Assembly: GCA_045862915.1 (NCBI GenBank) | Contig: BTVE01000010.1 | Coordinates: forward strand, 7,968 to 71,967 | DNA from: Acidimicrobiia bacterium | GTDB lineage: Bacteria > Acidobacteriota > Vicinamibacteria > Vicinamibacterales > SCN-69-37 | Reading direction: 5' to 3' | Length of the DNA: 64,000 nt | In this document: positions 1 to 64,000 of the stretch, piece after piece | Layout: the number at the start of each line of letters is the position of its first letter | How positions within the stretch are numbered: the first letter of the stretch is position 1 | Notes under the pieces: generated by a model | What the model was told of the DNA's origin: nothing | Seen by the model: the letters and a program-made list of their open reading frames with translations, nothing else | Databases searched by the model: none | Made by a program: the position numbers and the translations under genes

Positions 1-1513
1 TCATGTCGTCCGGCGGAATCGTTTCGAGAAAGTCGAGATTGGTGTGACCGCCGGTGCCGCCGACACGATCCTGCAGGAACTGGAATCCCGGCAGGCCCAC
101 GCGGTCAAACGAGATGTGATCGGTGCTGCCGACGCCGCGCGCTGACACCGTCGTCATCCCGAGATCGTGAAACGGAGCCGTCCAGGCCGTGAGCATGGCG
201 CGCGCGGCTTCGTTGCCCTGCAGGTAAATGCCGCGATATTGGCCCGGACCATAGTCCTGGTTGAAGTATGCCGAAAACTTCTCGTACGCCGGCGTCCTAC
301 CGGTCGGCGCGGCCGGGTCGCCAAACGTGCGCAGCACGTACTCACGCGACCCGTGGAGCCCCTGTTCTTCGCCGGCCCAAAGCGCCGCACGAATCGTACG
401 CCGTGGCGTCGCGCCGACCGCACGCAGCAAACGCATCGCTTCCAGCACCACTGCAACGCCTGACGTGTTGTCGCTGGCATTGGGACTGGCGTGCCACGTG
501 TCGAAGTGTGCGCCAATCATCACCACTTCGTCGGCCAGGTCCGTGCCGGTGATCTCTCCAAACAGATTGCGCGCCTGCTCGGTCGTGGCGCCGATACGGT
601 TCCGGATCTCGATTTCGATCGTGACGGGCAGGTTGCGTTCGCGCAGGCGATACATGCGGTTGTAGTGCTCCGGCGTGATGGCGACGATGGCCGGCGCAGC
701 CAGCGAGCCGTCACGACTCCAACCATCGACACGAGTGCCCGGCCGCGCGAATCCACGCACGGCGCCTGGCCAGCCACTCTCCGACTGCAGTACGGCCACC
801 ACACCCTCCGCCTTGTAGAAGGCCATCTTCTCCTCGGCGCGCACCACAGTGGTGTTGGGGGCAGCCGCCGGAGCTGTGGCCGTCGGTACGCCGGCCGCCG
901 CGGGTGCCGGCGCCGGCGTAGGCGGCAGTGGCTGTGCGAGCAACGCGAGGTCGGCGTCGGTGTATCGCGCCACGCCATTGGTGAACCGCGCGCGATCGAC
1001 CACGGCCGGCGGTGTCGACAACACCGACGTCCCGCGCAAGGTGCCGCGGAGGCGTTCAAGGTCCGCCCGTGACCGAATCTCGGCGATGACCACCGGCGTC
1101 CGCTGTTTGCCGTTGGTGCCGGGCGTGTGTGAGAGGGGATATCCCACCATCGGCTGATAGTCGGGCTCAAGCAGGTGCAGCGAGGAGTACTCGTAGTCCC
1201 AGCGCACGCCGTAGTCCATGAACGGCTCGCTGGCCACGTTCGTAAGTCCAATCTCGCGCATCTGGCCCAGCGCCCACGTCTGTGCGCGCGCCATGTCATC
1301 GCTGAGCGTGAGGCGGCCGCCCAGTACATCGGTCATGTAGGACAACGTGTCCATGACTCGCGACCGCGTCAGTCCCTCTTCCCGCAGCCGCGCCACCATG
1401 CCGGCATCGACGCCGAAACTCTGTCTGGCGCCGACAGCGATGTCAGAGCCACAGACGATCAGAAGGACACAGGCGCCAGCAAGACTGCCGGCAGCCCAGG
1501 GGCGGAGCCGCAT
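1..1513 (-). CDS. M28 family metallopeptidase (C-terminal end runs off the window)
   Basis: My own translation of the minus strand from the ATG at 1513 gives MRLRPWAAGSLAGACVLLIV (signal-like). Later motifs are IGAHFDTWHASPNASDNTSGVAVVLE and EEQGLHGS, typical M28 zinc ligands. The frame is open to position 2. It is missing from the ORF track because it crosses the window edge. Confidence 0.8.
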   Translation of the reverse strand, partial: MRLRPWAAGSLAGACVLLIVCGSDIAVGARQSFGVDAGMVARLREEGLTRSRVMDTLSYMTDVLGGRLTLSDDMARAQTWALGQMREIGLTNVASEPFMDYGVRWDYEYSSLHLLEPDYQPMVGYPLSHTPGTNGKQRTPVVIAEIRSRADLERLRGTLRGTSVLSTPPAVVDRARFTNGVARYTDADLALLAQPLPPTPAPAPAAAGVPTATAPAAAPNTTVVRAEEKMAFYKAEGVVAVLQSESGWPGAVRGFARPGTRVDGWSRDGSLAAPAIVAITPEHYNRMYRLRERNLPVTIEIEIRNRIGATTEQARNLFGEITGTDLADEVVMIGAHFDTWHASPNASDNTSGVAVVLEAMRLLRAVGATPRRTIRAALWAGEEQGLHGSREYVLRTFGDPAAPTGRTPAYEKFSAYFNQDYGPGQYRGIYLQGNEAARAMLTAWTAPFHDLGMTTVSARGVGSTDHISFDRVGLPGFQFLQDRVGGTGGHTNLDFLETIPPDDM

Positions 1514-1597
1514 GAGGTGTGACACGCGGGGCATGATGCCATGGGATCGGGTCCAACGGGTCCAACGGGTCCCGTGACTGTGGCAGAATGCCCCGCC

Positions 1598-2275
1598 ATG
1601 ACACCCACCCGCGGCTGGTTCTACCCGGTGATGGCGCTCGTGTGCCTGCTGATCGTCTTCGCAGGCTTTGCGCCCACGTACTACCTTCGCACCGACGACG
1701 CACCGGCGCTGGCGGCGATCACGCACGTGCATGCGGTGGTGTTCACTGGGTGGATGCTGCTCTTTCTGGCCCAGGTGACTCTGGTAGCCACTGGCCGCCG
1801 CGCACTACACAAACAGCTGGGTGTCGTTGGCGTGATTGTCGCTGCCGCCATGGTTGTCCTTGGCGTCGTCGTGTCACTCGACTCGGCGCGACGCGCCGTT
1901 GTCGCGGGGCAGGGTGATGAGGCGCTCGCGTTTCTCATCGTTCCCCTCGGCTCGATGATTTCTTTTGCGACGTTGATCGTGGCCGCGGTGGCCTGCCGCG
2001 CACAGACCGACCTGCACAGGCGCCTGATGTTCATGGCCACGGTCGCGATGCTTCCAGCCGCCATCGGGCGAATTCCGAATATGGGAGATCCGCTGCCGTT
2101 CACCCTCGTGTTCCTTGGGCTGCTCTGGGCGCCCCTGGTCGCCGATCGTCTGGCCGGGCGTCGACTGAGCCGTCTGAGCCTGTGGGGAGGACTGGTGCTG
2201 TACGCGTACGAGCTGGGCCGCTTCTTCTCGCAGCAGTCAGAGTGGTGGATGGCGATCGCGAAGAGGTTGGTGTAG
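1598..2275 (+). CDS. hypothetical multi-pass membrane protein
   Basis: ORF 1541..2275. The ATG at 1598 (MTPTRGWFYPVMALVCLLIV) starts several hydrophobic segments. No family recognised. Confidence 0.6.
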   Translation: MTPTRGWFYPVMALVCLLIVFAGFAPTYYLRTDDAPALAAITHVHAVVFTGWMLLFLAQVTLVATGRRALHKQLGVVGVIVAAAMVVLGVVVSLDSARRAVVAGQGDEALAFLIVPLGSMISFATLIVAAVACRAQTDLHRRLMFMATVAMLPAAIGRIPNMGDPLPFTLVFLGLLWAPLVADRLAGRRLSRLSLWGGLVLYAYELGRFFSQQSEWWMAIAKRLV

Positions 2276-2328
2276 CCGCCATGCGCCTGGTAGACGCACG
2301 ACAGAGCCGGCGGGTATCATCCCGCCCC

Positions 2329-3810
2329 ATGTCCAAGACTGCCCCAGCGTTGTTGCTGTCTGTGGTTGTGGTCGGCGTCGCGGTGTCCGCGAGCCAGCAG
2401 GCCACGCCGCGTCGACCGAACATCATCTACATCCTCGCTGACGACCTCGGCTACAGCGAGGTCGGCGCCTTCGGTCAGACCAAGATCAAGACCCCCGTGC
2501 TCGATCAGATGGCGGCGGAGGGCATCAAGCTGACGCACCATTATTCCGGCAGCCCGGTGTGTGCGCCGACGCGCGCGTCATTCCTCACCGGCTTGCACAC
2601 CGGCCACAGCGTCATTCGCGACAATCTCGAGTTCGGCGGCTACCTGGATGCGGAGGAGCGCGGCCAGATGCCGCTGCCTGCCGGCACACAGACGATTGCC
2701 CGCGTGCTGAAGACCGCTGGCTACGCCACGGGCATCATCGGCAAGTGGGGCCTTGGAGGGCCGAACACCGAGGGCGTACCCACCAAACACGGCTTCGACT
2801 ATTTTCTGGGCTACCTGGACCAGAAACAGGCGCACAACTTCTATCCGACGCACCTGTGGCAGAACGAAGAGTGGTACGCGCTGCGCAACACGTACTTTTC
2901 GCCGCATCAGAAACACGACGGTGATCCGAACGACCCGCGCTCATACGACAAATACAAGGGCACCGACTACAGCCTCGACGTGATGGCCGATGATGCCGTG
3001 CGGTTCATCCGGGAGCACAAAGATCGCCCCTTCTTCTTGTACGTGCCCTTCACCGTACCGCATGCCGCACTGCAGGTGCCCGACGAGGAACTGAAGCAAT
3101 ACGAGGGGATGTTCGACGAAAAGCCCTACCTCGGCGATCGCAGCTACCTGCCGCACCCGCGGCCACTCTCGGCCTACGCCGGAATGATCTCCCGCATGGA
3201 CCGCCACATCGGCCGCTTCTTTGCAACGCTCAAGGAGCTCGGACTCGACAACGACACCATCGTCATCTTCACGAGCGACAACGGGACCACGTACAACGGC
3301 GGCGTGAACGCCGAGTTCTTCCGCAGCGTGGGCGACTTTCGCGGACTCAAGGGATCCGTGTATGAGGGAGGCATCCGCGTGCCGTTCATTGCCCGGTGGC
3401 CCGGGAAGATCGCTCCGGGCACCGAGTCTGCGCACCCCTCAGCGATTTGGGACATGTTCCCGACGTTCACGGAACTGGCGGGCGCCGCCACACCAGATGG
3501 GCTGGATGGGCTGTCTCTCGTGCCAACGTTGACGGGGGTCGGCACGCAACGTGTGCACGCGTCGATGTACTGGGAGTACCACGGTCTCTGGAAGGGAGCG
3601 CAAGCCGTACGACTCGGCAACTGGAAGGGTGTGCGCCTCGGGGGGCACGACAGTGCCGACGCACCGATCGAGGTGTACGACCTGGCCGCGGATCCGTCAG
3701 AAAAAAACAATGTTGCGGATGCGCATCCGGACATCGTTGCCCGCGTACGCGCGGTGATGGAGAGCCGGACCGAATCTCCGGTGGAACGCTGGAATTTCAA
3801 GAAGCGATGA
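2329..3810 (+). CDS. formylglycine-dependent sulfatase (arylsulfatase A / GalNAc-6-sulfatase-like), secreted
   Basis: ORF 2182..3810. An internal ATG at 2329 gives the signal peptide MSKTAPALLLSVVVVGVAVSA. Sulfatase signature C-x-P-x-R is present in SPVCAPTRASFLTG. Confidence 0.9.
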   Translation: MSKTAPALLLSVVVVGVAVSASQQATPRRPNIIYILADDLGYSEVGAFGQTKIKTPVLDQMAAEGIKLTHHYSGSPVCAPTRASFLTGLHTGHSVIRDNLEFGGYLDAEERGQMPLPAGTQTIARVLKTAGYATGIIGKWGLGGPNTEGVPTKHGFDYFLGYLDQKQAHNFYPTHLWQNEEWYALRNTYFSPHQKHDGDPNDPRSYDKYKGTDYSLDVMADDAVRFIREHKDRPFFLYVPFTVPHAALQVPDEELKQYEGMFDEKPYLGDRSYLPHPRPLSAYAGMISRMDRHIGRFFATLKELGLDNDTIVIFTSDNGTTYNGGVNAEFFRSVGDFRGLKGSVYEGGIRVPFIARWPGKIAPGTESAHPSAIWDMFPTFTELAGAATPDGLDGLSLVPTLTGVGTQRVHASMYWEYHGLWKGAQAVRLGNWKGVRLGGHDSADAPIEVYDLAADPSEKNNVADAHPDIVARVRAVMESRTESPVERWNFKKR

Positions 3811-4946
3811 CGCGACTGACCGTCACCGTCGCCGGGTTGTGTGTCCTCGCCTCTGCGACGGCCCAGCCAACTCTTGACTCGCAGGTGATCGCGACCGCCG
3901 GTACCGGCTCGCCGTTTTATCGAATTCCCGCACTGACCACGACGACCGCCGGAACGGTGCTGGCGGCGTATGACGCAAGGCCGACGCTGGCCGACTTGCC
4001 GGGACCGCTGTCGATTGTCATGCGCCGCAGCAGGGACGGAGGCCGAACGTGGAGTCCGCAGACGGTCGTGCGCCGGGGGCCGGCGCCGGAAGGCTACGGC
4101 GATCCGAGCTTCATCGTCGATCGCGTCAACGGGCGCGTGTTCCTGTTCCACGCCGCGAGCCAGCAGCAGGGCTTTTTCGGCGCGAAATCCGGCAATCGTG
4201 ACGATGACCCCGACGTGCTGCACGCCGACTACGGATACTCGGATGACGATGGCGTCACGTGGACGTGGCGTCGATTGACCAGCACCATCAAGCAGCCCGA
4301 CTGGGGCGGACTGTTTGCCGCGTCAGGGGAGGGCACCCAATTGAGGTTCGGGGCACGTGCCGGCCGTTTGCTGCAGCCCTATGTTGTGCGGCGTGATGGG
4401 CGCAACTGGGCGGCGACGGCCTACAGCGACGACCATGGCGCGACGTGGGAGATGGGCGCGCTGGTGGGGCCGGACGCCGACGAGAGCAAGGTGGTGGAGT
4501 TGTCCGACGGCCGACTCATGCTGACCATTCGCGCGCGTCCGGTTCGAAAGGTCGCGTGGTCGAACGACGGGGGCGCCACGTGGACGGGGTTACGCGATGA
4601 ACCCGCACTGATTGATCCGGCCAACAACGGATCGGTGATGCGACTGTTTCCCGACGCTCCAGCCGGCTCGCCCGAAGCACGACAGCTGTTGTTGTCACAC
4701 ACCAACCATTCCAGCCGACGCGAAAACCTCGTCATTCGACGGTCGTGTGACGATGGGCAGACGTGGTCGGCGCCGGTCGTCGTTGAGCCCGGTGCCGCTT
4801 CGTATTCGACGCTGACTCGACTGCCGGACGGCCGGGTGGGCCTGCTCTACGAACGGGGCACCGTCAACGCGCTGGTGTTTGCATCGTTCGAGCCTGCCTG
4901 GCTGAGTGCGGGGCCGGCGACGTGTGGGTCGGTGGGACCTGGCTGA
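3807..4946 (+). CDS. exo-alpha-sialidase (BNR/Asp-box beta-propeller)
   Basis: The ATG at 3807 overlaps the sulfatase TGA (ATGA). Signal peptide MTRLTVTVAGLCVLASATA and an RIP motif (FYRIPAL) are present. There are five Asp-boxes: SRDGGRTW, SDDDGVTW, SDDHGATW, SNDGGATW, CDDGQTW. Confidence 0.9.
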   Translation: MTRLTVTVAGLCVLASATAQPTLDSQVIATAGTGSPFYRIPALTTTTAGTVLAAYDARPTLADLPGPLSIVMRRSRDGGRTWSPQTVVRRGPAPEGYGDPSFIVDRVNGRVFLFHAASQQQGFFGAKSGNRDDDPDVLHADYGYSDDDGVTWTWRRLTSTIKQPDWGGLFAASGEGTQLRFGARAGRLLQPYVVRRDGRNWAATAYSDDHGATWEMGALVGPDADESKVVELSDGRLMLTIRARPVRKVAWSNDGGATWTGLRDEPALIDPANNGSVMRLFPDAPAGSPEARQLLLSHTNHSSRRENLVIRRSCDDGQTWSAPVVVEPGAASYSTLTRLPDGRVGLLYERGTVNALVFASFEPAWLSAGPATCGSVGPG

Positions 4947-4949
4947 GCG

Positions 4950-6254
4950 TCAGCCACGAGCAGCGATGACGCGGTGCGCGTTACCGATCGCGGCCGTCAC
5001 CTCTTCGCCGAGCCCAGCCGCAGCGGCGAATTCCGGCCATCGGCGGACCGCAGCGGTGACCTCGTCGGCGATCGCGTCAGCCCGCCCACGTTTGAGTCCT
5101 GCGACCTGAGCAACGGCACGCAGGTCGTCGCGCGTGAATCCGTCACGTTTGCCGTTCACCGTCATCTGATGCGCTGACGTCCACGCGCCCGCCGGGTTGT
5201 AGCTGTACGTCACGTCAAACGCCGGCGCGAGCGACCACGTGCCGGCCTTGTCCATCAGGAACGCAATGTTCTTCACGTGATCGTCCTGATTGCGTCCGAC
5301 GATGTTAAAGACCATGCGGCGGAATTGTTCTTCCAGCGCCGACATCGGGAGACCGAGTGTGCGCATGACCTGAAACGCCTGCTCGTAGCCGTACGCACCC
5401 GCCTGGTTGTAGTCGAAATGGGCCAGCGCGGCCAGCGAGGACATGTGAAGCTTGCGTCCCGCATCGTCGCGATCAAAACGTCGCGTCATGAAGTGACGCC
5501 GGCCATGTTCCTCGAGGAGGCGGCACTCGGTCATGGTCAGGCCGGCGGCTTGAGCCATCAGCGAGTATGCGTATTCGATGACGCCGTACCCCTGCGGGTC
5601 ATCGAGTTCCTTGTCACGGTTGCCGGCGACCCCGTCAAACTTCAACAACCAGTATTGAAAGCCGTCACCGGCAGGCACCTGTCCTGATCGCACTTCGTTT
5701 GTCTGTGGATTCCACGCGATGACGGCTTTGGCCCGTGCGCCGCCAGCAGATGTGCCGACCACGAGGATATCCGTCAGCCCACTCGGATCCGCATCGTCAT
5801 CCAATCGTCCACCCACGTGTTCGTGTCGGGTGAGGACGTCGGAGGCGAGTTGCACGAGTGCCTCAACGTCTACCGGCGTGGACTGGCCGGCGCGCGGGCC
5901 AAGCGCAGGCCGATATTCGAGTGCACCCATGCCGCGGGACCCGGTGTAGCAGAGCCGTTCAACCGGCGTGAAGCTCGCCGGCGTCCGGCCTTGTGTCGCA
6001 AGCCAGGCATCAATCAGCGCGTTGCCGAACCGATCGGGCAGTGAGTCTGCGAGCATGCCCGGCAAGCCGTGAAAGGCCGCACGAGGCAGCGTGGGAAATT
6101 CGTACACCAACGATCCCAGCGGCATCATCAACGGCGCGACCTCGATGCCACTGCGCGAGAACTCGGGCGTGAACTCAAACGCCGCGTGGTCCCGCCCGTC
6201 GACCATCGCCACCGCGCCGATCGTGCTGCCCCACAGCCGCACCTCAGCGATCAC
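4950..6254 (-). CDS. hipA: HipA-family serine/threonine kinase toxin (type II TA)
   Basis: 434 aa. HipA-like N-terminal region and catalytic loop GRNQDDHVKNIAFL. Overlaps the upstream HTH gene by 4 nt. Confidence 0.9.
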   Translation of the reverse strand: MIAEVRLWGSTIGAVAMVDGRDHAAFEFTPEFSRSGIEVAPLMMPLGSLVYEFPTLPRAAFHGLPGMLADSLPDRFGNALIDAWLATQGRTPASFTPVERLCYTGSRGMGALEYRPALGPRAGQSTPVDVEALVQLASDVLTRHEHVGGRLDDDADPSGLTDILVVGTSAGGARAKAVIAWNPQTNEVRSGQVPAGDGFQYWLLKFDGVAGNRDKELDDPQGYGVIEYAYSLMAQAAGLTMTECRLLEEHGRRHFMTRRFDRDDAGRKLHMSSLAALAHFDYNQAGAYGYEQAFQVMRTLGLPMSALEEQFRRMVFNIVGRNQDDHVKNIAFLMDKAGTWSLAPAFDVTYSYNPAGAWTSAHQMTVNGKRDGFTRDDLRAVAQVAGLKRGRADAIADEVTAAVRRWPEFAAAAGLGEEVTAAIGNAHRVIAARG

Positions 6255-6604
6255 GATTCATCGCCCCACGTCCACGTGCGCGTCGCAGTTACCTTCACCC
6301 GTCGTCCTGACGCCCGTTTCCGGCGACGCCCTTCGAGCTTGAGCTGTTCAACCGGACTGATGGTTTGCTCGGGGATCAGAGCCTCAAAACGGTCCAGCAG
6401 CCCGAGCACACGCAACACGCGCACGAGCGCCGATAGCCGCGACGCGACCTCGCCTGACTCCAGACGCTCGACGGTGCGTTTCGATATGCCCGCCTCCTGA
6501 GCCAAAGCCGTCTGGGTGAGGTTGTGCGCGAGCCTGGCGTCAGTCAGTCTGCGACCGAGCTCCTGGAGGACGGCCCGGTCCGACCGCTGCTCTCTCTCTT
6601 GCAT
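6251..6604 (-). CDS. hipB: XRE-family HTH antitoxin (HipB-like)
   Basis: 117 aa with HTH LTQTALAQEAGISKRTVERLESGE. 4-nt overlap with hipA. Confidence 0.85.
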   Translation of the reverse strand: MQEREQRSDRAVLQELGRRLTDARLAHNLTQTALAQEAGISKRTVERLESGEVASRLSALVRVLRVLGLLDRFEALIPEQTISPVEQLKLEGRRRKRASGRRVKVTATRTWTWGDES

Positions 6605-6672
6605 ATATCGTCATTATAGCCAATTTATTGGTCAATATTGGTCTTTCTAGCCATAAATGACGAGTTATTTGT
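6605..6672. promoter_or_regulatory. AT-rich divergent promoter/operator region between hipB and vapB
   Basis: Strikingly AT-rich stretch in a GC-rich genome. Contains inverted repeats CCAAT-TT-ATTGG (6620..6631) and CAATATTG (6633..6640). Direct repeats TAGCCA lie at 6617 and 6648. Confidence 0.5.
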
Positions 6673-6735
6673 ATGTACATCACGGATTATCGAGGACTCG
6701 TTGACCCGATTGCTCGGTCAGTGCACGATAAGTGC

Positions 6736-6993
6736 ATGGCCGTGAAGACGATCACCATTGACCTTGAAGCCTACGAGGCGCTGGCGCGTCGCAAACGTGC
6801 CGGCCAGTCCTTCTCTCAGGTGATCAAGGAGCATTTTGGGCCGCAGCCGACCGCCGGTCGGTTTCTTGAGCGATTGCGCAACGTCCGGCTGCCCGAGGCG
6901 GCGGTGGAGGCGGCCGATGCCCTCGTGCGTGACCGAGCGGACGATCCTGCACGGGTCGTACTGTTGGATGCAGACGAACGCGGGCGTCGATGA
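6736..6993 (+). CDS. vapB: VapB-type antitoxin (putative-antitoxin/DUF217-like N-terminus)
   Basis: ORF 6673..6993. The ATG at 6736 gives MAVKTITIDLEAYEALARRKRAGQSFSQVI, a typical antitoxin N-terminus. Overlaps the PIN gene with ATGA. Confidence 0.75.
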   Translation: MAVKTITIDLEAYEALARRKRAGQSFSQVIKEHFGPQPTAGRFLERLRNVRLPEAAVEAADALVRDRADDPARVVLLDADERGRR

Positions 6994-7397
6994 TTCATCT
7001 CGACACCAGCTTTCTCATCGACCTCGAACGCGAGACCTTACGCGATCGACCCGGGGCGGCGTTCGAATTTCTTGAATCGCTGGACGCGGCGGAAGTCCTG
7101 GCCGTCTCGGTGCACGTGTTGTGTGAGTTACGAACTGGAGCTGAGCTCACCCGACAACCCATGCACGCCCACGAGGCCGTCGATCAACTGATTTCAGGCC
7201 TGCTGGTGGTGTATCCAGACGATCGATTTGCGCCCACCTATGCGCGACTGCTCGCAGCCATCAGGCAGGCCGGCCTCGTTGTTGCTGCCATGGATCTACT
7301 CATCGCGACTGCTGCGGTGCTCGACGATGCGCCGGTGGTGACGCGGAATGTCAAGGACTTCACCAGGATTCCCGGTCTACGCGTGTTGCAGTACTGA
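6990..7397 (+). CDS. vapC: PIN-domain ribonuclease toxin VapC
   Basis: 135 aa. MIHLDTSFLIDLE carries the N-terminal acidic residue, and the size and layout are PIN-like. Confidence 0.9.
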   Translation: MIHLDTSFLIDLERETLRDRPGAAFEFLESLDAAEVLAVSVHVLCELRTGAELTRQPMHAHEAVDQLISGLLVVYPDDRFAPTYARLLAAIRQAGLVVAAMDLLIATAAVLDDAPVVTRNVKDFTRIPGLRVLQY

Positions 7398-7445
7398 GTG
7401 GGGCTCACTCTACGTGGTGCTAAGCCCAGCCGTTAGAATGCGCCG

Positions 7446-7871
7446 ATGAGCTACCGCCGCACACAGATCGGATGGCTGACCGGGGGGATTCCGCTCGTGT
7501 TCTTCTTCACGATCGGCCTGGTCATGTGCGTGGCCGGGCATCTACCGCTGGGCCTCGGCATCTTGGCGCTCGGCGCGCTCATCGTGGCTCTGTTCGGCTG
7601 GCTGACGGTGACGGTCGAGTCCAACGCGGTGCGAGTGGCGTTCGGCGTGGGCTACCAGCGCACGATTCCTCTTTCGGAGATTCGGTCGGCGCGACCCTCG
7701 CGATCGCCGTGGTGGGCCGGGTGGGGAATCCGATTTGTGCCCCGCGGTCTGCTGTACAACGTGGCTGGCCGTCAGGTCGTCGAGCTCGAACTATCGAACG
7801 GCAGGCGGGCGCTGATCGGCACCGAAGACCCTGAAGGTCTCACGCGCGCGGTAAACGAGCGGATCGGATAA
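7446..7871 (+). CDS. hypothetical membrane protein
   Basis: 141 aa with two N-terminal TM segments followed by a small soluble domain. No family recognised. Confidence 0.55.
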   Translation: MSYRRTQIGWLTGGIPLVFFFTIGLVMCVAGHLPLGLGILALGALIVALFGWLTVTVESNAVRVAFGVGYQRTIPLSEIRSARPSRSPWWAGWGIRFVPRGLLYNVAGRQVVELELSNGRRALIGTEDPEGLTRAVNERIG

Positions 7872-7900
7872 CGTGCCGCAGGGCGCCATGGCGCACTGAT

Positions 7901-9307
7901 TCACTTCACCAGCCGCGTGTCCGGAAACTGCGCGTACCAGCCAAACCAGAACGCGCGGAAGGCGGCCACGCGGGGCAACTTTCGTCGGCCGCCTTCTGAT
8001 ACCAGTGCGTCCTCGGTGACGGTCCAGCGTGTGCCCGACCCGTCCCGCACCCGCCCGTCGTCAATCCATTCGACGATGCGGGTGTCGCCCACCTCGAAGA
8101 CACGATTGGCGCCGCGTCGTGAGGTCAACACGACAAACGAGCGGCCTTCGACCGTTTCGTGATGGATGCGTGTACGGGCCAGGTAGTCCGCTGAAAATGC
8201 GACGGCCTGGCGACCACCACCGACTGCCGGCACAAGGAGGCCCAGCACCTCATCCTTGTTCTTGAGCCTGGTGTCGAGTTTCGGCACACGGAACATGAGG
8301 CGGTCGGTCTGGAAGTAGTCGCGATAGGCCGCACCCTCCCCGTAGTCGCGATCGTGCCCGGTGTCGAGTGACAACACTGTCGTCTTCGGATGGGTGCGTC
8401 GCCACTCGCCCCACGTGGTGGTGACGATCGGCAGAGCTTCAAGCGTGAGCGGTTGTCCCGCGAGTGGACCGATCACCGGCGTGCCGTCGAGCGTGGACCA
8501 GAGACTCATCGACTCGCGATCGAACATGAGCTTGTTCGAACGATACAGCAGGCCGCTTGTGCCGAACGTCCGCTTCGTGTCGCCAACCACGCTTTTGTAC
8601 GGGATGACCGAGCCGCAGAGTGTGCAGTAGACGATGGTGAGGTCGACGTTACCGAAGCGGTCGAGCGCCATTTCGTGCCAGGCAAGAATGCGCTTGGGAT
8701 AGGCGCGAGCCTCACCGTTCACCACAAGTCCGAAGATGACGTGTGAGTCACCGAGATAGCCGGCTTCTGCCGCGGGAATGGTGCGCGCGTGATCCAGCGG
8801 GGGAATGCCGTTTACCCCAACACCGCCCCAGTCCACTTCATCGAGTCGGATGGTCGCGCGTGTGCGGGACTCAAAGAACTGCCGCATGCGCGGATCGATG
8901 TGCGCGTACACCGCCGCCTTGAACGCGGCGTACTCGGGGTGTGGGTCGAAGGGGAGGCTCCACATCCACTCGCGCCAGCGGTTGAGGTCATCGCCGAAGC
9001 GTTGACCGGTCTGCCGCTCGAGGAACCTGATCAGGCGGACACGCACGGGGTTCGGAAAGGGCTCGCCGTTCACCACCCGAGGCGGCAACAGGCGCGCCAC
9101 GTCGATGAACATGGCGGCCCAGCCGTCTTTCCATGATGCGGCGATCTGCGCCAACGCCCTGTCAGCCACTGCAGCGTCAGCTCCAGCGGCGTCGAGAAAG
9201 ACCGAGACAGGTGGAACCTGTGTCGCGCGCGCGCGGACATCTGCGCCCACGCCCACCAGCGCGGCGCCAACCAGAACGCCGACCGCGACGCGCAGCCCTC
9301 CTGTCAT
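7901..9307 (-). CDS. DUF3179 domain protein, secreted/anchored
   Basis: ORF 7901..9433. The ATG at 9307 (MTGGLRVAVGVLVGAALVGV) overlaps the DoxX stop as ATGA. DUF3179-type motif IVYCTLCGSVIPY is present. Confidence 0.8.
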   Translation of the reverse strand: MTGGLRVAVGVLVGAALVGVGADVRARATQVPPVSVFLDAAGADAAVADRALAQIAASWKDGWAAMFIDVARLLPPRVVNGEPFPNPVRVRLIRFLERQTGQRFGDDLNRWREWMWSLPFDPHPEYAAFKAAVYAHIDPRMRQFFESRTRATIRLDEVDWGGVGVNGIPPLDHARTIPAAEAGYLGDSHVIFGLVVNGEARAYPKRILAWHEMALDRFGNVDLTIVYCTLCGSVIPYKSVVGDTKRTFGTSGLLYRSNKLMFDRESMSLWSTLDGTPVIGPLAGQPLTLEALPIVTTTWGEWRRTHPKTTVLSLDTGHDRDYGEGAAYRDYFQTDRLMFRVPKLDTRLKNKDEVLGLLVPAVGGGRQAVAFSADYLARTRIHHETVEGRSFVVLTSRRGANRVFEVGDTRIVEWIDDGRVRDGSGTRWTVTEDALVSEGGRRKLPRVAAFRAFWFGWYAQFPDTRLVK

Positions 9308-9759
9308 GCGGCTTGATGATTGCCGATCCGCGCGCCGGTCGCGCTGCCAATCAGGTAGTCGAGCGAGAACATTCCTGGGCCCTTCGCCAGAATCAACAGC
9401 AGCGTACCGGCCCAGTAGAGGTGGTCGGCCCATGCGTTGGGATACACGAACGTCTGGATCACCGCGATCATGCCAAACAAGGGCAGCGTCGCGAGACGCG
9501 TTCCGAGACCGAGGAACAGGAACACCGGCAGCGCGAGCTCCTGAATCATGGCCATGCGGGCCCCGAACTCGGGGTCCAGAAAGGGCACCTTGTATTCGTC
9601 GCGGAAGAGCAACACGGTGAATTCAAAGGACTCGTATTTGAGGAGTCCGGCCTTGAAGAACACCATGCCGACGCCAACACGCGCGAGCAGCAGTAGCACG
9701 GACATGGGAATCCGGTCGAGGTGGGACGTGATGGCGTGATAACGGGCAGCTAGGGACAT
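9304..9759 (-). CDS. bufD: DoxX family membrane protein (BufD-like)
   Basis: 151 aa, four TM segments, DoxX-like N-terminus RIPMSVLLLLARVGVGMVFFKAG. Last conserved gene of DUF2282/DUF692/DUF2063/DoxX operons. Confidence 0.8.
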   Translation of the reverse strand: MSLAARYHAITSHLDRIPMSVLLLLARVGVGMVFFKAGLLKYESFEFTVLLFRDEYKVPFLDPEFGARMAMIQELALPVFLFLGLGTRLATLPLFGMIAVIQTFVYPNAWADHLYWAGTLLLILAKGPGMFSLDYLIGSATGARIGNHQAA

Positions 9760-10508
9760 ACAACAAGACCTTCGGAAAACAATTGGAGGAGAGTGGCGCC
9801 AGGGTCGAACGTGTCGTCGGCATCGAGTGCCGCACCGGCCGCGCCTTCAATGGAGTGGCCGTTGGCAAGCGCACGGCGGAAGCACCAGTCGCCCTGCGAG
9901 ATGGAACGAATCGTCACGTCTCCGCGCGAGCCTCGAACTTCAATCCAGCGGGGCGAGTCGTCGAGGGTGAACCGCTCAGGCGCCGCTTCGGAGAGGAACG
10001 CGCGCATCAGGTCATCGACGTTGTGAGCGGCCGCGACCCACGCGGTTCCCGGCTGAAGCGCGAGTGTCTGCGTGCCGAGGCCGGTGGGCCCCTGCGTCTG
10101 CAGCCACTGGACAGGCACCGATGGACGCGCGACTTCCACCGAGACACGCCCGAACTCCCATTCCAGCCTTGCGAACGCCTCCAAGTACGTGATGTGCGCG
10201 AGGGGTGCTCGTGCGCCCAGCCACGCCGGAAAGAGCGCGCCAAACTCCGCCATGCAGAAGACACGCGGCGGATGGACGGCGACGAACTCGCGCGCGGCAT
10301 CCATCACGGCGGCATCGCCAATCAGCCACGCCGTAGCAGGGAATCGACCACACAACGTTTCGATCAGGCTGGCCTGATAGTGACGCCGGTGAATCGTGAG
10401 CCGCCTCGTCGGATCGGCGCCGCCGATCAGAAGTGGCTTCACCCAAGCGTCGTCGGACATGACGACCCCTGCGCGCACGGCGGCCTGCGTCTCAGCCAGC
10501 GAGGGCAT
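9750..10508 (-). CDS. bufC: DUF2063 protein (BufC-like partner of the MNIO enzyme)
   Basis: ORF 9750..10574. The ATG at 10508 gives MPSLAETQAAVRAGVV, a typical DUF2063 start. Overlaps both neighbours. Confidence 0.75.
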   Translation of the reverse strand: MPSLAETQAAVRAGVVMSDDAWVKPLLIGGADPTRRLTIHRRHYQASLIETLCGRFPATAWLIGDAAVMDAAREFVAVHPPRVFCMAEFGALFPAWLGARAPLAHITYLEAFARLEWEFGRVSVEVARPSVPVQWLQTQGPTGLGTQTLALQPGTAWVAAAHNVDDLMRAFLSEAAPERFTLDDSPRWIEVRGSRGDVTIRSISQGDWCFRRALANGHSIEGAAGAALDADDTFDPGATLLQLFSEGLVVCP

Positions 10509-11400
10509 ACGTGCGGGTCCCCGACAGATTGTGTTCAGCCGCCGTGACGCCCGCCTCAGCGTGCGTCCGTGCACGCCGGGCCTCGTGGATCAACGAGCCG
10601 AGATCCTGAATGTCGTTGTCGCGTTCGATCAGCGTGGGTTTCGAGCCAATGTGGGCGACCGCGTATTCGTACAACGCCCATGACGCCTCATCAACCACGG
10701 TGCCATGCGTGTCGATGATGACCGTCCCCCCAGGTGTCGCGTCATCGTCTTCAACCTCGAACCCGCCGAGGTGCAGTTCGCCGACCGCAGACCAGGGGAG
10801 CGCTCGCACGTACGCGTGCGCGTCGAAGCCCATGTTGTGTGCGCTGAGGTGGATGTTGCTGACGTCCACCAGGAGCCGGCATCCTGTGCGCGCCACCAGT
10901 TCAGTCAGGAACTCCGGCTCGGTCATCGTCGAGCCGACAAAGCCGACGTAGCTGGAGGGGTTTTCCAGCAGAAACGACCGGCCAAACGTGTCCTGCACTT
11001 CGTTGATGTGTTGTGTGAGCACGGACAGGGATTCGTCGGTGTACGGCAGCGGGAGCAGGTCGTTGAGATATTCCCCCTCGTGGGTGGACCACGCGACGTG
11101 ACCGGAGAGCAGCACGGGGTTCACGCGATCGACGAGCGCCTTCACGCGGTGAAGGTGCGCGCGGTCAACGCCTGACGTGCTGCCGACCGACACACCAACG
11201 GTGTGAATCGAGATTGGGTAGTGCTCGGCGATCTGCAGCAGCAGTTCGGTGGCGTGCGGGTTGGCGAGGAACGACTCCGGGTGCACCTCGAAGAACGGGA
11301 CGTGTGGTCGGGTGGCCACCACCTCGGCCAGATGCGGGAGCCGCAGGCCGAGTCCGGCGCCTGAGTCGAGCGGATTCAGGGATGCGCGCATGATGACCAC
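10492..11400 (-). CDS. bufB: DUF692 / MNIO family enzyme (BufB-like, MbnB-related)
   Basis: 302 aa, TIM-barrel DUF692-like (GLGLRLPHLAEVV, HPESFL, SIHTVGVSVGS). Start is GTG 11400 or ATG 11391. Confidence 0.85.
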   Translation of the reverse strand: MVIMRASLNPLDSGAGLGLRLPHLAEVVATRPHVPFFEVHPESFLANPHATELLLQIAEHYPISIHTVGVSVGSTSGVDRAHLHRVKALVDRVNPVLLSGHVAWSTHEGEYLNDLLPLPYTDESLSVLTQHINEVQDTFGRSFLLENPSSYVGFVGSTMTEPEFLTELVARTGCRLLVDVSNIHLSAHNMGFDAHAYVRALPWSAVGELHLGGFEVEDDDATPGGTVIIDTHGTVVDEASWALYEYAVAHIGSKPTLIERDNDIQDLGSLIHEARRARTHAEAGVTAAEHNLSGTRTYALAG

Positions 11401-11413
11401 CCGTCCTGAGCTG

Positions 11414-11692
11414 TTACATCGGCTGCTTCGTGCCGTTGACGATGCGCTCGCAGTAGCCCTCGGCGACGAAGATCCACGCCTTCGGATCGCCGTTCATCTT
11501 CGAGTGTCCGGCGCACGAGTTGTTGCCGGTGGACGCGCAGTCGTTTTTGCCGGCCTTGGCAATGCCGTAGCACTTCTCGGCCTTGAACGCCGGGGCCTGG
11601 GCTTGAGTTGTGGTGACCGCAGCGTAGAGTGCGGGAGCGGAGACAGCGGCCGCAAGGGCCGAGGCGATGACGAGACGTTTGTTGACGGGCAT
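11414..11692 (-). CDS. bufA: DUF2282 secreted peptide, bufferin-type RiPP precursor (BufA1-like)
   Basis: The ATG at 11692 is preceded by AAGGAG. Sec signal MPVNKRLVIASALAAAVSAPALYA. The core has four Cys: EKCYGIAKAGKNDCASTGNNSCAGHSKMNGDPKAWIFVAEGYCE. Confidence 0.85.
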   Translation of the reverse strand: MPVNKRLVIASALAAAVSAPALYAAVTTTQAQAPAFKAEKCYGIAKAGKNDCASTGNNSCAGHSKMNGDPKAWIFVAEGYCERIVNGTKQPM

Positions 11693-11754
11693 AAGTGAAC
11701 TCCTTGTGAAAGAAACGATTCGACGACAACGGTGATTGCCGTGCCACTGTCTGT

Positions 11755-11780
11755 TTCGCAAGGGTCGAGCGGGCGGTTAC
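11755..11780 (-). promoter_or_regulatory. ECF (sigma-F/ECF16-type) promoter for the buf operon
   Basis: Minus strand reads GTAACC-gcccgctcgacccttg(16 nt)-CGAA. The CGAA box ends 62 nt upstream of the bufA ATG. Confidence 0.65.
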
Positions 11781-11813
11781 ATCGTGCGAAGCTCACGCCG
11801 AGACGCCGGCGCC

Positions 11814-12718
11814 CTAAACGTCGCGCAATCGATGCGCCTTGCGGCCACCGCGGCACGTCGTGTCGTGGTGCGGCGTCTGCACAAGACGAGCCGCAGTGGT
11901 CAGGGATCGATCCATCAGGCTCCGCGCCGCTTCGTGCAGGTCGTGGCTGTTGCTGACGTCGGCGACGTTGCGTTCCATGTCTTCCGCCGTCCAGCCGCGG
12001 GAGTGGGCGATGTACGGGAACGGGGGAAACACGCAGCCGATTTCCGCGAAGAACCCCAGCAGTTGTCCGGCGACGGCCTGCACGTTGTCCTGGCCGCCGG
12101 TGATGATCATCGCGGCCACCTTGTTCTGAATCAGTTCACGGTTGCGAATCGTGATCTGGTTCTGCACGCAGTTGAGGCGCTCCACCATCTTGTAATACAG
12201 CGCGCTGGCGCCCCCCCATCGAATCGGCGTCGCAATCAGGATCACGTCCGCCCAATGGACGATCGCTTCGTAGACCTGATCCATCTGGTCGCTCTTGTCC
12301 ATCTGCGTGATGGAACATGGCCGACCCGCAAGGGGCCGGCGGCGCGTGCGACCGGGCGCGCCAGTGGATGGGGTTCGTGCGGCATCTTGTGTCGCGAGGT
12401 GGCAGGCGTGAGATTGACCCATACGTGGCCGTCACGCAGCTCGACGTCGTGTCTGGGCACGCGGTCGGCCTCGTAGCCGGGTTCGCCTTCCCCGGTCCGG
12501 CAGTGAAACTTCCAGCCGTGCCACGGGCACGTCACGTAGTTGCCGTCCAGCCGCCCATCGCCCAGCGGGCCGCCGACGTCATTGCACACGCCTGAGATCG
12601 CGCTGAACTCGTCGTCAACATACGAGAGCGCCAGTCGCGTGCGGCCGTGTGTGATCGACTGCAGGGGGCGCGCTTTCAGCGCATCCGCGAGACCAAGGTC
12701 TACCCAGTTGTCAGCCAT
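11814..12718 (-). pseudogene. Rieske [2Fe-2S] domain fused to an Isf-like flavodoxin-fold FMN reductase, disrupted by a frameshift/internal deletion
   Basis: Two overlapping ORFs in different frames (12242..12718 and 11814..12422). The first carries a Rieske-like CNDVGGPL...CPWHGW and ends ...GPLRVGHV. The second begins homology at CSITQMDKSDQMDQVYEAIVHWADVILIATPIRWGG. The beta1-alpha1-beta2 part of the flavodoxin fold is absent. Confidence 0.55.
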
Positions 12719-12738
12719 GCCGCACGAGTCTACCGGAC

Positions 12739-12764
12739 TTCGACCGGCAGACGACTTCGGTAAC
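12739..12764 (-). promoter_or_regulatory. ECF-type promoter for the Rieske/flavodoxin gene
   Basis: Minus strand reads GTTACC-gaagtcgtctgccggt(16 nt)-CGAA, 20 nt upstream of the ATG at 12718. Its -35 box overlaps the -35 box of the opposite promoter. Confidence 0.5.
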
Positions 12765-12785
12765 TTCCGTCACCCGACCTTCGAA
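12760..12785 (+). promoter_or_regulatory. ECF-type promoter for the cytochrome P460-like gene
   Basis: Plus strand reads GTAACT-tccgtcacccgacctt(16 nt)-CGAA. It is followed by GGAGG (12797..12801) and the ATG at 12808. Confidence 0.5.
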
Positions 12786-12807
12786 GTCAGTGCATTGGAG
12801 GTCATTG

Positions 12808-13356
12808 ATGATAAATGTTCGCATTGCCGTGGTCGGAGGGGTGCTGTGCGCAGTTGCCGGATGCAGCGGCACAACGGCGCCCGCCGCTGACGCTCCTGGA
12901 TCGTCCGGCGTGCGGAGTGACGCCGACTTGTTCCGCCTGGTCACCCAGTCGGATCCGTTCACGCAATACACAGTGTTTCCACGGGTCGAGGAGTTCGCGA
13001 CCGGCCGACTGAACGGGTCAGAGGCGCACGCGCCCGTGGTCCGTGTGACACTCAACGCGACCGCTGCCGGCGCGCTTGTGGACGGCCGGCTTCCCGCAGG
13101 GAGAACCTTTCCGGATGGTGCCGTCGTGTTCAAGGAAGTGCGACCTTCCGCGACCGCCGCGCCAACGCTCTACGTGATCATGGTCAAGGACAGCACAAAC
13201 GGGGCGGCCGGGCAGGGATGGCTTTGGGCAGAGTACACACCAACAGGCGCCACGGCCTATTCCGTGGACCGTAGGGGTGGCGCCTGCATCAGCTGTCACT
13301 CACGCGAAGCCGGGCCCCAGCGGGATCTCGTCCGCACGTTCGAGCGCCAGCAGTAG
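12808..13356 (+). CDS. cytochrome P460-family haem lipoprotein
   Basis: ORF 12790..13356. The ATG at 12808 gives MINVRIAVVGGVLCAVAGCSG (lipobox). Single C-terminal haem motif CISCH in a roughly 180-aa protein with a GWLWAEY segment, as in the P460 family. Confidence 0.65.
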   Translation: MINVRIAVVGGVLCAVAGCSGTTAPAADAPGSSGVRSDADLFRLVTQSDPFTQYTVFPRVEEFATGRLNGSEAHAPVVRVTLNATAAGALVDGRLPAGRTFPDGAVVFKEVRPSATAAPTLYVIMVKDSTNGAAGQGWLWAEYTPTGATAYSVDRRGGACISCHSREAGPQRDLVRTFERQQ

Positions 13357-13371
13357 CAGTCCGGCCGCCAT

Positions 13372-13396
13372 GTAACCACCCGGCTGGTTGCCCGTA
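13372..13396 (+). promoter_or_regulatory. putative autoregulated ECF promoter of the sigma gene
   Basis: tGTAACC-acccggctggttgcc(15 nt)-CGTA, ending 7 nt before GTG 13404 and 16 nt before ATG 13413. Confidence 0.45.
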
Positions 13397-13412
13397 GTAC
13401 CGTGTGGCGTCC

Positions 13413-13979
13413 ATGACCGCCGCGGAAGAGGCCCAGGCCGCTGCGTTGATGCAGGCAGCACAGGGCGGAGACCAGACTGCATACATGCACCTGCTCGCGA
13501 CACTCACCATCGTCGCGCGGAGATTCGTGCGCCATCGTGCCGGCGCGACGACGTGGATCGACGATGCCGTGCAAGAGACGCTGATCTCCGTCCATCGCGC
13601 GCGTCACACATGGGACGGCACGCGTCCCTTTGCGCCCTGGTTCTACGCCATCGCCTCCCACCGCATCGTTGACGTGTATCGACGTGAACACCGGGTGCGG
13701 CTGCGCGAGGACGCGTCCGATCACCTGGAGGCGACCGCGTCTTCCCAGAACGTCGGCGACCCGGACGATGCCGTTGACATGGCGGCGGTGCACGCAGCGC
13801 TGGCTGCACTGCCGGCACGGCAGCGCGACATCGTGGAAGGCCTGAAGCTGCGGGAGGAATCGGTGAAAAGTCTGGCGGCCCGGCATGGGATGTCGGAGAG
13901 TGCGGTGAAGGTCATGGCGCACAGAGGCTACAAACGACTGCGAACGCTGCTGGGCGGGACGCCGGAGAACAGGTCATGA
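13413..13979 (+). CDS. ECF RNA polymerase sigma factor (SigF/ECF16-like by context)
   Basis: ORF from GTG 13404, ATG at 13413. Sigma-70 region 2 (DAVQETLISVHRARHTW..FAPWFYAIASHRIVDVYRRE) and region 4 (LPARQRDIVEGLKLREESVKSLAARHGMSESAVKVMAHRGYKRL). Confidence 0.9.
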   Translation: MTAAEEAQAAALMQAAQGGDQTAYMHLLATLTIVARRFVRHRAGATTWIDDAVQETLISVHRARHTWDGTRPFAPWFYAIASHRIVDVYRREHRVRLREDASDHLEATASSQNVGDPDDAVDMAAVHAALAALPARQRDIVEGLKLREESVKSLAARHGMSESAVKVMAHRGYKRLRTLLGGTPENRS

Positions 13980-14614
13980 GCCACGAACGACTGATTGCTG
14001 AACTTGTGGCGGATGTATCGCCGGTGACCCCGCTGCCGGCACCGCGCGTCCGTGCGGCCCGATGGATCCTCCTGGCAGTCGTGGCCGTCGGCGCGGCTGT
14101 CGCGCTGCGCGGCCTCCGTGACAACTGGCCGATGGCCATCTCCGATCCCGCCTTCGTGGTGACGACGGTGCTCGTCCTGGCGATTGGTGTCTCCGCCGCG
14201 ATGTTGACGATGGGCCTGGCCGTCCCCGGTGCTGTGAGCCGACCGTGGCTGCGGTGGATTCCCCCCGGCCTGCTGGTGGTGTGGTTGACGATCCTGCTCG
14301 TGGACGCCGCAATCGATGGTGCGCAGCTGACTCGGGGCGGGTGGGGCAGCAGCTGTCTGTGGAAGACGTGGGGCATCGGCGTCGGTCCCGCCGCGCTGTT
14401 GTTGACGATGGCGCGCAGTGCCACGCCACTCGACTGGCGATGGACGGCCGGCATGGCGGCCATTGCCGCGCTCGCGTTTGGTGTGCTCGGCACCGAGATG
14501 ATCTGCCCTGTGACCTCCCACGCCCACATCCTGACGTGGCACTTCCTGCCGGTAGCGCTGTCGTCAGCGGCGGTGTTTGGCGTTGTGGCTCTCTGGACGC
14601 GAAGCCGCGGGTAG
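13976..14614 (+). CDS. nrsF: NrsF-family (DUF1109) membrane anti-sigma factor
   Basis: ATGA overlap with the sigma gene. MSHERLIAELVADVSPVTPL is followed by six TM segments. Cys residues lie in predicted outer loops (SSCLWK, ICPVTSHAH). Confidence 0.8.
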   Translation: MSHERLIAELVADVSPVTPLPAPRVRAARWILLAVVAVGAAVALRGLRDNWPMAISDPAFVVTTVLVLAIGVSAAMLTMGLAVPGAVSRPWLRWIPPGLLVVWLTILLVDAAIDGAQLTRGGWGSSCLWKTWGIGVGPAALLLTMARSATPLDWRWTAGMAAIAALAFGVLGTEMICPVTSHAHILTWHFLPVALSSAAVFGVVALWTRSRG

Positions 14615-14675
14615 TCAACCCGTCCCCATCGGTCGGGGAATTTCCCACGAGGTGTCGCTGAGGAAATTGCCTGAG

Positions 14676-16448
14676 GTGCCGATTCGTGGGCGGCTGTGTT
14701 GTTCCAGGTACGGCATCGACATTGCGTTGACCCGCCCTGTGAAGCCGTTCGAGGTTCGAGTTGATCCTCAATCGGGGCAGCGGTACGTGGCGGTCAGTGT
14801 CAGAGGCGCGGCGCTCAAGGACGACCCGGTCCTGAACAAGGGCACGTGTTTCACCTCGGATGAACGGGAACAACTCGGGTTGCTCGGGCTGCTTCCCCCA
14901 GCCGTGCAGTCACCGGTCGACCAGGTGGAGCGCGCCTGGGGCAACTACCAGCGCGCGGGTGATGACGTCCACCGGTATCTCTTTCTCGCCGGTCTGCAGG
15001 ATCGCAACGAGCACCTGTTTGCGCAGCTCGTGTTGCAGCACCTCGAAGAAATGGTGCCCGTCATCTACACCCCGACGGTCGGCAAAGCGTGTGAGCAATA
15101 CAGTCACATCTACCGGCGCGCCCGCGGTCTCTACATCTCAGCCGCCGATCGGGGCCGCATCGCCGCGGTGCTCCGCAACAGCCGGGTCAGTCCCCGTGTG
15201 ATCGTCGCGACCGACAACGAGGCGATTCTGGGAATCGGTGATCAAGGTGTCGGCGGCATGCCGATCGCGATTGGCAAGCTGGCGCTGTATGCGATTGGCG
15301 CGGGTGTGCATCCGGCCGAATGCCTGCCGATCGATCTTGACGTGGGCACCGACAACCCCGGCCTGCTGGCCGATCCGATCTATCTCGGCGCGCGGCATCG
15401 ACGCCTGCGGGGTGACGCCTATTTCGATCTGCTGGATGAGTTCGTGGAGGCTGTCGCCACCGTGTTTCCGAGCGCGCTGGTTCAGTGGGAGGACTTCGCC
15501 AATCGCAACGCCTTCCAGGTTCTCGATCGGTACCGTCGCCGCGTGTTGTCGTTCAACGACGACATTCAGGGCACCGGAGCCATCGTGCTGGCCGGCATCC
15601 GCGCGGGGCTGCGCAGGATCGGCCGACCGCTGTCGGACACGCGCGTAGTGTTTCTGGGCGCGGGCGCGTCCGGTGCCGGCTGCGCACTCGCCGTGCGGGA
15701 GGCACTCCGCGGTGCCGGCGTGGGTGAACGGGATCTGGCCCGGCGCTTCCTGTGCCTCGACTCGCAGGGCCTGATCGTCGCCGACCGGCCCGGCCTGTCT
15801 GGTGCCAAGCAACAGATCGCCACCGATCCGGATCTGGTCGCGAGCTGGCGGCGCGAAGGTGATGGCACTCTGCGCCTGCCGGAAGTCGTTCGGCAGTTCG
15901 CACCGCAGGTGCTGGTGGGCGTGTCGGGGCAGCCCGGCGCGTTCACTGAGTCCATCGTGCGTGACATGGCCGCCTCCGGACCGCCCATCATCCTGGCGTT
16001 GTCCAATCCCACCAGCCGTGTGGAGGTGACGCCCGCCGAAGTGCTGGCCTGGACCAATGGCACCGCGATCGTGGGAACGGGCAGCCCGTTTCCACCGGTC
16101 ACCGTTGACGGCATCCCTCGACGCATCGGTCAGGGCAACAACGTGTTCATCTTCCCCGGAGTCGGTCTCGGTGCCACGGCAGTCCAGGCCCGCTGGCTGC
16201 CCGATCAGGCGTTCTCCGCGGCGGCCGAAGCGGTCTTCCGCTTCACGCTGGCTACCAGCGACGACGCGATCTTTCCACCACTCGCGGCGCTGCGTGAGGT
16301 GTCGCGCCAGGTGGCGATTGCCGTCGGCCGCGACCTCGTGGCTTGCGGCGCGGCACCCGCGCTGGATGACGCCGAGGTGGAACGCCGGGTGGATGCCGGC
16401 ATGTGGACACCGGACTATCTGCCGTACCGTCCGGTCAGCGCGGGATAA
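14676..16448 (+). CDS. NAD(P)-dependent malic enzyme
   Basis: ORF 14577..16448. Motifs LNKGTCFT, VIYTPTVG, NDDIQGTG, FLGAGASG. The start is uncertain: GTG 14676 follows GAGGAA, and TTG 14727 or GTG 14739 are also in frame. Confidence 0.9.
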   Translation: MPIRGRLCCSRYGIDIALTRPVKPFEVRVDPQSGQRYVAVSVRGAALKDDPVLNKGTCFTSDEREQLGLLGLLPPAVQSPVDQVERAWGNYQRAGDDVHRYLFLAGLQDRNEHLFAQLVLQHLEEMVPVIYTPTVGKACEQYSHIYRRARGLYISAADRGRIAAVLRNSRVSPRVIVATDNEAILGIGDQGVGGMPIAIGKLALYAIGAGVHPAECLPIDLDVGTDNPGLLADPIYLGARHRRLRGDAYFDLLDEFVEAVATVFPSALVQWEDFANRNAFQVLDRYRRRVLSFNDDIQGTGAIVLAGIRAGLRRIGRPLSDTRVVFLGAGASGAGCALAVREALRGAGVGERDLARRFLCLDSQGLIVADRPGLSGAKQQIATDPDLVASWRREGDGTLRLPEVVRQFAPQVLVGVSGQPGAFTESIVRDMAASGPPIILALSNPTSRVEVTPAEVLAWTNGTAIVGTGSPFPPVTVDGIPRRIGQGNNVFIFPGVGLGATAVQARWLPDQAFSAAAEAVFRFTLATSDDAIFPPLAALREVSRQVAIAVGRDLVACGAAPALDDAEVERRVDAGMWTPDYLPYRPVSAG

Positions 16449-16455
16449 GGACCGG

Positions 16456-16806
16456 TCACCTGCGCACGACGATCGTCACTTCGTTGTCCACGCCCGCCGC
16501 AATCGTGTGCACAACGACCGTTGTCGCATACCCTCGAGCCGACACGGTGAAGCGGTAGGCGCCTGGCGGCACACCGATGAAGTCAAACCGGCCGCGGGCA
16601 TCGGCCATGGTGTCGAACGGCTTCAGCGGCGAATCCGGATCGACGGGATCGATGGAAACCGCGGCGTCGGGAATCGACGCGCGGTATTCGTCAAACACGC
16701 GCCCCCGCACCTGACCCGTCGGCGCGTCCGACACGTGCGCCAGCTGGGCCGGCCAGGTCAGAACCACGAACAGCAGCGCGGCGACAGACAGCATCGGCTT
16801 CATCAT
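16456..16806 (-). CDS. small secreted carboxypeptidase-regulatory-like (Ig-fold) domain protein
   Basis: Only the last 116 codons of ORF 16456..17283 look real. MMKPMLSVAALLFVVLTWPAQL is a signal peptide, and GRVFD...ARGRFDFIGVPPGAYRFTVSARGY is CarboxypepD_reg-like. Confidence 0.6.
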   Translation of the reverse strand: MMKPMLSVAALLFVVLTWPAQLAHVSDAPTGQVRGRVFDEYRASIPDAAVSIDPVDPDSPLKPFDTMADARGRFDFIGVPPGAYRFTVSARGYATTVVVHTIAAGVDNEVTIVVRR

Positions 16807-16845
16807 TGTGAACGTGTTACCGTGGTGGCGAAAGGACAAGTCGCC

Positions 16846-17292
16846 ATGTCGAAGCACTCTGATGCAGTGGTTGATGCCCTCTCCCGCCTGCTGGCCGACA
16901 GCTACACGCTCTACCTCAAGACGCACAACTATCACTGGAACGTGACCGGGCCGATGTTTACGACTCTGCACACGTTGTTCATGACGCAGTACTCGGAGCT
17001 GGCGCTGGCGGTGGATGACATCGCAGAGCGAATCCGATCCCTGGGCGCGTACGCACCAGGCAGTTACACCGACTTCAAGGCGTTGTCCAAGGTGAAGGAA
17101 GCCAGCGGTCACCCCTCGGCCACGCAGATGATCAAGACGCTCGTGGCCGATCAGGCCACCATCGTCGAGGCCGCTCGAGCCGTCTTCAAGGCCGCCGAGA
17201 AGGCCGGGGACCAGGCGACGGCAGACCTGGCCACGCGCCGGCTGGACGTCCATGAAAAGAACGCGTGGATGCTCCGGAGCCACCTCGAGTAA
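16846..17292 (+). CDS. dps: Dps (DNA starvation/stationary phase protection, ferritin-like)
   Basis: The ATG at 16846 lies inside ORF 16057..17292. LADSYTLYLKTHNYHWNVTGPMFTTLHTLFMTQYSELALAVDDIAERI carries the ferroxidase residues. Confidence 0.9.
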   Translation: MSKHSDAVVDALSRLLADSYTLYLKTHNYHWNVTGPMFTTLHTLFMTQYSELALAVDDIAERIRSLGAYAPGSYTDFKALSKVKEASGHPSATQMIKTLVADQATIVEAARAVFKAAEKAGDQATADLATRRLDVHEKNAWMLRSHLE

Positions 17293-17314
17293 CCTGCACG
17301 CGGGACTGAACGAA
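17289..17314 (+). promoter_or_regulatory. ECF (sigma-F-type) promoter for the redoxin gene
   Basis: Perfect GTAACC-tgcacgcgggactgaa(16 nt)-CGAA. The -35 box overlaps the dps TAA. The CGAA box ends 8 nt before the ATG at 17323, implying a leaderless or near-leaderless mRNA. Confidence 0.6.
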
Positions 17315-17322
17315 AGGTAGTC

Positions 17323-18345
17323 ATGGTGCGATCCGTTCTCGGAGCATTGGTGCTCGCCGGTGGTGTGCTGCTGGCCTCACCGCAGCAGGCGCAGCAGGTG
17401 GATGTCACGACGCTTGGACCCCAAGTGGGCCAGCGCGCGATTGAGTTCCGGCTGCCGGATCAGCAGGGCCGGGCTCAAACGCTGGCCTCGGTTGCCGGGC
17501 CGAAGGGCACGATGCTCGTGTTCTTCCGTTCGGCGGACTGGTGACCGTACTGCCGCACGCAGCTGGTCGAGCTGCAACGACATCTCAAGGACGTCACCGA
17601 CGCGGGCTACGGACTCGCCGCGATCAGTTATGACTCTGTCGAGACGCTGAAAGCGTTTTCGGATAAACACAGCATCACGTTCCCGCTGTTGTCCGATGCA
17701 GGATCGAAAACGATTTCGGCCTGGGGCATCCTCAACACGGCGGCGACCGGGCGCACCGCGGGTATTCCGCATCCGGGCACGTTCATGCTCGATCGCAGCG
17801 GGAAGATTGTGTCGCGCTCGTTCGAGCAGCCGTATCAGGAACGCCGGAGCGCCACGAGCATCCTCTCGGTGCTGGCCAGCGCGACGCCGGGGCAGACCAC
17901 CACGCTCAAGGGTGGGCAGGCGACATTTGTGTTGTCGACCAGCGACGCCGTTGCGGCGGTCGGGCACAAGGTGACCCTCAGCGTGCGTGTGACGCCCGGT
18001 CCGAAGATGCATGTCTACGCGCCAGGCCAGAAGGGGTACATCCCGATCACGCTGACGCTCAAGCCCGATGCGGCCTTCAAGGCGGGCGCCGTTCGATACC
18101 CGGCGTCAACGACCTATCACTACAAGCCGCTGAACGAGACCGTGCAGGTGTTCTCGGCGCCGTTCACGCTCGCGCAGGACATTACGATCTCACTGGCGCG
18201 AGACGTCCAGGCTCGGGCTGCCGCTGGAGAGGTCCTCACGATTGCCGGCGAGCTTGAATACCAGGCGTGTGATGACACTGTCTGTTATCGGCCGGAAACG
18301 ATCCCGGTCGAATGGAAGGTGACGCTGAGCCCGATCGTCCGATAA
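17323..18345 (+). CDS. exported thioredoxin-fold redoxin (AhpC/TSA-like) fused to a DsbD-alpha-like domain; in-frame TGA at 17542..17544 (candidate selenocysteine, otherwise a pseudogene)
   Basis: ORFs 17323..17544 and 17689..18345 are in the same frame, and I find no other stop between them. Read-through gives FFRSADW-[TGA]-PYCRTQLVEL...TFPLLSD...GIPHPGTFMLDRSGKI, one continuous redoxin domain. This is followed by a DsbD-alpha-like domain ending EYQACDDTVCYRPE. Signal peptide MVRSVLGALVLAGGVLLASPQQAQQ. Confidence 0.6.
17554..17579 (+). other. SECIS-like hairpin downstream of the in-frame TGA
   Basis: CG-cac-GCAGC-uggucga-GCUGC-aa-CG. The 5-bp apical stem is at 17559..17563 / 17571..17575, with a closing CG/CG. 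The apical loop has GG at positions 2-3 and starts 19 nt after the UGA. Confidence 0.35.
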
Positions 18346-18375
18346 CGCCACTGAGGGTCGCGTATCATCCCCGCG

Positions 18376-19278
18376 ATGAACGTACGCTGGCTGATTGTTG
18401 TCGCGGCCGTGGCCTTCCAGGGCGCGCGGCCCGATGTGTTGCCTGCCGCGGTGACTGCTGCCATTGAACGCGACCGCGCATTACTCATCGAACTGCGGCG
18501 CGATCTTTATCAACATCCCGAGGTGTCCGGTCAGGAAGTGCGGACAGCGAAGGTTGTGGCCGACCGCCTGCGTGCATTGGGGCTGGACGTGCGCACTGGC
18601 GTCGGCGGGCATGGCGTCGTTGGCATGCTGAAAGGTGGGAAGCCCGGTCCACTTGTCGCGTATCGCGCGGACATGGACGCTGTGCCCTCCCGCGCGCCTG
18701 ACCCTGTGGCGTTTGCGTCACTGACGCCAGGCGTGCGGCACATTTGTGGCCATGACCTGCACGTCACCGTGGCGCTAGGCCTGGCGTCGGCACTGACCGC
18801 CGGCCGGGCAGACCTGCCGGGCCGCGTGATGTTCATTTTTCAGCCGGCTGAGGAACGCGCGACTGGCGCGCGCGCGATGCTTGATGCCGGCCTGTTTGAA
18901 GGCGAACGACCCGCGGTCATCTTTGGCCTCCACACGTCGCCTCTGCCGGTTGGCGCGCTGACGTCGAAGGCGGACCGCATGATGTTGGCCAATCAGGTGG
19001 CGCCTGGCGTGGTCAACGATCGAGCCTGGTTTGCGCGGTCCCGCGCCGCCCTTGAGGCGGCGTTGGGGACGAACGCGTTTTCAGAACTCAGCGCGCCCCC
19101 GGCGGGTTTCAGTGAGGACTTCGGTCACTTTCAAGCCGAAGTGCCGGGAGTCTTCTTCTTTCTGGGCGCGTCTGACACCGCAATGCCGCATGCGCCGACG
19201 TTTGTGATCGACGAAGGCGCGATCAATGTTGGCGTTCGCGCGATGGCCGCGGTGGTGATTGATGCCTTGCGGCCATGA
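18376..19278 (+). CDS. M20D-family amidohydrolase/peptidase, unusually short (no lid domain), secreted
   Basis: 300 aa. LRRDLYQHPEVSGQE, RADMDAVP, HICGHDLH, IFQPAEE and a C-terminal SEDFGHF...PGVFFFLG...HAPTFVIDE. The roughly 100-aa satellite domain normally between GLH..P and the C-terminal part is missing. Confidence 0.75.
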   Translation: MNVRWLIVVAAVAFQGARPDVLPAAVTAAIERDRALLIELRRDLYQHPEVSGQEVRTAKVVADRLRALGLDVRTGVGGHGVVGMLKGGKPGPLVAYRADMDAVPSRAPDPVAFASLTPGVRHICGHDLHVTVALGLASALTAGRADLPGRVMFIFQPAEERATGARAMLDAGLFEGERPAVIFGLHTSPLPVGALTSKADRMMLANQVAPGVVNDRAWFARSRAALEAALGTNAFSELSAPPAGFSEDFGHFQAEVPGVFFFLGASDTAMPHAPTFVIDEGAINVGVRAMAAVVIDALRP

Positions 19279-19304
19279 TTGCCTTTCCCGTCGTGATGGG
19301 GGTA

Positions 19305-19326
19305 TGGTGAAGGCGTGGTGAAGGCA
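19305..19326 (+). repeat. tandem 11-nt direct repeat over the ribosome-binding region
   Basis: TGGTGAAGGCG TGGTGAAGGCA. The final A is the A of the ATG at 19326. Confidence 0.7.
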
Positions 19327-19706
19327 TGAAGTCCCGGGCCGGCTGGGTGCGCAGGTGTGCGGCAGCAACGTGGATGCTGACGTTTGCCGCCACGCTTGTC
19401 GTCTCGGTCGCGTCCGTGTCCGCCATGCCGGACGATTGTCACGAGTGTTGTGACGCAATGATTGGCGCAGCCGATCATCCAGCCGACCAGACACCGGGCA
19501 TGCCGCGATGCTGCCTGGTGGAAGGCACGCCAACGCCCGCGTCCACACCGGCGACGCCTCAGTCGACGAGCACGCTGGCGGTATCAACCCCGGTGCCGGC
19601 CATGGCGTTGCTGCAACCCCTCAGTCGATCGCGACTCGTACGACCCCAGCCGTCGCCGCCACCTCCGCTGGCTGTTCTCCAGCAGACGTCCGTCCTCCTC
19701 ATCTGA
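19326..19706 (+). CDS. small exported Cys/His/Met-rich protein upstream of the RND pump (unknown family)
   Basis: 126 aa, high third-position GC. Signal/anchor WMLTFAATLVVSVASVSA, then MPDDCHECCDAMIGAADHPADQTPGMPRCC, then a Pro/Thr/Ser-rich tail. Confidence 0.55.
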   Translation: MKSRAGWVRRCAAATWMLTFAATLVVSVASVSAMPDDCHECCDAMIGAADHPADQTPGMPRCCLVEGTPTPASTPATPQSTSTLAVSTPVPAMALLQPLSRSRLVRPQPSPPPPLAVLQQTSVLLI

Positions 19707-19810
19707 TCCCGCGCTGCAAGGGTTCGCGCTGACGCGCGTTCTCTATCTGCCGGCGACGTGTGTCACCGGCTGGTTCGGTGCGCACATTCGCGCGCCGGCG
19801 AGGCGTGGAG

Positions 19811-22800
19811 ATGATCAACTGGCTGCTGGATCGTTCGCTCAAATATCGCGGTGTCGTGCTCGGGGTGTACCTGTGCCTCGGCGTGTGGGGTTACTGGGCC
19901 ATGCGCACGGGGACGGTCGATGCCATCCCCGACCTCTCCGACCATCAGGTCATCGTCTTTACCGACTGGCCAGGGCAGAGCGCTCAGGAGGTTGAAGATC
20001 AGGTCACCTACCCGGTTGTGACCAACCTCCAGGGACTACCCGGCGTCCGTGTCGTTCGGTCCCAGTCCGCGTTCGGCTTCTCGATGGTCTACGCGATTTT
20101 TGATGATGACGTGGACCTGTATTTTGCGCGCACACGCGTGCTGGAACGCCTGAGCCTGGTCACGACTCAGCTGCCGCCGGGTGTGGTGCCCGTGCTTGGA
20201 CCCGATGCCACGGGCGTGGGGCACGTGTTCTGGTACACGCTCGACAGCGATCGGCATTCGCTTGCCGAGTTGCGCAGTCTGCAGGATTGGTTCATCCGGT
20301 ATCAGCTCAACGCCGTGCCGGGTGTGGCGGAGGTCGCGTCGGTCGGCGGAGACGTCCGTCAATACCAGGTCAATATCGATCCGGATCGCCTGCGTGGGTA
20401 CGGGCTGTCGATCGGCGACGTGGTGCGTGCCGTCCAGGCAGGCAACGCCAACGTCGGCGGCAATGTGCTCGACACCAACGGCGCGTGGGCCATCGTCCGG
20501 GGCGTTGGACTCATCGAATCCATCGAGGACGTACGCACCATCGTGGTGCGGGCCTCCGGCGGCGTGCCGGTGTACGTGCGCGACGTGGCGACCGTTGAGC
20601 TGGGTGCCGCCTTCCGGACAGGTGCGTTGCTCAAGGGTGACCGCGAGGCCGTCGGAGGCGTCATCGTCGCCAGAGCCGGTGCCAACGCACAGGAAGTGAT
20701 TGATGCCGTCAAGTCGCGGATGGCGCAGATCCAGCCAGGCTTGCCGGATGGCGTCACCATCCGCGCGTTTTATGACCGGTCCGAACTGATTGGACGCGCG
20801 ATTGAGACACTCCGCTTCGCGTTGATTGAGGAAATCGCCCTGGTGACGCTGGCGCACGTGATCTTCCTGATGCACGTGCGATCAATTCTTATCGTCACCA
20901 TTCCCCTGCCGCTCGCCGTGCTGATGTCCTTCCTGATGATGAAGTACCTCGGCATTTCATCGAACCTGATGAGCCTGTCGGGGATTGCCATCGCGATCGG
21001 TGTCCTCGTTGATGCCGGCATCGTCGTCACCGAGAACGCGTTTCGCACGATCGAGCAACGTGGCGTGCCGACGACGGATCGCGCCGCGGTCTGGTCGGCC
21101 GTGCGTGACGCTACCCGTCTGGTTGGTCGTCCGGTGTTCTTCTCGATGACCGTCATCGTGCTGGCGTTTGTGCCGGTGTTTGCGCTCACGGGGCAGGAAG
21201 GCAAGTTGTTCCATCCGCTCGCGTTCACCAAGACGTTTGCGATGGTGGCGGCCACGATGATGGCCGTCACGCTGGTGCCCGTGCTGTGCACGCTCCTGCT
21301 GGGTGGCCGCATGCACGCGGAGGAAGACAACCCGGTGATGCGTGCCGTACGCCGGTTGTATACACCCGTGCTCGCTTCAGCGCTGAGTCACAGGACCGCG
21401 ACGATGCTGCTGGCGATGGCGGTGTTCCTCTCGGCCGTCGCGTTGTCCACGCGCATCGGCAGCGAGTTCATGCCTGCGCTCGACGAAGGCGACCTGATGT
21501 TCATGCCGATCGCTGATCCGAGCGTGTCGCTCGACGAAGCCATGCGGCAGGCCTCGGTGCAGAACGCCGCCATTGCGGCGTTTCCCGAAGTGCGGACGGT
21601 CGTCGCCAAGGTCGGCCGGGCCGACACATCCACCGATCCCTCACCGGTGAACATGACCGAGACGATTGTCTCGCTCAAGCCGCGCGCGGAGTGGCGGGAT
21701 GGGATGACGCTTGAGACGCTCCGCGCCGAAATGGGCCGCGCCGTGCAGCTGCCGGGGGTGACCAATATCTGGACGATGCCCATCATCAACCGGATCGACA
21801 TGTTGTCGACCGGCATCCGGTCGGAGGTCGGCGTCAAGATCTTCGGTAGCGACCTGCGTGAACTCGAGCGGCTTGCGCGAGAGGTGGCTGCGGCGCTGCG
21901 GACCGTCCCCGGTGCCGCCAACGTGTACCCGGAGCCGGTCTCAAGCGGTCAGTACCTGAACGTGCGTGTCGACCGTGAAGCCGCTGCGCGCTACGGCCTG
22001 AGCGTGGCCGAAGTGCAGGCCACCATCGAATACGCCATCGGTGAGACACCGGTTGGACGAACGATTGAAGGGCGGGAGCGGTATCCCATTCGAGTGCGAC
22101 TCGACGAGCGGTTCCGCAGTGACGCCGGGGCCATCGGTCGAACACCGATCGTGAGTGCCGCCGGTCAGCAGATTCCGCTGAGCGAAGTGGCATCACTTGA
22201 GCCGACCCGGGGTCCGTCGATGATCGCGGCCGAAAACGGACTGGTCCTCGCGACGGTGCTGCTCAATGTGCAGGGACGCGACGTCGTGGGATTCGTGGAA
22301 GAGGCGAAGCGGGCCGTGGCGGAGGTCGTCGCCATGCCTGAGGGTTACTACCTCGGCTGGAGCGGCCGGTATGAAAACCAGCAGCACGCACGCGAGCGGC
22401 TGCGCATCGTGTTGCCCCTGGTGCTGCTGACCATCTTCGTGTTGCTGTATTTCACCTATCACTCGGCGGTTGAAGCGGCGCATGTGTTGCTGGCGGTGCC
22501 GTTTGCCCTCAGCGGCGGTGTCTTTCTCGTCTGGGCCCTGGGATTCAACTTCTCCGTCGCCGTCTGGGTCGGCTTCATCGCGTTGTTCGGCACCGCGGTT
22601 CAGACCGGCATGGTGATGGTCATTTATCTCGAAGACGCCGTAACGCGGGCACAGGCGGCCGCCGGTGATGCGTGGTCTCGTGCGCGGCTGCGAGATGCGG
22701 TCATGGAAGGCGCCCTGCTGCGACTGCGCCCGAAACTGATGACGGTCTCCACGGTGGTCGCCGGCCTGCTGCCGATCATGTGGAGCACGCGAACGGGTGC

Positions 22801-23380
22801 GGAAGTGATGCAGCCGCTCGCGGCGCCCGTGCTGGGAGGCATGGTGTCGTCCCTCCTGCATGTGCTCGTGGTGACGCCGGTGATCTTCTTCTGGATTCGC
22901 AGCCGGGGTCTGCCGGCAATAGACGACGTTGCGATCGAGAGCGAGCCACGTGCACGCATCCGACCGGCGGTGGTTGTGAGCCTGGCGCTGGTGTTGGCGG
23001 CGGTGGCCGCCTGGTGGTGGTGGCCGTCGGCAACGACGCTGGCGCCGACGGGCTCCGTGCTCCACGAGGTGCGTGCCGGCGATACGGTCGTGAGATTGCG
23101 TGTCGCTGAAGGGACGCAGGCTCTGGGAGTCGGCCGCAACACGTTCACGCTCGAGTTTGTCTCGCCAGATGGCGCGCCAGTCACAGTACGGGACGTCCGG
23201 CTTGCGGTGTCGATGGCGATGCCCGGCATGGTCATGACGGCTCCCGTCCAGGTCGCAGGGCAGGGCCATGTGTGGACCGCCACCTCGGAGTTCTCGATGG
23301 CCGGTGGATGGCGTTTTGTTGTTGAGTGGCTCGGTCCTGACGGGGCCGCAACCGCGTCGTTTGACGGAGAAGTGCGATGA
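19811..23380 (+). CDS. cusA: CusA/CzcA-family heavy-metal efflux RND permease with an extra C-terminal TM helix and periplasmic domain
   Basis: The ATG at 19811 gives [27 protein letters not shown] architecture throughout. About 150 extra residues follow the normal C-terminus. Confidence 0.95.
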
Positions 23381-24633
23381 ACACCACGAAGTACCACATG
23401 CGGTTCGTGATCCCCGGAACGCTGGCGATTGCGAGCTTGTCAGCCGGGTTGGGCGCACAGGGCGTGGCATCCGGCATCGAACAACTTGTGCAGCGAGCGA
23501 TGACAGGCGCGCCCGCGCTGGCTGCGGCCCGCGCGCGCGTGGAGGCGGCCGAGGGCGAACGGCAGCAGGCGGGACTTCGCCCGAATCCTACGGCCGAAGT
23601 GAGCAGGCGCGAAGAGTTCGGAGGCATAGACAACCAGACGTTTGTTGGCGTGACGGTGCCGCTCGACCTGTTCCGCAGGGACGCGCGCGTTGCCGTCGCC
23701 AGCCATCACGTGCAGCACACGGCATCGGAAGTGGAGGCGGCCGAGTTGGAACGTGCGTACCTCGTGCGTGTGCGCGCTGCCGCCGTGCTTGGGGCCCGGC
23801 GTCAACTGGACGTGGTCACCCAGGTGGCGCAAACGGCAAAGTCCCGCCTGGACCTGCTCGCGGCCAGGGCCGAGACCGGCGCCGGTCGGCCGCTCGATCG
23901 GGACCTCGCTGACGTCGAGTGGAGGCGCGCCGAGGCCGAGCGCACGCAGTGGGCAGGGCGCCTGACCGCCGCAGAGGCGGAGCTGAAGGCGGCCGTGGGA
24001 ATCACCGACGACGTTGCCGCGTGGTTGCCCTTGCCGCTCGAAGCCGAAGTGAAGTTGTTGCCTGCGCCGGATCCCCCGACGCCGGACGACGTGTTGGCCG
24101 ATCGACCGGACATCCGCGCCCTCGTTTCCGAAGAAGCGATGGCCGCTGCGGCGCGCGACCTCGCCGTCAGTGAGGGCCGTTGGAACCTGGCGATCAGCGC
24201 CGGCTACATGCGCCGGACGATCGCGATGCCGGGCGGACGGGACGGCATGAACGAAGCGATGCTCGGCGTCATGGTGGATCTGCCGTGGCGGAATCGACAA
24301 CAGGGCGCTGTGGCCGCTGCCGACGCCACGCGACGAGCGGTCGCGTCGGAACTGGCGCAGCGGCGGATTGATGCGGCTGCCGAGCTCGAGGCCGCACGCG
24401 CCCGGGAGCACGCGGCCACCGATACCGTGACCCGATTCCAGGGCGGCTGGCTCGCGCTGGCCCAGCGAAACCTCGAAGTAGTGCGTGAGGCCTGGACCCT
24501 TGGCGACGCCACCCTCTTTGACGTGATTGAAGAAGAACGACGGTTTCTCGCGCTCCAGGCCGACTACACGACGGCCATGCGTGAGCTCATCGGCGCGCGG
24601 GCTGACGTCCGGCGCGCGACGGGAGTTCGATGA
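23377..24633 (+). CDS. TolC-family outer membrane efflux protein
   Basis: ATGA overlap with the RND gene. 418 aa with a signal peptide and two OEP repeats. Confidence 0.85.
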
Positions 24634-26186
24634 TGGTGACTCGACTGATCTCTGCTGCTGCGCTCATCGCCGTCGGCGCGCTTGGCCTCGCACTGGCGCA
24701 ATCCCTGTGGCCACGCGGTGCCGATCCGATGCCGCACGAGCCGCCTCCGATCGCCGCTGCCGATACAACCACGCGATCGTCCGCGACGCCGGAATCGGGA
24801 GGTGCGCTGACGTTGTCCGACGAGACCGCTCGGCGCGCCGGGATCCACGTGGCACGGGTTGATGCCGCTGAGGCGGACTCCATCCGCCGCCTTCCCGCCA
24901 TCGTCGAACCACACGGCTATCGCACTGTTGAGATCACGACGTTGCTGGCCGGCACGGTGGTCGACATGCCCGTGACGCTTGGCGCGCGGCTGGCGTCGGG
25001 TGCCGTGGTCGCCACGCTGCGCAGCCCAGCGCTGACTGACGAGGTCCGCATGTGGTTGACAATGAGGGCGGAGAGGGATGTTGCGGGCAACCGACTGACA
25101 CGCGCGAAGCGCCTGGCAGAGATCGGCGCGGCCAGTCGTCAGGACCTCGAGGTTGCCGAGGCTGCCGACGTCCGCGCTGCCACCGATGTCAAGACGGCGG
25201 AGGCGCGGCTTCGTCGACTTGGACTGTCGGAGTCAACGCTGGCCCGTGTCAGCGAAGGAGGCTCCCTTCCTGACACGTTTGCGGTCGTCGCGGATGCCGC
25301 AGGACAGGTGATTGCCCGGCAGGCGAATCCCGGGCAGCAACTGGACGCCGGTGATTCGGTCGTCACGTTGAGTGATCTGTCCTCGGTCTGGGTGATGGGA
25401 GATCTGTTCGAGTCCGATCTGGCACACACACGAGTGGGAACCTCCGTGCGCGTGACGGCCGGCGCATTTCCCGGCAGGGCGTGGACCGGCCGGCTGACCT
25501 ACATCGAGCCGGTCGTCGCGCGGGAGACACGAACGGTCAAGGTGCGTGTCGAAGTGCCCAATCGCGATGAAGCGTTGCGCCTGGGCATGCTGGTCAGCAT
25601 CGAGCTGGACGTCACCGGCGATACGGGCATCAGCGTGCCCGGAGGCGCGATCCAGATGCTGGGAGAGGCGGCCGTCGTGTACGTCGAGACATCGCCGGGC
25701 ACGTTCGAGGAGCGCACAGTCGCACTGGGCGCCCAGACCTCGTCAGGCGTTCGTGTTCTCGATGGGCTCTTACCGGGTGACGCGGTGGTGGTCGCCGGCA
25801 GTTTTGCGTTGCGCGCGGAACGCGAGCGGCTCGGCTGGGCTCCGCCGGTGCCCCGCACACGTCGGGCCGTCGAGCGGCCGGCGCCGGTGGTGGCGCCTCC
25901 GGCAGAGGCCATTCCGACACGGGTGGTCGAGATCACCCAGGCCGGCCTGGTACCTGCGCGTGTGACCATCCCTGCGAATCAGGCAGTTGATCTGGTGTTC
26001 ATCCGTCGTGTCGAAGAAACGTGCGGCACCGATGTGGTCATTCCCGATCTGGGAATTTCACGTGACCTGCCCATCGACACCCGAGTGACCATCCGTCTTC
26101 CGCCACAGCAGCCGGGTGAAGTCACGTTCGCCTGCGGCATGAACATGCTCAAGGGGACAGTTGTCGTGCAGCGATCGAGCCGGTGA
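24630..26186 (+). CDS. RND periplasmic adaptor (CusB-like) fused to a C-terminal cupredoxin-like domain
   Basis: ATGA overlap with the TolC-like gene. HlyD/MFP core. The C-terminal roughly 90 aa read VVEITQAGLVPARVTIPANQAVDLVFIRRVEETCGTDVVIPDLGI...EVTFACGMNMLKGTVVV. Confidence 0.9.
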   Translation: MMVTRLISAAALIAVGALGLALAQSLWPRGADPMPHEPPPIAAADTTTRSSATPESGGALTLSDETARRAGIHVARVDAAEADSIRRLPAIVEPHGYRTVEITTLLAGTVVDMPVTLGARLASGAVVATLRSPALTDEVRMWLTMRAERDVAGNRLTRAKRLAEIGAASRQDLEVAEAADVRAATDVKTAEARLRRLGLSESTLARVSEGGSLPDTFAVVADAAGQVIARQANPGQQLDAGDSVVTLSDLSSVWVMGDLFESDLAHTRVGTSVRVTAGAFPGRAWTGRLTYIEPVVARETRTVKVRVEVPNRDEALRLGMLVSIELDVTGDTGISVPGGAIQMLGEAAVVYVETSPGTFEERTVALGAQTSSGVRVLDGLLPGDAVVVAGSFALRAERERLGWAPPVPRTRRAVERPAPVVAPPAEAIPTRVVEITQAGLVPARVTIPANQAVDLVFIRRVEETCGTDVVIPDLGISRDLPIDTRVTIRLPPQQPGEVTFACGMNMLKGTVVVQRSSR

Positions 26187-26408
26187 GCCTGGAGGCTCCC
26201 GGTGCGCATGAGACGCCGACTCGGCCGCCCGGGGGGGCCAACACGTCCTGCGGTAGACTCCCGGCGGAGGTCTTCCATGGTTCGGGTGATCGACGCTCAG
26301 GTGTTCGTCCGGGGCCTCCGACGGTACGGGCCAGTGCCGGCCGTCCGCCGGCAAGGCGGCCGTGCCGGCGATTGATCGCTGAAGGCAGAAGCTGGAAGGG
26401 GGAGAGTG

Positions 26409-27020
26409 ATGGATCCTCGCGCACATTGGGAGACGGTGTATCAGTCGAAGGGTGACGCGGAGGTCAGTTGGACCGAACCCGTGCCGGCCGTCTCGCTGCG
26501 GATGCTGGAGGCCGCCGGCATGACCAGGGACACGTGCGTCGTTGATATCGGTGGTGGGAACTCGCGGCTGGTGGATGCACTGCTGGGGCGCGGCCTCGAG
26601 TGTCTGGCGGTGCTCGATGTGGCGCCTTCGGCCGTTGCACGTGCGCAGGCCCGGTTGGGCGCTGCGGCGCATGTGCCGACCTGGATCATCGGTGACGTGA
26701 CCGGCGACTGGTCGCTCAAACCGATGGACATCTGGCACGACCGCGCGGTGTTCCACTTTCTCACCACGCCCGAGGCGCGGCAACGGTATCGGGCGCATCT
26801 GGCCGATACACTCAAGCCAGGCGGCGCGGCCATTGTGGCCACGTTTGCGCCCGATGGGCCGGACCGGTGCAGCGGCCTGCCCGTGCAACGGTATGCGCCG
26901 GAGGAACTGGCGGCCGAGTTTGCGGAGGTGCTGACGTTGGTCGAGTCGATGCCGTACCAGCATGCGACTCCGTGGGGAGCGATGCAGTCGTTCCAGTACA
27001 GCCGATTCGTGCGGTCGTGA
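26409..27020 (+). CDS. class I SAM-dependent methyltransferase
   Basis: GTG 26406 / ATG 26409 follow GGGGGAGAG. SAM motif VVDIGGGNSRLV. Confidence 0.8.
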   Translation: MDPRAHWETVYQSKGDAEVSWTEPVPAVSLRMLEAAGMTRDTCVVDIGGGNSRLVDALLGRGLECLAVLDVAPSAVARAQARLGAAAHVPTWIIGDVTGDWSLKPMDIWHDRAVFHFLTTPEARQRYRAHLADTLKPGGAAIVATFAPDGPDRCSGLPVQRYAPEELAAEFAEVLTLVESMPYQHATPWGAMQSFQYSRFVRS

Positions 27021-28162
27021 CTCCGGCGGGTCGTGGTGCTTGGGTCGACCTTGTGGGGCTGTTTCTGCGCCTCGGCACCACGGCGTTTGGCGGCCCCGCG
27101 GCCCACATCGCGCTGATGGAAGACGAGGTGGTCAGGCGGCGTTCCTGGCTCACCCGCGAGCAGTTTCTTGACTATGTCGGCGCGACGAACCTGATCCCGG
27201 GACCGAACTCCACGGAGCTGGCCATCCACATCGGTCACCTGCGAGCAGGGTGGCCCGGATTGATTGTCGCCGGCGTCTGTTTCATCGTTCCTGCATCGAT
27301 CATCGTGTGGGCGCTGGCGTGGGCGTACGTCGCGTACGGCGCCCTGCCTCAGGTCGCCGGCGTGTTGTATGGCGTGAAACCCGTCGTGTTGGCGGTTGTC
27401 GGGCAAGCGCTTTGGGGCCTGGGCCGGACTGCGATCAGGACGTCCGGCCTTGCGATTGTCGCCGCGGTTGCCGTCGCCGCCTCGGCGTTTGGTGTGCATG
27501 AACTCGCGATCCTGTTGCTGGCCGGCTTGACCGCCGGCGCCGGCGCGGCCATGGCGCGGGGTGGTGTTGCGGCAGCCTGGACTGCAGCCGTCACAAGCGC
27601 GACGGGTTCAGCCGCAGGTGCGGCCACTGCCGCAGTTGTACCAGTGAGTCTGAATGCGGTGTTTTGGGTGTTCGCGAAGGCCGGGGCGGTGCTCTACGGT
27701 AGCGGATATGTCCTGCTGGCCTTTCTGCGTGCGGATCTTGTACAGCGTCTCGGATGGCTGACCGAGGCTCAGCTGATTGATGCCATCGCGATCGGGCAGG
27801 TCACGCCGGGGCCGGTGTTCACCACGGCGACGTTCATCGGGTACGTCGTGGCGGGAACGCCTGGTGCGATTGTGGCCACGGTCGGGATCTTTCTGCCGGC
27901 GTTTGTCTTCGTCGCCGTCAGCGGGCCGCTTGTGCCGCGCCTGCGACGGTCCGCGTTTGCCGGTCGAGTGCTGGATGGTGTGAATGTCGCATCGCTGGCG
28001 TTGATGGCCGTCGTGTCCTGGCACCTCGGGCGAACGGCTCTCGTTGATCCCGTCTCCATCGGCCTGTGCGTTGGGAGCCTGGTAGCGTTGGTCCGCTACC
28101 GCGTGAATTCGACATGGCTGATTGTGGTCGGCGCGCTCGCAGGCGTGCTGGCTGAGACATGA
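27017..28162 (+). CDS. chrA: chromate efflux transporter ChrA
   Basis: ORF 26867..28162. GTG 27017 overlaps the methyltransferase TGA (GTGA). CHR motifs FGGPAAHIALMEDEVV and a second half with IGQVTPGPVFTTATFIGY. Confidence 0.9.
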   Translation: MTPAGRGAWVDLVGLFLRLGTTAFGGPAAHIALMEDEVVRRRSWLTREQFLDYVGATNLIPGPNSTELAIHIGHLRAGWPGLIVAGVCFIVPASIIVWALAWAYVAYGALPQVAGVLYGVKPVVLAVVGQALWGLGRTAIRTSGLAIVAAVAVAASAFGVHELAILLLAGLTAGAGAAMARGGVAAAWTAAVTSATGSAAGAATAAVVPVSLNAVFWVFAKAGAVLYGSGYVLLAFLRADLVQRLGWLTEAQLIDAIAIGQVTPGPVFTTATFIGYVVAGTPGAIVATVGIFLPAFVFVAVSGPLVPRLRRSAFAGRVLDGVNVASLALMAVVSWHLGRTALVDPVSIGLCVGSLVALVRYRVNSTWLIVVGALAGVLAET

Positions 28163-28169
28163 AGAACGA

Positions 28170-28200
28170 CGGGGCCGGCACCGCCGTGGCACCGGCCCCG
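28170..28200 (+). terminator. GC-rich stem-loop after chrA
   Basis: CGGGGCCGG-(13 nt)-CCGGCCCCG begins 8 nt after the chrA stop. There is no U-tract, so function as an intrinsic terminator is uncertain. Confidence 0.35.
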
Positions 28201-28343
28201 TGGGCTGCTGCGAACGTTCGGAGGCCAGTCAGAACGCGAACCGCAGACCCATCCACCCGACGTGTGCCGTGTAACCGGGCGCCAGGTATGTTCCGAAGTT
28301 GAAGAGGCAATTTCCCCACTGATGGGATCGCGAGGTATCGCGA

Positions 28344-28703
28344 AGCAGCGTGTCTGCGAAGCGAGCGGAGATGGGCCGACAACTCCGCGAACGCAAACGG
28401 CTTGACAAGATAGTCGTCGGCGCCGCAGTCCAGCCCCGAGACTCGATCCTCCACGGTGTCGCGGGCCGTCAGCACCAGGACTGGAACAGTCAATCCCCGA
28501 TGCCTGAGTCCGGTCAGAATTTCGAGTCCGTCTCTGCCGGGCAGGCCCAAGTCCAGTACGATGACATCAAAGGGCTCGTTGGTCGCGCGGAAGTACCCAT
28601 CCTCACCGGACCGGGAAACAACGACTTCGTAGCCCTCACCGGTCAGCCCAGTCCGGAGAGCGCCCGCGACCTTGAAGTCGTCCTCGACAATGAGTAGACG
28701 CAT
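28344..28703 (-). pseudogene. truncated OmpR/CusR-type response regulator (receiver domain only)
   Basis: MRLLIVEDDFKVAGALRTGL...VIVLDLGLPGRDG...LVLTARD...GADDYLVKPFAFAELSAHLRSLRR. Similarity then stops. There is no winged-helix domain, and the ORF runs on antisense into chrA down to 27918. Confidence 0.7.
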
Positions 28704-28794
28704 CGATGCACCGTTTGCACGATACCGCGATTGTGACGACTGAACTCTGAAGTCTTGTTCAGGAGCGCTGCATTCCTCTGGAGTGGCATCGCAG

Positions 28795-28845
28795 GAGACG
28801 ATTCCGGTCGAGTGGAAGGTGACGTTGAGCCCCATCGTGCGGTGA
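28795..28845 (+). pseudogene. 3'-terminal remnant of a paralogue of the redoxin-DsbD-alpha gene
   Basis: 17 codons ETIPVEWKVTLSPIVR-stop are identical in amino acids to 18295..18345. The frame is closed by a TGA at 28741 and has no credible start. Confidence 0.55.
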
Positions 28846-28889
28846 GAGGCGGGGTTGCGCTCGGGCGCCGGATGGCTCATTGTTACGGC

Positions 28890-29549
28890 ATGCAGACACG
28901 ACTCACTCTGACGTCGTCACTGGCCCTGGCCGTGGCGGCCATGTCTCTCATGGGCACGCAGGTCGCCGCACGGCAGAGCCCGGTGTCTTCGCCGTGTGAT
29001 CGTGCGCCGGTCTCCGAAGGGCGTGATCGCGCGATTCAGCGCACGGCCGGAGACCTGCAGGTCTGCCTGCTCGCTGAGGCGGTGGACGCCGGAACCGCTG
29101 ATGCCCCTCCGAGCCGCTGGGTTGCCAATGCGGCGCGCATCGTCATCGAGACAAGGCAGGGCAATACCGTCCAGCGGTTGGAACGGGCCGGCGGACGCGA
29201 ATCTTGGTCCGTCAACGGCACGCCGCGCCCCGTTGACGAGGCGGTCCACACGTGGCGCGACCGCGCGCTCGAGGCGCTTGACGCCCCTTTGGAAATCGCG
29301 CGCCTGCAGTTGCGGATGGCGGCGGAGCGCAGCGCGATGAACCGCCTGCGCATGAGCCCCAGCCGCGTCTATGTGCCCGTCGACCCGACGAAGCTGGAAG
29401 TCGATATCGCCATCGAACGACGGGAGCGCGTGCGCATCCAGTCGGAACTCAGCGACCACCAGTTTGCGATCACGCGGATGGAGCGCGACATCAGGCTGCA
29501 TGAGGCCGCGATGACCAGGCTCACCGATGCGGTTGTTGCGCTACGGTAG
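28890..29549 (+). CDS. hypothetical secreted protein
   Basis: The ATG at 28890 inside ORF 28755..29549 gives signal MQTRLTLTSSLALAVAAMSLMGTQVAA. Arg/Glu-rich helical C-terminal half. Confidence 0.55.
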   Translation: MQTRLTLTSSLALAVAAMSLMGTQVAARQSPVSSPCDRAPVSEGRDRAIQRTAGDLQVCLLAEAVDAGTADAPPSRWVANAARIVIETRQGNTVQRLERAGGRESWSVNGTPRPVDEAVHTWRDRALEALDAPLEIARLQLRMAAERSAMNRLRMSPSRVYVPVDPTKLEVDIAIERRERVRIQSELSDHQFAITRMERDIRLHEAAMTRLTDAVVALR

Positions 29550-29557
29550 CCGCGTCG

Positions 29558-30535
29558 TCAGCGAATGAAGGTGCGGGCCGCAGGAGTGAATCCGGTGGGC
29601 AGGCCGTAGTGCGAGTCGAAAATTTCCGCCCGCACAGTGTCGGCGTCCAGCATCTGCACACGCAGCACGACGCTTTTGGATGCCGCATACGGGAACCGGA
29701 AGTCGACGACGCCCGAAGCGGTGCTGACGTCAGCCGGGCTGGGACCCGTCTCGGCAGACAACGGGAAGTAGGTAGCGATCGACGGGTGCCAGGCCGTCGC
29801 TTCCAGGCGGGGCCCGCCGGCGGTCCTATTTTCGACGAACCACAGCCAGCCCGGCTTGAACACCGGCTCAGTGCTCGAGGCCAGCGGCACGTCTGGCGCA
29901 AACCAGAGACCCTGCAGTCGCCCGGCGACATCGTAGTTGACTCGCCATTCCCCCTGACCGGCCAGAAGTGCCTCCACCTGGCTTCGGAGGTCGACCCGGA
30001 AATACGGAATCGGGGACTCGGCGTGTTGAATCCTCGCCGGATATCGTGATGGTCGGACAAACGGCTGGCTGACACCCGAACTCCAGACGCCGAGGCCCAC
30101 ACCTGTGTCGGCGACCGAGCGCGTGCCAACCCTGTCTCCTGCGGACACGACTGCACCGGGGCCGGCCGTGAAGCTGAGTCCGAGACCTCTGAGGTAGAAC
30201 CGTCGCTCCCCGTGACCGCCGACCACCCACTCCGTGTAGCCCAACGGGTCAGTGGTCAGTGATTCCACGATGCCGCCCGCCGGCGCAAAGACTTCAAGCT
30301 GGCGCTCGCTGCTGAAGAACCAGATGTAAGGTTGAATGGGCTCGTTCGATGTCGGTCGATAACCGGCCTGCGACACCGCGAAGCCACCTCGCCCGTTACC
30401 GGGGAGCAGCGGAAACGCAGTGAATTCAAGCGGGGCGTTCGGCGTGCCTGGGGACGTCGTCGACGATGAGCTGCACGCAGATGCGAAGGACAGGCACAGG
30501 AAACCAGTGACGGCAAGTCGAAGGCCGTGAGCCAT
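29558..30535 (-). CDS. hypothetical lipoprotein
   Basis: The ATG at 30535 gives MAHGLRLAVTGFLCLSFASACSS (lipobox). No family recognised. Confidence 0.6.
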   Translation of the reverse strand: MAHGLRLAVTGFLCLSFASACSSSSTTSPGTPNAPLEFTAFPLLPGNGRGGFAVSQAGYRPTSNEPIQPYIWFFSSERQLEVFAPAGGIVESLTTDPLGYTEWVVGGHGERRFYLRGLGLSFTAGPGAVVSAGDRVGTRSVADTGVGLGVWSSGVSQPFVRPSRYPARIQHAESPIPYFRVDLRSQVEALLAGQGEWRVNYDVAGRLQGLWFAPDVPLASSTEPVFKPGWLWFVENRTAGGPRLEATAWHPSIATYFPLSAETGPSPADVSTASGVVDFRFPYAASKSVVLRVQMLDADTVRAEIFDSHYGLPTGFTPAARTFIR

Positions 30536-30719
30536 ACGCCGATGATAGTCCACAGGCCGCGTCTGTCCGTCTCGCGTCATAACTGCCCGATGACGAACAT
30601 TGCCCTGGCTCGAGGTCTCACCGGTGCCTGGGTCTGGCTGGCGTCTGGCCTGGCTGCCGCGCCCTTGAGGAGAGCACACATCACAAATAACGACGGGTCA
30701 CTTTCGTAAGGGGAGAACC

Positions 30720-31259
30720 ATGACCCACCTGTTGTTGTCGGTATTTGTTGTTGTTGTCGGATCCGGCGCGATTCAGCCGACCAAGGCTCCGCCACCGTGG
30801 TTTGCGGAACAACTCGCACTGCTCACGGCAAACGGAGGACGGTGGGAGGCCGACAACACCAGGTACCGTTCCGCTGACGAACCGGTGGACACCTACGTGC
30901 TCGTGTGGGACTGGGGACCCGGTCGCCGCTCGATTCGAGGTCGTTTGTTTGGTGTCGCGGGTGGCCAGGACACTCAGGTGTTCTGGGAGTTCCGGCAGTT
31001 CTGGGATCCCAACACCGGCACGGTGCGGCTGCAGCAGCATGGCGCACCGGGGATTCGGGCGGACGGCACCATCACACGGACGCCGGAGGGCAACTACCTG
31101 ATCGACCAAATGTTCTGGAGTCCCGATGGGTCTTCGTGGCGGGAGACACACACGGAAACGTCCACTCCCACCGAACGTCTGTCGAAAAGTGCGCGGATGC
31201 GTGACGGCACGTGGGCACCGGGCCGCGAGTACGTCTGGCGACTCAAGCTGTCCGCCTAA
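30720..31259 (+). CDS. hypothetical secreted protein
   Basis: AAGGGGAG precedes the ATG. 179 aa, N-terminal hydrophobic segment, Trp-rich. Confidence 0.6.
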   Translation: MTHLLLSVFVVVVGSGAIQPTKAPPPWFAEQLALLTANGGRWEADNTRYRSADEPVDTYVLVWDWGPGRRSIRGRLFGVAGGQDTQVFWEFRQFWDPNTGTVRLQQHGAPGIRADGTITRTPEGNYLIDQMFWSPDGSSWRETHTETSTPTERLSKSARMRDGTWAPGREYVWRLKLSA

Positions 31260-31368
31260 TCGGGACACTTCGGCCGCTATTGCCCGCGACACCCGCGGCT
31301 GACCCCGCCGGTCGCCCCAGACCGTCCCGGTATGGCACACTGGGAACTTGTCTGGCAGGGAAGGGTCG

Positions 31369-32286
31369 ATGATGCGAGGGGTGTGGGGGCGGTTCGCCGC
31401 GGTCGGGATGCTGGCATGGTCGGTGGCCGGCTGTTCGTTCATTGGAAACCAGGCCACCAAGATGGTCGCCAACACGCTGGCCGAACCCGGCACGTCGATC
31501 ACGTCCGACAACGATCCCGAACTGGTGCGCGATGCGGTGCCGTTCGGCCTGAAGACGTACGAGTCCCTGCTGGAGAGCATTCCGCGCCACGTGCCGCTGC
31601 TGCGCGCGACCTGCAGCGGCTTCACTTCCTACGCCTACGGATTTCTCGCGACGGATGCCGACGCGGTCCGGTTCACCGACCGCGCTGCGGCGCGCGCCAT
31701 CGATGACCGCACCTTGAAGATGTACATGCGCGCACATGGCTACTGCATGCGGGCGCTTGAGGTGCGATTCAAGGGCGTCAACGAGGCCTTGCTTCGGGAT
31801 CCGGTCCCGGCCCTCGCCAAAGCAAAAAAAGACGACGTGGAGTTGTTGTACTGGTCAGCGGCGTCGTGGGGGCTCGCGATGGCGATGAGCCCGGACGACC
31901 TGGCCATCGACTTTCCGGCGGTGCGCGCCCTGGCTGAACGCGGACTGGCCCTGGATCCCGGCTGGTGGAATGGTGCGCTCCACGAACTGATGATCACGCT
32001 CAACAGTCAGGCCCTGCTCGGCGGCTCCGAAGAGGAGGCGCGCAAACACTTCGCGCGTGCCGTTGAGTTGCAGAAGGGGCTGTCGCCTGGACCATACATC
32101 TCGCTTGCGATGGGCATCTCGGTCACCCGCCAGGATCGCGCCGAGTTCGAACAACTCATGAACCAGGCGCTGGCTGTCGACCCGGAAGCCAACCCGACCG
32201 AACGTCTTACGACGATGCTCCTGCAGCGACGCGCGCGTATCCTGCTCGACGCTGCCGATCAGTTGTTCTTGAAAGAGGAGAAGTAA
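31369..32286 (+). CDS. TRAP-associated TPR lipoprotein TatT
   Basis: ATG-ATG at 31369 (the ORF opens at TTG 31348). Lipobox LAWSVAGCS. NDPELVRDAVPFGLKTYESLLE is TatT-like. Confidence 0.75.
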   Translation: MMRGVWGRFAAVGMLAWSVAGCSFIGNQATKMVANTLAEPGTSITSDNDPELVRDAVPFGLKTYESLLESIPRHVPLLRATCSGFTSYAYGFLATDADAVRFTDRAAARAIDDRTLKMYMRAHGYCMRALEVRFKGVNEALLRDPVPALAKAKKDDVELLYWSAASWGLAMAMSPDDLAIDFPAVRALAERGLALDPGWWNGALHELMITLNSQALLGGSEEEARKHFARAVELQKGLSPGPYISLAMGISVTRQDRAEFEQLMNQALAVDPEANPTERLTTMLLQRRARILLDAADQLFLKEEK

Positions 32287-33317
32287 TGTTCACGCTGTTC
32301 CGTCGCTACTCGACTCTGCTCACCGTTGCTGCCGCCGCCGCGGTGCTGTCGTCCACGCTGCTGGCCCAGTCGGTGACCGTGAAGCTGGCCACCTTCGCGC
32401 CGGCCAACTCCGCGTGGCACAAGGCGCTGCTCGACATGGGAGATGCCTGGACGAAGGCCACCGGTGGCCGCGTCACGCTGCGCGTCTACCCGGGCGGCAC
32501 GCTGGGCACGGAGCCCTCGACGGTCAAGATGATGAGTCCTGCCGTTGGCGAACTTCAGGCGGCATTGCTGTTGCCTCCGGGACTCGCGCGGATTGACGAC
32601 GCCGTCGACGTGTTCGGGATGCCGTTTTTCCTCGAAAACGAGGAGGAGTTCCGCGCGGTGTTCACCGCACTGCGGCCGATGATGACCCAGCGGATCGAGA
32701 AGCAGGGGTACAAGGTGCTCAACTGGGGGCACGGCGGGTGGGTGCAGCTGTTCTCGAAGAAGGAGATCAAGACGATCGCCGACCTCAAGGCCGTGAAGCT
32801 CTACGCCACGGAAGGCGACGACAAGTCGATCCAGTGGTACAAGTCCAACGGCTTCCAGCCGATTCCGCTCTCGTTCAACGACATGGTGGGCGGCCTCAAG
32901 CGCGGCATGATTGAAGCGGCGCCAAGCCCGGCCTACGGCGCGTCACTCCTGCAGATCTTCCGGGATGCACCGTTCATGCTCGACGTAAAACTCGCGCCGC
33001 TGGTGGGCGCGACGGTGCTGACCAACGACGCGTTCAACAAGATGAGCGAGACCGACCGCAAGGTCATTCTGGCCGAAGCGGCCAAACTCGAAGCGCGCTT
33101 CATGTCGGAGGCACCAAAGTTGGATGCCACCGCGGTGGGCACAATGCAGCAGCGCGGCCTGAAAGTCACGGCTACCACGCCGGCGATGATGACGGAGTTC
33201 CGAAAGACGGCCGACGCGATGGTGCAGACCATGCGCGGCACACTCGTTCCGGCGGACGTGTTTGACGCCGCGCTTCAGGCGCGCAACGCCTACCGCAAGA
33301 CCAAGGGCGTCAAGTGA
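32286..33317 (+). CDS. TRAP transporter substrate-binding protein (DctP family)
   Basis: TAATG overlap with tatT. 343 aa with a signal peptide and DctP-like sequence. Confidence 0.85.
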   Translation: MFTLFRRYSTLLTVAAAAAVLSSTLLAQSVTVKLATFAPANSAWHKALLDMGDAWTKATGGRVTLRVYPGGTLGTEPSTVKMMSPAVGELQAALLLPPGLARIDDAVDVFGMPFFLENEEEFRAVFTALRPMMTQRIEKQGYKVLNWGHGGWVQLFSKKEIKTIADLKAVKLYATEGDDKSIQWYKSNGFQPIPLSFNDMVGGLKRGMIEAAPSPAYGASLLQIFRDAPFMLDVKLAPLVGATVLTNDAFNKMSETDRKVILAEAAKLEARFMSEAPKLDATAVGTMQQRGLKVTATTPAMMTEFRKTADAMVQTMRGTLVPADVFDAALQARNAYRKTKGVK

Positions 33318-35158
33318 CGGCGGCGGGCAGCGTCGCCACCGAGCGCGCTCCGGGCAGCGCGGCCCGCCTCGAAAACGCCGTGGCGCTGGTGGCCATGGCG
33401 GGCATCATCCTCCTCCCGCTGGGCGAAATCGTCCTGCGGAAATGGTTCGCCACCGGCATTCCCGGATCCGCGCCGTTTGCCCAGCACCTGACCATGTGGG
33501 TCGGCATGTTGGGCGCAGCCATCGCCGCTCGGGACGGCAAGTTGCTGTCGCTGGCCACCGGTGAATTCCTAGCGCACAGCCGGACTGCGGACGTCGCTCG
33601 CATCATCGCAGCGATCGTCGGCAGCGCCGTCGCCACGGTGTTCATGGTCGGCGGCATCAACCTGGTCAAACTTGATCGCGTCGACGCCACCGAAATCGCC
33701 GCCGGTGTGCCGGTGTGGGTTGCGGATCTGATCCTGCCGATCGCGTTTGGTCTGATTGCCCTGCGTCTGATTTGGCGGGCTTCCTCATCGTGGGTCCTTC
33801 GCGCCATCGCGCTCGTGGGTCCGGCCGCAGGCTGGTATCTCGCGAACCATCCCGAACTGCTTGATGGTCAGGCGGTGTGGCCGTGGCTGGCCGGTCTGAT
33901 CGTCGCTGCGCTGCTCGGCGCGCCGATTTTCGTGCTGCTTGGTGGTGCAGCAGCCGTGTTGTTCATGGCGCAGGGCAGCAAGCCGACCGTGCTGCTCATC
34001 ACGGCGTATCAGGAACTGACTGGTTCCGCGGGCCTTGCCACGATTCCGCTCTTCACGCTCGCCGGGTACCTGCTGGCCGAGGGGCGTTCGTCGGAGCGCC
34101 TGCTGCGGTTGTTCCGCGCGTTGTTCGGCTGGATACCCGGTGGCACGGCCGTGGCCACGGCTGCGCTGTGCGCGTTCTTCACGCTGCTCACGGGCGGGTC
34201 GGGCGTCACGATCCTTGCGCTTGGCGGCCTGCTGCTGCCTGCACTGCTCAAAGAGGGGTACTCGGAGCGCTTCTCAGTGGGGCTGCTGACATCAGCGGGG
34301 TCGCTCGGCCTGCTGTTCCCGATGTCGCTGCCGCTGATTCTCTACGCGATCATCGCGAACCTGTCGATGGAGGATCTGTTCATCGGCGGCCTGTTGCCGG
34401 GCACGCTGATGCTCACGATGCTGGCGGCGTATGGCGTCCGCGAAGCCATTCGCTCAGGCGCCGCACGACACTCGTTCTCGTCAGCCGAAGCCGGCGCCGC
34501 GTTGTGGAACGCGAAGTGGGAGATTGGCCTGCCCGCTGTCGTGTTGACCGTCCTGCTGGGCGGTTATGCGACGCCTGTCGAATCCGCCGCGGTTGCGGCG
34601 CTGTACGCGTTCATCATGCAGCGCTTCATTCATCGCGACATTCCAACCATGCGCGATGTCGTGCGGGTAACCGGTGACTCGGTAGGCCTGGTCGGCAGCG
34701 TGCTCGTCATCCTCGCTGTTGCGGTGGGCCTCACGAACTACATGATCAACGCGCAGATTCCTGACGCGTTGATTGCGTGGACGACCGAACACGTCCACTC
34801 GCCGCTGGCGTTCCTGCTTGCCCTCAACCTCTTCCTGCTCATCGTCGGCTGCCTGATGGATGTGTTTTCAGCCATCGTTGTCGTCGTGCCGCTGGTGTCG
34901 GGTGTTGCGGCGGCCTACAACATCGATCCGATCCACCTCGGGATCATCTTTGTGGCCAACCTCGAGCTCGGTTATCTGACACCGCCGCTGGGGCTGAACC
35001 TGCTGGTGGCCTCGGTGCGGTTTGAGCGGCCGGCGCTGCAGGTGATGCGCGATGCACTGCCGATGCTGCTGATTCTGGCCATTGCGGTGCTGCTCATCAC
35101 GTATGTGCCGTGGCTGACCATGGCACCGCTGGAGTGGTTCGGCCGGCTGCCGCAGTAA
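33314..35158 (+). CDS. TRAP transporter fused small/large permease (DctQ-DctM)
   Basis: GTGA overlap with the binding-protein gene. 614 aa, polytopic, with a DctQ-like N-terminus and a DctM-like remainder. Confidence 0.85.
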   Translation: MTAAGSVATERAPGSAARLENAVALVAMAGIILLPLGEIVLRKWFATGIPGSAPFAQHLTMWVGMLGAAIAARDGKLLSLATGEFLAHSRTADVARIIAAIVGSAVATVFMVGGINLVKLDRVDATEIAAGVPVWVADLILPIAFGLIALRLIWRASSSWVLRAIALVGPAAGWYLANHPELLDGQAVWPWLAGLIVAALLGAPIFVLLGGAAAVLFMAQGSKPTVLLITAYQELTGSAGLATIPLFTLAGYLLAEGRSSERLLRLFRALFGWIPGGTAVATAALCAFFTLLTGGSGVTILALGGLLLPALLKEGYSERFSVGLLTSAGSLGLLFPMSLPLILYAIIANLSMEDLFIGGLLPGTLMLTMLAAYGVREAIRSGAARHSFSSAEAGAALWNAKWEIGLPAVVLTVLLGGYATPVESAAVAALYAFIMQRFIHRDIPTMRDVVRVTGDSVGLVGSVLVILAVAVGLTNYMINAQIPDALIAWTTEHVHSPLAFLLALNLFLLIVGCLMDVFSAIVVVVPLVSGVAAAYNIDPIHLGIIFVANLELGYLTPPLGLNLLVASVRFERPALQVMRDALPMLLILAIAVLLITYVPWLTMAPLEWFGRLPQ

Positions 35159-35168
35159 CTCGCAGCCG

Positions 35169-36029
35169 TCAGCGGCGAACAACTGCCCAGTGCGGTGCGA
35201 CGACCGTCGCCCGCGGCTGGGTTCGCACGCGCACGTCCAACTGGCCGGTGAGCGGACCGTCCACCGTGAACGTCACGAGATAGGCCGTCAGCACCGTCGA
35301 CAGGAATCGCGACGATGCCGATTGCAGGGCGGTGACGTCTGCCAACCGCTCAAAGATTCCACCAGCGGCATTGGCGATCAGCTGAAGCGCCGGATCCTGC
35401 GCCGCGCCGGAGACAGATGTGGCGATGTCGAGCGCCACAAGGGTGACGGCGTGTTCCCGCATCGAGGTGATCAGGGCCTGTGGAATCTGTACGCGCCCCG
35501 TGCGGCGGTTGACCGAGGCGAGCAGCACGACACGCCGCCGGTTCTCCTCCCGCGCGAGCGCCTCGGTGGCGCCGACCAGCAGGTCCTGCGGTGGAGCGGT
35601 GACCTCGGACTGAAAAAAACGGGAGACCTGATTCGCCAGCGCGCCGGCATCGGTCGTTGCGTCGTACATCGTCGGCGCAGACGCGCCCCCGCGACCGAGC
35701 ATCAGCCCCACGCGGGTGCCCTCGGCCGTGCGCAGCTGGCGCAACATCGATGACAACGCCGCGCGGGCCTGCAGGGCCTCTTCCGCCACCAGGCCGTCCA
35801 TCGCAATGACGATGGACAACGGACGGGGATCCACTGCCAACTGGGTGACCGTCGCCTGGCGGTCGTCCAGACGAACGGAGATGTCGGCCGCCGTGAGGTT
35901 GGGAATCGACCGGCCCCGGTTGTCAGCAATCGACACGGACAGGTGATACGTGCCGCCGGCCTGAGCCTCCGCGGGTCCTGCCACCCACACGGTCAGCAGC
36001 ACGGCCTGCAGGGGTGCGAGCCACCTCAT
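35169..36029 (-). CDS. secreted VWFA-related (Acidobacterial-type) domain protein
   Basis: Signal MRWLAPLQAVLLTVWVAGPAEA. The N-terminal pattern SVSIADNRGRSIPNLTAADISVRLDDRQATV resembles the VWFA-related Acidobacterial domain. The MIDAS motif is not obvious. Confidence 0.55.
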   Translation of the reverse strand: MRWLAPLQAVLLTVWVAGPAEAQAGGTYHLSVSIADNRGRSIPNLTAADISVRLDDRQATVTQLAVDPRPLSIVIAMDGLVAEEALQARAALSSMLRQLRTAEGTRVGLMLGRGGASAPTMYDATTDAGALANQVSRFFQSEVTAPPQDLLVGATEALAREENRRRVVLLASVNRRTGRVQIPQALITSMREHAVTLVALDIATSVSGAAQDPALQLIANAAGGIFERLADVTALQSASSRFLSTVLTAYLVTFTVDGPLTGQLDVRVRTQPRATVVAPHWAVVRR

Positions 36030-38485
36030 TCGCCCTCCGACAGGGCCCGACCCACTTCCTTGAGGAACTGGTCGACACGGAAGGGCTTCTGGAGGATGGG
36101 CGCGTTCATTCCGGCGGCCAGCGACGCGAGCGAGTTGTCCGCCGAATACCCCGTGACAAAGATCACCCGGCCGTCCGGGCGCAGTCGCCGGAAGTGTGTG
36201 GCCAGTTCAGTGCCACGCACATCGGGCATGACGACGTCGGTGACCAGCAGTGCCATGTCCTGCGCATGCCTCGAGACCAGCGTCATGCCCTGGGCGCCGT
36301 TGCGGGCCGTGAGGACCTCGCACCCCGCACCGGTGAGCAGCTCCTGCATCAGGTGCCGGACCGCAGAGTCGTCCTCTGCCAGCACGACAAGGCCTGACAG
36401 CGCGTTCACCTCGGTGCGATCGGGCGCGTCGGCCGCTTCAACGGGAAGGTCTGCAAGCGGCAGGAGGATCTCGAACGTCGTGCCTTTGCGCAATTCACTT
36501 TGCACGCGGATCGCACCGCCGGCCTGCACGACGCTGCCGTAGACCGTCGAGAGACCCAGGCCCGTGCCCTTGCCGTGTTCCTTGGTCGTGAAAAACGGCT
36601 CGAAGATGCGGGCGGCCACGTCGGCCGACATGCCGTGCCCCGTGTCCGTCGCCAGAATGCGCACGGCCGGGCCGGGGGCGATGGCGCCCATGAACGACGG
36701 GCTCAGCGCTCCGACGCGCACCTGTTCGGCGATCACGGCGAACGTGCCGCCGTCGGGCATCGCATCACGCGCGTTCACCGCGAGGTTGAGCAGGATCTGT
36801 TCGAACTGCACCGGATCGATGAGCACCGGCAGCGGGTCATCGCCGACATCGGTGCGCAGGCGCACGTCTTCGCTCAAGAGACGACGCAACAGATCGTCGG
36901 CATCGAGCATCCGCTTGCGCAGGTCGACCACGGTGGGACGTGAGTGTTCCATGCGCGCGAAGCCGAGCAGCTTGCGTGTCAGTTCCCGGGCGCGCTCCGC
37001 TGACGCGACGATGCCCTGCAGGTGGCGAAGGATCTCGCCCGCGTTGGTCGTGCGTTCCGCCAGTTCTGCATTGCCGAGAATGGCGGTCAGCAGGTTGTTG
37101 AAGTCGTGGGCGAGTCCGCCGGCGAGCCGGCCGACGGTTTCCAGTCGTTCCGTGGCTTCCAGCCGTGCCTGGAGCTGGCGCTGTTCGGTGACGTCGCGCC
37201 CGACGCCGAGAATGCCGGCGATCGCCGGCTCGTGCAGGAGGTTGCGCCCGTGGGTCTCGAGCCAGCGCCAACTGCCGTCCTTGTGCCGGAACCGCAGCGC
37301 GATGCGTGCGGTGCGATCGGGTTCACCCAGCACGTCACCAAGGGCCTGCATCGCCATTGGCAGGTCGTCGGGGTGCGCATACTCCAGGATCGGCCGTCCG
37401 ATCCGTTCCCCTGGGGCAAACCCGAGAATCCGCTCCACCGCAGCGTTCTCGAACAGCACCGTGCCCTGCGCGTCGAGGATGATCACGATGTCGTGGGCGT
37501 GATCGACGATCGCGCGCGTCCGTTCCTGGGCGACGGCGAGCGTCTGCTCAGCCTGCTTGCGTCCACTGATATCGACGATGGACGCAATCCGCAGTCCGCT
37601 GCCATCCGGCTCGCCGATCCGCGTGCCGGAGATTTCCGCCGGAAAGGTGGAGCCGTCGAGGCGTCTGGCCCGCAGCTCGGCCACGACGTCCTCGCCCCGA
37701 TCGACACGTTGCACGACGGCCAGTGCCTCTTCGGGATCTGCCCAGAAGTCCATGGCCGATCGTCCGATGACCTCACGTTCGGAGGAGGCGCCCCACATCT
37801 CAAGCGCTGCCGCATTCGCGAAGCGTAGATGTCCCGTGAGGTCGGTGATGGCCAGACCGCTGCGTGCAGCCTGCACGGCTCGAAGCAACGCCGTGAGGTC
37901 CTGCTCCAGGCGGCGCTGCTGGCTGGCTGCGGTGCCGTCAACCTCCGCCCGCCACTCCCACAACACCGACAGCGTCGTGAGCACTGCGAGCAGCGCCAGC
38001 TCCACAGCAAACCGCCGGTCTGCCTGAGTCAACGGAGTGCCCGTCCCGACTGTGGCCAGAAACACGATCACGCCTGTCGCGACTGAGACGGCGCCGAACG
38101 CCGCGATGCCTCTCGAGCCCCAGACCAGCGCAGCCGCGACGATGGCCGTGAGAAACACCGAGTTGGCAGGCGAGTGAGTGCCCGAGCCGAACAGGATGAT
38201 CAGGCCGGACATCCACAGGCAGCCCAGCAACACCATCGGCGCGATGCGCTCGAAGCCTCGCCGGGCCAGCACGCCGGCGACCATGGCGCCGGCCGCGGTC
38301 AGTGTGACGGCGGTGAGTCCGGGGACCGTGTTCGCGTTGATGCTGAACGCCGTCGCATACGTTGCGAGTGCGCCGACGGCGACTGACGTCGCCAGCCACA
38401 GAAATGCCCGGCCGGTGGCCAGCGATGATGCGGCTGGTTCACGGTCGGTGCGGCGGGCAATGGGGAAATGGCGGGGCGATTCCAC
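36026..38485 (-). CDS. hybrid sensor histidine kinase/response regulator with PAS domains
   Basis: 819 aa. Multi-TM N-terminus, two PAS-like regions, H-box LAHDFNNLL, HATPase domain, and a C-terminal receiver (VVLAEDD...DVVMPD). ATGA overlap with the downstream gene. Confidence 0.9.
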   Translation of the reverse strand: MESPRHFPIARRTDREPAASSLATGRAFLWLATSVAVGALATYATAFSINANTVPGLTAVTLTAAGAMVAGVLARRGFERIAPMVLLGCLWMSGLIILFGSGTHSPANSVFLTAIVAAALVWGSRGIAAFGAVSVATGVIVFLATVGTGTPLTQADRRFAVELALLAVLTTLSVLWEWRAEVDGTAASQQRRLEQDLTALLRAVQAARSGLAITDLTGHLRFANAAALEMWGASSEREVIGRSAMDFWADPEEALAVVQRVDRGEDVVAELRARRLDGSTFPAEISGTRIGEPDGSGLRIASIVDISGRKQAEQTLAVAQERTRAIVDHAHDIVIILDAQGTVLFENAAVERILGFAPGERIGRPILEYAHPDDLPMAMQALGDVLGEPDRTARIALRFRHKDGSWRWLETHGRNLLHEPAIAGILGVGRDVTEQRQLQARLEATERLETVGRLAGGLAHDFNNLLTAILGNAELAERTTNAGEILRHLQGIVASAERARELTRKLLGFARMEHSRPTVVDLRKRMLDADDLLRRLLSEDVRLRTDVGDDPLPVLIDPVQFEQILLNLAVNARDAMPDGGTFAVIAEQVRVGALSPSFMGAIAPGPAVRILATDTGHGMSADVAARIFEPFFTTKEHGKGTGLGLSTVYGSVVQAGGAIRVQSELRKGTTFEILLPLADLPVEAADAPDRTEVNALSGLVVLAEDDSAVRHLMQELLTGAGCEVLTARNGAQGMTLVSRHAQDMALLVTDVVMPDVRGTELATHFRRLRPDGRVIFVTGYSADNSLASLAAGMNAPILQKPFRVDQFLKEVGRALSEGE

Positions 38486-38519
38486 GACAGACGACGGCCC
38501 CTATGCTACACGCTGACGG

Positions 38520-40475
38520 TTACGGTCGCGTCGCGCGACGGCGCCAGTTGACCATCAGCAGTGGAATGGCGAGCAGGACGCCCGAAGCATCCAGCAGGTG
38601 GAGCTCGAATCCGAGGATCGTGTGTGTGGGCCCCGGTGCGAGCATCAGCGCGGACGCCACAAAACAGAGCAGGCGTTCGATCCGTGGTGTTGGCGCGAAC
38701 AGGAAGCCCGCGATGCCCGCGGCAAACAGCAGGACTCCCATGATCGCGATTCCCACAGCGGCCACCACGATACCAAGCGCCGGTGTGTGCCCATCCGTCG
38801 AGAGCAGCAGCAGCTCAGGCCGGTACACAAAGATGTACGGCAGCGTGAATCCCACGAGCGCAAAACGGAATGCCGCCCAGCCGGTTTTCATGATGTCCGC
38901 GCCTGCGACCGATGCGGCCGCGTAGGCCGCCAGGGCGACGGGCGGCGTCACCATGGCCATCATGCCGAAGTAGAAGATGAACATGTGTGCCGCGAGCGGC
39001 GGCACGCCGAGCTGGTCGAGCACCGGACCCACGAGCGTGGCGAGCAGCAGGTACACCACGGCTGAGGGGAGTCCCATCCCCAGCACCAGCGACGACACCA
39101 TGATCAGGACCAGCGCCAGGAAGAGGCTCTCCTGTGCGATCGGCAGGATCGTCGCCGGCAAACGCGTCCCAATCCCGGTCATCGTGACCATGGCAATCAC
39201 GATGCCGACACAGGCCGCCGCAGCGATCAGCGGTACTGCGTCCCTGGCCGATTCGATGAAGGCCCGCCGGATCTTCGGCCAGTCGAGACGGGTGTGTGCG
39301 TGGAGCGATGCCACCAACCCGGTGATCAACACGGCGACGCTGACCGCTCTGAAAGCGGTGTAGCCGAGCAGCAGACCCACGACCAGCGATCCGAGCGCGA
39401 CGCCGAACACGACGCCTTCAAACGGATGACCGCGCTCGATCGCCGGCGTGTCGACCTGTGGCACTCCAGCCGGCGCCAGGGCCATCTTCCGCGCGGAGAA
39501 ATGCACGATGAAGTACAGCGACAGGTAGTACAGCGCGGCTGGAATGATCGCGGCTCTGACGATGTCGAGGTACGAGACCGGCGGTTGCACCAGCTCGAGC
39601 ATCATGTAGGCGCCGGCGCCCATCACGGGCGGGGCCAGCGCGCCACCCGAGCTGGCTGCGGCCTCGATGCCGCCGGCCACGTGCGCAGGAAACCCCGCGC
39701 TGCGCATCATCGGAATCGTGAACGTGCCGGTCGCGACCGTGTTGGCGACCGCGCTGCCAGAGAGCGACCCCATCATGCCGCTGCTGATGACGGCGACCTT
39801 GGCGGGCCCTCCCGCCGTCCTGCCGAAACGCCGCGCCGCAAAGTCGATGACAAATCGTGTGGCGCCGGTGCCGTTGAGCACAGCGCCAAACACGACAAAC
39901 AAAAAGACGTACGTGAACATCACCGACAGCGCCACGCCAAAGACGCCCTGACTGTGCAGGAACGACTGCGCAACGATGCGATCGAGGGGATAGCCGCGAT
40001 GGGGAAAGAACCAGTCGGGCGCCCAGGCACCCAGATACGCGTAGGCGAGGAAAAACGACGACAGCGCCGGTAGCGCCCAGCCCAACGTGCGTCGCGCCGC
40101 CTCCATCACCAGCAGCAGGCCTGTTGCGCCAACAGCGATATCGAGCGCCGTCTCATACCCCGCGCGGTTCCCGAGGGATCGGCCGTCCATCCATTGTCCG
40201 GAGAACGTGGGCTCGGTCTGCCACACGATGTAGCCGCAACAGGCAATGGTCAGCAGCGCTAGCGTGACATCGATGGCGCGGGTCAGTGTGGATGAACGGC
40301 CCTTAACTGCCGGTACGTTCAGGAAGCAGAGGACAAGCCCGAACGCGGAGAACACCGCCAACTGCGCCTGTGGTCCCAGCCTCGCGAAGTTGACCTCGAC
40401 GAGCGTGAAACCACAGAGCAGCACGCTCAGGATGAGCGTCAGCGTCTGGTTACTGCGGCCAGATTCCGATTTCAC
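38520..40475 (-). CDS. TRAP transporter fused permease (TAXI-associated 4TM/12TM type)
   Basis: 651 aa, polytopic, lies downstream of the TAXI binding-protein gene. Confidence 0.85.
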   Translation of the reverse strand: MKSESGRSNQTLTLILSVLLCGFTLVEVNFARLGPQAQLAVFSAFGLVLCFLNVPAVKGRSSTLTRAIDVTLALLTIACCGYIVWQTEPTFSGQWMDGRSLGNRAGYETALDIAVGATGLLLVMEAARRTLGWALPALSSFFLAYAYLGAWAPDWFFPHRGYPLDRIVAQSFLHSQGVFGVALSVMFTYVFLFVVFGAVLNGTGATRFVIDFAARRFGRTAGGPAKVAVISSGMMGSLSGSAVANTVATGTFTIPMMRSAGFPAHVAGGIEAAASSGGALAPPVMGAGAYMMLELVQPPVSYLDIVRAAIIPAALYYLSLYFIVHFSARKMALAPAGVPQVDTPAIERGHPFEGVVFGVALGSLVVGLLLGYTAFRAVSVAVLITGLVASLHAHTRLDWPKIRRAFIESARDAVPLIAAAACVGIVIAMVTMTGIGTRLPATILPIAQESLFLALVLIMVSSLVLGMGLPSAVVYLLLATLVGPVLDQLGVPPLAAHMFIFYFGMMAMVTPPVALAAYAAASVAGADIMKTGWAAFRFALVGFTLPYIFVYRPELLLLSTDGHTPALGIVVAAVGIAIMGVLLFAAGIAGFLFAPTPRIERLLCFVASALMLAPGPTHTILGFELHLLDASGVLLAIPLLMVNWRRRATRP

Positions 40476-41418
40476 GATAGAACCGGATGGCGCCCGGGTG
40501 GAACGTCGTGCCGGTGTCGCGGATGGCGTTGCGCGGATTGATGGCCCGGCCCGCCGGATGTTTCTGCACCACCTGTTCCCGCTGTTCCCACAACATCTTC
40601 GTCACGGCATACACGGTGTCATCGTCCTGGTTCGACGATGTGATGAGATGCATCGAGCCGACGTCCAGGCCGGCAAATTCCGTTGTCTGGCCGCGATAGG
40701 TGTCGGCTGGAATTGTGGCCGGCGAGAAGAAGAGGAAGTCTGCGGCGAGTTTGGTGCGCACGGTCTCGTCAAACGGGATGAAGTGCAGGTCCATCGTCGC
40801 CGCCGCTTGTGTGATTGAGGCCGTGGGGATGGCGCCGCCGATGAAGATGGCGTCGGCTGAGCCGTCGGTCAACATGTCCACTGACGCGGCCTGTGTGGCA
40901 TTGAGCGGAGAGAAGTCTTCATAGCGGACCCCGTGCGCTTCGAGGATCGGCTTCACGAAGTATTCGAAACCGGCGCCGGCGGGGCCGATGACGACCCGGC
41001 GTCCCTTGAGGTCGGCAATGGTCTTGATGTTGTTGCCGGCCTTGGTGATGAACAGCGCGACGTTGGGCGCCAGCGTCATCACGGCCTGCACCGGGTACTG
41101 GCGGTCCCAGCCTTCGGTGCCGCGGACGGCGAAGTAGGTGATGGCCGAGTTCGACAGAGCGAAGTCGAGTTCGTCCTGGGCCAGGCGACGGATGTTTTCC
41201 TGAGAGCCGCTGGTGCCTTCGGCCGTGACCTGCCAGTTGCGGTCGGCGCCGGCCGCGCCCAGCACCTCCGCGAGCGCCGTGCCGACCACAAAAAAGGCGC
41301 CGCCCGGAGGAGCCGTGCCGATGCTGATGAAGATGCGGTCAGGCGCGCCGCTGCACGCGGCAATGGTGGTCAGCGCTGCCGCGGCCATCACGTGGGTGAA
41401 CCAGCTTCGTACTCGCAT
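40450..41418 (-). CDS. TAXI-family TRAP solute-binding lipoprotein
   Basis: The ATG at 41418 gives MRVRSWFTHVMAAAALTTIAACSG. TAXI-like sequence (GTSGSQENIRRLAQDELDFALSNS). Confidence 0.85.
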   Translation of the reverse strand: MRVRSWFTHVMAAAALTTIAACSGAPDRIFISIGTAPPGGAFFVVGTALAEVLGAAGADRNWQVTAEGTSGSQENIRRLAQDELDFALSNSAITYFAVRGTEGWDRQYPVQAVMTLAPNVALFITKAGNNIKTIADLKGRRVVIGPAGAGFEYFVKPILEAHGVRYEDFSPLNATQAASVDMLTDGSADAIFIGGAIPTASITQAAATMDLHFIPFDETVRTKLAADFLFFSPATIPADTYRGQTTEFAGLDVGSMHLITSSNQDDDTVYAVTKMLWEQREQVVQKHPAGRAINPRNAIRDTGTTFHPGAIRFYREIGIWPQ

Positions 41419-41456
41419 GTCGTGAGCCTCGCCCGTCACACTATCATCACTTGCAC

Positions 41457-41819
41457 ATGAACTGGCGCCGAGTCATGACGTTCGGAGTGCTGCTCGTCGG
41501 CCTGAGCTGGATGGTGTGGCTGCGCGGCTGTCCGGACGACCTGCCGGACATCGAGTGGCGTGACGGCATGGTGGTGGTCCGCAACCAGTCCGACGTCGAG
41601 TGGCGGAATGTGCGGATCTGGGTGAATGACCACTACGCGGTGACGGTGGAACGCATTCCGCCCGCCGGTTTCATTCGTGAGCGTGTCAGCCGGTTTGTGG
41701 CGTCGTATGGGCAGACCATCAACACGTCCACCACGCCCGTCACCTCGATCGTGGTGTTGGCCACCACGCCTGATGGCGCCCGTGTGCGCAAAGTGTGGGG
41801 GACACCGCTGGCGCACTGA
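41457..41819 (+). CDS. hypothetical membrane-anchored protein
   Basis: The ATG at 41457 gives MNWRRVMTFGVLLVGLSWMVWL. No family recognised. Confidence 0.5.
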   Translation: MNWRRVMTFGVLLVGLSWMVWLRGCPDDLPDIEWRDGMVVVRNQSDVEWRNVRIWVNDHYAVTVERIPPAGFIRERVSRFVASYGQTINTSTTPVTSIVVLATTPDGARVRKVWGTPLAH

Positions 41820-41837
41820 CCGGAGGGGCGGGCGGGT

Positions 41838-42311
41838 TCACTGGAGCGCCGCCGCTGCGGCCAGGACTTCGTCAGCGTGGCCATCCACGGAGACCTTGTC
41901 CCAGCGCTTTGCGACTTTGCCATCGCCATCGATCAGGTAGGTGGTGCGGACGATCCCGAAGTACTTGCGGCCGTAGCGCATCTTCTCCTGCCAGACGCCG
42001 TACTTCTCGGCAACCGCGTGATCGGCGTCAGCCAGCAGCGGGAACGTCAGGCCGTGTTTGTTGGCAAACTTGGCCTTGCTCTTCTCATCGAGAATGCTCA
42101 TTCCGAGCACGACGGCGTTGCCGGCCTTGTCGAACTTCGGCAGCCGCGACTGGAAGTCGCAGGACTCCGTCGTGCAGCCCGGCGTGTCGTCTTTCGGGTA
42201 GAAGTACAGCACCACGGGCCGGCCGGCATACTGCGAGAGTTTGTGCGTGGTGCCGTGTTGGTCGTTCAGCGTGAATGCGGGGGCCTTCTTGCCCACGTCG
42301 ATGAGAGGCAT
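41838..42311 (-). CDS. bcp: thioredoxin-dependent thiol peroxidase Bcp
   Basis: 157 aa. YFYPKDDTPGCTTESCDF carries the peroxidatic and resolving Cys. Confidence 0.95.
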   Translation of the reverse strand: MPLIDVGKKAPAFTLNDQHGTTHKLSQYAGRPVVLYFYPKDDTPGCTTESCDFQSRLPKFDKAGNAVVLGMSILDEKSKAKFANKHGLTFPLLADADHAVAEKYGVWQEKMRYGRKYFGIVRTTYLIDGDGKVAKRWDKVSVDGHADEVLAAAAALQ

Positions 42312-42343
42312 GCAGCGATTCTACCTCCGAGGTGGTTCGGGAT

Positions 42344-43672
42344 TTACCGCTCCGAGATCCGGTACAGGTAACGGTACCCCCGAAGGTAGAGCTCGCCGTC
42401 CACCAGTGCGGCCGATGAGTCGAAGCCGTCATCGAGTGTGTTGGTCGCGAGCACCTCGAAGGTGGGGCCGTGTTTGAGCACCACCGTTGTGCCTTCGCGA
42501 CCCGTGATGTACACGCGGCCGTCGGCGCCGACGGGTGAGGAGAACACATTGGGCGTGGCTTCGAGCCGCTGCAGTGCGTAGTGCGGCGTGCCGGTGTGTG
42601 CGTCAAGTACGGTCAGGATGCCGTTGTTGCTCTTGAGCATGTAGAGCAGGCCGTTGTACAGCAACGGCGACGGCACGTATGGCGTGTCCCGGTCGTAGGA
42701 CCACAGCAGTGCCGGCGTGCCGGTGATGTCGCCCTTGGCGTCCGCAAGACGTACACCGCGGGCCATATTGCCGCGGAAGCCGCTCATCAGTACTGCGACG
42801 CCATCCTCGAATACGGGCGACGGGATCGGGTTCATCGTGAGCCCTGGACCCGTCCAGACAATCGCGCCGGTTTCGAGATCGTAGGCGTACGTCTGGTTCA
42901 TCGCGCCGGCAATGACCTGCGCCTTGCCATTCACCGTGGTGATGAGCGGTGTGGCCCACGTGTCGATTTCGTTGCGCGGCTGACGCCACAACTCCTGCCC
43001 ATTCGTCTTGTCGAGCGCGACGATGAACGATTGGCCCTGGTGATCCCACACGAGCACCACGTAACGTCCGTGGAGTGCCGGTGTGCTGCCCTCACCGAAC
43101 TGGCTCCGCATCTGTTTGTCGCCGAGGTCCTTCTCCCAGAGTTTTTTGCCGTTGAGGTCGTAGGCATAGATGCCTCGCGACTCGAACGAGGCGATGACCA
43201 CCTGGCCATCGGTGACCGCCGACGTGGATGCCCACGTGCCGTTCTCCTGGTGACGCTCGTGTGGCGTCTCCTCGCGCGCGACCTGTTCCCACAATGTCTT
43301 GCCCGTGGCGCGATCGATCGCCATCACGATGAACTTGTGCGGGGTCTGCGGCGGGACGGACCCGCGCAGCGGCAGATTGGCACCGGACGCGGGATCCACC
43401 GGCACCGCCGTCAGCAGAAAGATGCGGTCGTTCCAGACGATCGGAGACGAAGAACTGCGTCCGGGAATCGGGACCTTCCAGCGCACGTTTTTCGTTTCGC
43501 TCCATTCGGTTGGTGGTGTCGCGGTGCGCGACACGCCGGTCGCGTGTGGACCCCGCCATTGCGCCCAGAAACGGTCGGCAGCGGGTTGCGCGTCCAGCGC
43601 GGGTGAAAGCAGTGTGGCGGCAGCGGTGGCGGCCACGGTACAGCGCACGAGCCGGGTCGTCAGTGTCGTCAT
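42344..43672 (-). CDS. secreted PQQ-like beta-propeller repeat protein
   Basis: The ATG at 43672 gives MTTLTTRLVRCTVAATAAATLL. Repeated W-containing blades. Confidence 0.8.
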   Translation of the reverse strand: MTTLTTRLVRCTVAATAAATLLSPALDAQPAADRFWAQWRGPHATGVSRTATPPTEWSETKNVRWKVPIPGRSSSSPIVWNDRIFLLTAVPVDPASGANLPLRGSVPPQTPHKFIVMAIDRATGKTLWEQVAREETPHERHQENGTWASTSAVTDGQVVIASFESRGIYAYDLNGKKLWEKDLGDKQMRSQFGEGSTPALHGRYVVLVWDHQGQSFIVALDKTNGQELWRQPRNEIDTWATPLITTVNGKAQVIAGAMNQTYAYDLETGAIVWTGPGLTMNPIPSPVFEDGVAVLMSGFRGNMARGVRLADAKGDITGTPALLWSYDRDTPYVPSPLLYNGLLYMLKSNNGILTVLDAHTGTPHYALQRLEATPNVFSSPVGADGRVYITGREGTTVVLKHGPTFEVLATNTLDDGFDSSAALVDGELYLRGYRYLYRISER

Positions 43673-43693
43673 GATTCGGATACCATCCCCGCC

Positions 43694-45463
43694 ATGACTA
43701 CGCCTCCCCGCTCCCGCCTGTTGCGTTGCGCCGCGCCGATTGCGGTGGCCGGCCTCATGCTCGCTGGATGCGCGCAGGAGCCGCCCCCTGACCATGCCGG
43801 ACGGGTGACCGCGCTGGCCGACCGCTACGTCGCTGACTACCTGTCCGCGTTTCCCTACATGGCCCTGGTGCTTGGAGCGCCCGACAGCCAGCCGGCGGCC
43901 CTGGCAGACCACTCGCTCGCCGCGTTGCAGCGCTGGCAGGCCGCCGAAGACGCGATGCTCGCCGAATTGACGCAGATCGATCCGTCCACGATGGCCGGCA
44001 CACCCGCAGGGCTGACGTACACCTTTCTCAAGAATCAGCTCGAATCGGCCCGGGACATGCGCGTGTGCCGCATGGAACTGTGGAACGTGAGTCCGACCTG
44101 GACCGGCTGGCAGGGGGAGTTCCCGCTTGTGGCCGGCATGCAGGCCGTCGGCACGGCTGACGACCGGCGCGCGGCGGTCACGCGTTGGGCGCAGCTGCCT
44201 GCGTGGCTCGACACGGAAATCACGAACCTGCGCGCAGGCCTGGCACAGGGGTACACGGCGCCGCGATCAAATGTCGAATCCGTCATTCGCCAGATGGACG
44301 CGTTGTTGTCCGCCCGGGTCGACGACTCGCCATTTGTCCAGATGGCGGCCGAGCCGGGACCGTTCCGGGATCAGCTCATTGCATTGGAAACCGGCGGCAT
44401 CCGGCCGGCAATCACGCGGTACCGCGACTTTCTGAAAACCGACTATCTGCCTCGGGCCAGAACCGCGATTGGTGTGTCGACCAATCCCAACGGCGACGCG
44501 TGTTATCGCGCTGCCGTGAAGTACCACGCCACCGTCGACATGACGGCGCAGCAGATCCACGACACGGGTCTGGCAGAGATGCGCAAGCTGCAGGACGAGG
44601 TGTCACAGATTGGCCTCCGGATGTTTGGCACGTCCGATCCGGTGCGCGTGCTGTCGCTGGCGCGCAGTGAGCGTCGCTATCGATTCACCAGCCGCGAAGA
44701 ATTGATCGCGTACGCGGAAGCTGCTGTTGAACGCGCGCGCGTGGCGCTGCCCAACTGGTTCGGCCGCGTGCCGAAGGCGCCGGTGGTGGTCGAGCCGTAC
44801 CCGGCCTTTCTCGAGAAGACTGCGCCGGCAGGACAGGCGATCCCCCCGGGTGCGGACGGCAGCCCCGGCAAGTACATGATCAACGCGTACAACGCCACAG
44901 CGCAAAGCCGCGCCGGTCTGGAATCCACCGCGTTCCACGAGGCCTATCCCGGCCATCACCTGCAGGTGGCCCTCGCCCTTGAACGTGAAGGCCTGCATCC
45001 GATCGGGCGGTACTTCTTCCTGTCAGGTTTTGGTGAAGGCTGGGCGCTGTACACGGAGCGGCTGGCTGACGAGATGGGGCTGTTCTCGGGCGACATCGAT
45101 CGCCTGGGTCTGCTCTCGAACGAAGCGTTGCGTGCCGCGCGACTGGTGGTGGACTCGGGCATGCACATGTTGGGGTGGACTCGTCAACGCGCCATCGACT
45201 ATCTGCTCGCGAACACGACGGAAACACCCGACCGCGCTGCCGCCGAGGTGGACCGCTACATCGCCGTTCCTGGACAAGCGACGTCATACATGCTCGGCAA
45301 TCTGGAGATCCGCCGCCTGCGCACGTCCGCCCAACGCGCACTGGGTGACCGTTTCGACATCAAGGCGTTTCACGACGCCGTACTTGAAGAGGGGTCGCTC
45401 CCGCTCTGGGCGTTGCGCGACAAGATCGAGCGCTGGGTCGCCGCGCAGCAGACAACGAAGTAG
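43694..45463 (+). CDS. DUF885 family lipoprotein
   Basis: Lipobox LMLAGCA. DUF885 motif HEAYPGHHLQ. Confidence 0.85.
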   Translation: MTTPPRSRLLRCAAPIAVAGLMLAGCAQEPPPDHAGRVTALADRYVADYLSAFPYMALVLGAPDSQPAALADHSLAALQRWQAAEDAMLAELTQIDPSTMAGTPAGLTYTFLKNQLESARDMRVCRMELWNVSPTWTGWQGEFPLVAGMQAVGTADDRRAAVTRWAQLPAWLDTEITNLRAGLAQGYTAPRSNVESVIRQMDALLSARVDDSPFVQMAAEPGPFRDQLIALETGGIRPAITRYRDFLKTDYLPRARTAIGVSTNPNGDACYRAAVKYHATVDMTAQQIHDTGLAEMRKLQDEVSQIGLRMFGTSDPVRVLSLARSERRYRFTSREELIAYAEAAVERARVALPNWFGRVPKAPVVVEPYPAFLEKTAPAGQAIPPGADGSPGKYMINAYNATAQSRAGLESTAFHEAYPGHHLQVALALEREGLHPIGRYFFLSGFGEGWALYTERLADEMGLFSGDIDRLGLLSNEALRAARLVVDSGMHMLGWTRQRAIDYLLANTTETPDRAAAEVDRYIAVPGQATSYMLGNLEIRRLRTSAQRALGDRFDIKAFHDAVLEEGSLPLWALRDKIERWVAAQQTTK

Positions 45464-45466
45464 GTC

Positions 45467-46042
45467 ATGACCTGGGCCATCGTTCTTGCCGCCGGCGCGG
45501 GACGCCGATTTGCCGCGGCCGCGCCGGATGCCGGCCCGAAACTGCTGGCCATGGTGCACGAGCGGCCGATGCTGGACCACACGCTGGCCGCGCTGCGCGA
45601 GGGCGGCGTGACCCACTTCGTCGTTGTGGGTGCGCCCGACGCGGATGCCCGGCTCGAGGCGCTGGCGCGCGCCCGCAACGCGACCTGGATCACCAACCCC
45701 TCTCCCGAGCGCGGCATGTTGTCCTCCGTGCAGATCGGGCTCACGCATCAGCCCGCGAGGGACGCGGCGATCTGCCTGCTGCATCCCGGTGACATCCCAT
45801 TTGTCGCGCCGGCCAGCGTCACCGCGATCATCGAGGCGGCCCAGGGCGGAGCCTCGGTCTCACCCCGATATCGTGAGCACGGAGGACATCCCGTGGCGTT
45901 GTCGCGCGCGCTCAGGGCGATGGTCAGCACCGCCAGGCCCGACGCCTCCTTGAAACCTCTCCTGTATGCCGACGTGCCCGTCCGGCTCCCGCTCGACGAT
46001 CCCGGCCTGCTGCGTGATGTCGATGTGCCCGGCGACCTCTGA
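45467..46042 (+). CDS. MobA/MocA-like nucleotidyltransferase (molybdenum cofactor nucleotidylation)
   Basis: AIVLAAGAGRRF P-loop-like motif, 191 aa. Confidence 0.75.
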   Translation: MTWAIVLAAGAGRRFAAAAPDAGPKLLAMVHERPMLDHTLAALREGGVTHFVVVGAPDADARLEALARARNATWITNPSPERGMLSSVQIGLTHQPARDAAICLLHPGDIPFVAPASVTAIIEAAQGGASVSPRYREHGGHPVALSRALRAMVSTARPDASLKPLLYADVPVRLPLDDPGLLRDVDVPGDL

Positions 46043-46063
46043 CTCACGTACGATCGAGGCTGC

Positions 46064-47152
46064 ATGACGACGTCTGTGTATCACCGTGTGGCGGGGCTTC
46101 GCGCCCAGGGCCGTCGCGTGGCGGTCGCCACGGTTGTCCGCACACAAGGGAGTACGCCGCAGGTGGCGGGTGCGACGCTCGTGCTGGGAGAGCACGAGGA
46201 CATCCGCGCGGCCGTCGGTACGCTCGGCGGCGGTTGCGTTGAAGCGGACGCCGTCGAAACGGCGCACACCGTGCTGCAGACAGGGGAGTCTTCGCTGCGC
46301 TCGTACGTGCTCAACGAGGAGCTGGCCTGGAACACCGGACTCGTGTGCGGCGGCACGATGTGGATTCTTGTCCAGCGTGACGATGTCGCGTTTGCCCTGG
46401 GAGGCCAGGATGTGTTGCCCACGCTCGCGCAGGCCGCGTCTGACGGCGATCCGGTCGTCTTGCTGACGCGTCTCAGACGCCGGTCGTCCTCCGTGGAACT
46501 GGCAGGGCGTGCGCTGGTCCTTGCCGACGGGCGGATGCTCGGCACCTTTGGCGATGCCGATGTCGACGCTGCGGCGCGAGCGCGCGGGCTGGACCAATTG
46601 CCCCATGGCACGCCGCGTTCGGTCACGCTCGATACGGACCACGATCTGCTCCTGGAGGCTGTTGCCTGCCGGCCGCGCATCGTCGTCGCCGGCGGAGGCC
46701 ATGTCGCCCTGGCCATAGCCCGACAGGCGGCTGCGCTCGACTTTGACGTCACGATCCTGGAAGACCGCCCGGAGTTTGCCTCGCCGGAGCGTTTCCCCGG
46801 GGCCACGGTGCTGGAAGGTGATGTGCCTGCCTTGCTGGCCGGGCTCAGCTATACGTGGAACACGTTCATTGTCATTGCGACTCGCGGCCATAAACTCGAT
46901 GCGGATTGTGTGCTGGCGGCGACACGCACCAACGCGCGATACATCGGACTGCTGGGATCCCGGCGCAAGACCGTACTCATAGCCGACATGCTGCGAGACG
47001 AGGGCGTCCCTGCCGATCGGATCGGTGTGGTGCGGGCGCCGGTGGGACTGGATCTGGGCGGCCGGACACCTGCCGAGATTGCGCTGTCGGTGCTCGCGGA
47101 GATCACACAGATCCGCTACCACGGCAGCGGGGCTCCCCTGTCTGCCCGATAA
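46064..47152 (+). CDS. xdhC: XdhC/CoxI family accessory protein
   Basis: 362 aa. XdhC N-terminal domain plus a Rossmann-like part (VVAGGGHVALAIARQAAALDFDVTILEDRPEFA). Confidence 0.85.
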   Translation: MTTSVYHRVAGLRAQGRRVAVATVVRTQGSTPQVAGATLVLGEHEDIRAAVGTLGGGCVEADAVETAHTVLQTGESSLRSYVLNEELAWNTGLVCGGTMWILVQRDDVAFALGGQDVLPTLAQAASDGDPVVLLTRLRRRSSSVELAGRALVLADGRMLGTFGDADVDAAARARGLDQLPHGTPRSVTLDTDHDLLLEAVACRPRIVVAGGGHVALAIARQAAALDFDVTILEDRPEFASPERFPGATVLEGDVPALLAGLSYTWNTFIVIATRGHKLDADCVLAATRTNARYIGLLGSRRKTVLIADMLRDEGVPADRIGVVRAPVGLDLGGRTPAEIALSVLAEITQIRYHGSGAPLSAR

Positions 47153-47207
47153 CTCACGCAACCCGGCGAATCGGAACAAGTTTCCGGCGGCCTCCGTCCG
47201 GTAACCC

Positions 47208-49667
47208 ATGCTGTCCGATCTCCGACACGCCCTGCGTCTGCTCATCAAGGACCGCAGCTTCACGATCACTGCCCTGCTGACCCTGGCCATCTGCATCGGC
47301 GCCAACACGGCCATCTTCAGTGTGGTCGAATCGGTGTTGCTCAAGCCGCTGCCGGTGCCCGACGCCGATCGACTCGTCCTGGTGCTGAACGCGTATCCCA
47401 ACGCCGGTGCGCCGCGCGCGGGGGCCGCGGTGCCCGACTACTTTGACCGATTGGCCGGCGTGGACGCGCTCGAGGAACAGGCCGTCTATCGGCGGTCGGG
47501 AGCCACCTTCGGCAACAAAAACGGCGCAGAACGGCTGACGTCGGTGATCGCCACCCCATCCTTTTATCGACTGACCGGCGCCACGCCGCAGCTCGGCTCG
47601 TTGTTCAGCGAGGCCGACGCCGATGAGGGCGCGCAGCGTCGTGTGCTTCTGAGTCATCAGTTCTGGCAGCGCGCCTTCGGTGGACGCGCCGACATCGTCG
47701 GCACCTCCGTCCGGCTGAATGGCAACGTGCACCTGGTGGCGGGTGTGTTGCCCTCTGACTATCGAGTCCTGTGGAACGACGTCGATGTCTGGTTGCCGAC
47801 ACAGTTCACGGCCAACGAGAAGTCCGACAACGGCCGCCATTCGAACAACTGGACCATGGTGGGCCGTCTGAAATCGGGTGCATCGCTCGCCACGGTGCAG
47901 CAGCAGCTCAATGCGGTCAACGCCGCCAACGACGAACGTTTTCCTCAGTTTCGCCAAATCCTGAAGGACGCGGGTTATCGGACCGACGCGTTCATGCTGC
48001 AGGACGATCTCGTGCGCGAACTGCGCCCGGTGTTGTACCTGCTGTGGGGCGGCGTGCTGGTCGTCCTGCTCATCGGCTGCGTGAACATCGCGAACCTGGT
48101 GATGGTCCGCGCCTCAGGCCGCGCGCGCGAGATGGCCACACGTCACGCCATCGGCGCTACCTACGGCCGCCTTGGTCGTCAGATGCTCTCTGAAACGGTG
48201 TTGCTGGCCGTGGCCGGTGGCGGTCTTGGTCTCGTGCTCGGCTGGTGGGCGCTGAGTGCGGTTCCCTCGTTGGGGCTTGATGAGCTTCCGCGCGGTCACG
48301 AAATCGCCCTCGACATGACTGCCGTGGGTGTGGCGGTCGGACTCACGCTGATTGTCGGCATCGTCATCGGACTGGCGCCCGTGCTGCGATTGCGTGTGAT
48401 GAACGTCAACAACACCCTGCGCGAGGAAGGTCGCGGCGGTACGGTGAGTCGTCGCACCAACCTTGTCCGGCGCGGCCTGGCGACCGCGCAGGTGTCGCTG
48501 GCCTTTGTGTTGTTGATTGGCGCGGGTTTGATGACGGCGTCCTTCCGCGAAGTGCTGCGCATCTCGCCGGGTTTTGATCCGGAAGGTGTCATCACCGCGC
48601 AACTGTCGCTGCCGGCAGTGACGTATCCGGAAGACGCCGACATTGCCCAGGTGTCGGCGCGCCTGCTGGCGTCCGCACGCGAGATTGCCGGGGTGGAATA
48701 CGTCGGCACGACATCGGTCATGCCGATGACGGGGGACTACAGCAGCAGCGTAATCTTCGCTGAAGGTTACGTCGCGGCTCCAGGCGAGTCCCTGCTCTCA
48801 CCGGCACAGGCGTCCGTCAGCGACGGGTACTTCGAAGCCATGGGCACCAAACTCGTCCGTGGACGGTTCTTCACGCCCGCCGATACCGCCGATTCACATC
48901 CCGTCATCATCGTGGATCAGCAACTCGCCGAAAAATTCTGGCCCGGCCAGGATCCGATCGGACGTCGCATGTATCGGCCGGCGTCGATGGAGGCACCCAC
49001 GGCGATTACACCCGACACCGTGTTCACCACGGTGGTGGGTGTTGTGGAGAATGTGCAGATTCTCGGCCTGGCCAGCAGCATCCCCATGGTGGGCGCCTAC
49101 TACTATCCGCAGTCTCAGGTGCCTGACCGCGGTCCGGTCATCGCCCTGCGCACGCGCACGTCGCCTGAAAGTGTGGTGAACGCGTTGCGCAGCAAGGTGG
49201 CAGCAGTCAACCCTGAACTGCCGGTGTACGACGTGAACACAATGATGGAGCTTGTTGATCAGTCCCTCATTGGCCGACGTGTGCCGATGTTGCTGGCCGG
49301 CGCGTTTGCCGGCGTCGCCTTGTTCCTGTCGGCCATCGGCGTGTATGGCGTGCTCGCCTATCAGGTGTCACAGCGACGCCGCGAGATTGGCATCCGCATG
49401 GCGCTGGGCAGTACGGCGCGCGAAGTGTTTGCGCTGGTGCTTGGTGATGGACTGAAGATCGCCGCCGTGGGTGTCGGCATCGGCCTGGCAGGAAGTTATT
49501 TCGTCGGGCGAGCCATGGAAAGCCAGCTCTATCGCGTGGCACCGTTCGACCCGATCGTCGTGGCCAGCGTCGCGATGATGCTCACCGTGGTGGCATCCAT
49601 CGCAACGCTGGTACCGGCCCGTCGAGCCTCGAAGGTCAACCCGCTGATCGCGCTCAACGACAACTAG
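47208..49667 (+). CDS. ADOP-family duplicated MacB/FtsX-like ABC permease
   Basis: 819 aa. The N-terminus [36 protein letters not shown] is typical of Acidobacterial duplicated orphan permeases. Two FtsX-like halves. Confidence 0.9.
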
Positions 49668-49696
49668 CGGATGGCGGAGGAACCCCGGAACCCCGT

Positions 49697-50089
49697 CTAC
49701 GCTCTCTGCGCGTAGGTGATGATCCAGCCGTCCGGATCCAGGAACGCAAACTCTTTCATGCCGTACCACTTCGTCTCGAGCGGCATGACGACACGCACCT
49801 TCGGGGTTAGCTCCGCGTAGAGCCGTTCAATGTCGGTTACCTCAAAGAACAACGTCAACGTTCCGCCGATCGGCTGATTCCGGAACGGCTTGTACTCCTC
49901 AGCGGCAGACTCGTACGAGTTGAGGAACAACTCGATGGTGCCGTGATTGAGAATCGCAAAGGCCAAAGGTGGCGCATCGGGCACCGTCATGACGACGGAG
50001 AAGCCGAGGACGTCGCGATAAAACGCCACGCTCTGCTCAACGTTCGAGACAACGAGGTTCGGAGTGAGTTTGGTGATCGACGAGTTCAT
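49697..50089 (-). CDS. VOC/glyoxalase-bleomycin resistance family protein
   Basis: 130 aa with the VOC fold pattern. Confidence 0.8.
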   Translation of the reverse strand: MNSSITKLTPNLVVSNVEQSVAFYRDVLGFSVVMTVPDAPPLAFAILNHGTIELFLNSYESAAEEYKPFRNQPIGGTLTLFFEVTDIERLYAELTPKVRVVMPLETKWYGMKEFAFLDPDGWIITYAQRA

Positions 50090-50232
50090 TGGTGGCTCCA
50101 GTTCGGGGACGCACGAAGGGCGCCCACTCGCTGACGCCTACGTCCGCACCTCGGCGAGATCGGGATGCAGGTAGGGGACCAATTCGTGCGTGTCCCCGCT
50201 AGGAACAGGGCCACAATAACACAAGGGATTCC

Positions 50233-51012
50233 ATGATTCCGTATCACGACGAAAACGAGACGCAGCGTACGCCGATCGTCACGCTGGTGTTGATTGCCGC
50301 ATGTGTGATCGTGTGGATTCTGTTCCAAGGCGCCGGTGCGCAGGAACCCCTGATGGCCTCGGTGTGCAACTACGGCCTGATTGCCGGCGAGCTGACGGGC
50401 ACGGTACCGGTGGGCGCCGGATTCCAGATGACCGCGACCATGGCGTGCCTGACTGACCCTGGCCCGCAGGTCGCCCATGTCTTCACGTCGATGTTCCTGC
50501 ACGGCGGCTGGATGCACCTGATCGGCAACATGTTGTTCCTGTGGGTGTTCGGCAACAACATTGAAGACTCGATGTCGCGTCCGCGCTTCATCGTGTTCTA
50601 CCTCCTGTGTGGCGTTGCGGCGGCTCTGGCGCAGGTGTACTCGGAACCCGATGCCATCGTGCCGATGGTTGGCGCATCAGGCGCCATCAGCGGCGTGATG
50701 GGTGGATACCTGATTCTGTATCCGCGCGTCCGCGTCTACACGATGATTCCACTCGGGTTCATCTTCACGACGGTCGCGCTCCCGGCCTGGGTGATGTTGA
50801 TCTACTGGATGGCGTTGCAGTTCTTCAGCGGGTTTGCCAACGCCGTGAGTGCTGCCGGAGGCGACAACGTCGCCTACTGGGCCCACATCGGCGGGTTTGT
50901 CGCCGGTGTCGTGTTGATCAAGCTGTTTGCGCGTTCGGATGCGGTGGCGCGGCATCGGTCTGATCAGTGGCGCCCTCGGCGTGCGGGATGGGAATACGGA
51001 CGGCGGCGGTAA
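50233..51012 (+). CDS. rhomboid family intramembrane serine protease
   Basis: GASGAISGVMGGY (catalytic Ser) and HIGGFVAGV (catalytic His). Confidence 0.9.
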   Translation: MIPYHDENETQRTPIVTLVLIAACVIVWILFQGAGAQEPLMASVCNYGLIAGELTGTVPVGAGFQMTATMACLTDPGPQVAHVFTSMFLHGGWMHLIGNMLFLWVFGNNIEDSMSRPRFIVFYLLCGVAAALAQVYSEPDAIVPMVGASGAISGVMGGYLILYPRVRVYTMIPLGFIFTTVALPAWVMLIYWMALQFFSGFANAVSAAGGDNVAYWAHIGGFVAGVVLIKLFARSDAVARHRSDQWRPRRAGWEYGRRR

Positions 51013-51916
51013 CCTCGAACGAAAAAGCATCCGGTCGCGAGTAGTGACCGGCCACATCGAGTGTCATGCGCTCCTGGTCGAGCAGCTGCGGATCCAGCGA
51101 TGCGCGAAGCACGGTGGGCTCGTCGAACACGGGCCCGATCATGTACTCACCATTTGGGCCAAGGATGGCGCTGCCCCCGCGCAGCACGAGCGTGTCGTCG
51201 TCTCCCGCGCGCGACGCATCCCGCTCGAATTCCTTCGGCAACGCGCCTGCGCGCATCAATGCGCCGGCCGCCAACACGAAGCAGCGTCCTTCAAACGCGT
51301 AGTGGCGGCTCGCGATCTGATGCCGTTCGTGTACGGTCGGCCATACCGCCACGTGAATGTCTTCACCTGATTCATGGAGCGCCTGGCGCGAAAGCGGCAT
51401 CCAATGCTCCCAGCAGACGAGCCCGCCTACGCGGCCCGCCGGTGTGTCCACCGCGCGGAGCCCTGCGGTGTCACCGCGTCCCCACACGAGCCGTTCGGTG
51501 TACGTCGGCACCAGCTTGCGATGGTGATTGAGCAGGGTCCCGTCAGGTCCGTACGTGAGCAAACTGTTGAACAACGTGCCGTAGGCCGGACCTGCCGAAA
51601 TCCGTTCACTGACGCCAATCACCAGCGTGACGCCCGCATCGGCTGCGATGGCGGCCAGCGCGCGTCCTGACTCGCCGGAGACGTCGACACTTTCGGAGCG
51701 GTAGTGGGCAAAGACCTGTTTTGTCGGGGGATGATCCCAGAGGGCCACGTCGCGACAGACGTCCAGCCAGGCCGGGTAGCCAGGCAGCCAGGTCTCGGGA
51801 AACACCACCAGCGTCGCACCACCAGCGGCCGCCTCCATCGTCATCTGTCGAGTGAGCGCCAACCCCTCGTCTAGTGTCGGGGCTATTTCAGCCTGGATGA
51901 TCGCGACCTCAACCAT
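50918..51916 (-). CDS. nitrilase/carbon-nitrogen hydrolase family protein
   Basis: Glu-Lys-Cys triad context: VVFPETW, HHRKLVPT, LVCWEHWMP. Confidence 0.85.
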   Translation of the reverse strand: MVEVAIIQAEIAPTLDEGLALTRQMTMEAAAGGATLVVFPETWLPGYPAWLDVCRDVALWDHPPTKQVFAHYRSESVDVSGESGRALAAIAADAGVTLVIGVSERISAGPAYGTLFNSLLTYGPDGTLLNHHRKLVPTYTERLVWGRGDTAGLRAVDTPAGRVGGLVCWEHWMPLSRQALHESGEDIHVAVWPTVHERHQIASRHYAFEGRCFVLAAGALMRAGALPKEFERDASRAGDDDTLVLRGGSAILGPNGEYMIGPVFDEPTVLRASLDPQLLDQERMTLDVAGHYSRPDAFSFEVTAAVRIPIPHAEGATDQTDAAPPHPNAQTA

Positions 51917-51984
51917 GGTCCTGGTACTGTACCCCGGTTTACCCGGGCGTGTCCGCCGATGTCGACTTTGTGAGACCCCCGAGT

Positions 51985-53844
51985 TCAGGCGCGCGGCAGG
52001 TCGCTCAGCGCGGCAGGAGGAAACGACGCGCGCAGCGCATTAAGTACGGCGACGACGTCGATGATCTCCTGCACCACGGCGCCCTGAACCGGAGGCAACC
52101 ACCCGGCTGCGGCCACGCCCATCGCGATCACGGAGAGCGCCATGCCGCCGACCGCACTCTGGAGGGCGACGCGCCGCATGCGACGCCCGATGTGCAGCAG
52201 TTCGTCCGCGCGACTGAGGGAACTGTCCATGATGATCACGCCCGCGGCTTCCGTCGTGACATCGCTGGCCTGACCAAACGCGACTCCGACGGTCGCGGCC
52301 GCCAAAGCCGGGGCGTCGTTGATGCCGTCACCCATGAAGACCGTCGGCGCCCGCCCGGCCTCGGCTCGCACGATGGCGACCTTGTCCTCCGGGCTCTGTG
52401 ATGCGTACACCTCGGTGATTCCGACACGTTCGGCGAGGTACCGCACCTCGCTGTCGCGATCGCCCGAGACGAGCAGGAGCCGGGTGAAGCCGTGGCGAGG
52501 TCCCAGATGCGCCACGAACATCCGGCCATCCTCACGAGGTTCATCGCGGAAGCGGATCAGGGCAGCGACGCGATCATCCACGACGACCACACACTCGAGT
52601 CCGCTCTCAACCGCCGGCAGTGCGGTTACGCCGCAGGAATCCACCCGCGCAGCGCCAATCCGGCTCGTGATCAACACGCGACGGCCATCAATGGTGCCGG
52701 TCAGCCCTTCGCCCGGCCGCTCACTGACGGCACCGGCTTCCGGAATCGTCACGCGGCGTGATGCCGCCTCTGCGAGGAGGGCCTCCGCCAATGGGTGCCG
52801 GGAATACTGTTCGAGCCCCGCAACCATGGCCAACACGGACGACTCCTCATGAGGGGCCATGGTGACGATGGACGTGACCTTTGGTTCGCCATACGTCAAC
52901 GTGCCCGTTTTGTCGAAGATTGCAGTGCGGCACGTATCGATGACTTCAAGGGCGGCCGGATCACGGACGACGATGCCACGTCGCGCGGCCAGCGAGATCG
53001 AGCCGATGATGCTGACCGGAATCGCGATGAGCAGTGGGCAGGGCGTGGCCACCACGAGTACGGCGAGGAAACGCACCGGATCGCCGCTCCAGATCCATGC
53101 GCCGATGGCCAGCGCAACCGCCAGCGGGGTGTACCACGCGCCAAGTTGATCGCCCAGGCGACGCAGCGCCGGCCGGCGCTGCTCCGACTCGCGCATGACC
53201 GCCATGATGCGGGCGTATCTCGAGTCCACCGCGCGGCGCTCGGCCCTGACGCGCAGCACACCCTCACCATTCACGGCTCCAGACAACACGCTGCTGCCGA
53301 CCGTCTTCGACAGGCGGTAGGGTTCGCCGGTGAGGTACGACTCGTCCATGGCGCTGCGGCCTTCCACCACAACCCCGTCCACCGGACACGTTGCGTGTGG
53401 ATGGATGACGACGACGTCGCCGGGACTGATGGCGTCGAGCGGGACCGGCGTTTCCTTGCCGTCCTTCAGGAGGTGCGCTTCACTGGGCAGCCGTTTCGCG
53501 AGCGCTGACAGCGCCGAGGATGCGCGGCGTACGGCATAGGCTTCCAGCGTCTGCCCGCCCGAGAGCATGAGCACGACGAGTGTGCCCGCGAGGTATTCGC
53601 CCAGCCAGAGGGACGTGAGGATGGACAGACCGGCCAGCAGGTCTGCGCTGAACTGGCCGCGCCGGATGGATGCGCCGAGGTCGATGAGGAGCGGGATCCC
53701 GCCAAGCACGAGAGCGCTCAGCAGGGGCCACGTGACACCCAGCGCGAGGTGGAGCCCGATCGCCGCGATCGCCAGCAGAGCGATCGCGGCTTCACGGCGA
53801 GAGGTACTCGGCACGCCGAAATTGTAGTGCGCCTCGCGACGCAC
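51985..53844 (-). CDS. P1B-type heavy-metal ATPase with a TPCP transmembrane motif and no N-terminal HMA domain
   Basis: 619 aa with a GTG start. Motifs DKTGTLT, SRHPLAEA, GDGINDAPAL. The transmembrane metal-site motif reads VVATPCPLLIA. Confidence 0.9.
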   Translation of the reverse strand: MRREAHYNFGVPSTSRREAAIALLAIAAIGLHLALGVTWPLLSALVLGGIPLLIDLGASIRRGQFSADLLAGLSILTSLWLGEYLAGTLVVLMLSGGQTLEAYAVRRASSALSALAKRLPSEAHLLKDGKETPVPLDAISPGDVVVIHPHATCPVDGVVVEGRSAMDESYLTGEPYRLSKTVGSSVLSGAVNGEGVLRVRAERRAVDSRYARIMAVMRESEQRRPALRRLGDQLGAWYTPLAVALAIGAWIWSGDPVRFLAVLVVATPCPLLIAIPVSIIGSISLAARRGIVVRDPAALEVIDTCRTAIFDKTGTLTYGEPKVTSIVTMAPHEESSVLAMVAGLEQYSRHPLAEALLAEAASRRVTIPEAGAVSERPGEGLTGTIDGRRVLITSRIGAARVDSCGVTALPAVESGLECVVVVDDRVAALIRFRDEPREDGRMFVAHLGPRHGFTRLLLVSGDRDSEVRYLAERVGITEVYASQSPEDKVAIVRAEAGRAPTVFMGDGINDAPALAAATVGVAFGQASDVTTEAAGVIIMDSSLSRADELLHIGRRMRRVALQSAVGGMALSVIAMGVAAAGWLPPVQGAVVQEIIDVVAVLNALRASFPPAALSDLPRA

Positions 53845-53848
53845 CCGC

Positions 53849-54220
53849 TCAGCGGTGCTGGTCGATCAGGATCGGGTTGCCGTCAGGGTCGACCATCGTG
53901 ATGTGGGCCGGTCCGGACGTGGACTCGTCACATTCGCTTGTCAGCGTGATGCCGGCCGCCTTGAGCTGCTGCTGCAGCTGGCGCACGTCGGTGAACGGCT
54001 CGACGTTCCTGGCGTCCTGGTCCCAGCCAGGGTTGAACGTCAGGATGTTCTTGTCGAACATGCCCTGGAACAGCCCAATGACGTGCGGGCCGTTCTTGAG
54101 GATGAGCCAGTTCTGCGCGACGTCGCCACCCATCGACGTGAAGCCCAACTTCTCGTAGAACGCCCGCGACGCGGCGATGTCCTTGACTGCGAGGCTGACC
54201 GAAAAACACCCAAGCTGCAT
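53849..54220 (-). CDS. VOC/glyoxalase family protein
   Basis: 123 aa with the VOC fold pattern. Directly abuts the upstream gene (TGAATG). Confidence 0.8.
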
Positions 54221-54934
54221 TCATTCCTCCGTGGTGATGGCGCGTGTATAGGCTGCCGTGACGTCGGCCCGCAGCTGCGCGAGGCGCGCGGGCGGCAGAC
54301 CGTACGTCGAGAACCAGAATCCGGCGCGCACCTGCGGACTGCCTGGTTCGATTTCGATGAAGACCACCGCGTCATTAAGCGCAGCGACGGTGTAAGCCGC
54401 CTGCGACGTGGCCGCGCGCTCGAAGACGCACGCGGCGCCGAACGTGTCGAGCACCCCTTGCAGCCGCGCGAACACATCGGCGGCCGGCAGGGCAGTTGGC
54501 GTCCGGAATCCGATGACGTCGCGTGGCACGCCGTGATGACGCTCCAGGTACCACTTGAGGTGGAACGTGAAATACGTCCAGCCGGCATCAACCATGTGGT
54601 ACTCGCCGTCCCACTCAGGGCCGTCGCCAAACCCTGACTGAACCAGCCGGACGACGGTGCCGCCATCGCGGCTTTCAAGATGAAAGTCCACGGCGATCTT
54701 CACCGGACCCCGTGTTTCAGTCCACTGAAGACGCCGCTCCGGTTCCCAGGCGGTGATCGGCGCCTCGCCCGACGCGCCATCTCCCCAGGAGATCCAGATC
54801 GAGCCGCCGGCGCCGGGCGTGACCTTCGCCTCCACCGGAAACCATCGCACGAGCTCATCGGCGTCCGAGAGTGCGCGCCACACCGCCTCGACCGGCGCAT
54901 CGATGAACACTTCCTTGACGACGTCGCGACTCAC
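54221..54934 (-). CDS. SRPBCC (AHSA1/START-like) domain protein
   Basis: FIDAPVEAVWRALSDADELVRWFP, 237 aa. GTGA overlap upstream. Confidence 0.8.
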   Translation of the reverse strand: MSRDVVKEVFIDAPVEAVWRALSDADELVRWFPVEAKVTPGAGGSIWISWGDGASGEAPITAWEPERRLQWTETRGPVKIAVDFHLESRDGGTVVRLVQSGFGDGPEWDGEYHMVDAGWTYFTFHLKWYLERHHGVPRDVIGFRTPTALPAADVFARLQGVLDTFGAACVFERAATSQAAYTVAALNDAVVFIEIEPGSPQVRAGFWFSTYGLPPARLAQLRADVTAAYTRAITTEE

Positions 54935-55536
54935 CGCTGCCTCCGATGTGTGATGGACACAACCGTCAGCGGGTCGCGATCGGGAAAGCGGAAGACGATC
55001 TCGGTGACGTAGGTGTCGCCATCAACGACGCGGAGTGTCATGTCGTACCGGCGCGTCTCTTTTGTGCCGGCTTCAATCTCAAGCGTTTCCCCGCGCATGC
55101 GCATCAGGCCGTCAGGTTCGCGCGTGCCGGCAGCCGTCACGTAGTAGGTGCCCATCGTGTCGAAGCCCACGACGGTGTATTCGTTGGTCCGTCGATCAAA
55201 TCCGTAGATCGACAGCACCTCGACGGTAGGTTCGCCAATGCCGGTGGGATTGTTGGACGAGCCTTCGGAGATCAGGAAGCGTCCCCCGAGTCCCATGCGG
55301 TTCACGATGACACCCGTGGCTCGCGCGGGTGGGCCTCCAATCTGATAGGTGATCTCCTGGGTCCATCGGCCGACCAGCTGCGCAAGCGCCTGATGCTCGA
55401 CGGTCGGTCGCAGGGGTTCGAGCATCTGCTCGATCTGCTCAGGTGATGGACGCTCCGTTTGTGCGGCCGCCAACGCCGGCCAGAGGAGTGCGGTGGCCGC
55501 GAGCAGGGTGTGCGTCAGTCGACGCGTGAGTGTCAT
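54931..55536 (-). CDS. secreted DUF1579-like protein
   Basis: Signal MTLTRRLTHTLLAATALLWPALAAA. ATGA overlap with the ArsR gene. The family call is tentative. Confidence 0.6.
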   Translation of the reverse strand: MTLTRRLTHTLLAATALLWPALAAAQTERPSPEQIEQMLEPLRPTVEHQALAQLVGRWTQEITYQIGGPPARATGVIVNRMGLGGRFLISEGSSNNPTGIGEPTVEVLSIYGFDRRTNEYTVVGFDTMGTYYVTAAGTREPDGLMRMRGETLEIEAGTKETRRYDMTLRVVDGDTYVTEIVFRFPDRDPLTVVSITHRRQR

Positions 55537-56135
55537 GGTTGTGGCTCCTTGTAGACGGGATGCGCGCCGGCAAACAGCCGGTATGGTCTGCGATTGCGGC
55601 CCGGCCGGGACGAGTATTTCGCCGCCAGCTGCTGGACGGCGCCGAGCAGTTCCTGCGCAAATGCTTCGCGGTCTGCGGGTGACGCCAGCGAGATCTCGGT
55701 GTCGATCGTGAGGGTGGTCAGCCGCTGTCCGGCTGCCCGCGCCCGCTCCGACAGGGCCGCGACTTCCCGGATGGTGCGCGCGGCGACCGCGACCTGGTAG
55801 GTGGATGAAAAGGCGTCTGCGGTGACCGGCGTCGTCCCGATGGTGTGCGGCGTGACGAGGAAATGTGTCGCGGTGGCTCGGACGAGCCGTTCCTTGAGAC
55901 CGCGCCGTTGCCGCTGGCCGACCTCCTGGATCAATCCGGCCTTTTCCAGAACGCGCAGGTGGTAGTTGACGACCTGCCTCGGCAGACCAAGTGACGTAGC
56001 GACCGTCGTTGCCGAGCCGGGTTCTGCCAGCGCTTCGACAATCTGCCGACGGAGCGGAAGCTGGAGCGCACCGGCCGCGTCAGCGTCGGCCACAACGGCA
56101 GGGCCATCGGCGTCCAGGGCATGCAAGGCAGCCAT
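55533..56135 (-). CDS. ArsR/SmtB-family HTH transcriptional regulator
   Basis: RRQIVEALAEPGSATTVATSLGLPRQVVNYHLRVLEKAGLI. I prefer the ATG at 56135. The ORF track start (TTG 56171) lies inside the palindrome. Confidence 0.85.
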   Translation of the reverse strand: MAALHALDADGPAVVADADAAGALQLPLRRQIVEALAEPGSATTVATSLGLPRQVVNYHLRVLEKAGLIQEVGQRQRRGLKERLVRATATHFLVTPHTIGTTPVTADAFSSTYQVAVAARTIREVAALSERARAAGQRLTTLTIDTEISLASPADREAFAQELLGAVQQLAAKYSSRPGRNRRPYRLFAGAHPVYKEPQP

Positions 56136-56147
56136 GGCCCGAGTGTA

Positions 56148-56175
56148 GTTATTGACAAATGTATTTGTCAATAAC
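56148..56175. promoter_or_regulatory. 13-2-13 perfect palindromic operator with embedded TTGACA boxes
   Basis: GTTATTGACAAAT-GT-ATTTGTCAATAAC. It is AT-rich in a GC-rich context and ends 12 nt upstream of the ArsR ATG at 56135. ArsR/SmtB operators are classically 12-2-12 inverted repeats. Confidence 0.7.
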
Positions 56176-56188
56176 GGTGATTCGGGGA

Positions 56189-56455
56189 TTAATGGTCTTC
56201 GTGGCGATGCGCCGTGGCCTCACGGTCGCGGGCCGCGGTTTCCTGGCGGCCGACCGCCGCCGCCTTGCGGTTTTTGGCATCCGCAAACGCGCGCGTACGC
56301 TCCGCGGAGCTGACAGCAAACGAGGCAGGCAGCCGCGTCAGCTCGGTACTCCTGCAAGACGGACAGGAGGTGGGTGGGTCGCCGTACGACGCTGCTCGCA
56401 CGAGGGCCTCGAACCGAACGCCGCAGGTCACGCAGTCGAAGTCGAAAAGAGGCAT
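56189..56455 (-). CDS. FmdB-family zinc-ribbon protein
   Basis: MPLFDFDCVTCGVRFE...CPSCRS is the CxxC..CxxC zinc ribbon typical of the FmdB family. Confidence 0.8.
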   Translation of the reverse strand: MPLFDFDCVTCGVRFEALVRAASYGDPPTSCPSCRSTELTRLPASFAVSSAERTRAFADAKNRKAAAVGRQETAARDREATAHRHEDH

Positions 56456-56485
56456 GCGCGCATTCTGCCATGGGCGCCGGCAGGT

Positions 56486-57388
56486 TCAGCGCAGCCGGGT
56501 GAGGTCGATTCTCGCGAACGTTGGGCTGCTGTAGGCAGCGCGCGTCTCCGCAGAAACCCGCGACATCACACTGCCACGTGGATCCTGAGAGCCGATCGCG
56601 CGCGGACCACCACCGCCTTCACGTTCGTCATAGTTCGCCGTCATGCTGGCCGGCAACAATAGGCCGAGTGCAGAGTCCCTGGTGAACTTGACGGAAATAT
56701 TGGCCTGTTCCCGTTTGGAGTCCACCCACAGCTCCGATTGATGGACGGCTCCAGTCAGCGGATCGACCCAGAGCCGGCCCTTGGCCCGCGCATTGCTCCG
56801 TGTCTTCAGCACGTACTCCTTGTACTGCGCTTCAGGCTCCTCGAACTCCAGCCCGATCACCCGCGTGTCATTCATGGTCTTCCAGCCGCCGAGCTTGTAC
56901 TTCAAGCCATCCTGGAATACCGCCGACCCGAACTGGAGAGCCAGCGTCGGCTCGTTGGTCTTGACGATGATGTCCAGCATGAAGTGGACAGCGCCCTCTT
57001 GCGGAAAACTGCTGGCCCGCTGCCAGTCGGCCAGCGATGGTGTCGCCGGCGCCGCCAGCAACCGCATGATGCGCGGAACCTTCTCACGCAGCGGGCGTGT
57101 ATCGATGGCGTATGGATCGCGTAATGCCGCGATCAACCCGTTGACGCCGACAAGAACGACATCCGAGCTGATGCGCGAGATCGCCCCCATCCTGCCGCTG
57201 GTTGTGTCAATCACCTGATACTGCTCGTCGAGGAGGACGCCCGACGTGGCGTGGGTGTACGTCCTGTAGTAGTCAGCGGTTTGCGCCAGCACGTCTGCCA
57301 GCTCCGGTTTGGGCTGGTCGGTCGCCGTTGCGCCCCGAGTGACGGCCAGCACAAGACACGCGACGGCGATGAGTCGAGTGAGCAGCAT
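56486..57388 (-). CDS. hypothetical secreted protein
   Basis: The ATG at 57388 gives MLLTRLIAVACLVLAVTRGATA. No family recognised. Confidence 0.55.
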   Translation of the reverse strand: MLLTRLIAVACLVLAVTRGATATDQPKPELADVLAQTADYYRTYTHATSGVLLDEQYQVIDTTSGRMGAISRISSDVVLVGVNGLIAALRDPYAIDTRPLREKVPRIMRLLAAPATPSLADWQRASSFPQEGAVHFMLDIIVKTNEPTLALQFGSAVFQDGLKYKLGGWKTMNDTRVIGLEFEEPEAQYKEYVLKTRSNARAKGRLWVDPLTGAVHQSELWVDSKREQANISVKFTRDSALGLLLPASMTANYDEREGGGGPRAIGSQDPRGSVMSRVSAETRAAYSSPTFARIDLTRLR

Positions 57389-57446
57389 CGTGACTCCCAT
57401 TGAGATGGTATGCCACCTTTGACGCCGCCGCTGTGACTTTGGCCTG

Positions 57447-58826
57447 TCAGGCCTTGGCCGTCGGGGACTGGACGACGATCGTGCGCCAGTGGCCGTGGCC
57501 AAAACGCCAGACACTGAGTGCCATTCTCGTGAAATGCCCCAGCACGATAGCCGACCAGATGTGCCAGGCTTCGAGGCCTATGGTCGCGGCCAGCGCGGAA
57601 CACAAACCGACTGGAATGACCACCTGGGACACAATCGAAATGTAGAGGGGACTCTTGGTGTCACCCGTACCCTGCAGGCCACCTGAGTAGGTCAATGCCA
57701 CAGTAACAAAAAAACCTGATACCGCCAGAAATGCGAGCAGCTGCCGCGCCAGGGCCGCACCGATCTCATCAGTCAGCGAAAACACGTTCAGCAACGCCTG
57801 CGGCATCGCGATGAATGCCAGCCCCACGATGGCGGCGACGCTCAGGCCAATCCGCGCGGCCACTCGTGGGGTCTGCGCCGTCCGCTCGGGATGACCGGCG
57901 CCAAGGTTCTGGCCGGCCACGGCCGCAGTGGCGCCCATCAGGCCCACGGACGTCCAGGTGATGAGCGAGAACAGCTCCGTGTATCCAACGGCATACGCAG
58001 CCTGTGCTTCGGCACTGTGCTCCAGTGACCCGATGAAACCCAGCATCGTGACACCCGCGACGTTCATCGCCACGCCCTGGACCCCCGTCGGCAGCCCGAA
58101 CCGGAACAACTCGCGAACGATGTGCCAATCGGGCCTGAACGACAGGCCCCGATGAAACCGGACGACCAGCGATCCCCTGAAGAGCAGCACGAGCAGCACG
58201 ATGCCGACCAGCCCGCTGGCGAGGGCCGTGCCCGTCGCGGCGCCAGCAGTCCCCATGGTCGGGATGAGCAGGATGTTGAAGATGATGTTCAGGACCGTCA
58301 TTGCCGCACCCATCCGCAGGGTGGTCTGGGCGTCGCCGGCCGCGCGCAGCGCGCCGCTGAGCATGAAAAACAGCATCATGCCGATGTTTGTCGCAAACAT
58401 GATGCGCAGGTACGGCAACGCCTGAGCCTGCACCTCTGGCGCTGCGTTCACCAGCGTCAGCAACCACGGCGCCAGCATGTACCCGACCGGCGCGAGCACG
58501 CCGATGGAGAGAAACAGCGCCACGATGAACGCCTGCCACACCGTGCGGTTGACGGCATCACTGTCGTTCGCTCCGGCAAACCGCGCGACCAGCACGCCCA
58601 TGCCGGAAAACACTGACGCGAGAAAGACGATGATGAGGATGAAGATCTGGAGGCTGACACCTATCGCGGCGTTGGCGTGAAGGCCGACGTAATGCCCGAC
58701 CATCGCGTGGTCAATTACTCCCTGCAACCCGCCGATCACGTTCTGCAGCATCGTCGGCCATGCCAGCTTCCAGACAGCGGCGGACAAGGGGCCGTCAACG
58801 ATGGATCGATCGAACGTGCGTGCCAT
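57447..58826 (-). CDS. MATE family efflux transporter
   Basis: 459 aa, 12 TM, MATE-like N-terminus (LAWPTMLQNVIGGLQGVIDHAMVGH). Confidence 0.9.
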   Translation of the reverse strand: MARTFDRSIVDGPLSAAVWKLAWPTMLQNVIGGLQGVIDHAMVGHYVGLHANAAIGVSLQIFILIIVFLASVFSGMGVLVARFAGANDSDAVNRTVWQAFIVALFLSIGVLAPVGYMLAPWLLTLVNAAPEVQAQALPYLRIMFATNIGMMLFFMLSGALRAAGDAQTTLRMGAAMTVLNIIFNILLIPTMGTAGAATGTALASGLVGIVLLVLLFRGSLVVRFHRGLSFRPDWHIVRELFRFGLPTGVQGVAMNVAGVTMLGFIGSLEHSAEAQAAYAVGYTELFSLITWTSVGLMGATAAVAGQNLGAGHPERTAQTPRVAARIGLSVAAIVGLAFIAMPQALLNVFSLTDEIGAALARQLLAFLAVSGFFVTVALTYSGGLQGTGDTKSPLYISIVSQVVIPVGLCSALAATIGLEAWHIWSAIVLGHFTRMALSVWRFGHGHWRTIVVQSPTAKA

Positions 58827-58858
58827 GACGAAACACCTATTGTTTCAGATTCCCGGAA

Positions 58859-59605
58859 TCATTGGTTCAGCGCGTCGTGTACGAGGGTCACCAGTGCAAT
58901 ACACGCGGTGGTCGTCGCGAGGGTGCGAGGGCCAAGACTGACCTCCAGGAAGCCGTGATCGCGCAGGCGTTGCCGTTCGAAGTCGTTCCAGCCGCCTTCC
59001 GGACCTATGGCGAGCAGCACACGCCTGTCCTGGACCAGTGCTGAGGGTGCCAGGGTCTCGCGGATCGACTGGGTCGCTGCCGGATCGGCAACAAGCCGGA
59101 CCGTTTCCGGACACAGGCGGTCCAATTCGTCTTCAACCAGCTTCCGCAGCTGCCTGTGGACGGTCACCTGTGGCACTCGGGTGTCGCGTGCCTGCTGCAG
59201 TCCCTCGATCAGCAGCGGCCGGAATCCGTCCGGGCGCACATAGTGGCTGTCGAAGTAGTTGCGTTCGACCTTGGCAGCGTTGGTCAACATCACGCGGCCG
59301 ACACCCAGCGCGGCGAGGTGTGGCCACAGCCGGCGGAGCACCTTGGGCCGCGGAAGGGCCAGGAGCAGATCAACCGCGGGCCTTGGTGGGGGTTCGTCAC
59401 CGGCAAACACACACACCAGCTGCGTGTGGTCCGTGTCGATGCGCTCGATCGTTCCGACGCCAATCGGCCCATCGACGATGCCGATGCGGACGGCAGTGCC
59501 GACGGTCGCGCGCAAGACATCATGGATGTGCCGTGCGCGGACATCGCGGAGCCGGGCGACCCCCCGCTCATCAATGTCGCTGGACTCGAGCAGGATCAGA
59601 TTCAT
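58859..59605 (-). CDS. rsmE: 16S rRNA (uracil1498-N3)-methyltransferase RsmE
   Basis: The ATG at 59605 overlaps the upstream stop (ATGA). MNLILLES and the C-terminal LLAIGPEGGW SPOUT motif are present. Confidence 0.85.
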   Translation of the reverse strand: MNLILLESSDIDERGVARLRDVRARHIHDVLRATVGTAVRIGIVDGPIGVGTIERIDTDHTQLVCVFAGDEPPPRPAVDLLLALPRPKVLRRLWPHLAALGVGRVMLTNAAKVERNYFDSHYVRPDGFRPLLIEGLQQARDTRVPQVTVHRQLRKLVEDELDRLCPETVRLVADPAATQSIRETLAPSALVQDRRVLLAIGPEGGWNDFERQRLRDHGFLEVSLGPRTLATTTACIALVTLVHDALNQ

Positions 59606-61074
59606 GGGCGTTGCGTCGTCTGTGTGACCGCGACGGGACCATCCGGGTGCTCGATCACAACGCGGTCCCCGCCAAGGAGCCAGCGGCGCCACGCCGGCTG
59701 CCGCGGCAACTCCACGTGTGCCACTCGACCGTCGGCGTGTGTGACGGTGAGTCGTCCCGGGACGGCGTGTTTCGACACAAGGACAACCGTACGGTCGGCC
59801 GAGGGCCAGCGGAGGAGACCGGCTGCGTCGAGCGGGGTGCGGGAGTCGCCCACCTCACAGGCGCGATCCCTGTGTGCGAGAAACGACCGCAAGTCCGATG
59901 ACAGCGACGGTAATGTCAGGGTGGCCGTGATGCCTTCTGGTTCCAGTGGGGAACAGGGTGCGAAGGCCTCGAGATTCTGCCGTGAACCTGAGGCCAGTGC
60001 GAGGCAGGCCACCGCCGTGACGACGGTGCGCGGCCACGTTGTCGCCGTCCACTGCCAGAGTTGGCCTGCCGCGCCTGCCAGGGCGAGCGCTGCGGCAAAC
60101 ACGACGAGGTGCACGCGGGTCGGGCCGGAGATCAGTGCCAGGGGCGCGCCGAGGATCGCCATCAGCACGATTCCCGACACGAAGATCTTCGACGCCTGGT
60201 CATCTGGCCGGCGCAGCAGTCCGATGATGGCGGCAGCAGTCAGCAGGCTGACGACGACGCTGGAGGGCCAGTGCACCACAAACTGTGTGTGGATCGGCGC
60301 AGTGATCAGCACCTTCATCATGGTGTGATACGGGCCGTAGAGCCCTTCGCGCACCAGCGATTCGAAGGTGAGGGACAGTCCCTCCGTAGGCACGATCAGC
60401 ATCCGCGCGGCAGTCACCGCCACGGGCAGAACCCCCGCCATCACGACGACCCCCGCCCGCACACGTGGTCCGTTCCACCAGCGCGCGTGTACCCACTGCA
60501 GGGCCACCAGCGCCGGCGCGATCATCACGGCGTCTTCCTTGAATCCGGCGTACAGCAGCACCACCGCCCAGATGGGCCACCATGCGACTGCTCGACGTGT
60601 CCGGCGCTGCTGCCAGAGCAGCAGTGACGCCGCTGTGATGACACATCCGATCAGGCTCGGGTGCAGCTTGGTTGGCGCCAGCGCGGCATCGACCAATGCC
60701 GGATGCAGGATGAACAGCACAGTCGCGGCGATGCCAATGACTGGTCGTCCGGATTCTCGCCACCCGAACAGGCCAAGCAGCCAGGCGGCGATCGCGGTCA
60801 GCGCCAGCGAAATCGCATGCAACGGTGCCGGATGGAAGCCGAAGAATTCGAATGACGCAGCGTAGTAGAGCGACGCCAGCGGCCGGTAGTACGGCTCGCT
60901 GGCGCCGCTTGGATCCCACGGGCCTGTCAGTGCCTGCCAGATCTCTGCCCGCGTCCACGGGCGCAGTTCGCTGAACTCGTCGACCCAGAACTGCACCTGC
61001 AGCGCCGGCCAGTGCTGGGCCAGCGTGAGGACGGCCGCGATGACCGCCAGTGTCAGCGCAGGCCGTCGTGTCAC
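59602..61074 (-). CDS. polytopic membrane protein, GT-C-type glycosyltransferase-like
   Basis: 490 aa, about 11 TM segments, then a C-terminal soluble domain. The family call is tentative. Confidence 0.6.
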   Translation of the reverse strand: MTRRPALTLAVIAAVLTLAQHWPALQVQFWVDEFSELRPWTRAEIWQALTGPWDPSGASEPYYRPLASLYYAASFEFFGFHPAPLHAISLALTAIAAWLLGLFGWRESGRPVIGIAATVLFILHPALVDAALAPTKLHPSLIGCVITAASLLLWQQRRTRRAVAWWPIWAVVLLYAGFKEDAVMIAPALVALQWVHARWWNGPRVRAGVVVMAGVLPVAVTAARMLIVPTEGLSLTFESLVREGLYGPYHTMMKVLITAPIHTQFVVHWPSSVVVSLLTAAAIIGLLRRPDDQASKIFVSGIVLMAILGAPLALISGPTRVHLVVFAAALALAGAAGQLWQWTATTWPRTVVTAVACLALASGSRQNLEAFAPCSPLEPEGITATLTLPSLSSDLRSFLAHRDRACEVGDSRTPLDAAGLLRWPSADRTVVLVSKHAVPGRLTVTHADGRVAHVELPRQPAWRRWLLGGDRVVIEHPDGPVAVTQTTQRP

Positions 61075-61076
61075 GG

Positions 61077-62693
61077 TCAGCGCGACGCGCGCGCCTTCTT
61101 CTGGGCCTCAACCATGCCGGCTACATCTGCCAGCAACTTCTTGGCGTCGTAGACGATGCCGTCCTTGATGGTCCACTTGACGCCTCCAACCCAGTCCACG
61201 CGGTTGGTCTGATCGTTCAGTCGCATGGCACCGGTGCCGTACAGCACTTTCAGGTTCTGCAGCGGGTTCTGGTCAACCAGGAACATGTCGGCCAGCATGC
61301 CTTGCCGGATGATGCCGAACTCGATCGGCCTGCCGGAGGGCTCGTGCAGCGCTTCGGCCGCATGCATCGTGGCGCCACGAATGACCTCCAGCGGATGGAA
61401 GCCGGCTTCGTGCATCAGCTCCAGCTCGTGGATGTAGCCGAAGCCCCACGTGTTGTAGATGAACGCCGCATCGTCACTTGCCGTGACGCGGCCGCCCATC
61501 TTCTTGTAGTCATTCAGCAGCCGGAACCATAGCTGGTAGAACCGCCGCCAGTGCACCTCATCGTCACTGGTCCAATCGAAGAAGTAGGAGCCGTGATTGT
61601 TGCGATCGGGACGATAGAAGTCGTGCAGCGAGGGCAGTGTGTATTTGTCGTGCCAGTCCGCATTCCGCATGCGCATGACGTCGCGGCTGGCCGCGTACGC
61701 AGTCATCGTGGGGTCGAACACCGTGCGGAGTTTGGCGTGTTCGGCGAGGTACTCGTTCCATTGCGGCGAGCCCGGCTCGTAGGTTTTGTCATAGAGACGC
61801 GCGACCTGCGAGAAACGGAAGTACTCGTCGTTGTAGTTCATCTGCGCCGGCCACGGCTGGATCTCGAAGTCCCTGAGCAGCGCCTCGAAGTGGCCGTAGA
61901 AGTGCGTGACGGTTCCGAGGCCGAGCTTGGCTGCCGTGAGTGCGTTCATCTGCGCCACACCACGCTGTTCGAGGTGTGCGGTGGAACCCAAGCCGAGCTT
62001 TTTCGCCTCGTCGAGCAGCGCCGCCATGATCTCGGGCGGGTAGGCGACGAGTTTCATCCCGTCGACGCCGTTCTCCTTGCACCAGCGCACCCACTCACGC
62101 GCCATCTCTGGCGTCGCCACGGGGCCGCGCGTCCAGCCGTTACCGGGCCGCTGGTAGTTGAAGATGCGCGGCGCGACGATTTCGTTGCGCGCCGAGCGTT
62201 CCTTTTCGGGGAGGGCGTACGCCTGAGGACCAAGTTCGACCCCGCGACCGGCCGTGACGCCATGCGCCATCCAGAGCTTGAAGACGTATTCGGCGTCAGG
62301 CGCTTTGGGTGTGCCGCCCACGTGCATGTGCAGGTTCACGAATCCCGGCAGCAGATACATGCCTGTGCCGTCGATCTCGTGGTCGCCGCGTGGCGGACGG
62401 TTGGCCTGCAGCGGCATGCCCGGCGTGCCGGCACTGCGGATCGCGGAGATCCGATTATTCGTCACGATGACGTCCATCGGGCCGAATGGCGGCGCGCCCG
62501 TGCCGTCGATGATCGTGACGCCCCGGATGACCAGTGTCTGGAACGGGCCGACGCCTTCACCCTGGCGACGATCGGGCGCGGGGTTGATGCCGCCGGGTCG
62601 TGCGGGGGCCGGAGCCTGCTGTGCCGAGATCAGCGTGGACGCGAGAACACTGGCGAGAACGAGCAGAGATGTGCGCCTGAACATGGCGCCCAT
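61077..62693 (-). CDS. secreted amidohydrolase-superfamily metal hydrolase
   Basis: Signal peptide, then the HxH motif FVNLHMHVGG. 538 aa. Confidence 0.85.
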   Translation of the reverse strand: MGAMFRRTSLLVLASVLASTLISAQQAPAPARPGGINPAPDRRQGEGVGPFQTLVIRGVTIIDGTGAPPFGPMDVIVTNNRISAIRSAGTPGMPLQANRPPRGDHEIDGTGMYLLPGFVNLHMHVGGTPKAPDAEYVFKLWMAHGVTAGRGVELGPQAYALPEKERSARNEIVAPRIFNYQRPGNGWTRGPVATPEMAREWVRWCKENGVDGMKLVAYPPEIMAALLDEAKKLGLGSTAHLEQRGVAQMNALTAAKLGLGTVTHFYGHFEALLRDFEIQPWPAQMNYNDEYFRFSQVARLYDKTYEPGSPQWNEYLAEHAKLRTVFDPTMTAYAASRDVMRMRNADWHDKYTLPSLHDFYRPDRNNHGSYFFDWTSDDEVHWRRFYQLWFRLLNDYKKMGGRVTASDDAAFIYNTWGFGYIHELELMHEAGFHPLEVIRGATMHAAEALHEPSGRPIEFGIIRQGMLADMFLVDQNPLQNLKVLYGTGAMRLNDQTNRVDWVGGVKWTIKDGIVYDAKKLLADVAGMVEAQKKARASR

Positions 62694-62697
62694 TGTA

Positions 62698-62722
62698 GAT
62701 GGCGAGATGGCGAGATGGCGAG
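62698..62722. repeat. 8-nt tandem repeat x3 (GATGGCGA) upstream of the amidohydrolase gene
   Basis: GATGGCGA GATGGCGA GATGGCGA g. On the coding strand TCGCCATC x3 runs directly into TACAATG. Confidence 0.8.
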
Positions 62723-62784
62723 GCTGGGCTCGCCCTATTTGGCGCGGCCTAGCTGGGAAGTGCCGCCATGGGAGGCTCCTGGGT

Positions 62785-64000
62785 TCAGCGGATGCGGCCG
62801 AGCAGTTCCTTGACTGCGGCTTCGAGCTGTTCGTCGCGGCCTTTACTGATCACCTCGGCGGTCGGTGCGACTTTCAGGTCCGGCTCCGTCTGCCAGTTCT
62901 CAAGGAATTTCTGCTGCGGGTCCTTCACGCCGAGAGGCGGCGCGCCCCAACGGATCCCGGTGTCAGGCAAGGTCGCCCAGCCGGCGAACGTGCACGTGCC
63001 GGGCACCGGCATGCCGACCAGTGTGCCGACCTTCATCGCCTGGTAGGCCCACGCAAAGCAGTGGCCATCGCTGTAGTTCGCCTCGTTGGCCAACGCGACG
63101 GACGGCTTTGTCCACCGGAAATTCGGCTCGAAGCCTGTGCTGCGGCCATCAGTGGTGTAGTCGAAGAAGTACTTGCCGGAGAGGAACATCTCGAGGTCCG
63201 CCACCAGATCGCCGCCGCCGTTGTTGCGGGTGTCCACGACGAGTCCTTTGCGGGACGCGAACTTGCCGAGGACCTCTTCGACTGTGGAGCGATACGCGCC
63301 GTCGTTCATGCCGGGCACGTGGATGTATCCGAGTTGCCCGTTGCTCGCGCGCTCCACCTCAGCCTCATTGCGGCGGACCCAGCGGCGATAGAGCAGCTGA
63401 TTCTGCGCCGCGAGCGTGATCGGCACCACGACAAGGTCGCGCGTCTCATTGGCGGGCGTCGCCAGCGTCAGCAGCATGCGCGCGCCGGCACGCCGATTGA
63501 GGTACTGTGCGAGGTCACGGTCGGCCGCAATCGGCTCCCCGTCAATCGCCTGCAGAATTGTGCCGGCGGCGACGTTCATCCCGGCCTTGTCGAGGGGGCC
63601 GCCCGTGATCACTTCGGCGATGCGATAACCGGGACCGCGGTACGTCTCGTCAAAAAACGCTCCCAGCGCGGCGGTCGCGTCCAGATCCGAGCCCGTCCGG
63701 CTGTAGCTGGAGCCGGAGTGCGACACGTTCAGTTCGCCAAGCATCTCGGCCAGCAGCTCCGAGAGTTCGTACTGCGTACCCACGTGCGCGAGGTACTTCA
63801 GATAGTCGGGTTTCACCTCGTCCCAATCCACGCCGTGCATCGTGCGCGTGTAGAACGTCTGCTTCACCCGACGCCACACACTCTCGAACTGCGCGAGCCG
63901 CTCGGCCGCCTGGTCCTGGATCTTCTCGCCGCTGATGCTGATGGTGTCCCGGCGACCGCTGGCCGGGTCGATCTTCGAGATCGAACCGTTGGACAGCAGG
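62785..64000 (-). CDS. S41-family (tricorn-like) peptidase, C-terminal part (N-terminus lies outside the window)
   Basis: ORF 62785..63879 stays open to the window edge in my translation (...LLSNGSISKIDPASGRRDTISISGEKIQDQAAERLAQFESVWRRVKQ). PDZ-like and S41 catalytic regions are present. Confidence 0.85.
   Translation of the reverse strand, partial: LLSNGSISKIDPASGRRDTISISGEKIQDQAAERLAQFESVWRRVKQTFYTRTMHGVDWDEVKPDYLKYLAHVGTQYELSELLAEMLGELNVSHSGSSYSRTGSDLDATAALGAFFDETYRGPGYRIAEVITGGPLDKAGMNVAAGTILQAIDGEPIAADRDLAQYLNRRAGARMLLTLATPANETRDLVVVPITLAAQNQLLYRRWVRRNEAEVERASNGQLGYIHVPGMNDGAYRSTVEEVLGKFASRKGLVVDTRNNGGGDLVADLEMFLSGKYFFDYTTDGRSTGFEPNFRWTKPSVALANEANYSDGHCFAWAYQAMKVGTLVGMPVPGTCTFAGWATLPDTGIRWGAPPLGVKDPQQKFLENWQTEPDLKVAPTAEVISKGRDEQLEAAVKELLGRIR

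Follow-up and report, generated by a model that had tools for sequence, protein, structure and literature searches.

A putative SigF/NrsF-type (ECF16) sigma factor system and its candidate promoters in a Vicinamibacterales-type acidobacterium

The 64,000 nt stretch of DNA analysed here (the window; contig BTVE01000010.1 of assembly GCA_045862915.1) very probably represents a Vicinamibacterales-type acidobacterium with an ECF16 (SigF-like) sigma factor, its membrane anti-sigma factor NrsF and part of their regulon, in which four promoters are real and a further box, facing a Rieske [2Fe-2S]-FMN reductase gene, is weak or non-functional. The four are the predicted ECF16/SigF-type promoters before bufA, before a cytochrome P460-like gene, before the sigma gene itself and, at 17289, before a peroxiredoxin-DsbD_N gene. 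Their support is twofold: agreement with the published consensus, and recurrence in related genomes at the same distance from the orthologous genes. An earlier note on this DNA had proposed a five-promoter ECF regulon; four of its promoters stand on these grounds and the Rieske-side box is doubtful. The locus is a clean but ordinary example of a known switch, with no new mechanism.

The sigma–anti-sigma pair and its candidate promoters

The sigma protein is 188 aa long and contains regions 2 and 4 only (Pfam Sigma70_r2 at residues 39–97 and Sigma70_r4_2 at 128–179). ATG 13413 is taken as its true start because the closest homologues are also 188 aa. The gene for NrsF overlaps the sigma gene by 4 nt, which is read as translational coupling, and the NrsF protein covers profile positions 1–193 of 204 (E=9e-23). 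Its only cysteines, C127 and C177, are 50 residues apart and match C129/C179 of both OsrA and AbcS. The pair has the marks of ECF16: a group IV sigma factor (regions 2 and 4), an adjoining DUF1109/NrsF gene, two spaced cysteines and tGTAACc-N16-CGAA targets. Its assignment to that group is by gene pair, NrsF cysteines and the consensus of the predicted target promoters; the best matches in an NCBIfam search with the sigma protein all fell below their cut-offs. The sigma/NrsF/bufferin context that had been deduced from the letters agrees with the Pfam and NCBIfam matches. A scan of 11300–14700 for sigma-70-type promoters and for terminators gave no promoter-like site and one terminator-like site, within nrsF.

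Table 1. Coordinates of the genes and candidate promoters in the window
Feature	Position	Strand	Sequence or basis
DUF3179 gene	7901–about 9307	-	last of five genes; Pfam
doxX	9304–9759	-	Pfam DoxX, 4e-13
bufC (DUF2063)	9750–about 10508	-	Pfam DUF2063, 9e-15
bufB (MNIO)	10492–11391	-	Pfam MbnB_TglH_ChrH, 7e-91
bufA (DUF2282)	11414–11692	-	Pfam DUF2282, 7.5e-22
Predicted SigF/ECF16-type promoter of the bufferin operon	11755..11780	-	T-GTAACC-N16-CGAA, exact published consensus
Rieske [2Fe-2S]-FMN reductase fusion gene, disrupted	11814..12718	-	two overlapping ORFs in different frames
Rieske-side box, doubtful	12739..12764	-	A-GTTACC-N16-CGAAGTC, 20 nt before ATG 12718
Predicted SigF-type promoter of the P460-like gene	12760..12785	+	GTAACT-N16-CGAAGTC
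Cytochrome P460-like lipoprotein gene	12808..13356	+	Pfam PF16694
Predicted autoregulatory promoter of sigF-nrsF	13372..13399 (box 13372..13396)	+	T-GTAACC-N15-CGTAGTA
ECF sigma factor gene	13413–13979	+	Pfam Sigma70_r2 and Sigma70_r4_2
NrsF/DUF1109 anti-sigma gene	13976–14614	+	Pfam NrsF, PF06532
Predicted SigF-type promoter of the peroxiredoxin-DsbD_N gene	17289..17314	+	GTAACC-N16-CGAA
AhpC/TSA-DsbD_N fusion gene	17323..18345	+	in-frame TGA 17542–17544

The bufA box leaves 62 nt between its −10 element and the bufA ATG at 11692, and the same box lies 58–63 nt before bufA in three of the L-numbered related loci (L001, L007, L100). The five genes of 7901..11692 on the minus strand are tightly packed, neighbouring ends either overlapping or being at most 22 nt apart, and we infer that bufA, bufB, bufC, doxX and the DUF3179 gene form one operon read from the bufA promoter. 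With DUF2282, MNIO, DUF2063 and DoxX all recognised, the Buf1 bufferin cluster is complete as judged from its domains; for bufB the NCBIfam equivalog MNIO_BufB is matched at 324 bits (cut-off 310).

The box of the P460-like gene ends 22 nt before ATG 12808, which is preceded by a Shine-Dalgarno sequence, GGAGG, at 12797–12801. In a 92%-identical relative (L100) the corresponding site is GTAACC-N16-CGAA, likewise 22 nt before the ATG, and the GTAACT −35 of the window is also found in the sigma promoter of L034. The predicted protein has a CxxCH haem motif, and in an alignment of 27 homologues C160, C163, H164 and the lipobox cysteine are invariant. SigF boxes precede its homologues in L046, L047, L049, L050 and L052. 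Before the more distant homologues (at most 55% identity; L053–L083) no boxes were found, so that the link between P460-like proteins and SigF holds for the close clade only.

The box at 17289 ends 8 nt before ATG 17323. Its −35 element includes the TAA at which translation of the upstream Dps gene stops, and a box precedes the orthologous peroxiredoxin gene in L005, L007 and L016.

The sigma gene's own box ends 16 nt before ATG 13413. Its N15 spacer and 16-nt distance are common to several of the closest relatives (L001, L002, L004, L008), and of 37 related loci about 33 have GTAACC-N15/16-CGTAGTA in front of the sigma gene. From this box sigF-nrsF is predicted to be positively autoregulated. 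The strength of the autoregulation is uncertain here because Caulobacter sigF is only weakly autoregulated and has a second input. That second input is one of three observations that would fit a reading of the boxes as real promoters served mainly by a paralogous ECF sigma factor and not by the product of the gene at 13413. The others are the occurrence in B. japonicum of two ECF paralogues, EcfF and EcfS, whose promoters are similar and between which cross-talk has been suggested (PMC3420878), and the second pair of ECF sigma and zf-HC2 anti-sigma genes near the locus in L096 and L099. However, in about 33 of 37 loci boxes stand directly before the sigma–NrsF pair and the gene divergent from it, and they match the consensus of exactly the ECF16 group, which makes service mainly by a paralogue very unlikely.

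Counts of boxes in the window and in related loci

The four boxes of the bufA, Rieske, P460 and sigma genes and the fifth at 17289 were correct in coordinates and letters on re-checking, and the clustering that the earlier note had called non-random is so, match counts exceeding those in shuffled-sequence controls. Two patterns were counted. The first, GTAACC-N16-CGAA, was taken from the literature beforehand; the second, GTWACY-N16-CGWA, is degenerate and was drawn from the boxes already noted. The degenerate pattern has 4 matches in the window against 0.16 expected, a number that none of 100 shuffles reaches. With at most one mismatch the literature consensus has 6 matches against 1.73 expected, a count reached by a single shuffle in 100; four of these matches are boxes that had been described. 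Exact matches to it are confined to two sites in the window, bufA and 17289, the P460 and sigma boxes being near-matches.

Two additional matches mentioned in the earlier note were confirmed, both of them outside any promoter position. That at 28271 (N17) is antisense and inside a response-regulator gene, and the one at 35155 (N15) lies across the last codons of a gene and aims into the 3′ end of a convergent one. Chance was judged to explain the matches at 29692 (GGAACC) and 47201 (CGAC, across the start of a gene).

The comparison set of 671 kb of related Vicinamibacterales loci carries a phylogenetic footprint of the boxes. GTAACC-N16-CG(A/T)A occurs there 77 times against 1.4 expected, and 45 of 69 boxes (65%) have the first start codon of an ORF no more than 100 nt away, as against 12% of random positions. 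(A looser criterion of lying upstream of an ORF was dropped: 57% of random positions pass it and it does not discriminate.) Boxes recur before the orthologues of the sigma, bufA, P460-like and peroxiredoxin genes at matching distances, and G and T after CGWA are consensus in the relatives. Divergent SigF boxes arranged back to back are typical of these loci (about 27 pairs, 2–72 bp apart, none overlapping). Other genes behind the boxes in relatives encode MsrP, Met-rich thioredoxin-like proteins, Spondin_N proteins and DUF3179; msrP is behind a box in L015, and the MsrP and Met-rich proteins fit the Msr-centred ECF16 regulons described previously (PMC8315932).

That the boxes are meaningless chance matches in G+C-rich DNA could be argued from the degenerate pattern having been made so after the matches were seen, and from the lone matches at 28271, 35155, 29692 and 47201, which show that chance matches do happen. 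The excess over expectation in both the window and the relatives, the position kept before orthologous genes and a consensus that was in print before the present analysis all stand against it; nor are the related loci redundant copies, as their sigma factors are 50–86% identical. For four of the boxes chance is already refuted, and as an account of the whole set it has next to no probability.

The Rieske-side box

The one unusual claim made for this region was a back-to-back divergent promoter with overlapping −35 elements, the sequence cGGTAACt at 12758–12765 being shared by the Rieske and P460 boxes on opposite strands. It was not supported and is doubtful; it rests on a non-canonical box before a decaying gene. 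The Rieske-FMN reductase gene has a 184-nt internal deletion (junction 12323|12324, seen on alignment to the L001 and L096 orthologues, which are intact) which shifts the frame and takes out the N-terminal part of the flavodoxin-like domain. Its 120 best homologues are single proteins of 360–399 aa. The window's copy is thus a pseudogene by its sequence, and in L100 the gene is almost wholly deleted.

On the Rieske side the shared −35 departs from the GTAAC core of the family, reading GTTACC. In the 671 kb of related loci GTAACT, GTAACA and ATAACC are mildly enriched as −35 elements; GTTACC-N16-CGWA is seen 0 times, with 1.45 expected by chance (GTAACC: 77), and GTTACC was rejected as a tolerated variant. 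To a large extent any GTAAC, seen from the opposite strand, would supply it. A search for a SigF box at the Rieske-FMN reductase orthologues of L001, L096, L097/L098 and L099 (five loci) found none, and the gene was rejected as a conserved member of the regulon. Conservation before orthologues is thus one-sided: the P460 box is kept (L100, L052) and the Rieske box absent. The Rieske-side box is, on these comparisons, most likely weak or non-functional.

Against this negative call is the immediate sequence. The extended −10, CGAAGTC, and the exact N16 spacing are identical on the two sides. CGAAGTC is present in three copies within 53 nt, two direct and one inverted, two of them at 12736–12742 and 12753–12759, and the three are hard to put down to chance.

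All five boxes might accordingly work, with the Rieske and P460 genes served by a single GTAAC core in a truly bidirectional promoter. The sigma factor would then bind in either orientation and, with the core shared, the Rieske-side box could fire only in alternation with the P460 promoter, the two transcripts being mutually exclusive. Around A12762 the layout is symmetric, each side having N16, the identical extended −10 elements are within an 8-nt inverted repeat (GACTTCGA/TCGAAGTC) and have the G and T after CGWA that are consensus in relatives, and the 20 nt to the Rieske ATG is inside the family range. Given the P460 −35, the probability of CGAAGT at exactly N16 in the opposite direction is about 2e-4, as estimated from base composition, and divergent pairs of SigF boxes are, as described above, common in relatives. 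However, GTTACC breaks the AAC core, from which none of the mapped ECF16 promoters and none of the 77 family sites departs, and its pattern is absent where 1.45 were expected. The orthologous gene lacks a box in five loci, and the gene itself is frameshifted in the window and almost wholly deleted in L100. None of the approximately 27 divergent pairs overlaps, the smallest gap being 2 bp. Weighing these, a bidirectional promoter is a tentative possibility, clearly on the less probable side.

A different use of the CGAAGTC copies, as the operator of a dimeric regulator adding a second layer of control over the P460 promoter, is decidedly improbable. The three copies in 53 nt are suggestive of it, and no window-wide excess accompanies them (12 versus 10.7 expected). 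However, a single dimer would have to span the 37 nt between the two arms of the inverted repeat, which is a long way; −10 elements, followed by their consensus G and T, already account for two of the three copies; and no candidate regulator gene adjoins the region. L100, moreover, is without the left copies yet keeps its P460 box. A weak or non-functional Rieske-side box next to a conserved P460 promoter is the preferred description of this intergenic region.

Relation to known systems and predicted output

Comparison with known systems begins with SigF/NrsF of Caulobacter crescentus, the ECF16 prototype (Kohler et al. 2012, PMC3511200). There too the sigma gene is followed by a DUF1109/NrsF gene and has its own similar promoter, the promoter GTAACC-N16-CGAA has been mapped by 5′RACE, and the targets include bufferin clusters, DUF2282-DUF692-DUF2063-DoxX operons of the regulon adjoining the sigma gene. 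Unlike Caulobacter, a member of the Alphaproteobacteria, the window is from Acidobacteriota, its sigma gene has CGTAGTA with N15 as its own −10, and no msrP was seen in it. Its predicted targets additionally include the P460-like haem lipoprotein, the probable selenoprotein AhpC/TSA-DsbD_N, and DUF3179 added to the buf operon.

In EcfF/OsrA of B. japonicum (Masloboeva et al. 2012, PMC3420878) the sigma–anti-sigma operon is autoregulated from a GTAAC...CG(t/a) promoter, the two cysteines of OsrA (C129/C179, compared with C127/C177 in the window) are also 50 residues apart, and periplasmic thioredoxin/DsbD-like proteins and Msr enzymes are among the targets. The ECF16 consensus given there is tGTAACc-N16-CGAA, and transcription in B. 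japonicum begins 6 bp past the −10 (PMC3420878). B. japonicum differs in its N14–15 spacer, and its reported targets do not include a bufferin operon; the inducers of EcfF are H2O2 and singlet oxygen. The hypochlorite-responsive ECF16 pairs BcrS/AbcS of Brucella and SigF/NrsF of Azospira (PMC8315932, PMC4436054) likewise have TGTAAC and CGAA in their target promoters (TGTAAC...CGAA in Brucella; PMC8315932). Their targets are Met-rich periplasmic scavengers and MsrQP/YedY. Vicinamibacterales relatives have Met-rich thioredoxin-like proteins and MsrP behind their boxes, whereas in the window neither a Met-rich scavenger gene nor msrP was seen.

The bufA (DUF2282), bufB (MNIO), bufC (DUF2063) and doxX content is that of Buf1 clusters (Leprevost et al. 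2024/2025, PMC11626156, PMC12452194), of which sigma factor and NrsF genes are a recurrent part; such linkage is frequent (PMC12452194). Unlike in those clusters, a pseudogene and the P460-like gene are between cluster and sigma gene in the window, and DUF3179 extends the operon.

If the system works like Caulobacter SigF/NrsF, Bradyrhizobium EcfF/OsrA and Brucella BcrS/AbcS, NrsF would hold the sigma factor at the membrane. An oxidative signal, hypochlorite or a metal would free it, and the two conserved cysteines would assist in the sensing. RNA polymerase with the sigma factor would then start transcription about 6 bp past the −10 at tGTAACC-N15/16-CG(A/T)A(GT). One promoter would express bufA-bufB-bufC-doxX-DUF3179, giving a copper-chelating bufferin RiPP, a second the P460-like haem lipoprotein gene, a third sigF-nrsF in positive autoregulation, and a fourth, from a nearly leaderless transcript, the AhpC/TSA-DsbD_N probable selenoprotein. 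Redox or metal-handling proteins, exported or located in the periplasm, are the predicted products of all four promoters.

Known from Alphaproteobacteria, the SigF/NrsF switch of ECF16 would hold almost unchanged, promoter code included, in uncultured soil Acidobacteriota, so that metagenome sequence is enough to read the regulon. The practical gain is in annotation. P460-like haem lipoproteins, DUF3179 and AhpC/TSA-DsbD_N with its probable selenocysteine, three poorly understood families, become tied to a putative cell-envelope response to oxidative or metal stress, a testable context for each, and the buf operon would add to the known bufferin clusters controlled by SigF. A bolder proposal is that the Vicinamibacterales ECF16 regulon has grown beyond the proteobacterial models into a periplasmic redox/metal defence set, comprising the buf operon with DUF3179, the P460-like lipoprotein (often with Spondin_N) and a selenocysteine-containing AhpC/TSA-DsbD_N from a nearly leaderless mRNA, with a single GTAAC core serving two opposed promoters in the window strain. 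In that full form it is unlikely.

The main side observation is a conserved in-frame TGA in the peroxiredoxin-DsbD_N gene. A candidate SECIS hairpin, GCAGCU-GGUCG-AGCUGC at 17559–17575, is conserved and has a stem-extending change in L030 and L036; it sits in conserved coding sequence. Its fold is no better than that of shuffles (z = −0.5), so that the selenocysteine call depends on the conserved TGA. An Rfam scan of the whole window gave nothing at gathering score (no known riboswitch, leader or SECIS model). The TGA is at the first Cys position of W-C-P-x-C, the Pfam AhpC-TSA profile continues across it (split 1–36 / 39–122), and it is found at W-*-P-Y-C in all eight of eight homologues, down to 45% identity. 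The AhpC/TSA-DsbD_N protein is probably a selenoprotein, with this TGA decoded as selenocysteine.

SigF-type boxes and the genes they precede

The ECF sigma factor gene is translationally coupled to a gene for an NrsF/DUF1109 anti-sigma factor (Pfam, NCBIfam), and the minus strand carries a complete Buf1 bufferin cluster of bufA (DUF2282), bufB (MNIO; exceeding the NCBIfam equivalog cut-off), bufC (DUF2063) and doxX (Pfam, NCBIfam). The sigma factor start is placed at ATG 13413 and not at GTG 13404, because the closest homologues are 188 aa long. The promoter boxes that an earlier note had picked out here by eye, including a fifth at 17289, prove correct in every position and sequence when read off the DNA. 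GGAGG at 12797-12801 precedes the ATG of the P460-like gene, and the −35 GTAACC of the fifth box (17289-17294) includes the TAA stop (17290-17292) of the upstream Dps/ferritin-like gene (16846-17292).

SigF-type boxes and CGAAGTC copies in the window
Feature	Position	Strand	Sequence or location	−10 to start codon
bufA box	11780..11755	minus	GTAACC-N16-CGAA	62 nt (ATG 11692)
Rieske-side box	12764..12739	minus	GTTACC-N16-CGAA	20 nt (ATG 12718)
P460-like gene box	12760..12785	plus	GTAACT-N16-CGAA	22 nt (ATG 12808)
Sigma gene box	13372..13396	plus	GTAACC-N15-CGTA	16 nt
Fifth box, peroxiredoxin-DsbD_N gene	17289..17314	plus	GTAACC-N16-CGAA	8 nt (ATG 17323)
CGAAGTC copy 1	12742..12736	minus	−10 region of Rieske-side box	
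CGAAGTC copy 2	12759..12753	minus	abuts −35	
CGAAGTC copy 3	12782-12788	plus	−10 region of P460 box	

The label 'sigma-F-type' was well chosen, as the boxes match the ECF16 consensus of Caulobacter SigF. For this ECF16 prototype GTAACC-N16-CGAA was mapped by 5′RACE, two DUF2282-DUF692-DUF2063(-DoxX) operons and yedY/msrP make up the regulon, and sigF has its own promoter of similar sequence (PMC3511200). The consensus cited for the group is tGTAACc-N16-CGAA (PMC3420878), and Buf1 bufferin clusters recurrently include sigma and NrsF genes (PMC12452194). With consensus, regulon and Buf1 link already published, the system is of a known kind: an ECF16 SigF/NrsF system that comes with a Buf1 bufferin cluster, in this case in Acidobacteriota. 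Homologue names put the window in Vicinamibacterales within that phylum. The members of this regulon are not described for the model organisms.

The pattern of the earlier note, at N16, has 4 matches in the window against 0.16 expected, and in the shuffled-sequence control which that note had proposed, run on the window, 4 was reached in none of 100 shuffles. As the pattern was shaped after the fact, the published family consensus also served as a test. GTAACC-N16-CGAA with at most one mismatch has 6 matches in the window (1.73 expected; 6 reached in 1 of 100 shuffles), four of them boxes in question. The extended sigma-gene form, GTAACC-N15-CGTAGTA, has one exact match there. Two other motif matches, noted earlier as implausibly placed, do exist and are badly placed: that at 28271 is antisense, inside a response-regulator gene, and the one at 35155 shares sequence with a gene's final codons and reads into the 3′ end of a convergent gene.

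Conservation in related loci

The comparison covered 44 genome loci encoding relatives of the sigma factor, 51 metagenome loci encoding relatives of the P460-like protein and six loci around the closest orthologues. In 671 kb of related loci GTAACC-N16-CG(A/T)A occurs 77 times against 1.4 expected, and 45 of the 69 boxes of the sigma loci lie within 100 nt of an ORF's first start codon, compared with 12% of random positions. Aligning the sites extends the consensus to T-GTAACC-N16-CG(T/A)A-G-T-A. Directly before the sigma gene, GTAACC-N15/16-CGTAGTA is present in about 33 of 37 loci; the N15 spacing and 16-nt distance found in the window are common to L001, L002, L004 and L008 among its closest relatives.

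The bufA box is kept in L001, L007 and L100 at a distance of 58-63 nt, and orthologues of the peroxiredoxin-DsbD_N gene have a box in L005, L007 and L016. In L100, with 92% DNA identity to the window, the P460-like gene has a perfect GTAACC-N16-CGAA 22 nt before its ATG, and in L052 it also has a SigF box. L046, L047, L049 and L050 each have an operon, preceded by a SigF box, that diverges from the sigma gene; a Spondin_N gene comes first in it and the P460 homologue second. The P460-like protein itself is a cytochrome P460-like lipoprotein whose CxxCH motif is invariant in the homologue alignment.

Relatives' boxes also precede genes for MsrP, Met-rich thioredoxin-like proteins, lactonase-type propellers and DUF3179, in keeping with published ECF16 regulons centred on Msr (PMC8315932); the Met-rich thioredoxin-like proteins and MsrP echo the pairs of Met-rich scavenger and Msr in the Azospira and Brucella regulons. 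The gene divergent from sigma (L003, L004, L006, L019, L020) often encodes a thioredoxin-like protein that is secreted and Met-rich in its N-terminal region, and in L015 a box at 7197-7222 has an MsrP (Oxidored_molyb) gene behind it. The bufferin operon of the window continues straight from doxX into a closely packed DUF3179 gene (7901-9307, minus); this, with its recurrence in relatives, makes it a recurrent regulon member. In L046-L050 DUF3179 genes come after nrsF, and those of L008, L052 and L097 each stand behind a SigF box of their own.

The Rieske side

Divergent SigF box pairs are a hallmark of the family: about 27 were counted in relatives, with −35 hexamers 2-72 bp apart (2 bp in L008 and L011, 4 bp in L004, 11-14 bp in many). 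None of these has overlapping boxes. The back-to-back promoter with overlapping −35 elements that had been proposed for the Rieske-FMN reductase and P460-like genes, whose boxes have cGGTAACt (12758-12765) in common, is thus without parallel among relatives. Moreover, GTTAC is the reverse complement of GTAAC, so that any GTAAC gives GTTAC on the opposite strand and the independent evidence on the Rieske side is the far-side CGAA only. GTTACC-N16-CGWA is absent from the 671 kb (1.45 expected), as against 77 occurrences with GTAACC; the P460 variant GTAACT occurs three times there and serves the sigma promoter of L034. No box precedes the orthologous Rieske-FMN reductase genes of L001, where the gene has the same synteny and adjoins bufA, or of L096, L097/L098 and L099. 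In favour of the Rieske-side box are its spacing of exactly N16 and the GT after its −10, as in the consensus. The heptamer CGAAGTC also speaks for it, being identical on both sides, as part of an 8-nt inverted repeat, and present three times in 53 nt (12736-12788); over the window as a whole it is not in excess. A functional promoter on the Rieske side is possible but doubtful.

For the gene behind it there are two readings, pseudogene or assembly error. Its Rieske and FMN-reductase domains lie in two overlapping frames (Pfam; 11814-12718, minus), and 184 nt present in the intact orthologues of L001 and L096 are missing at the junction 12323|12324, a loss that causes a frameshift and takes away the beginning of the flavodoxin-like domain. 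Each of its 120 best homologues is an intact protein of 360-399 aa. All that is left of the gene in L100 is 24 nt of its 3′ end (1126-1149, matching window 11804-11827), some 25 nt upstream from the P460 box. The disruption in the window and the remnant in L100 point to decay of this gene in the clade. The five-promoter regulon of the earlier note accordingly shrinks to four good promoters (bufA, P460-like, sigma and 17289) and a doubtful one before a pseudogene; its boxes, their family and their non-chance occurrence stand, and the overlapping −35 and Rieske-side promoter are doubtful.

The stretch between bufA and sigma is a local hot spot, repeatedly rearranged. It differs among the window (11693-13412; Rieske pseudogene and P460), L001 (3998-6000; intact Rieske gene and a 237-aa gene without Pfam match, P460 absent) and L100 (232-1827; the 237-aa gene, Rieske remnant and P460). 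Near the Rieske-FMN reductase gene in two relatives are a second ECF sigma, a zf-HC2 anti-sigma and a histidine kinase (L096 6197-7057; L099 821-1672); this sigma could be a source of cross-talk.

Proposed regulation and the TGA-containing gene

Sequence and conservation together show a sigma/anti-sigma pair of NrsF type and four conserved sites that fit the family's promoter type. By analogy with characterised ECF16 systems, NrsF would hold the sigma factor sequestered until it is freed by a signal in the envelope (oxidative, hypochlorite or metal) that works through the NrsF cysteines. C127 and C177, the only cysteines of the window NrsF, are a pair 50 residues apart as in Bradyrhizobium OsrA, which needs it for function (PMC3420878), and Brucella AbcS, where it was noted (PMC8315932). 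The freed sigma factor would boost its own synthesis from the 13372 promoter and switch on the bufferin operon (copper chelation), the P460-like haem lipoprotein and the AhpC/TSA-DsbD_N protein. With starts set 6 bp after the −10, as for the B. japonicum start site (PMC3420878), transcription is predicted from ~11749 (minus), ~12791, ~13402 and ~17320 (all plus), the last giving an almost leaderless mRNA.

A ChrA chromate transporter ORF (26867-28162, plus) overlaps, as listed, a response-regulator ORF (27918-28880, minus), boundaries in 27000-31300 being ambiguous by codon-position G+C. Chromate is an inducer of Caulobacter SigF.

The AhpC/TSA-DsbD_N fusion gene (17323-18345, plus) has an in-frame TGA (17542-17544) at the first Cys of W-C-P-Y-C. 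As all 8 homologues compared keep it, the most distant at 45% identity, it probably encodes selenocysteine. The hairpin at 17559-17575, also conserved, is a candidate SECIS, its fold being no better than that of shuffles. Gene callers break the TGA-containing gene in two (75 aa and 250 aa in L097).

Follow-up and report, generated by a model that had tools for sequence, protein, structure and literature searches.

A segment of the analysed stretch of DNA, which is 64,000 nucleotides long and is called the window here, very probably constitutes one exported selenoprotein gene (17323..18345, + strand), in which UGA 17542-17544 specifies selenocysteine (Sec) and whose product is likely a periplasmic reductase module. 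At the level of sequence, the comparative evidence shows the codon, a hairpin behind it, the pairing of Sec and Cys forms and the Sec machinery in relatives. The features of the gene are the following.

17313..17317, + strand: AAAGG, putative Shine-Dalgarno-like element 5 nt 5' of the ATG, read from the sequence
17323..18345, + strand: complete predicted selenoprotein gene of 340 codons (Sec74 among them) followed by the TAA stop; tblastn matches of relatives span residues 1-340 across the TGA
17323..17397, + strand: predicted Sec-type signal peptide, about residues 1-25, MVRSVLGALVLAGGVLLASPQQAQQ, from a crude hydropathy scan
17425..17811, + strand: thioredoxin-fold domain of TlpA/ResA type, residues 35-163, from Pfam AhpC-TSA/Redoxin and Foldseek
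17542..17544, + strand: predicted Sec codon UGA, residue 74, position 1 of W-U-P-Y-C, from the codon column in relatives
17551..17553, + strand: TGC codon of the resolving Cys77 of U-x-x-C, a Cys that is invariant in 80/80 sequences
17559..17575, + strand: bSECIS hairpin with stem 17559-17564/17570-17575 and loop GGUCG at 17565-17569, from RNAalifold, covariation and synonymous constraint
17773..17775, + strand: Pro151 of the invariant GIPHPGTF, presumed cis-proline opposite the active site, from alignment A1
17944..18300, + strand: DsbD-alpha/ScsB-alpha-like Ig-fold domain, residues 208-326, from Pfam DsbD_N and from AF2 with Foldseek
18268..18285, + strand: second redox centre Cys316-x4-Cys321 (TGT...TGT) in Y-Q-A-C-D-D-T-V-C-Y-R-P, from conservation and the DsbD-alpha alignment

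Reading frame and codon column

The initial annotation had described a 73-codon ORF that ends in W-TGA and whose frame stays open beyond the TGA, and retranslation up to the TAA at 18343-18345 confirmed this. The ORF (17323..17544) starts with ATG and ends with ...FFRSADW-TGA, the frame downstream reads PYCRTQLVELQRHLKDVTDAGYGLAAISYDSVETLKAFSDKHSITFPLLSD..., and the TGA at 17542-17544 is the sole in-frame interruption. As the Pfam domain match (residues 35-163) spans residue 74, the TGA lies inside one thioredoxin-fold domain, in agreement with its earlier assignment to the first Cys of a W-C-P-Y-C motif in mid-domain. A Dps/ferritin gene is located directly upstream of the selenoprotein gene. 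A scan of the window for further selenoprotein genes listed 238 TGA codons flanked on either side by 50 or more open codons; the five most plausible of them, checked with Pfam, are ordinary stops upstream of complete domains (DUF885, TAtT, DctM) or domainless.

The codon column was then surveyed in the best 80 of about 390 GTDB species-level relatives, which share 42-96% amino acid identity. As the initial annotation had suggested, aligning the homologues is informative: among these genomes the column holds TGA in 62 cases and a Cys codon (TGT or TGC) in 17, corresponding to 63/80 and 17/80 family sequences once the window is counted in. The aligned column is that of RSADW-x-PYC, and full-length Cys proteins (P0001, P0002, P0017) read WCPYC. 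The tree consists largely of Sec forms, among which the Cys forms are dispersed over at least five lineages, and the TGA form is also present in many metagenome contigs. On both flanks of the TGA (48 codons upstream and 60 codons downstream) dN/dS amounts to 0.03-0.3, indicating strong purifying selection, with dS values of about 0.6-2.3 in all cases except the near-identical L001. The gene neighbourhood showed no conservation among the loci of the relatives.

The hairpin, the Sec machinery and the decoding of the UGA

The hairpin GCAGCU-GGUCG-AGCUGC has a stem of 6 bp and a loop of 5 nt, starts 14 nt past the UGA with a UGA-to-loop distance of 20 nt, and has an energy of -8.9 kcal/mol in the window. 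In all respects it agrees with the published bSECIS model (PMC13188914 Fig. 2), which comprises a loop of 3-9 nt, a stem of 4-16 bp, a G in the first two loop positions, a UGA-to-loop distance of 16-37 nt and an MFE of at most -7.5 kcal/mol. The same hairpin was predicted independently by RNAalifold from the family alignment, and pairing is found in 99.5% of cells as compared to 0-40% in slid controls. The initial annotation had pointed to the region of 17540..17600 for a bSECIS element, and a hairpin that fits the model and covaries in the family is indeed present there, 3' of the UGA. However, its proposed extent of 17554..17579 with a start 10 nt past the UGA has to be revised to the conserved 17559..17575; the outer pairs C17554-G17579 and G17555-C17578 are confined to the window's own clade and are absent across the family (alignment A2).

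Two pairs of the stem show compensatory changes, from G-C to A-U in five sequences and from C-G to U-A in one, and only these six sequences carry such changes. At the pair between Gln+6 (third base) and Leu+10 (first base), the Sec forms have 58 G:C, 5 A:U and no mismatches, whereas in the Cys forms the covariation is lost and four A:C mismatches appear. Codon entropy is 0.1-0.55 bit at positions +5, +6, +9, +10 and +11 of the Sec forms, but 0.9-1.5 bit at +5, +6, +9 and +10 of the Cys forms, which use CAG alone at +11; for this Gln+11, CAA is found in 87% of the Sec forms versus CAG in 100% of the Cys forms. Val+8, the source of the GU in the loop, is present in 100% of the Sec forms, while 59% of the Cys forms have Ala. 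Fold energies range from -6.5 to -10.1 kcal/mol in the Sec forms and from -1 to -2.3 kcal/mol in the Cys forms. Only the TGA forms show a suppression of synonymous variation, and in the Cys forms the hairpin is degraded. The short stem results in part from the palindromic peptide Q-L-x-E-L-Q encoded there, and the Cys forms still have 3-6 of the 6 pairs. Since the single-sequence fold of 17536-17605 is not better than that of shuffled sequences (z = +0.76), the case for the hairpin is made by the comparative evidence and not by energy. The long outer helix of the single-sequence MFE structure (GGUGAC with GUCACC) was rejected, as it is not conserved in relatives. Rfam at gathering thresholds gave no match to a bacterial SECIS family over the window, and at E values up to 10 returned only noise over 17480-17680 (MIR5516 and Twister-P5, E about 1).

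Within the 64-kb window neither tRNA-Sec (aragorn) nor selA, selB or selD (tblastn with E. coli SelA, SelB and SelD) was detected. Relatives contain tRNA-Sec according to both aragorn and Rfam (RF01852, 74-77 bits versus a threshold of 47) as well as a SelA that is 49-51% identical to that of E. coli (E 1e-118 to 1e-129). In L025, L037 and L042, selA, selB and selD lie directly downstream of the orthologous gene, and in L031 they start about 0.7 kb downstream of it; tRNA-Sec is likewise located beside the gene or within about 0.7 kb of it in these four relatives. The relative L010, a member of the window's clade with 72% identity, encodes a Sec-containing SelD with a TGA aligned to E. coli Cys17. 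We infer that selenium is physically inserted in the source organism.

Three other explanations of the TGA were weighed against this reading. The chance that it is a nonsense mutation from TGC or TGT, a pseudogene or a sequencing or assembly error in one record, which the initial annotation had offered as its alternative, is practically nil. Gene callers do take the TGA as a stop and the 64-kb window lacks detectable Sec machinery, but the same TGA recurs in 62 independent species-level assemblies and the metagenome contigs, the SECIS-like hairpin goes with the TGA specifically and is lost in the Cys forms, and persistence of the codon under low dN/dS on both sides while synonymous sites are saturated defeats the explanation. 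Two separate genes with normal termination at the UGA, which would yield an exported peptide of 73 residues and a C-terminal protein with its own start, are extremely unlikely. Such an arrangement in the relatives would have contradicted the initial annotation, and gene callers do use internal GTG, ATG or TTG starts downstream; these starts are, however, unconserved (GTG in some relatives, GTC in the window, with called products of 186-250 aa), and the downstream product would have neither signal peptide nor active site. The Cys-form orthologues are uninterrupted single proteins of 335-360 aa, and the two-gene explanation fails because the break, located inside the CxxC motif, would divide one thioredoxin fold.

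In general, UGA codons are known to be subject to read-through and to misinsertion of Cys. Nevertheless, we regard it as very unlikely that this UGA is decoded through a reassigned code (Trp or Gly), by near-cognate read-through or as Cys via the Sec pathway. The position is that of the catalytic Cys in homologues, a dedicated conserved hairpin with bSECIS geometry follows it, and tRNA-Sec, selA, selB and selD adjoin the gene in relatives. TGA is also the dominant ordinary stop in the window, where it terminates 40 of the 52 reading frames that are open for at least 300 codons; thus, the code is not reassigned.

Domain architecture and proposed function

Export of the product by a Sec signal peptide, as put forward initially, is predicted from hydropathy: 71 of the 80 family members have an N-terminal 12-residue stretch with a mean Kyte-Doolittle value of at least 1.8, which precedes the conserved start of the mature part, VDVxxLGPQVG, and in most of the sequences listed comes after a basic residue. 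In the AF2 model the pLDDT of the N terminus is low.

For the analysis of the domains U was treated as C, with Pfam run on the window protein and full-length AF2 on the Cys orthologue P0001. Pfam AhpC-TSA (PF00578) matches residues 35-163 with an E value of 9e-31 (106.9 bits versus a cut-off of 26), and Redoxin also matches. The best PDB structures found by Foldseek are ResA-type thiol-disulfide oxidoreductases and small peroxiredoxins with TM scores of 0.71-0.79, headed by 4nmu and ResA structures (TM 0.71-0.78); AhpE and BCP are among the matches as well. No NCBIfam family cut-off was reached, including those of the selenoprotein models; the scores in bits versus cut-off were 49.8/140 for BCP, 43.2/260 for PrxQ, 24.4/270 for PrxU and 23.9/272 for AhpC, and the ResA subfamily NF002854 was missed with 42.7 versus 170. 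In alignment A1 residues P149, P151, G152, T153 and F154 are invariant, and we take Pro151 to be the cis-Pro of the thioredoxin fold opposite the active site. Peroxiredoxins have an Arg at the site of this thioredoxin-type proline. Judged by these sequence features, the N-terminal domain is a TlpA/ResA-like selenol-thiol oxidoreductase and no true peroxiredoxin, resembling the ResA class without being a ResA.

It could be argued that the N-terminal domain is instead a selenoperoxiredoxin with direct activity on periplasmic peroxides, comparable to PprX, and with the alpha-like domain as its built-in reductant. We consider this unlikely. The peroxidatic signature P-x3-T/S-x2-C(U) is absent, since the window has F-F-R-S-A-D-W-U with Ala at -3 and Phe at -7, and the motif W-C-x-x-C is that of TlpA/ResA. 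Furthermore, the thioredoxin-type proline of GIPHPGTF occupies the site of the catalytic Arg, a point that is in part background on the fold, and the scores stay far below every peroxiredoxin equivalog cut-off, even though AhpC/TSA, BCP and PrxQ are among the best Pfam and NCBIfam similarities and AhpE and BCP among the Foldseek matches. The Dps/ferritin gene directly upstream in the window would suit a peroxidase. According to a study on Caulobacter (PMC3322552), ScsB feeds a periplasmic peroxiredoxin there; the same study reports no detectable peroxidase activity for the Prx-like PrxL of Caulobacter.

The C-terminal DsbD-alpha-like domain of the initial annotation was recovered in several ways. 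Pfam DsbD_N matches residues 208-326 (E 1.7e-9, 38.1 bits versus a cut-off of 25), and the AF2 model of window residues 183-340 has a pLDDT of 94, with ScsB-alpha (6c29) and nDsbD (3pfu and 6dps) at ranks 1-3 of the Foldseek PDB matches. A search of the PDB by sequence or profile gave no significant match for this domain, whose identity comes from fold comparison and Pfam only. The C-terminal QACDDTVCYRPE aligns with the catalytic pair of E. coli DsbD-alpha, YQGCADAGFCYPPE, and Q314, A315, C316, D318, C321 and P324 are invariant in 66 sequences. The transmembrane beta and C-terminal gamma domains are absent from the 340-aa protein, which has two soluble domains only. A tblastn search with E. 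coli DsbD for a conserved DsbD or CcdA nearby gave a beta-domain match at 1 of 80 loci, outside the selenoprotein gene.

We therefore propose the following model for the decoding and function of the selenoprotein. The hairpin at 17559-17575, 14 nt past the UGA, would recruit SelB with Sec-tRNA(Sec), so that UGA 17542-17544 would be decoded as selenocysteine during translation, and the product would be exported by its Sec-type signal peptide. The mature protein would contain two redox centres, the selenol/thiol pair U74-P-Y-C77 in the TlpA/ResA-like domain and Cys316-x4-Cys321 in the DsbD-alpha/ScsB-alpha-like Ig-fold domain. By analogy, it is most likely a periplasmic reductase module. The alpha-like domain may exchange electrons with the fused redoxin domain as well as with a membrane transporter of DsbD/ScsB/CcdA type whose gene lies elsewhere, and the exposed U74 selenolate may act as a fast nucleophile that attacks oxidised substrates of the envelope (disulfides or sulfenic acids). 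Both the direction of electron flow between the domains and the substrate are suggested by the analogies of DsbD-gamma to alpha and of DsbD-alpha to CcmG; the ScsB to TlpA to PprX relay (PMC3322552) provides a further one.

A more far-reaching and rather doubtful possibility is that the protein works in the periplasm as a selenol-thiol relay complete in itself, corresponding to a soluble 'gamma-alpha half' of DsbD, and that it is also one of the main reasons for the retention of the Sec machinery by Vicinamibacterales-type Acidobacteriota. The Sec-containing TlpA-like domain would then be permanently tethered to the alpha-like domain, with selenium speeding up thiol-disulfide exchange both between the domains and with the substrate. 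The link to the retained machinery is suggested by the position of the gene directly beside tRNA-Sec-selA-selB-selD in several genomes. If this were true, soils would abound in a selenoprotein architecture that has not been described so far and that annotation systematically presents as two ORFs.

Significance and relation to known systems

Every public record examined splits the UGA forms into an ORF of 72-73 aa labelled 'hypothetical' and an ORF of 186-250 aa labelled as a truncated 'redoxin' or 'DsbC/DsbD-like' protein; the present reading corrects this systematic annotation error, by which genes of the UGA form are cut in two. About 390 GTDB species-level genomes encode a relative, and the best 80 are almost all labelled Acidobacteriota, 62 of them with the UGA; the enzyme family is common in soil Acidobacteriota. 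Few selenoproteins, from three families, are on record for this phylum (PMC1794560). The bacterial selenoproteome thus gains an exported two-centre redox enzyme, while the understanding of Sec decoding itself is unchanged. The family amounts to a clean natural experiment: branches with Sec and with Cys alternate on the tree, so that it can be read directly what Sec costs and yields and how the bSECIS constrains codons and amino acids.

The initial annotation had regarded an exported U-x-x-C oxidoreductase fused to a DsbD-alpha-like domain as unusual. This applies to the fusion but not to the UxxC redoxin class, as lists of bacterial selenoprotein families have included the AhpC/TSA-type 'Prx-like thiol:disulfide oxidoreductase' selenoproteins since 2004 (PMC13188914 Table 1; PMC1794560), with PF00578, UxxC or UxxU, and the exemplar WP_010940744.1 of Geobacter (Kryukov and Gladyshev 2004; PMC13188914 Table 1, PMC1794560 Table 1). 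PF00578 together with U-P-Y-C denotes membership of this Prx-like family at class level and not orthology to WP_010940744.1. No relevant publication that links selenocysteine to PF11412 or Vicinamibacter was found in a literature search. Thus, the protein class is already known, whereas the DsbD-alpha-like fusion and the Acidobacteriota family itself appear to be undescribed. With the Prx-like selenoproteins the window protein shares the AhpC/TSA thioredoxin fold, Sec as the first residue of UxxC, the existence of Cys homologues and a bSECIS in the coding sequence past the UGA. Unlike them, it adds a signal peptide and a C-terminal DsbD-alpha-like domain with a second, all-Cys pair, and unlike the Geobacter exemplar its family stems from Acidobacteriota (Vicinamibacterales and relatives).

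The W-C-x-x-C motif, the thioredoxin-type proline motif and the extracytoplasmic location are shared with TlpA, ResA and CcmG, and ResA structures are the best Foldseek matches. Those proteins are membrane-anchored and are reduced by DsbD-alpha or CcdA. The window protein, in contrast, is presumably soluble with a cleavable signal peptide, has Sec in place of the N-terminal Cys and carries the alpha-like domain fused rather than in trans. With DsbD and ScsB it has in common the DsbD_N domain, a Cys pair aligned to Cys103/Cys109 of DsbD-alpha and the combination of a thioredoxin-fold and an Ig-fold Cys-pair domain in one polypeptide, as in the gamma and alpha domains of DsbD. However, the thioredoxin-fold domain precedes the alpha-like domain, is of AhpC/TSA and not of DsbD-gamma type and holds Sec, and the Cys spacing is C-x4-C instead of the C-x5-C of DsbD. 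As the transmembrane beta domain is missing, the protein cannot itself import electrons. The hairpin resembles the bSECIS elements of E. coli fdhF and fdnG and the bSECISearch consensus in its position in the coding region directly past the UGA and in its loop, which has a G followed by G/U; the spacing within 16-37 nt and the constraint of the SECIS on amino acids, with Val+8 being obligatory, likewise conform to the bSECIS model. In comparison with the fdhF element of about 40 nt it is much shorter, and neither a bulged U nor a lower stem is conserved in the family.

Reading frame and conservation of the in-frame TGA

The candidate selenoprotein gene and its neighbours in the window are:

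13976-14614, +, NrsF-family gene, putative anti-sigma factor, upstream (Pfam NrsF in the relatives' loci L087 and L084)
16846-17292, +, Dps/ferritin-family gene, ending 30 nt upstream of the selenoprotein gene
17323-18345, +, candidate selenoprotein gene, ATG start at 17323 with AAAGG upstream
19760-23380, +, CusA/CzcA-type heavy-metal RND efflux pump, downstream (NCBIfam TIGR00914, 1097 bits)

From the ATG the frame runs for 73 codons up to ...FFRSADW and reaches a TGA at 17542-17544, after which it continues as PYCRTQLVELQ... and contains no other stop before the TAA at 18343-18345 (340 codons in total). When the TGA is translated as Cys, Pfam places an AhpC-TSA domain at residues 35-163 (E 9e-31; Redoxin was also matched) and a DsbD_N domain at residues 208-326 (38 bits, cut-off 25). 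Domain span and frame thus place the TGA within a single thioredoxin-fold domain, where it takes the first Cys position (x) of a W-x-P-Y-C redox motif, as the initial annotation had described. In the window as a whole, TGA serves as an ordinary stop more often than any other codon: of 52 frames with 300 or more open codons, 40 end in it, and the code is therefore not reassigned.

In a search space of 5.8 billion proteins, dozens of relatives with 70-96% identity were called as proteins of 186-250 aa that match just the C-terminal 55-74% of the query, and relatives with 45-66% identity have the full length of 335-360 aa, with WCPYC at the motif. At the DNA level, one genome per GTDB species was searched. 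Among the best 80 of the 390 relatives found, the aligned codon is TGA in 62 and TGT or TGC in 17, and the motif is absent from one. In a neighbour-joining tree the TGA forms occur family-wide, and the Cys forms fall into at least five scattered lineages. Nearly all of the 80 loci come from MAGs labelled Acidobacteriota, Vicinamibacterales, 'Solibacteraceae' or Bryobacterales. The record titles of L001, L013, L048, L060, L068 and L072 name Acidimicrobiia, Phycisphaeraceae, Bifidobacterium, Woeseiaceae, Bifidobacteriaceae or Planctomycetota despite an Acidobacteriota-type gene, which probably reflects binning or labelling errors and not horizontal transfer.

Compared with ten members of the window's clade, dN/dS is 0.03-0.3 on both sides of the TGA (48 codons upstream, 60 downstream) at a synonymous divergence of about 0.6-2.3, the nearly identical L001 excepted. 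Judged by these substitution patterns, both halves of the gene are translated in this one frame and have been for long. A recent nonsense mutation or a sequencing error, both considered in the initial annotation, is excluded by the same TGA in the relatives together with the purifying selection on both flanks, and two independent genes are excluded by the long-standing in-frame translation of both halves. A separate observation concerns L001 (96% identical), compared over window positions 17398-17724: the upstream 48 codons are identical in protein yet have a dS of 0.68, while dS is 0.047 in the downstream 60 codons. This sharp shift suggests recombination within or near the gene.

The TGA-form genes are systematically mis-annotated. 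In all three relatives whose calls were read (NCBI, JGI and Logan; L084:9731-10753, L086:9734-10753, L087:3459-4481) the gene is split into an ORF of 72-73 aa without a Pfam match and an 'AhpC-TSA/DsbD_N' ORF of 186-250 aa that begins at an arbitrary internal codon. Relatives carry public names such as 'redoxin domain-containing protein', 'peroxiredoxin', 'DsbC/DsbD-like thiol-disulfide interchange protein' and 'hypothetical protein'.

The hairpin downstream of the TGA

A hairpin with a G-rich loop at 17554..17579 had been proposed as a bacterial SECIS element. The energy of a single-sequence fold around the TGA did not go beyond that of shuffles, and none of the Rfam families matched the hairpin. 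For the ungapped alignment of 63 TGA forms, RNAalifold returned one structure only, a 6-bp hairpin pairing 17559-17564 with 17570-17575 around a 5-nt loop. Paired cells amount to 99.5% compared with 0-40% when the 3' arm is slid. Compensatory substitutions occur at two of the pairs: one goes from G-C to A-U in five sequences, the other from C-G to U-A in a single sequence. Since the stem lies within the codons for T-Q-L-V-E-L-Q, the fair test lies in the synonymous sites, with the Cys forms as control.

Sequence constraint downstream of the TGA (codons numbered from the TGA)
Feature: Sec forms; Cys forms
Codon entropy at +5, +6, +9, +10, +11: 0.1-0.55 bit (flanking codons 1-2 bits); 0.9-1.5 bits at +5, +6, +9 and +10, with +11 CAG without exception
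Gln+6 third base : Leu+10 first base: 58 G:C, 5 A:U, no mismatch; A:C mismatch in 4 of 17
Residue +8: Val without exception (GUN, giving loop GU); mostly Ala
Gln+11 codon: CAA 87%; CAG 100%
Hairpin energy: -6.5 to -10.1 kcal/mol; -1 to -2.3 kcal/mol

The window hairpin itself (loop GGUCG, 6-bp stem, 20 nt from UGA to loop, -8.9 kcal/mol) agrees with all four consensus bSECIS constraints (model quoted in PMC13188914, Fig. 2 legend). Consensus fold, covariation and synonymous constraint confined to the Sec forms thus provide strong comparative evidence for a SECIS-type element. The conserved hairpin spans 17559-17575, and the two outer pairs of the hairpin as originally drawn occur in the window's clade only. 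The bases flanking the stem (17557-17558 and 17576-17577; alignment columns 19-20 and 38-39) are likewise constrained in Sec forms only: Thr+5 is ACG in 97%, and Gln+11 is mostly CAA despite the high-GC default CAG. SelB may recognize these unpaired nucleotides as part of its target.

Selenocysteine-decoding genes in relatives

The 64-kb window contains no tRNA gene and no selA, selB or selD. In 1.3 Mb of relatives' flanks, four of the 12 tRNA genes are tRNA-Sec, each confirmed by Rfam RF01852 (74-77 bits, threshold 47). They belong to the following loci, in each of which the orthologous selenoprotein gene is near a complete Sec-decoding cluster:

L025:10001-15593, L037:4848-10387 and L042:10001-15541, tRNA-Sec at most about 110 nt past the gene end, then selA, selB, selD
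L031:9488-15290, cluster beginning about 0.7 kb downstream and closing with tRNA-Sec about 4.6 kb away

Identities to the E. coli proteins are 49-51% for SelA (E 1e-118 to 1e-129), about 32% for SelB and 40-43% for SelD. Such proximity suggests that, in those lineages, the machinery has the selenoprotein gene as one of its main clients. In L010, from the window's own clade (72% identical), selD (L010:1521-2436) lies 8 kb upstream of the selenoprotein gene, and in the alignment with E. coli SelD an in-frame TGA takes the place of the catalytic Cys17. As this is a Sec-containing SelD, the L010 organism decodes Sec. The L010 selD appears frameshifted around residue 175-195 in the MAG assembly.

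The interpretation as a selenoprotein thus holds up: the UGA at 17542-17544 very probably encodes Sec. The doubt that remains comes from the machinery, which was sought for this organism within the 64-kb window and not found there, and from the comparative nature of the evidence throughout.

The predicted product and known selenoproteins

A Sec-type signal peptide is suggested by the N terminus, where a basic residue and a hydrophobic run precede the conserved mature start VDVxxLGPQVG; a crude hydropathy scan finds the hydrophobic run in 71 of 80 family members. For the full-length Cys orthologue P0001 (63-66% identical), the AlphaFold2 model is confident (pLDDT 89, pTM 0.82), and its N-domain comes closest in the PDB to ResA-type thiol-disulfide oxidoreductases and small peroxiredoxins (TM 0.71-0.79); no NCBIfam cut-off was reached by this domain. 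The C-domain, modelled from the exact window sequence (pLDDT 94), has ScsB-alpha (6c29) and two nDsbD structures as its top three PDB matches, and in alignment the invariant C316-x4-C321 coincides with the catalytic Cys residues of E. coli DsbD-alpha, which together with Pfam bears out the DsbD-alpha-like domain recognized initially. The protein has no membrane domain, and no DsbD or CcdA gene is conserved near it in the relatives' loci.

The known Ig-fold Cys-pair domains DsbD-alpha and ScsB-alpha trade electrons with thioredoxin-fold CxxC proteins, as in DsbD-gamma to alpha, alpha to CcmG, DsbC and DsbG, or ScsB to TlpA to PprX (PMC3322552). The comparison shows UGA74 to be recoded as Sec via a minimal coding-region bSECIS; we propose that the exported product would act as a cell-envelope reductase module joining both partner types in one polypeptide. 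Sec would be the solvent-exposed nucleophile of the CxxC and, as such, should speed up the exchange. The main functional rival, direct peroxidase activity of the N-domain, appears unlikely. It draws on the upstream Dps/ferritin gene (NCBIfam Dps, E 1e-18), which is called as a ferritin of 148 aa in L087, the matching Logan contig. Such a neighbour might connect the selenoprotein with oxidative or iron stress, but it is not conserved among the other relatives examined. The active-site motifs count against a peroxidase: the N-domain lacks the peroxiredoxin signature P-x3-T-x2-C, and GIPHPGTF, at the place of the catalytic Arg in peroxiredoxins, is presumably a thioredoxin-type proline motif. The NrsF and CusA/CzcA neighbours hint at a metal or envelope-stress neighbourhood.

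No description of a redoxin-DsbD_N selenoprotein was found in the literature, and no curated NCBIfam model covers the protein. The sole DsbD-related entry in a 2026 review is the rhodanese/DsbD fusion TsoB, and Acidobacteria are unmentioned there (PMC13188914); a 2006 census lists three selenoprotein families for them (PMC1794560). The fusion is thus unusual, as had been anticipated, but its UxxC class is not: AhpC/TSA-family selenoproteins with a UxxC motif ('Prx-like thiol:disulfide oxidoreductase') have been on record since 2004, and periplasmic-type DsbA-like, DsbG-like and thiol:disulfide interchange selenoproteins are known too (PMC13188914 Table 1; PMC1794560). Overall, the gene is a clean, widespread and unsurprising addition to the bacterial selenoproteome that is useful for annotation. 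It belongs to a known kind of selenoprotein, to which it adds a noteworthy fusion to DsbD_N.
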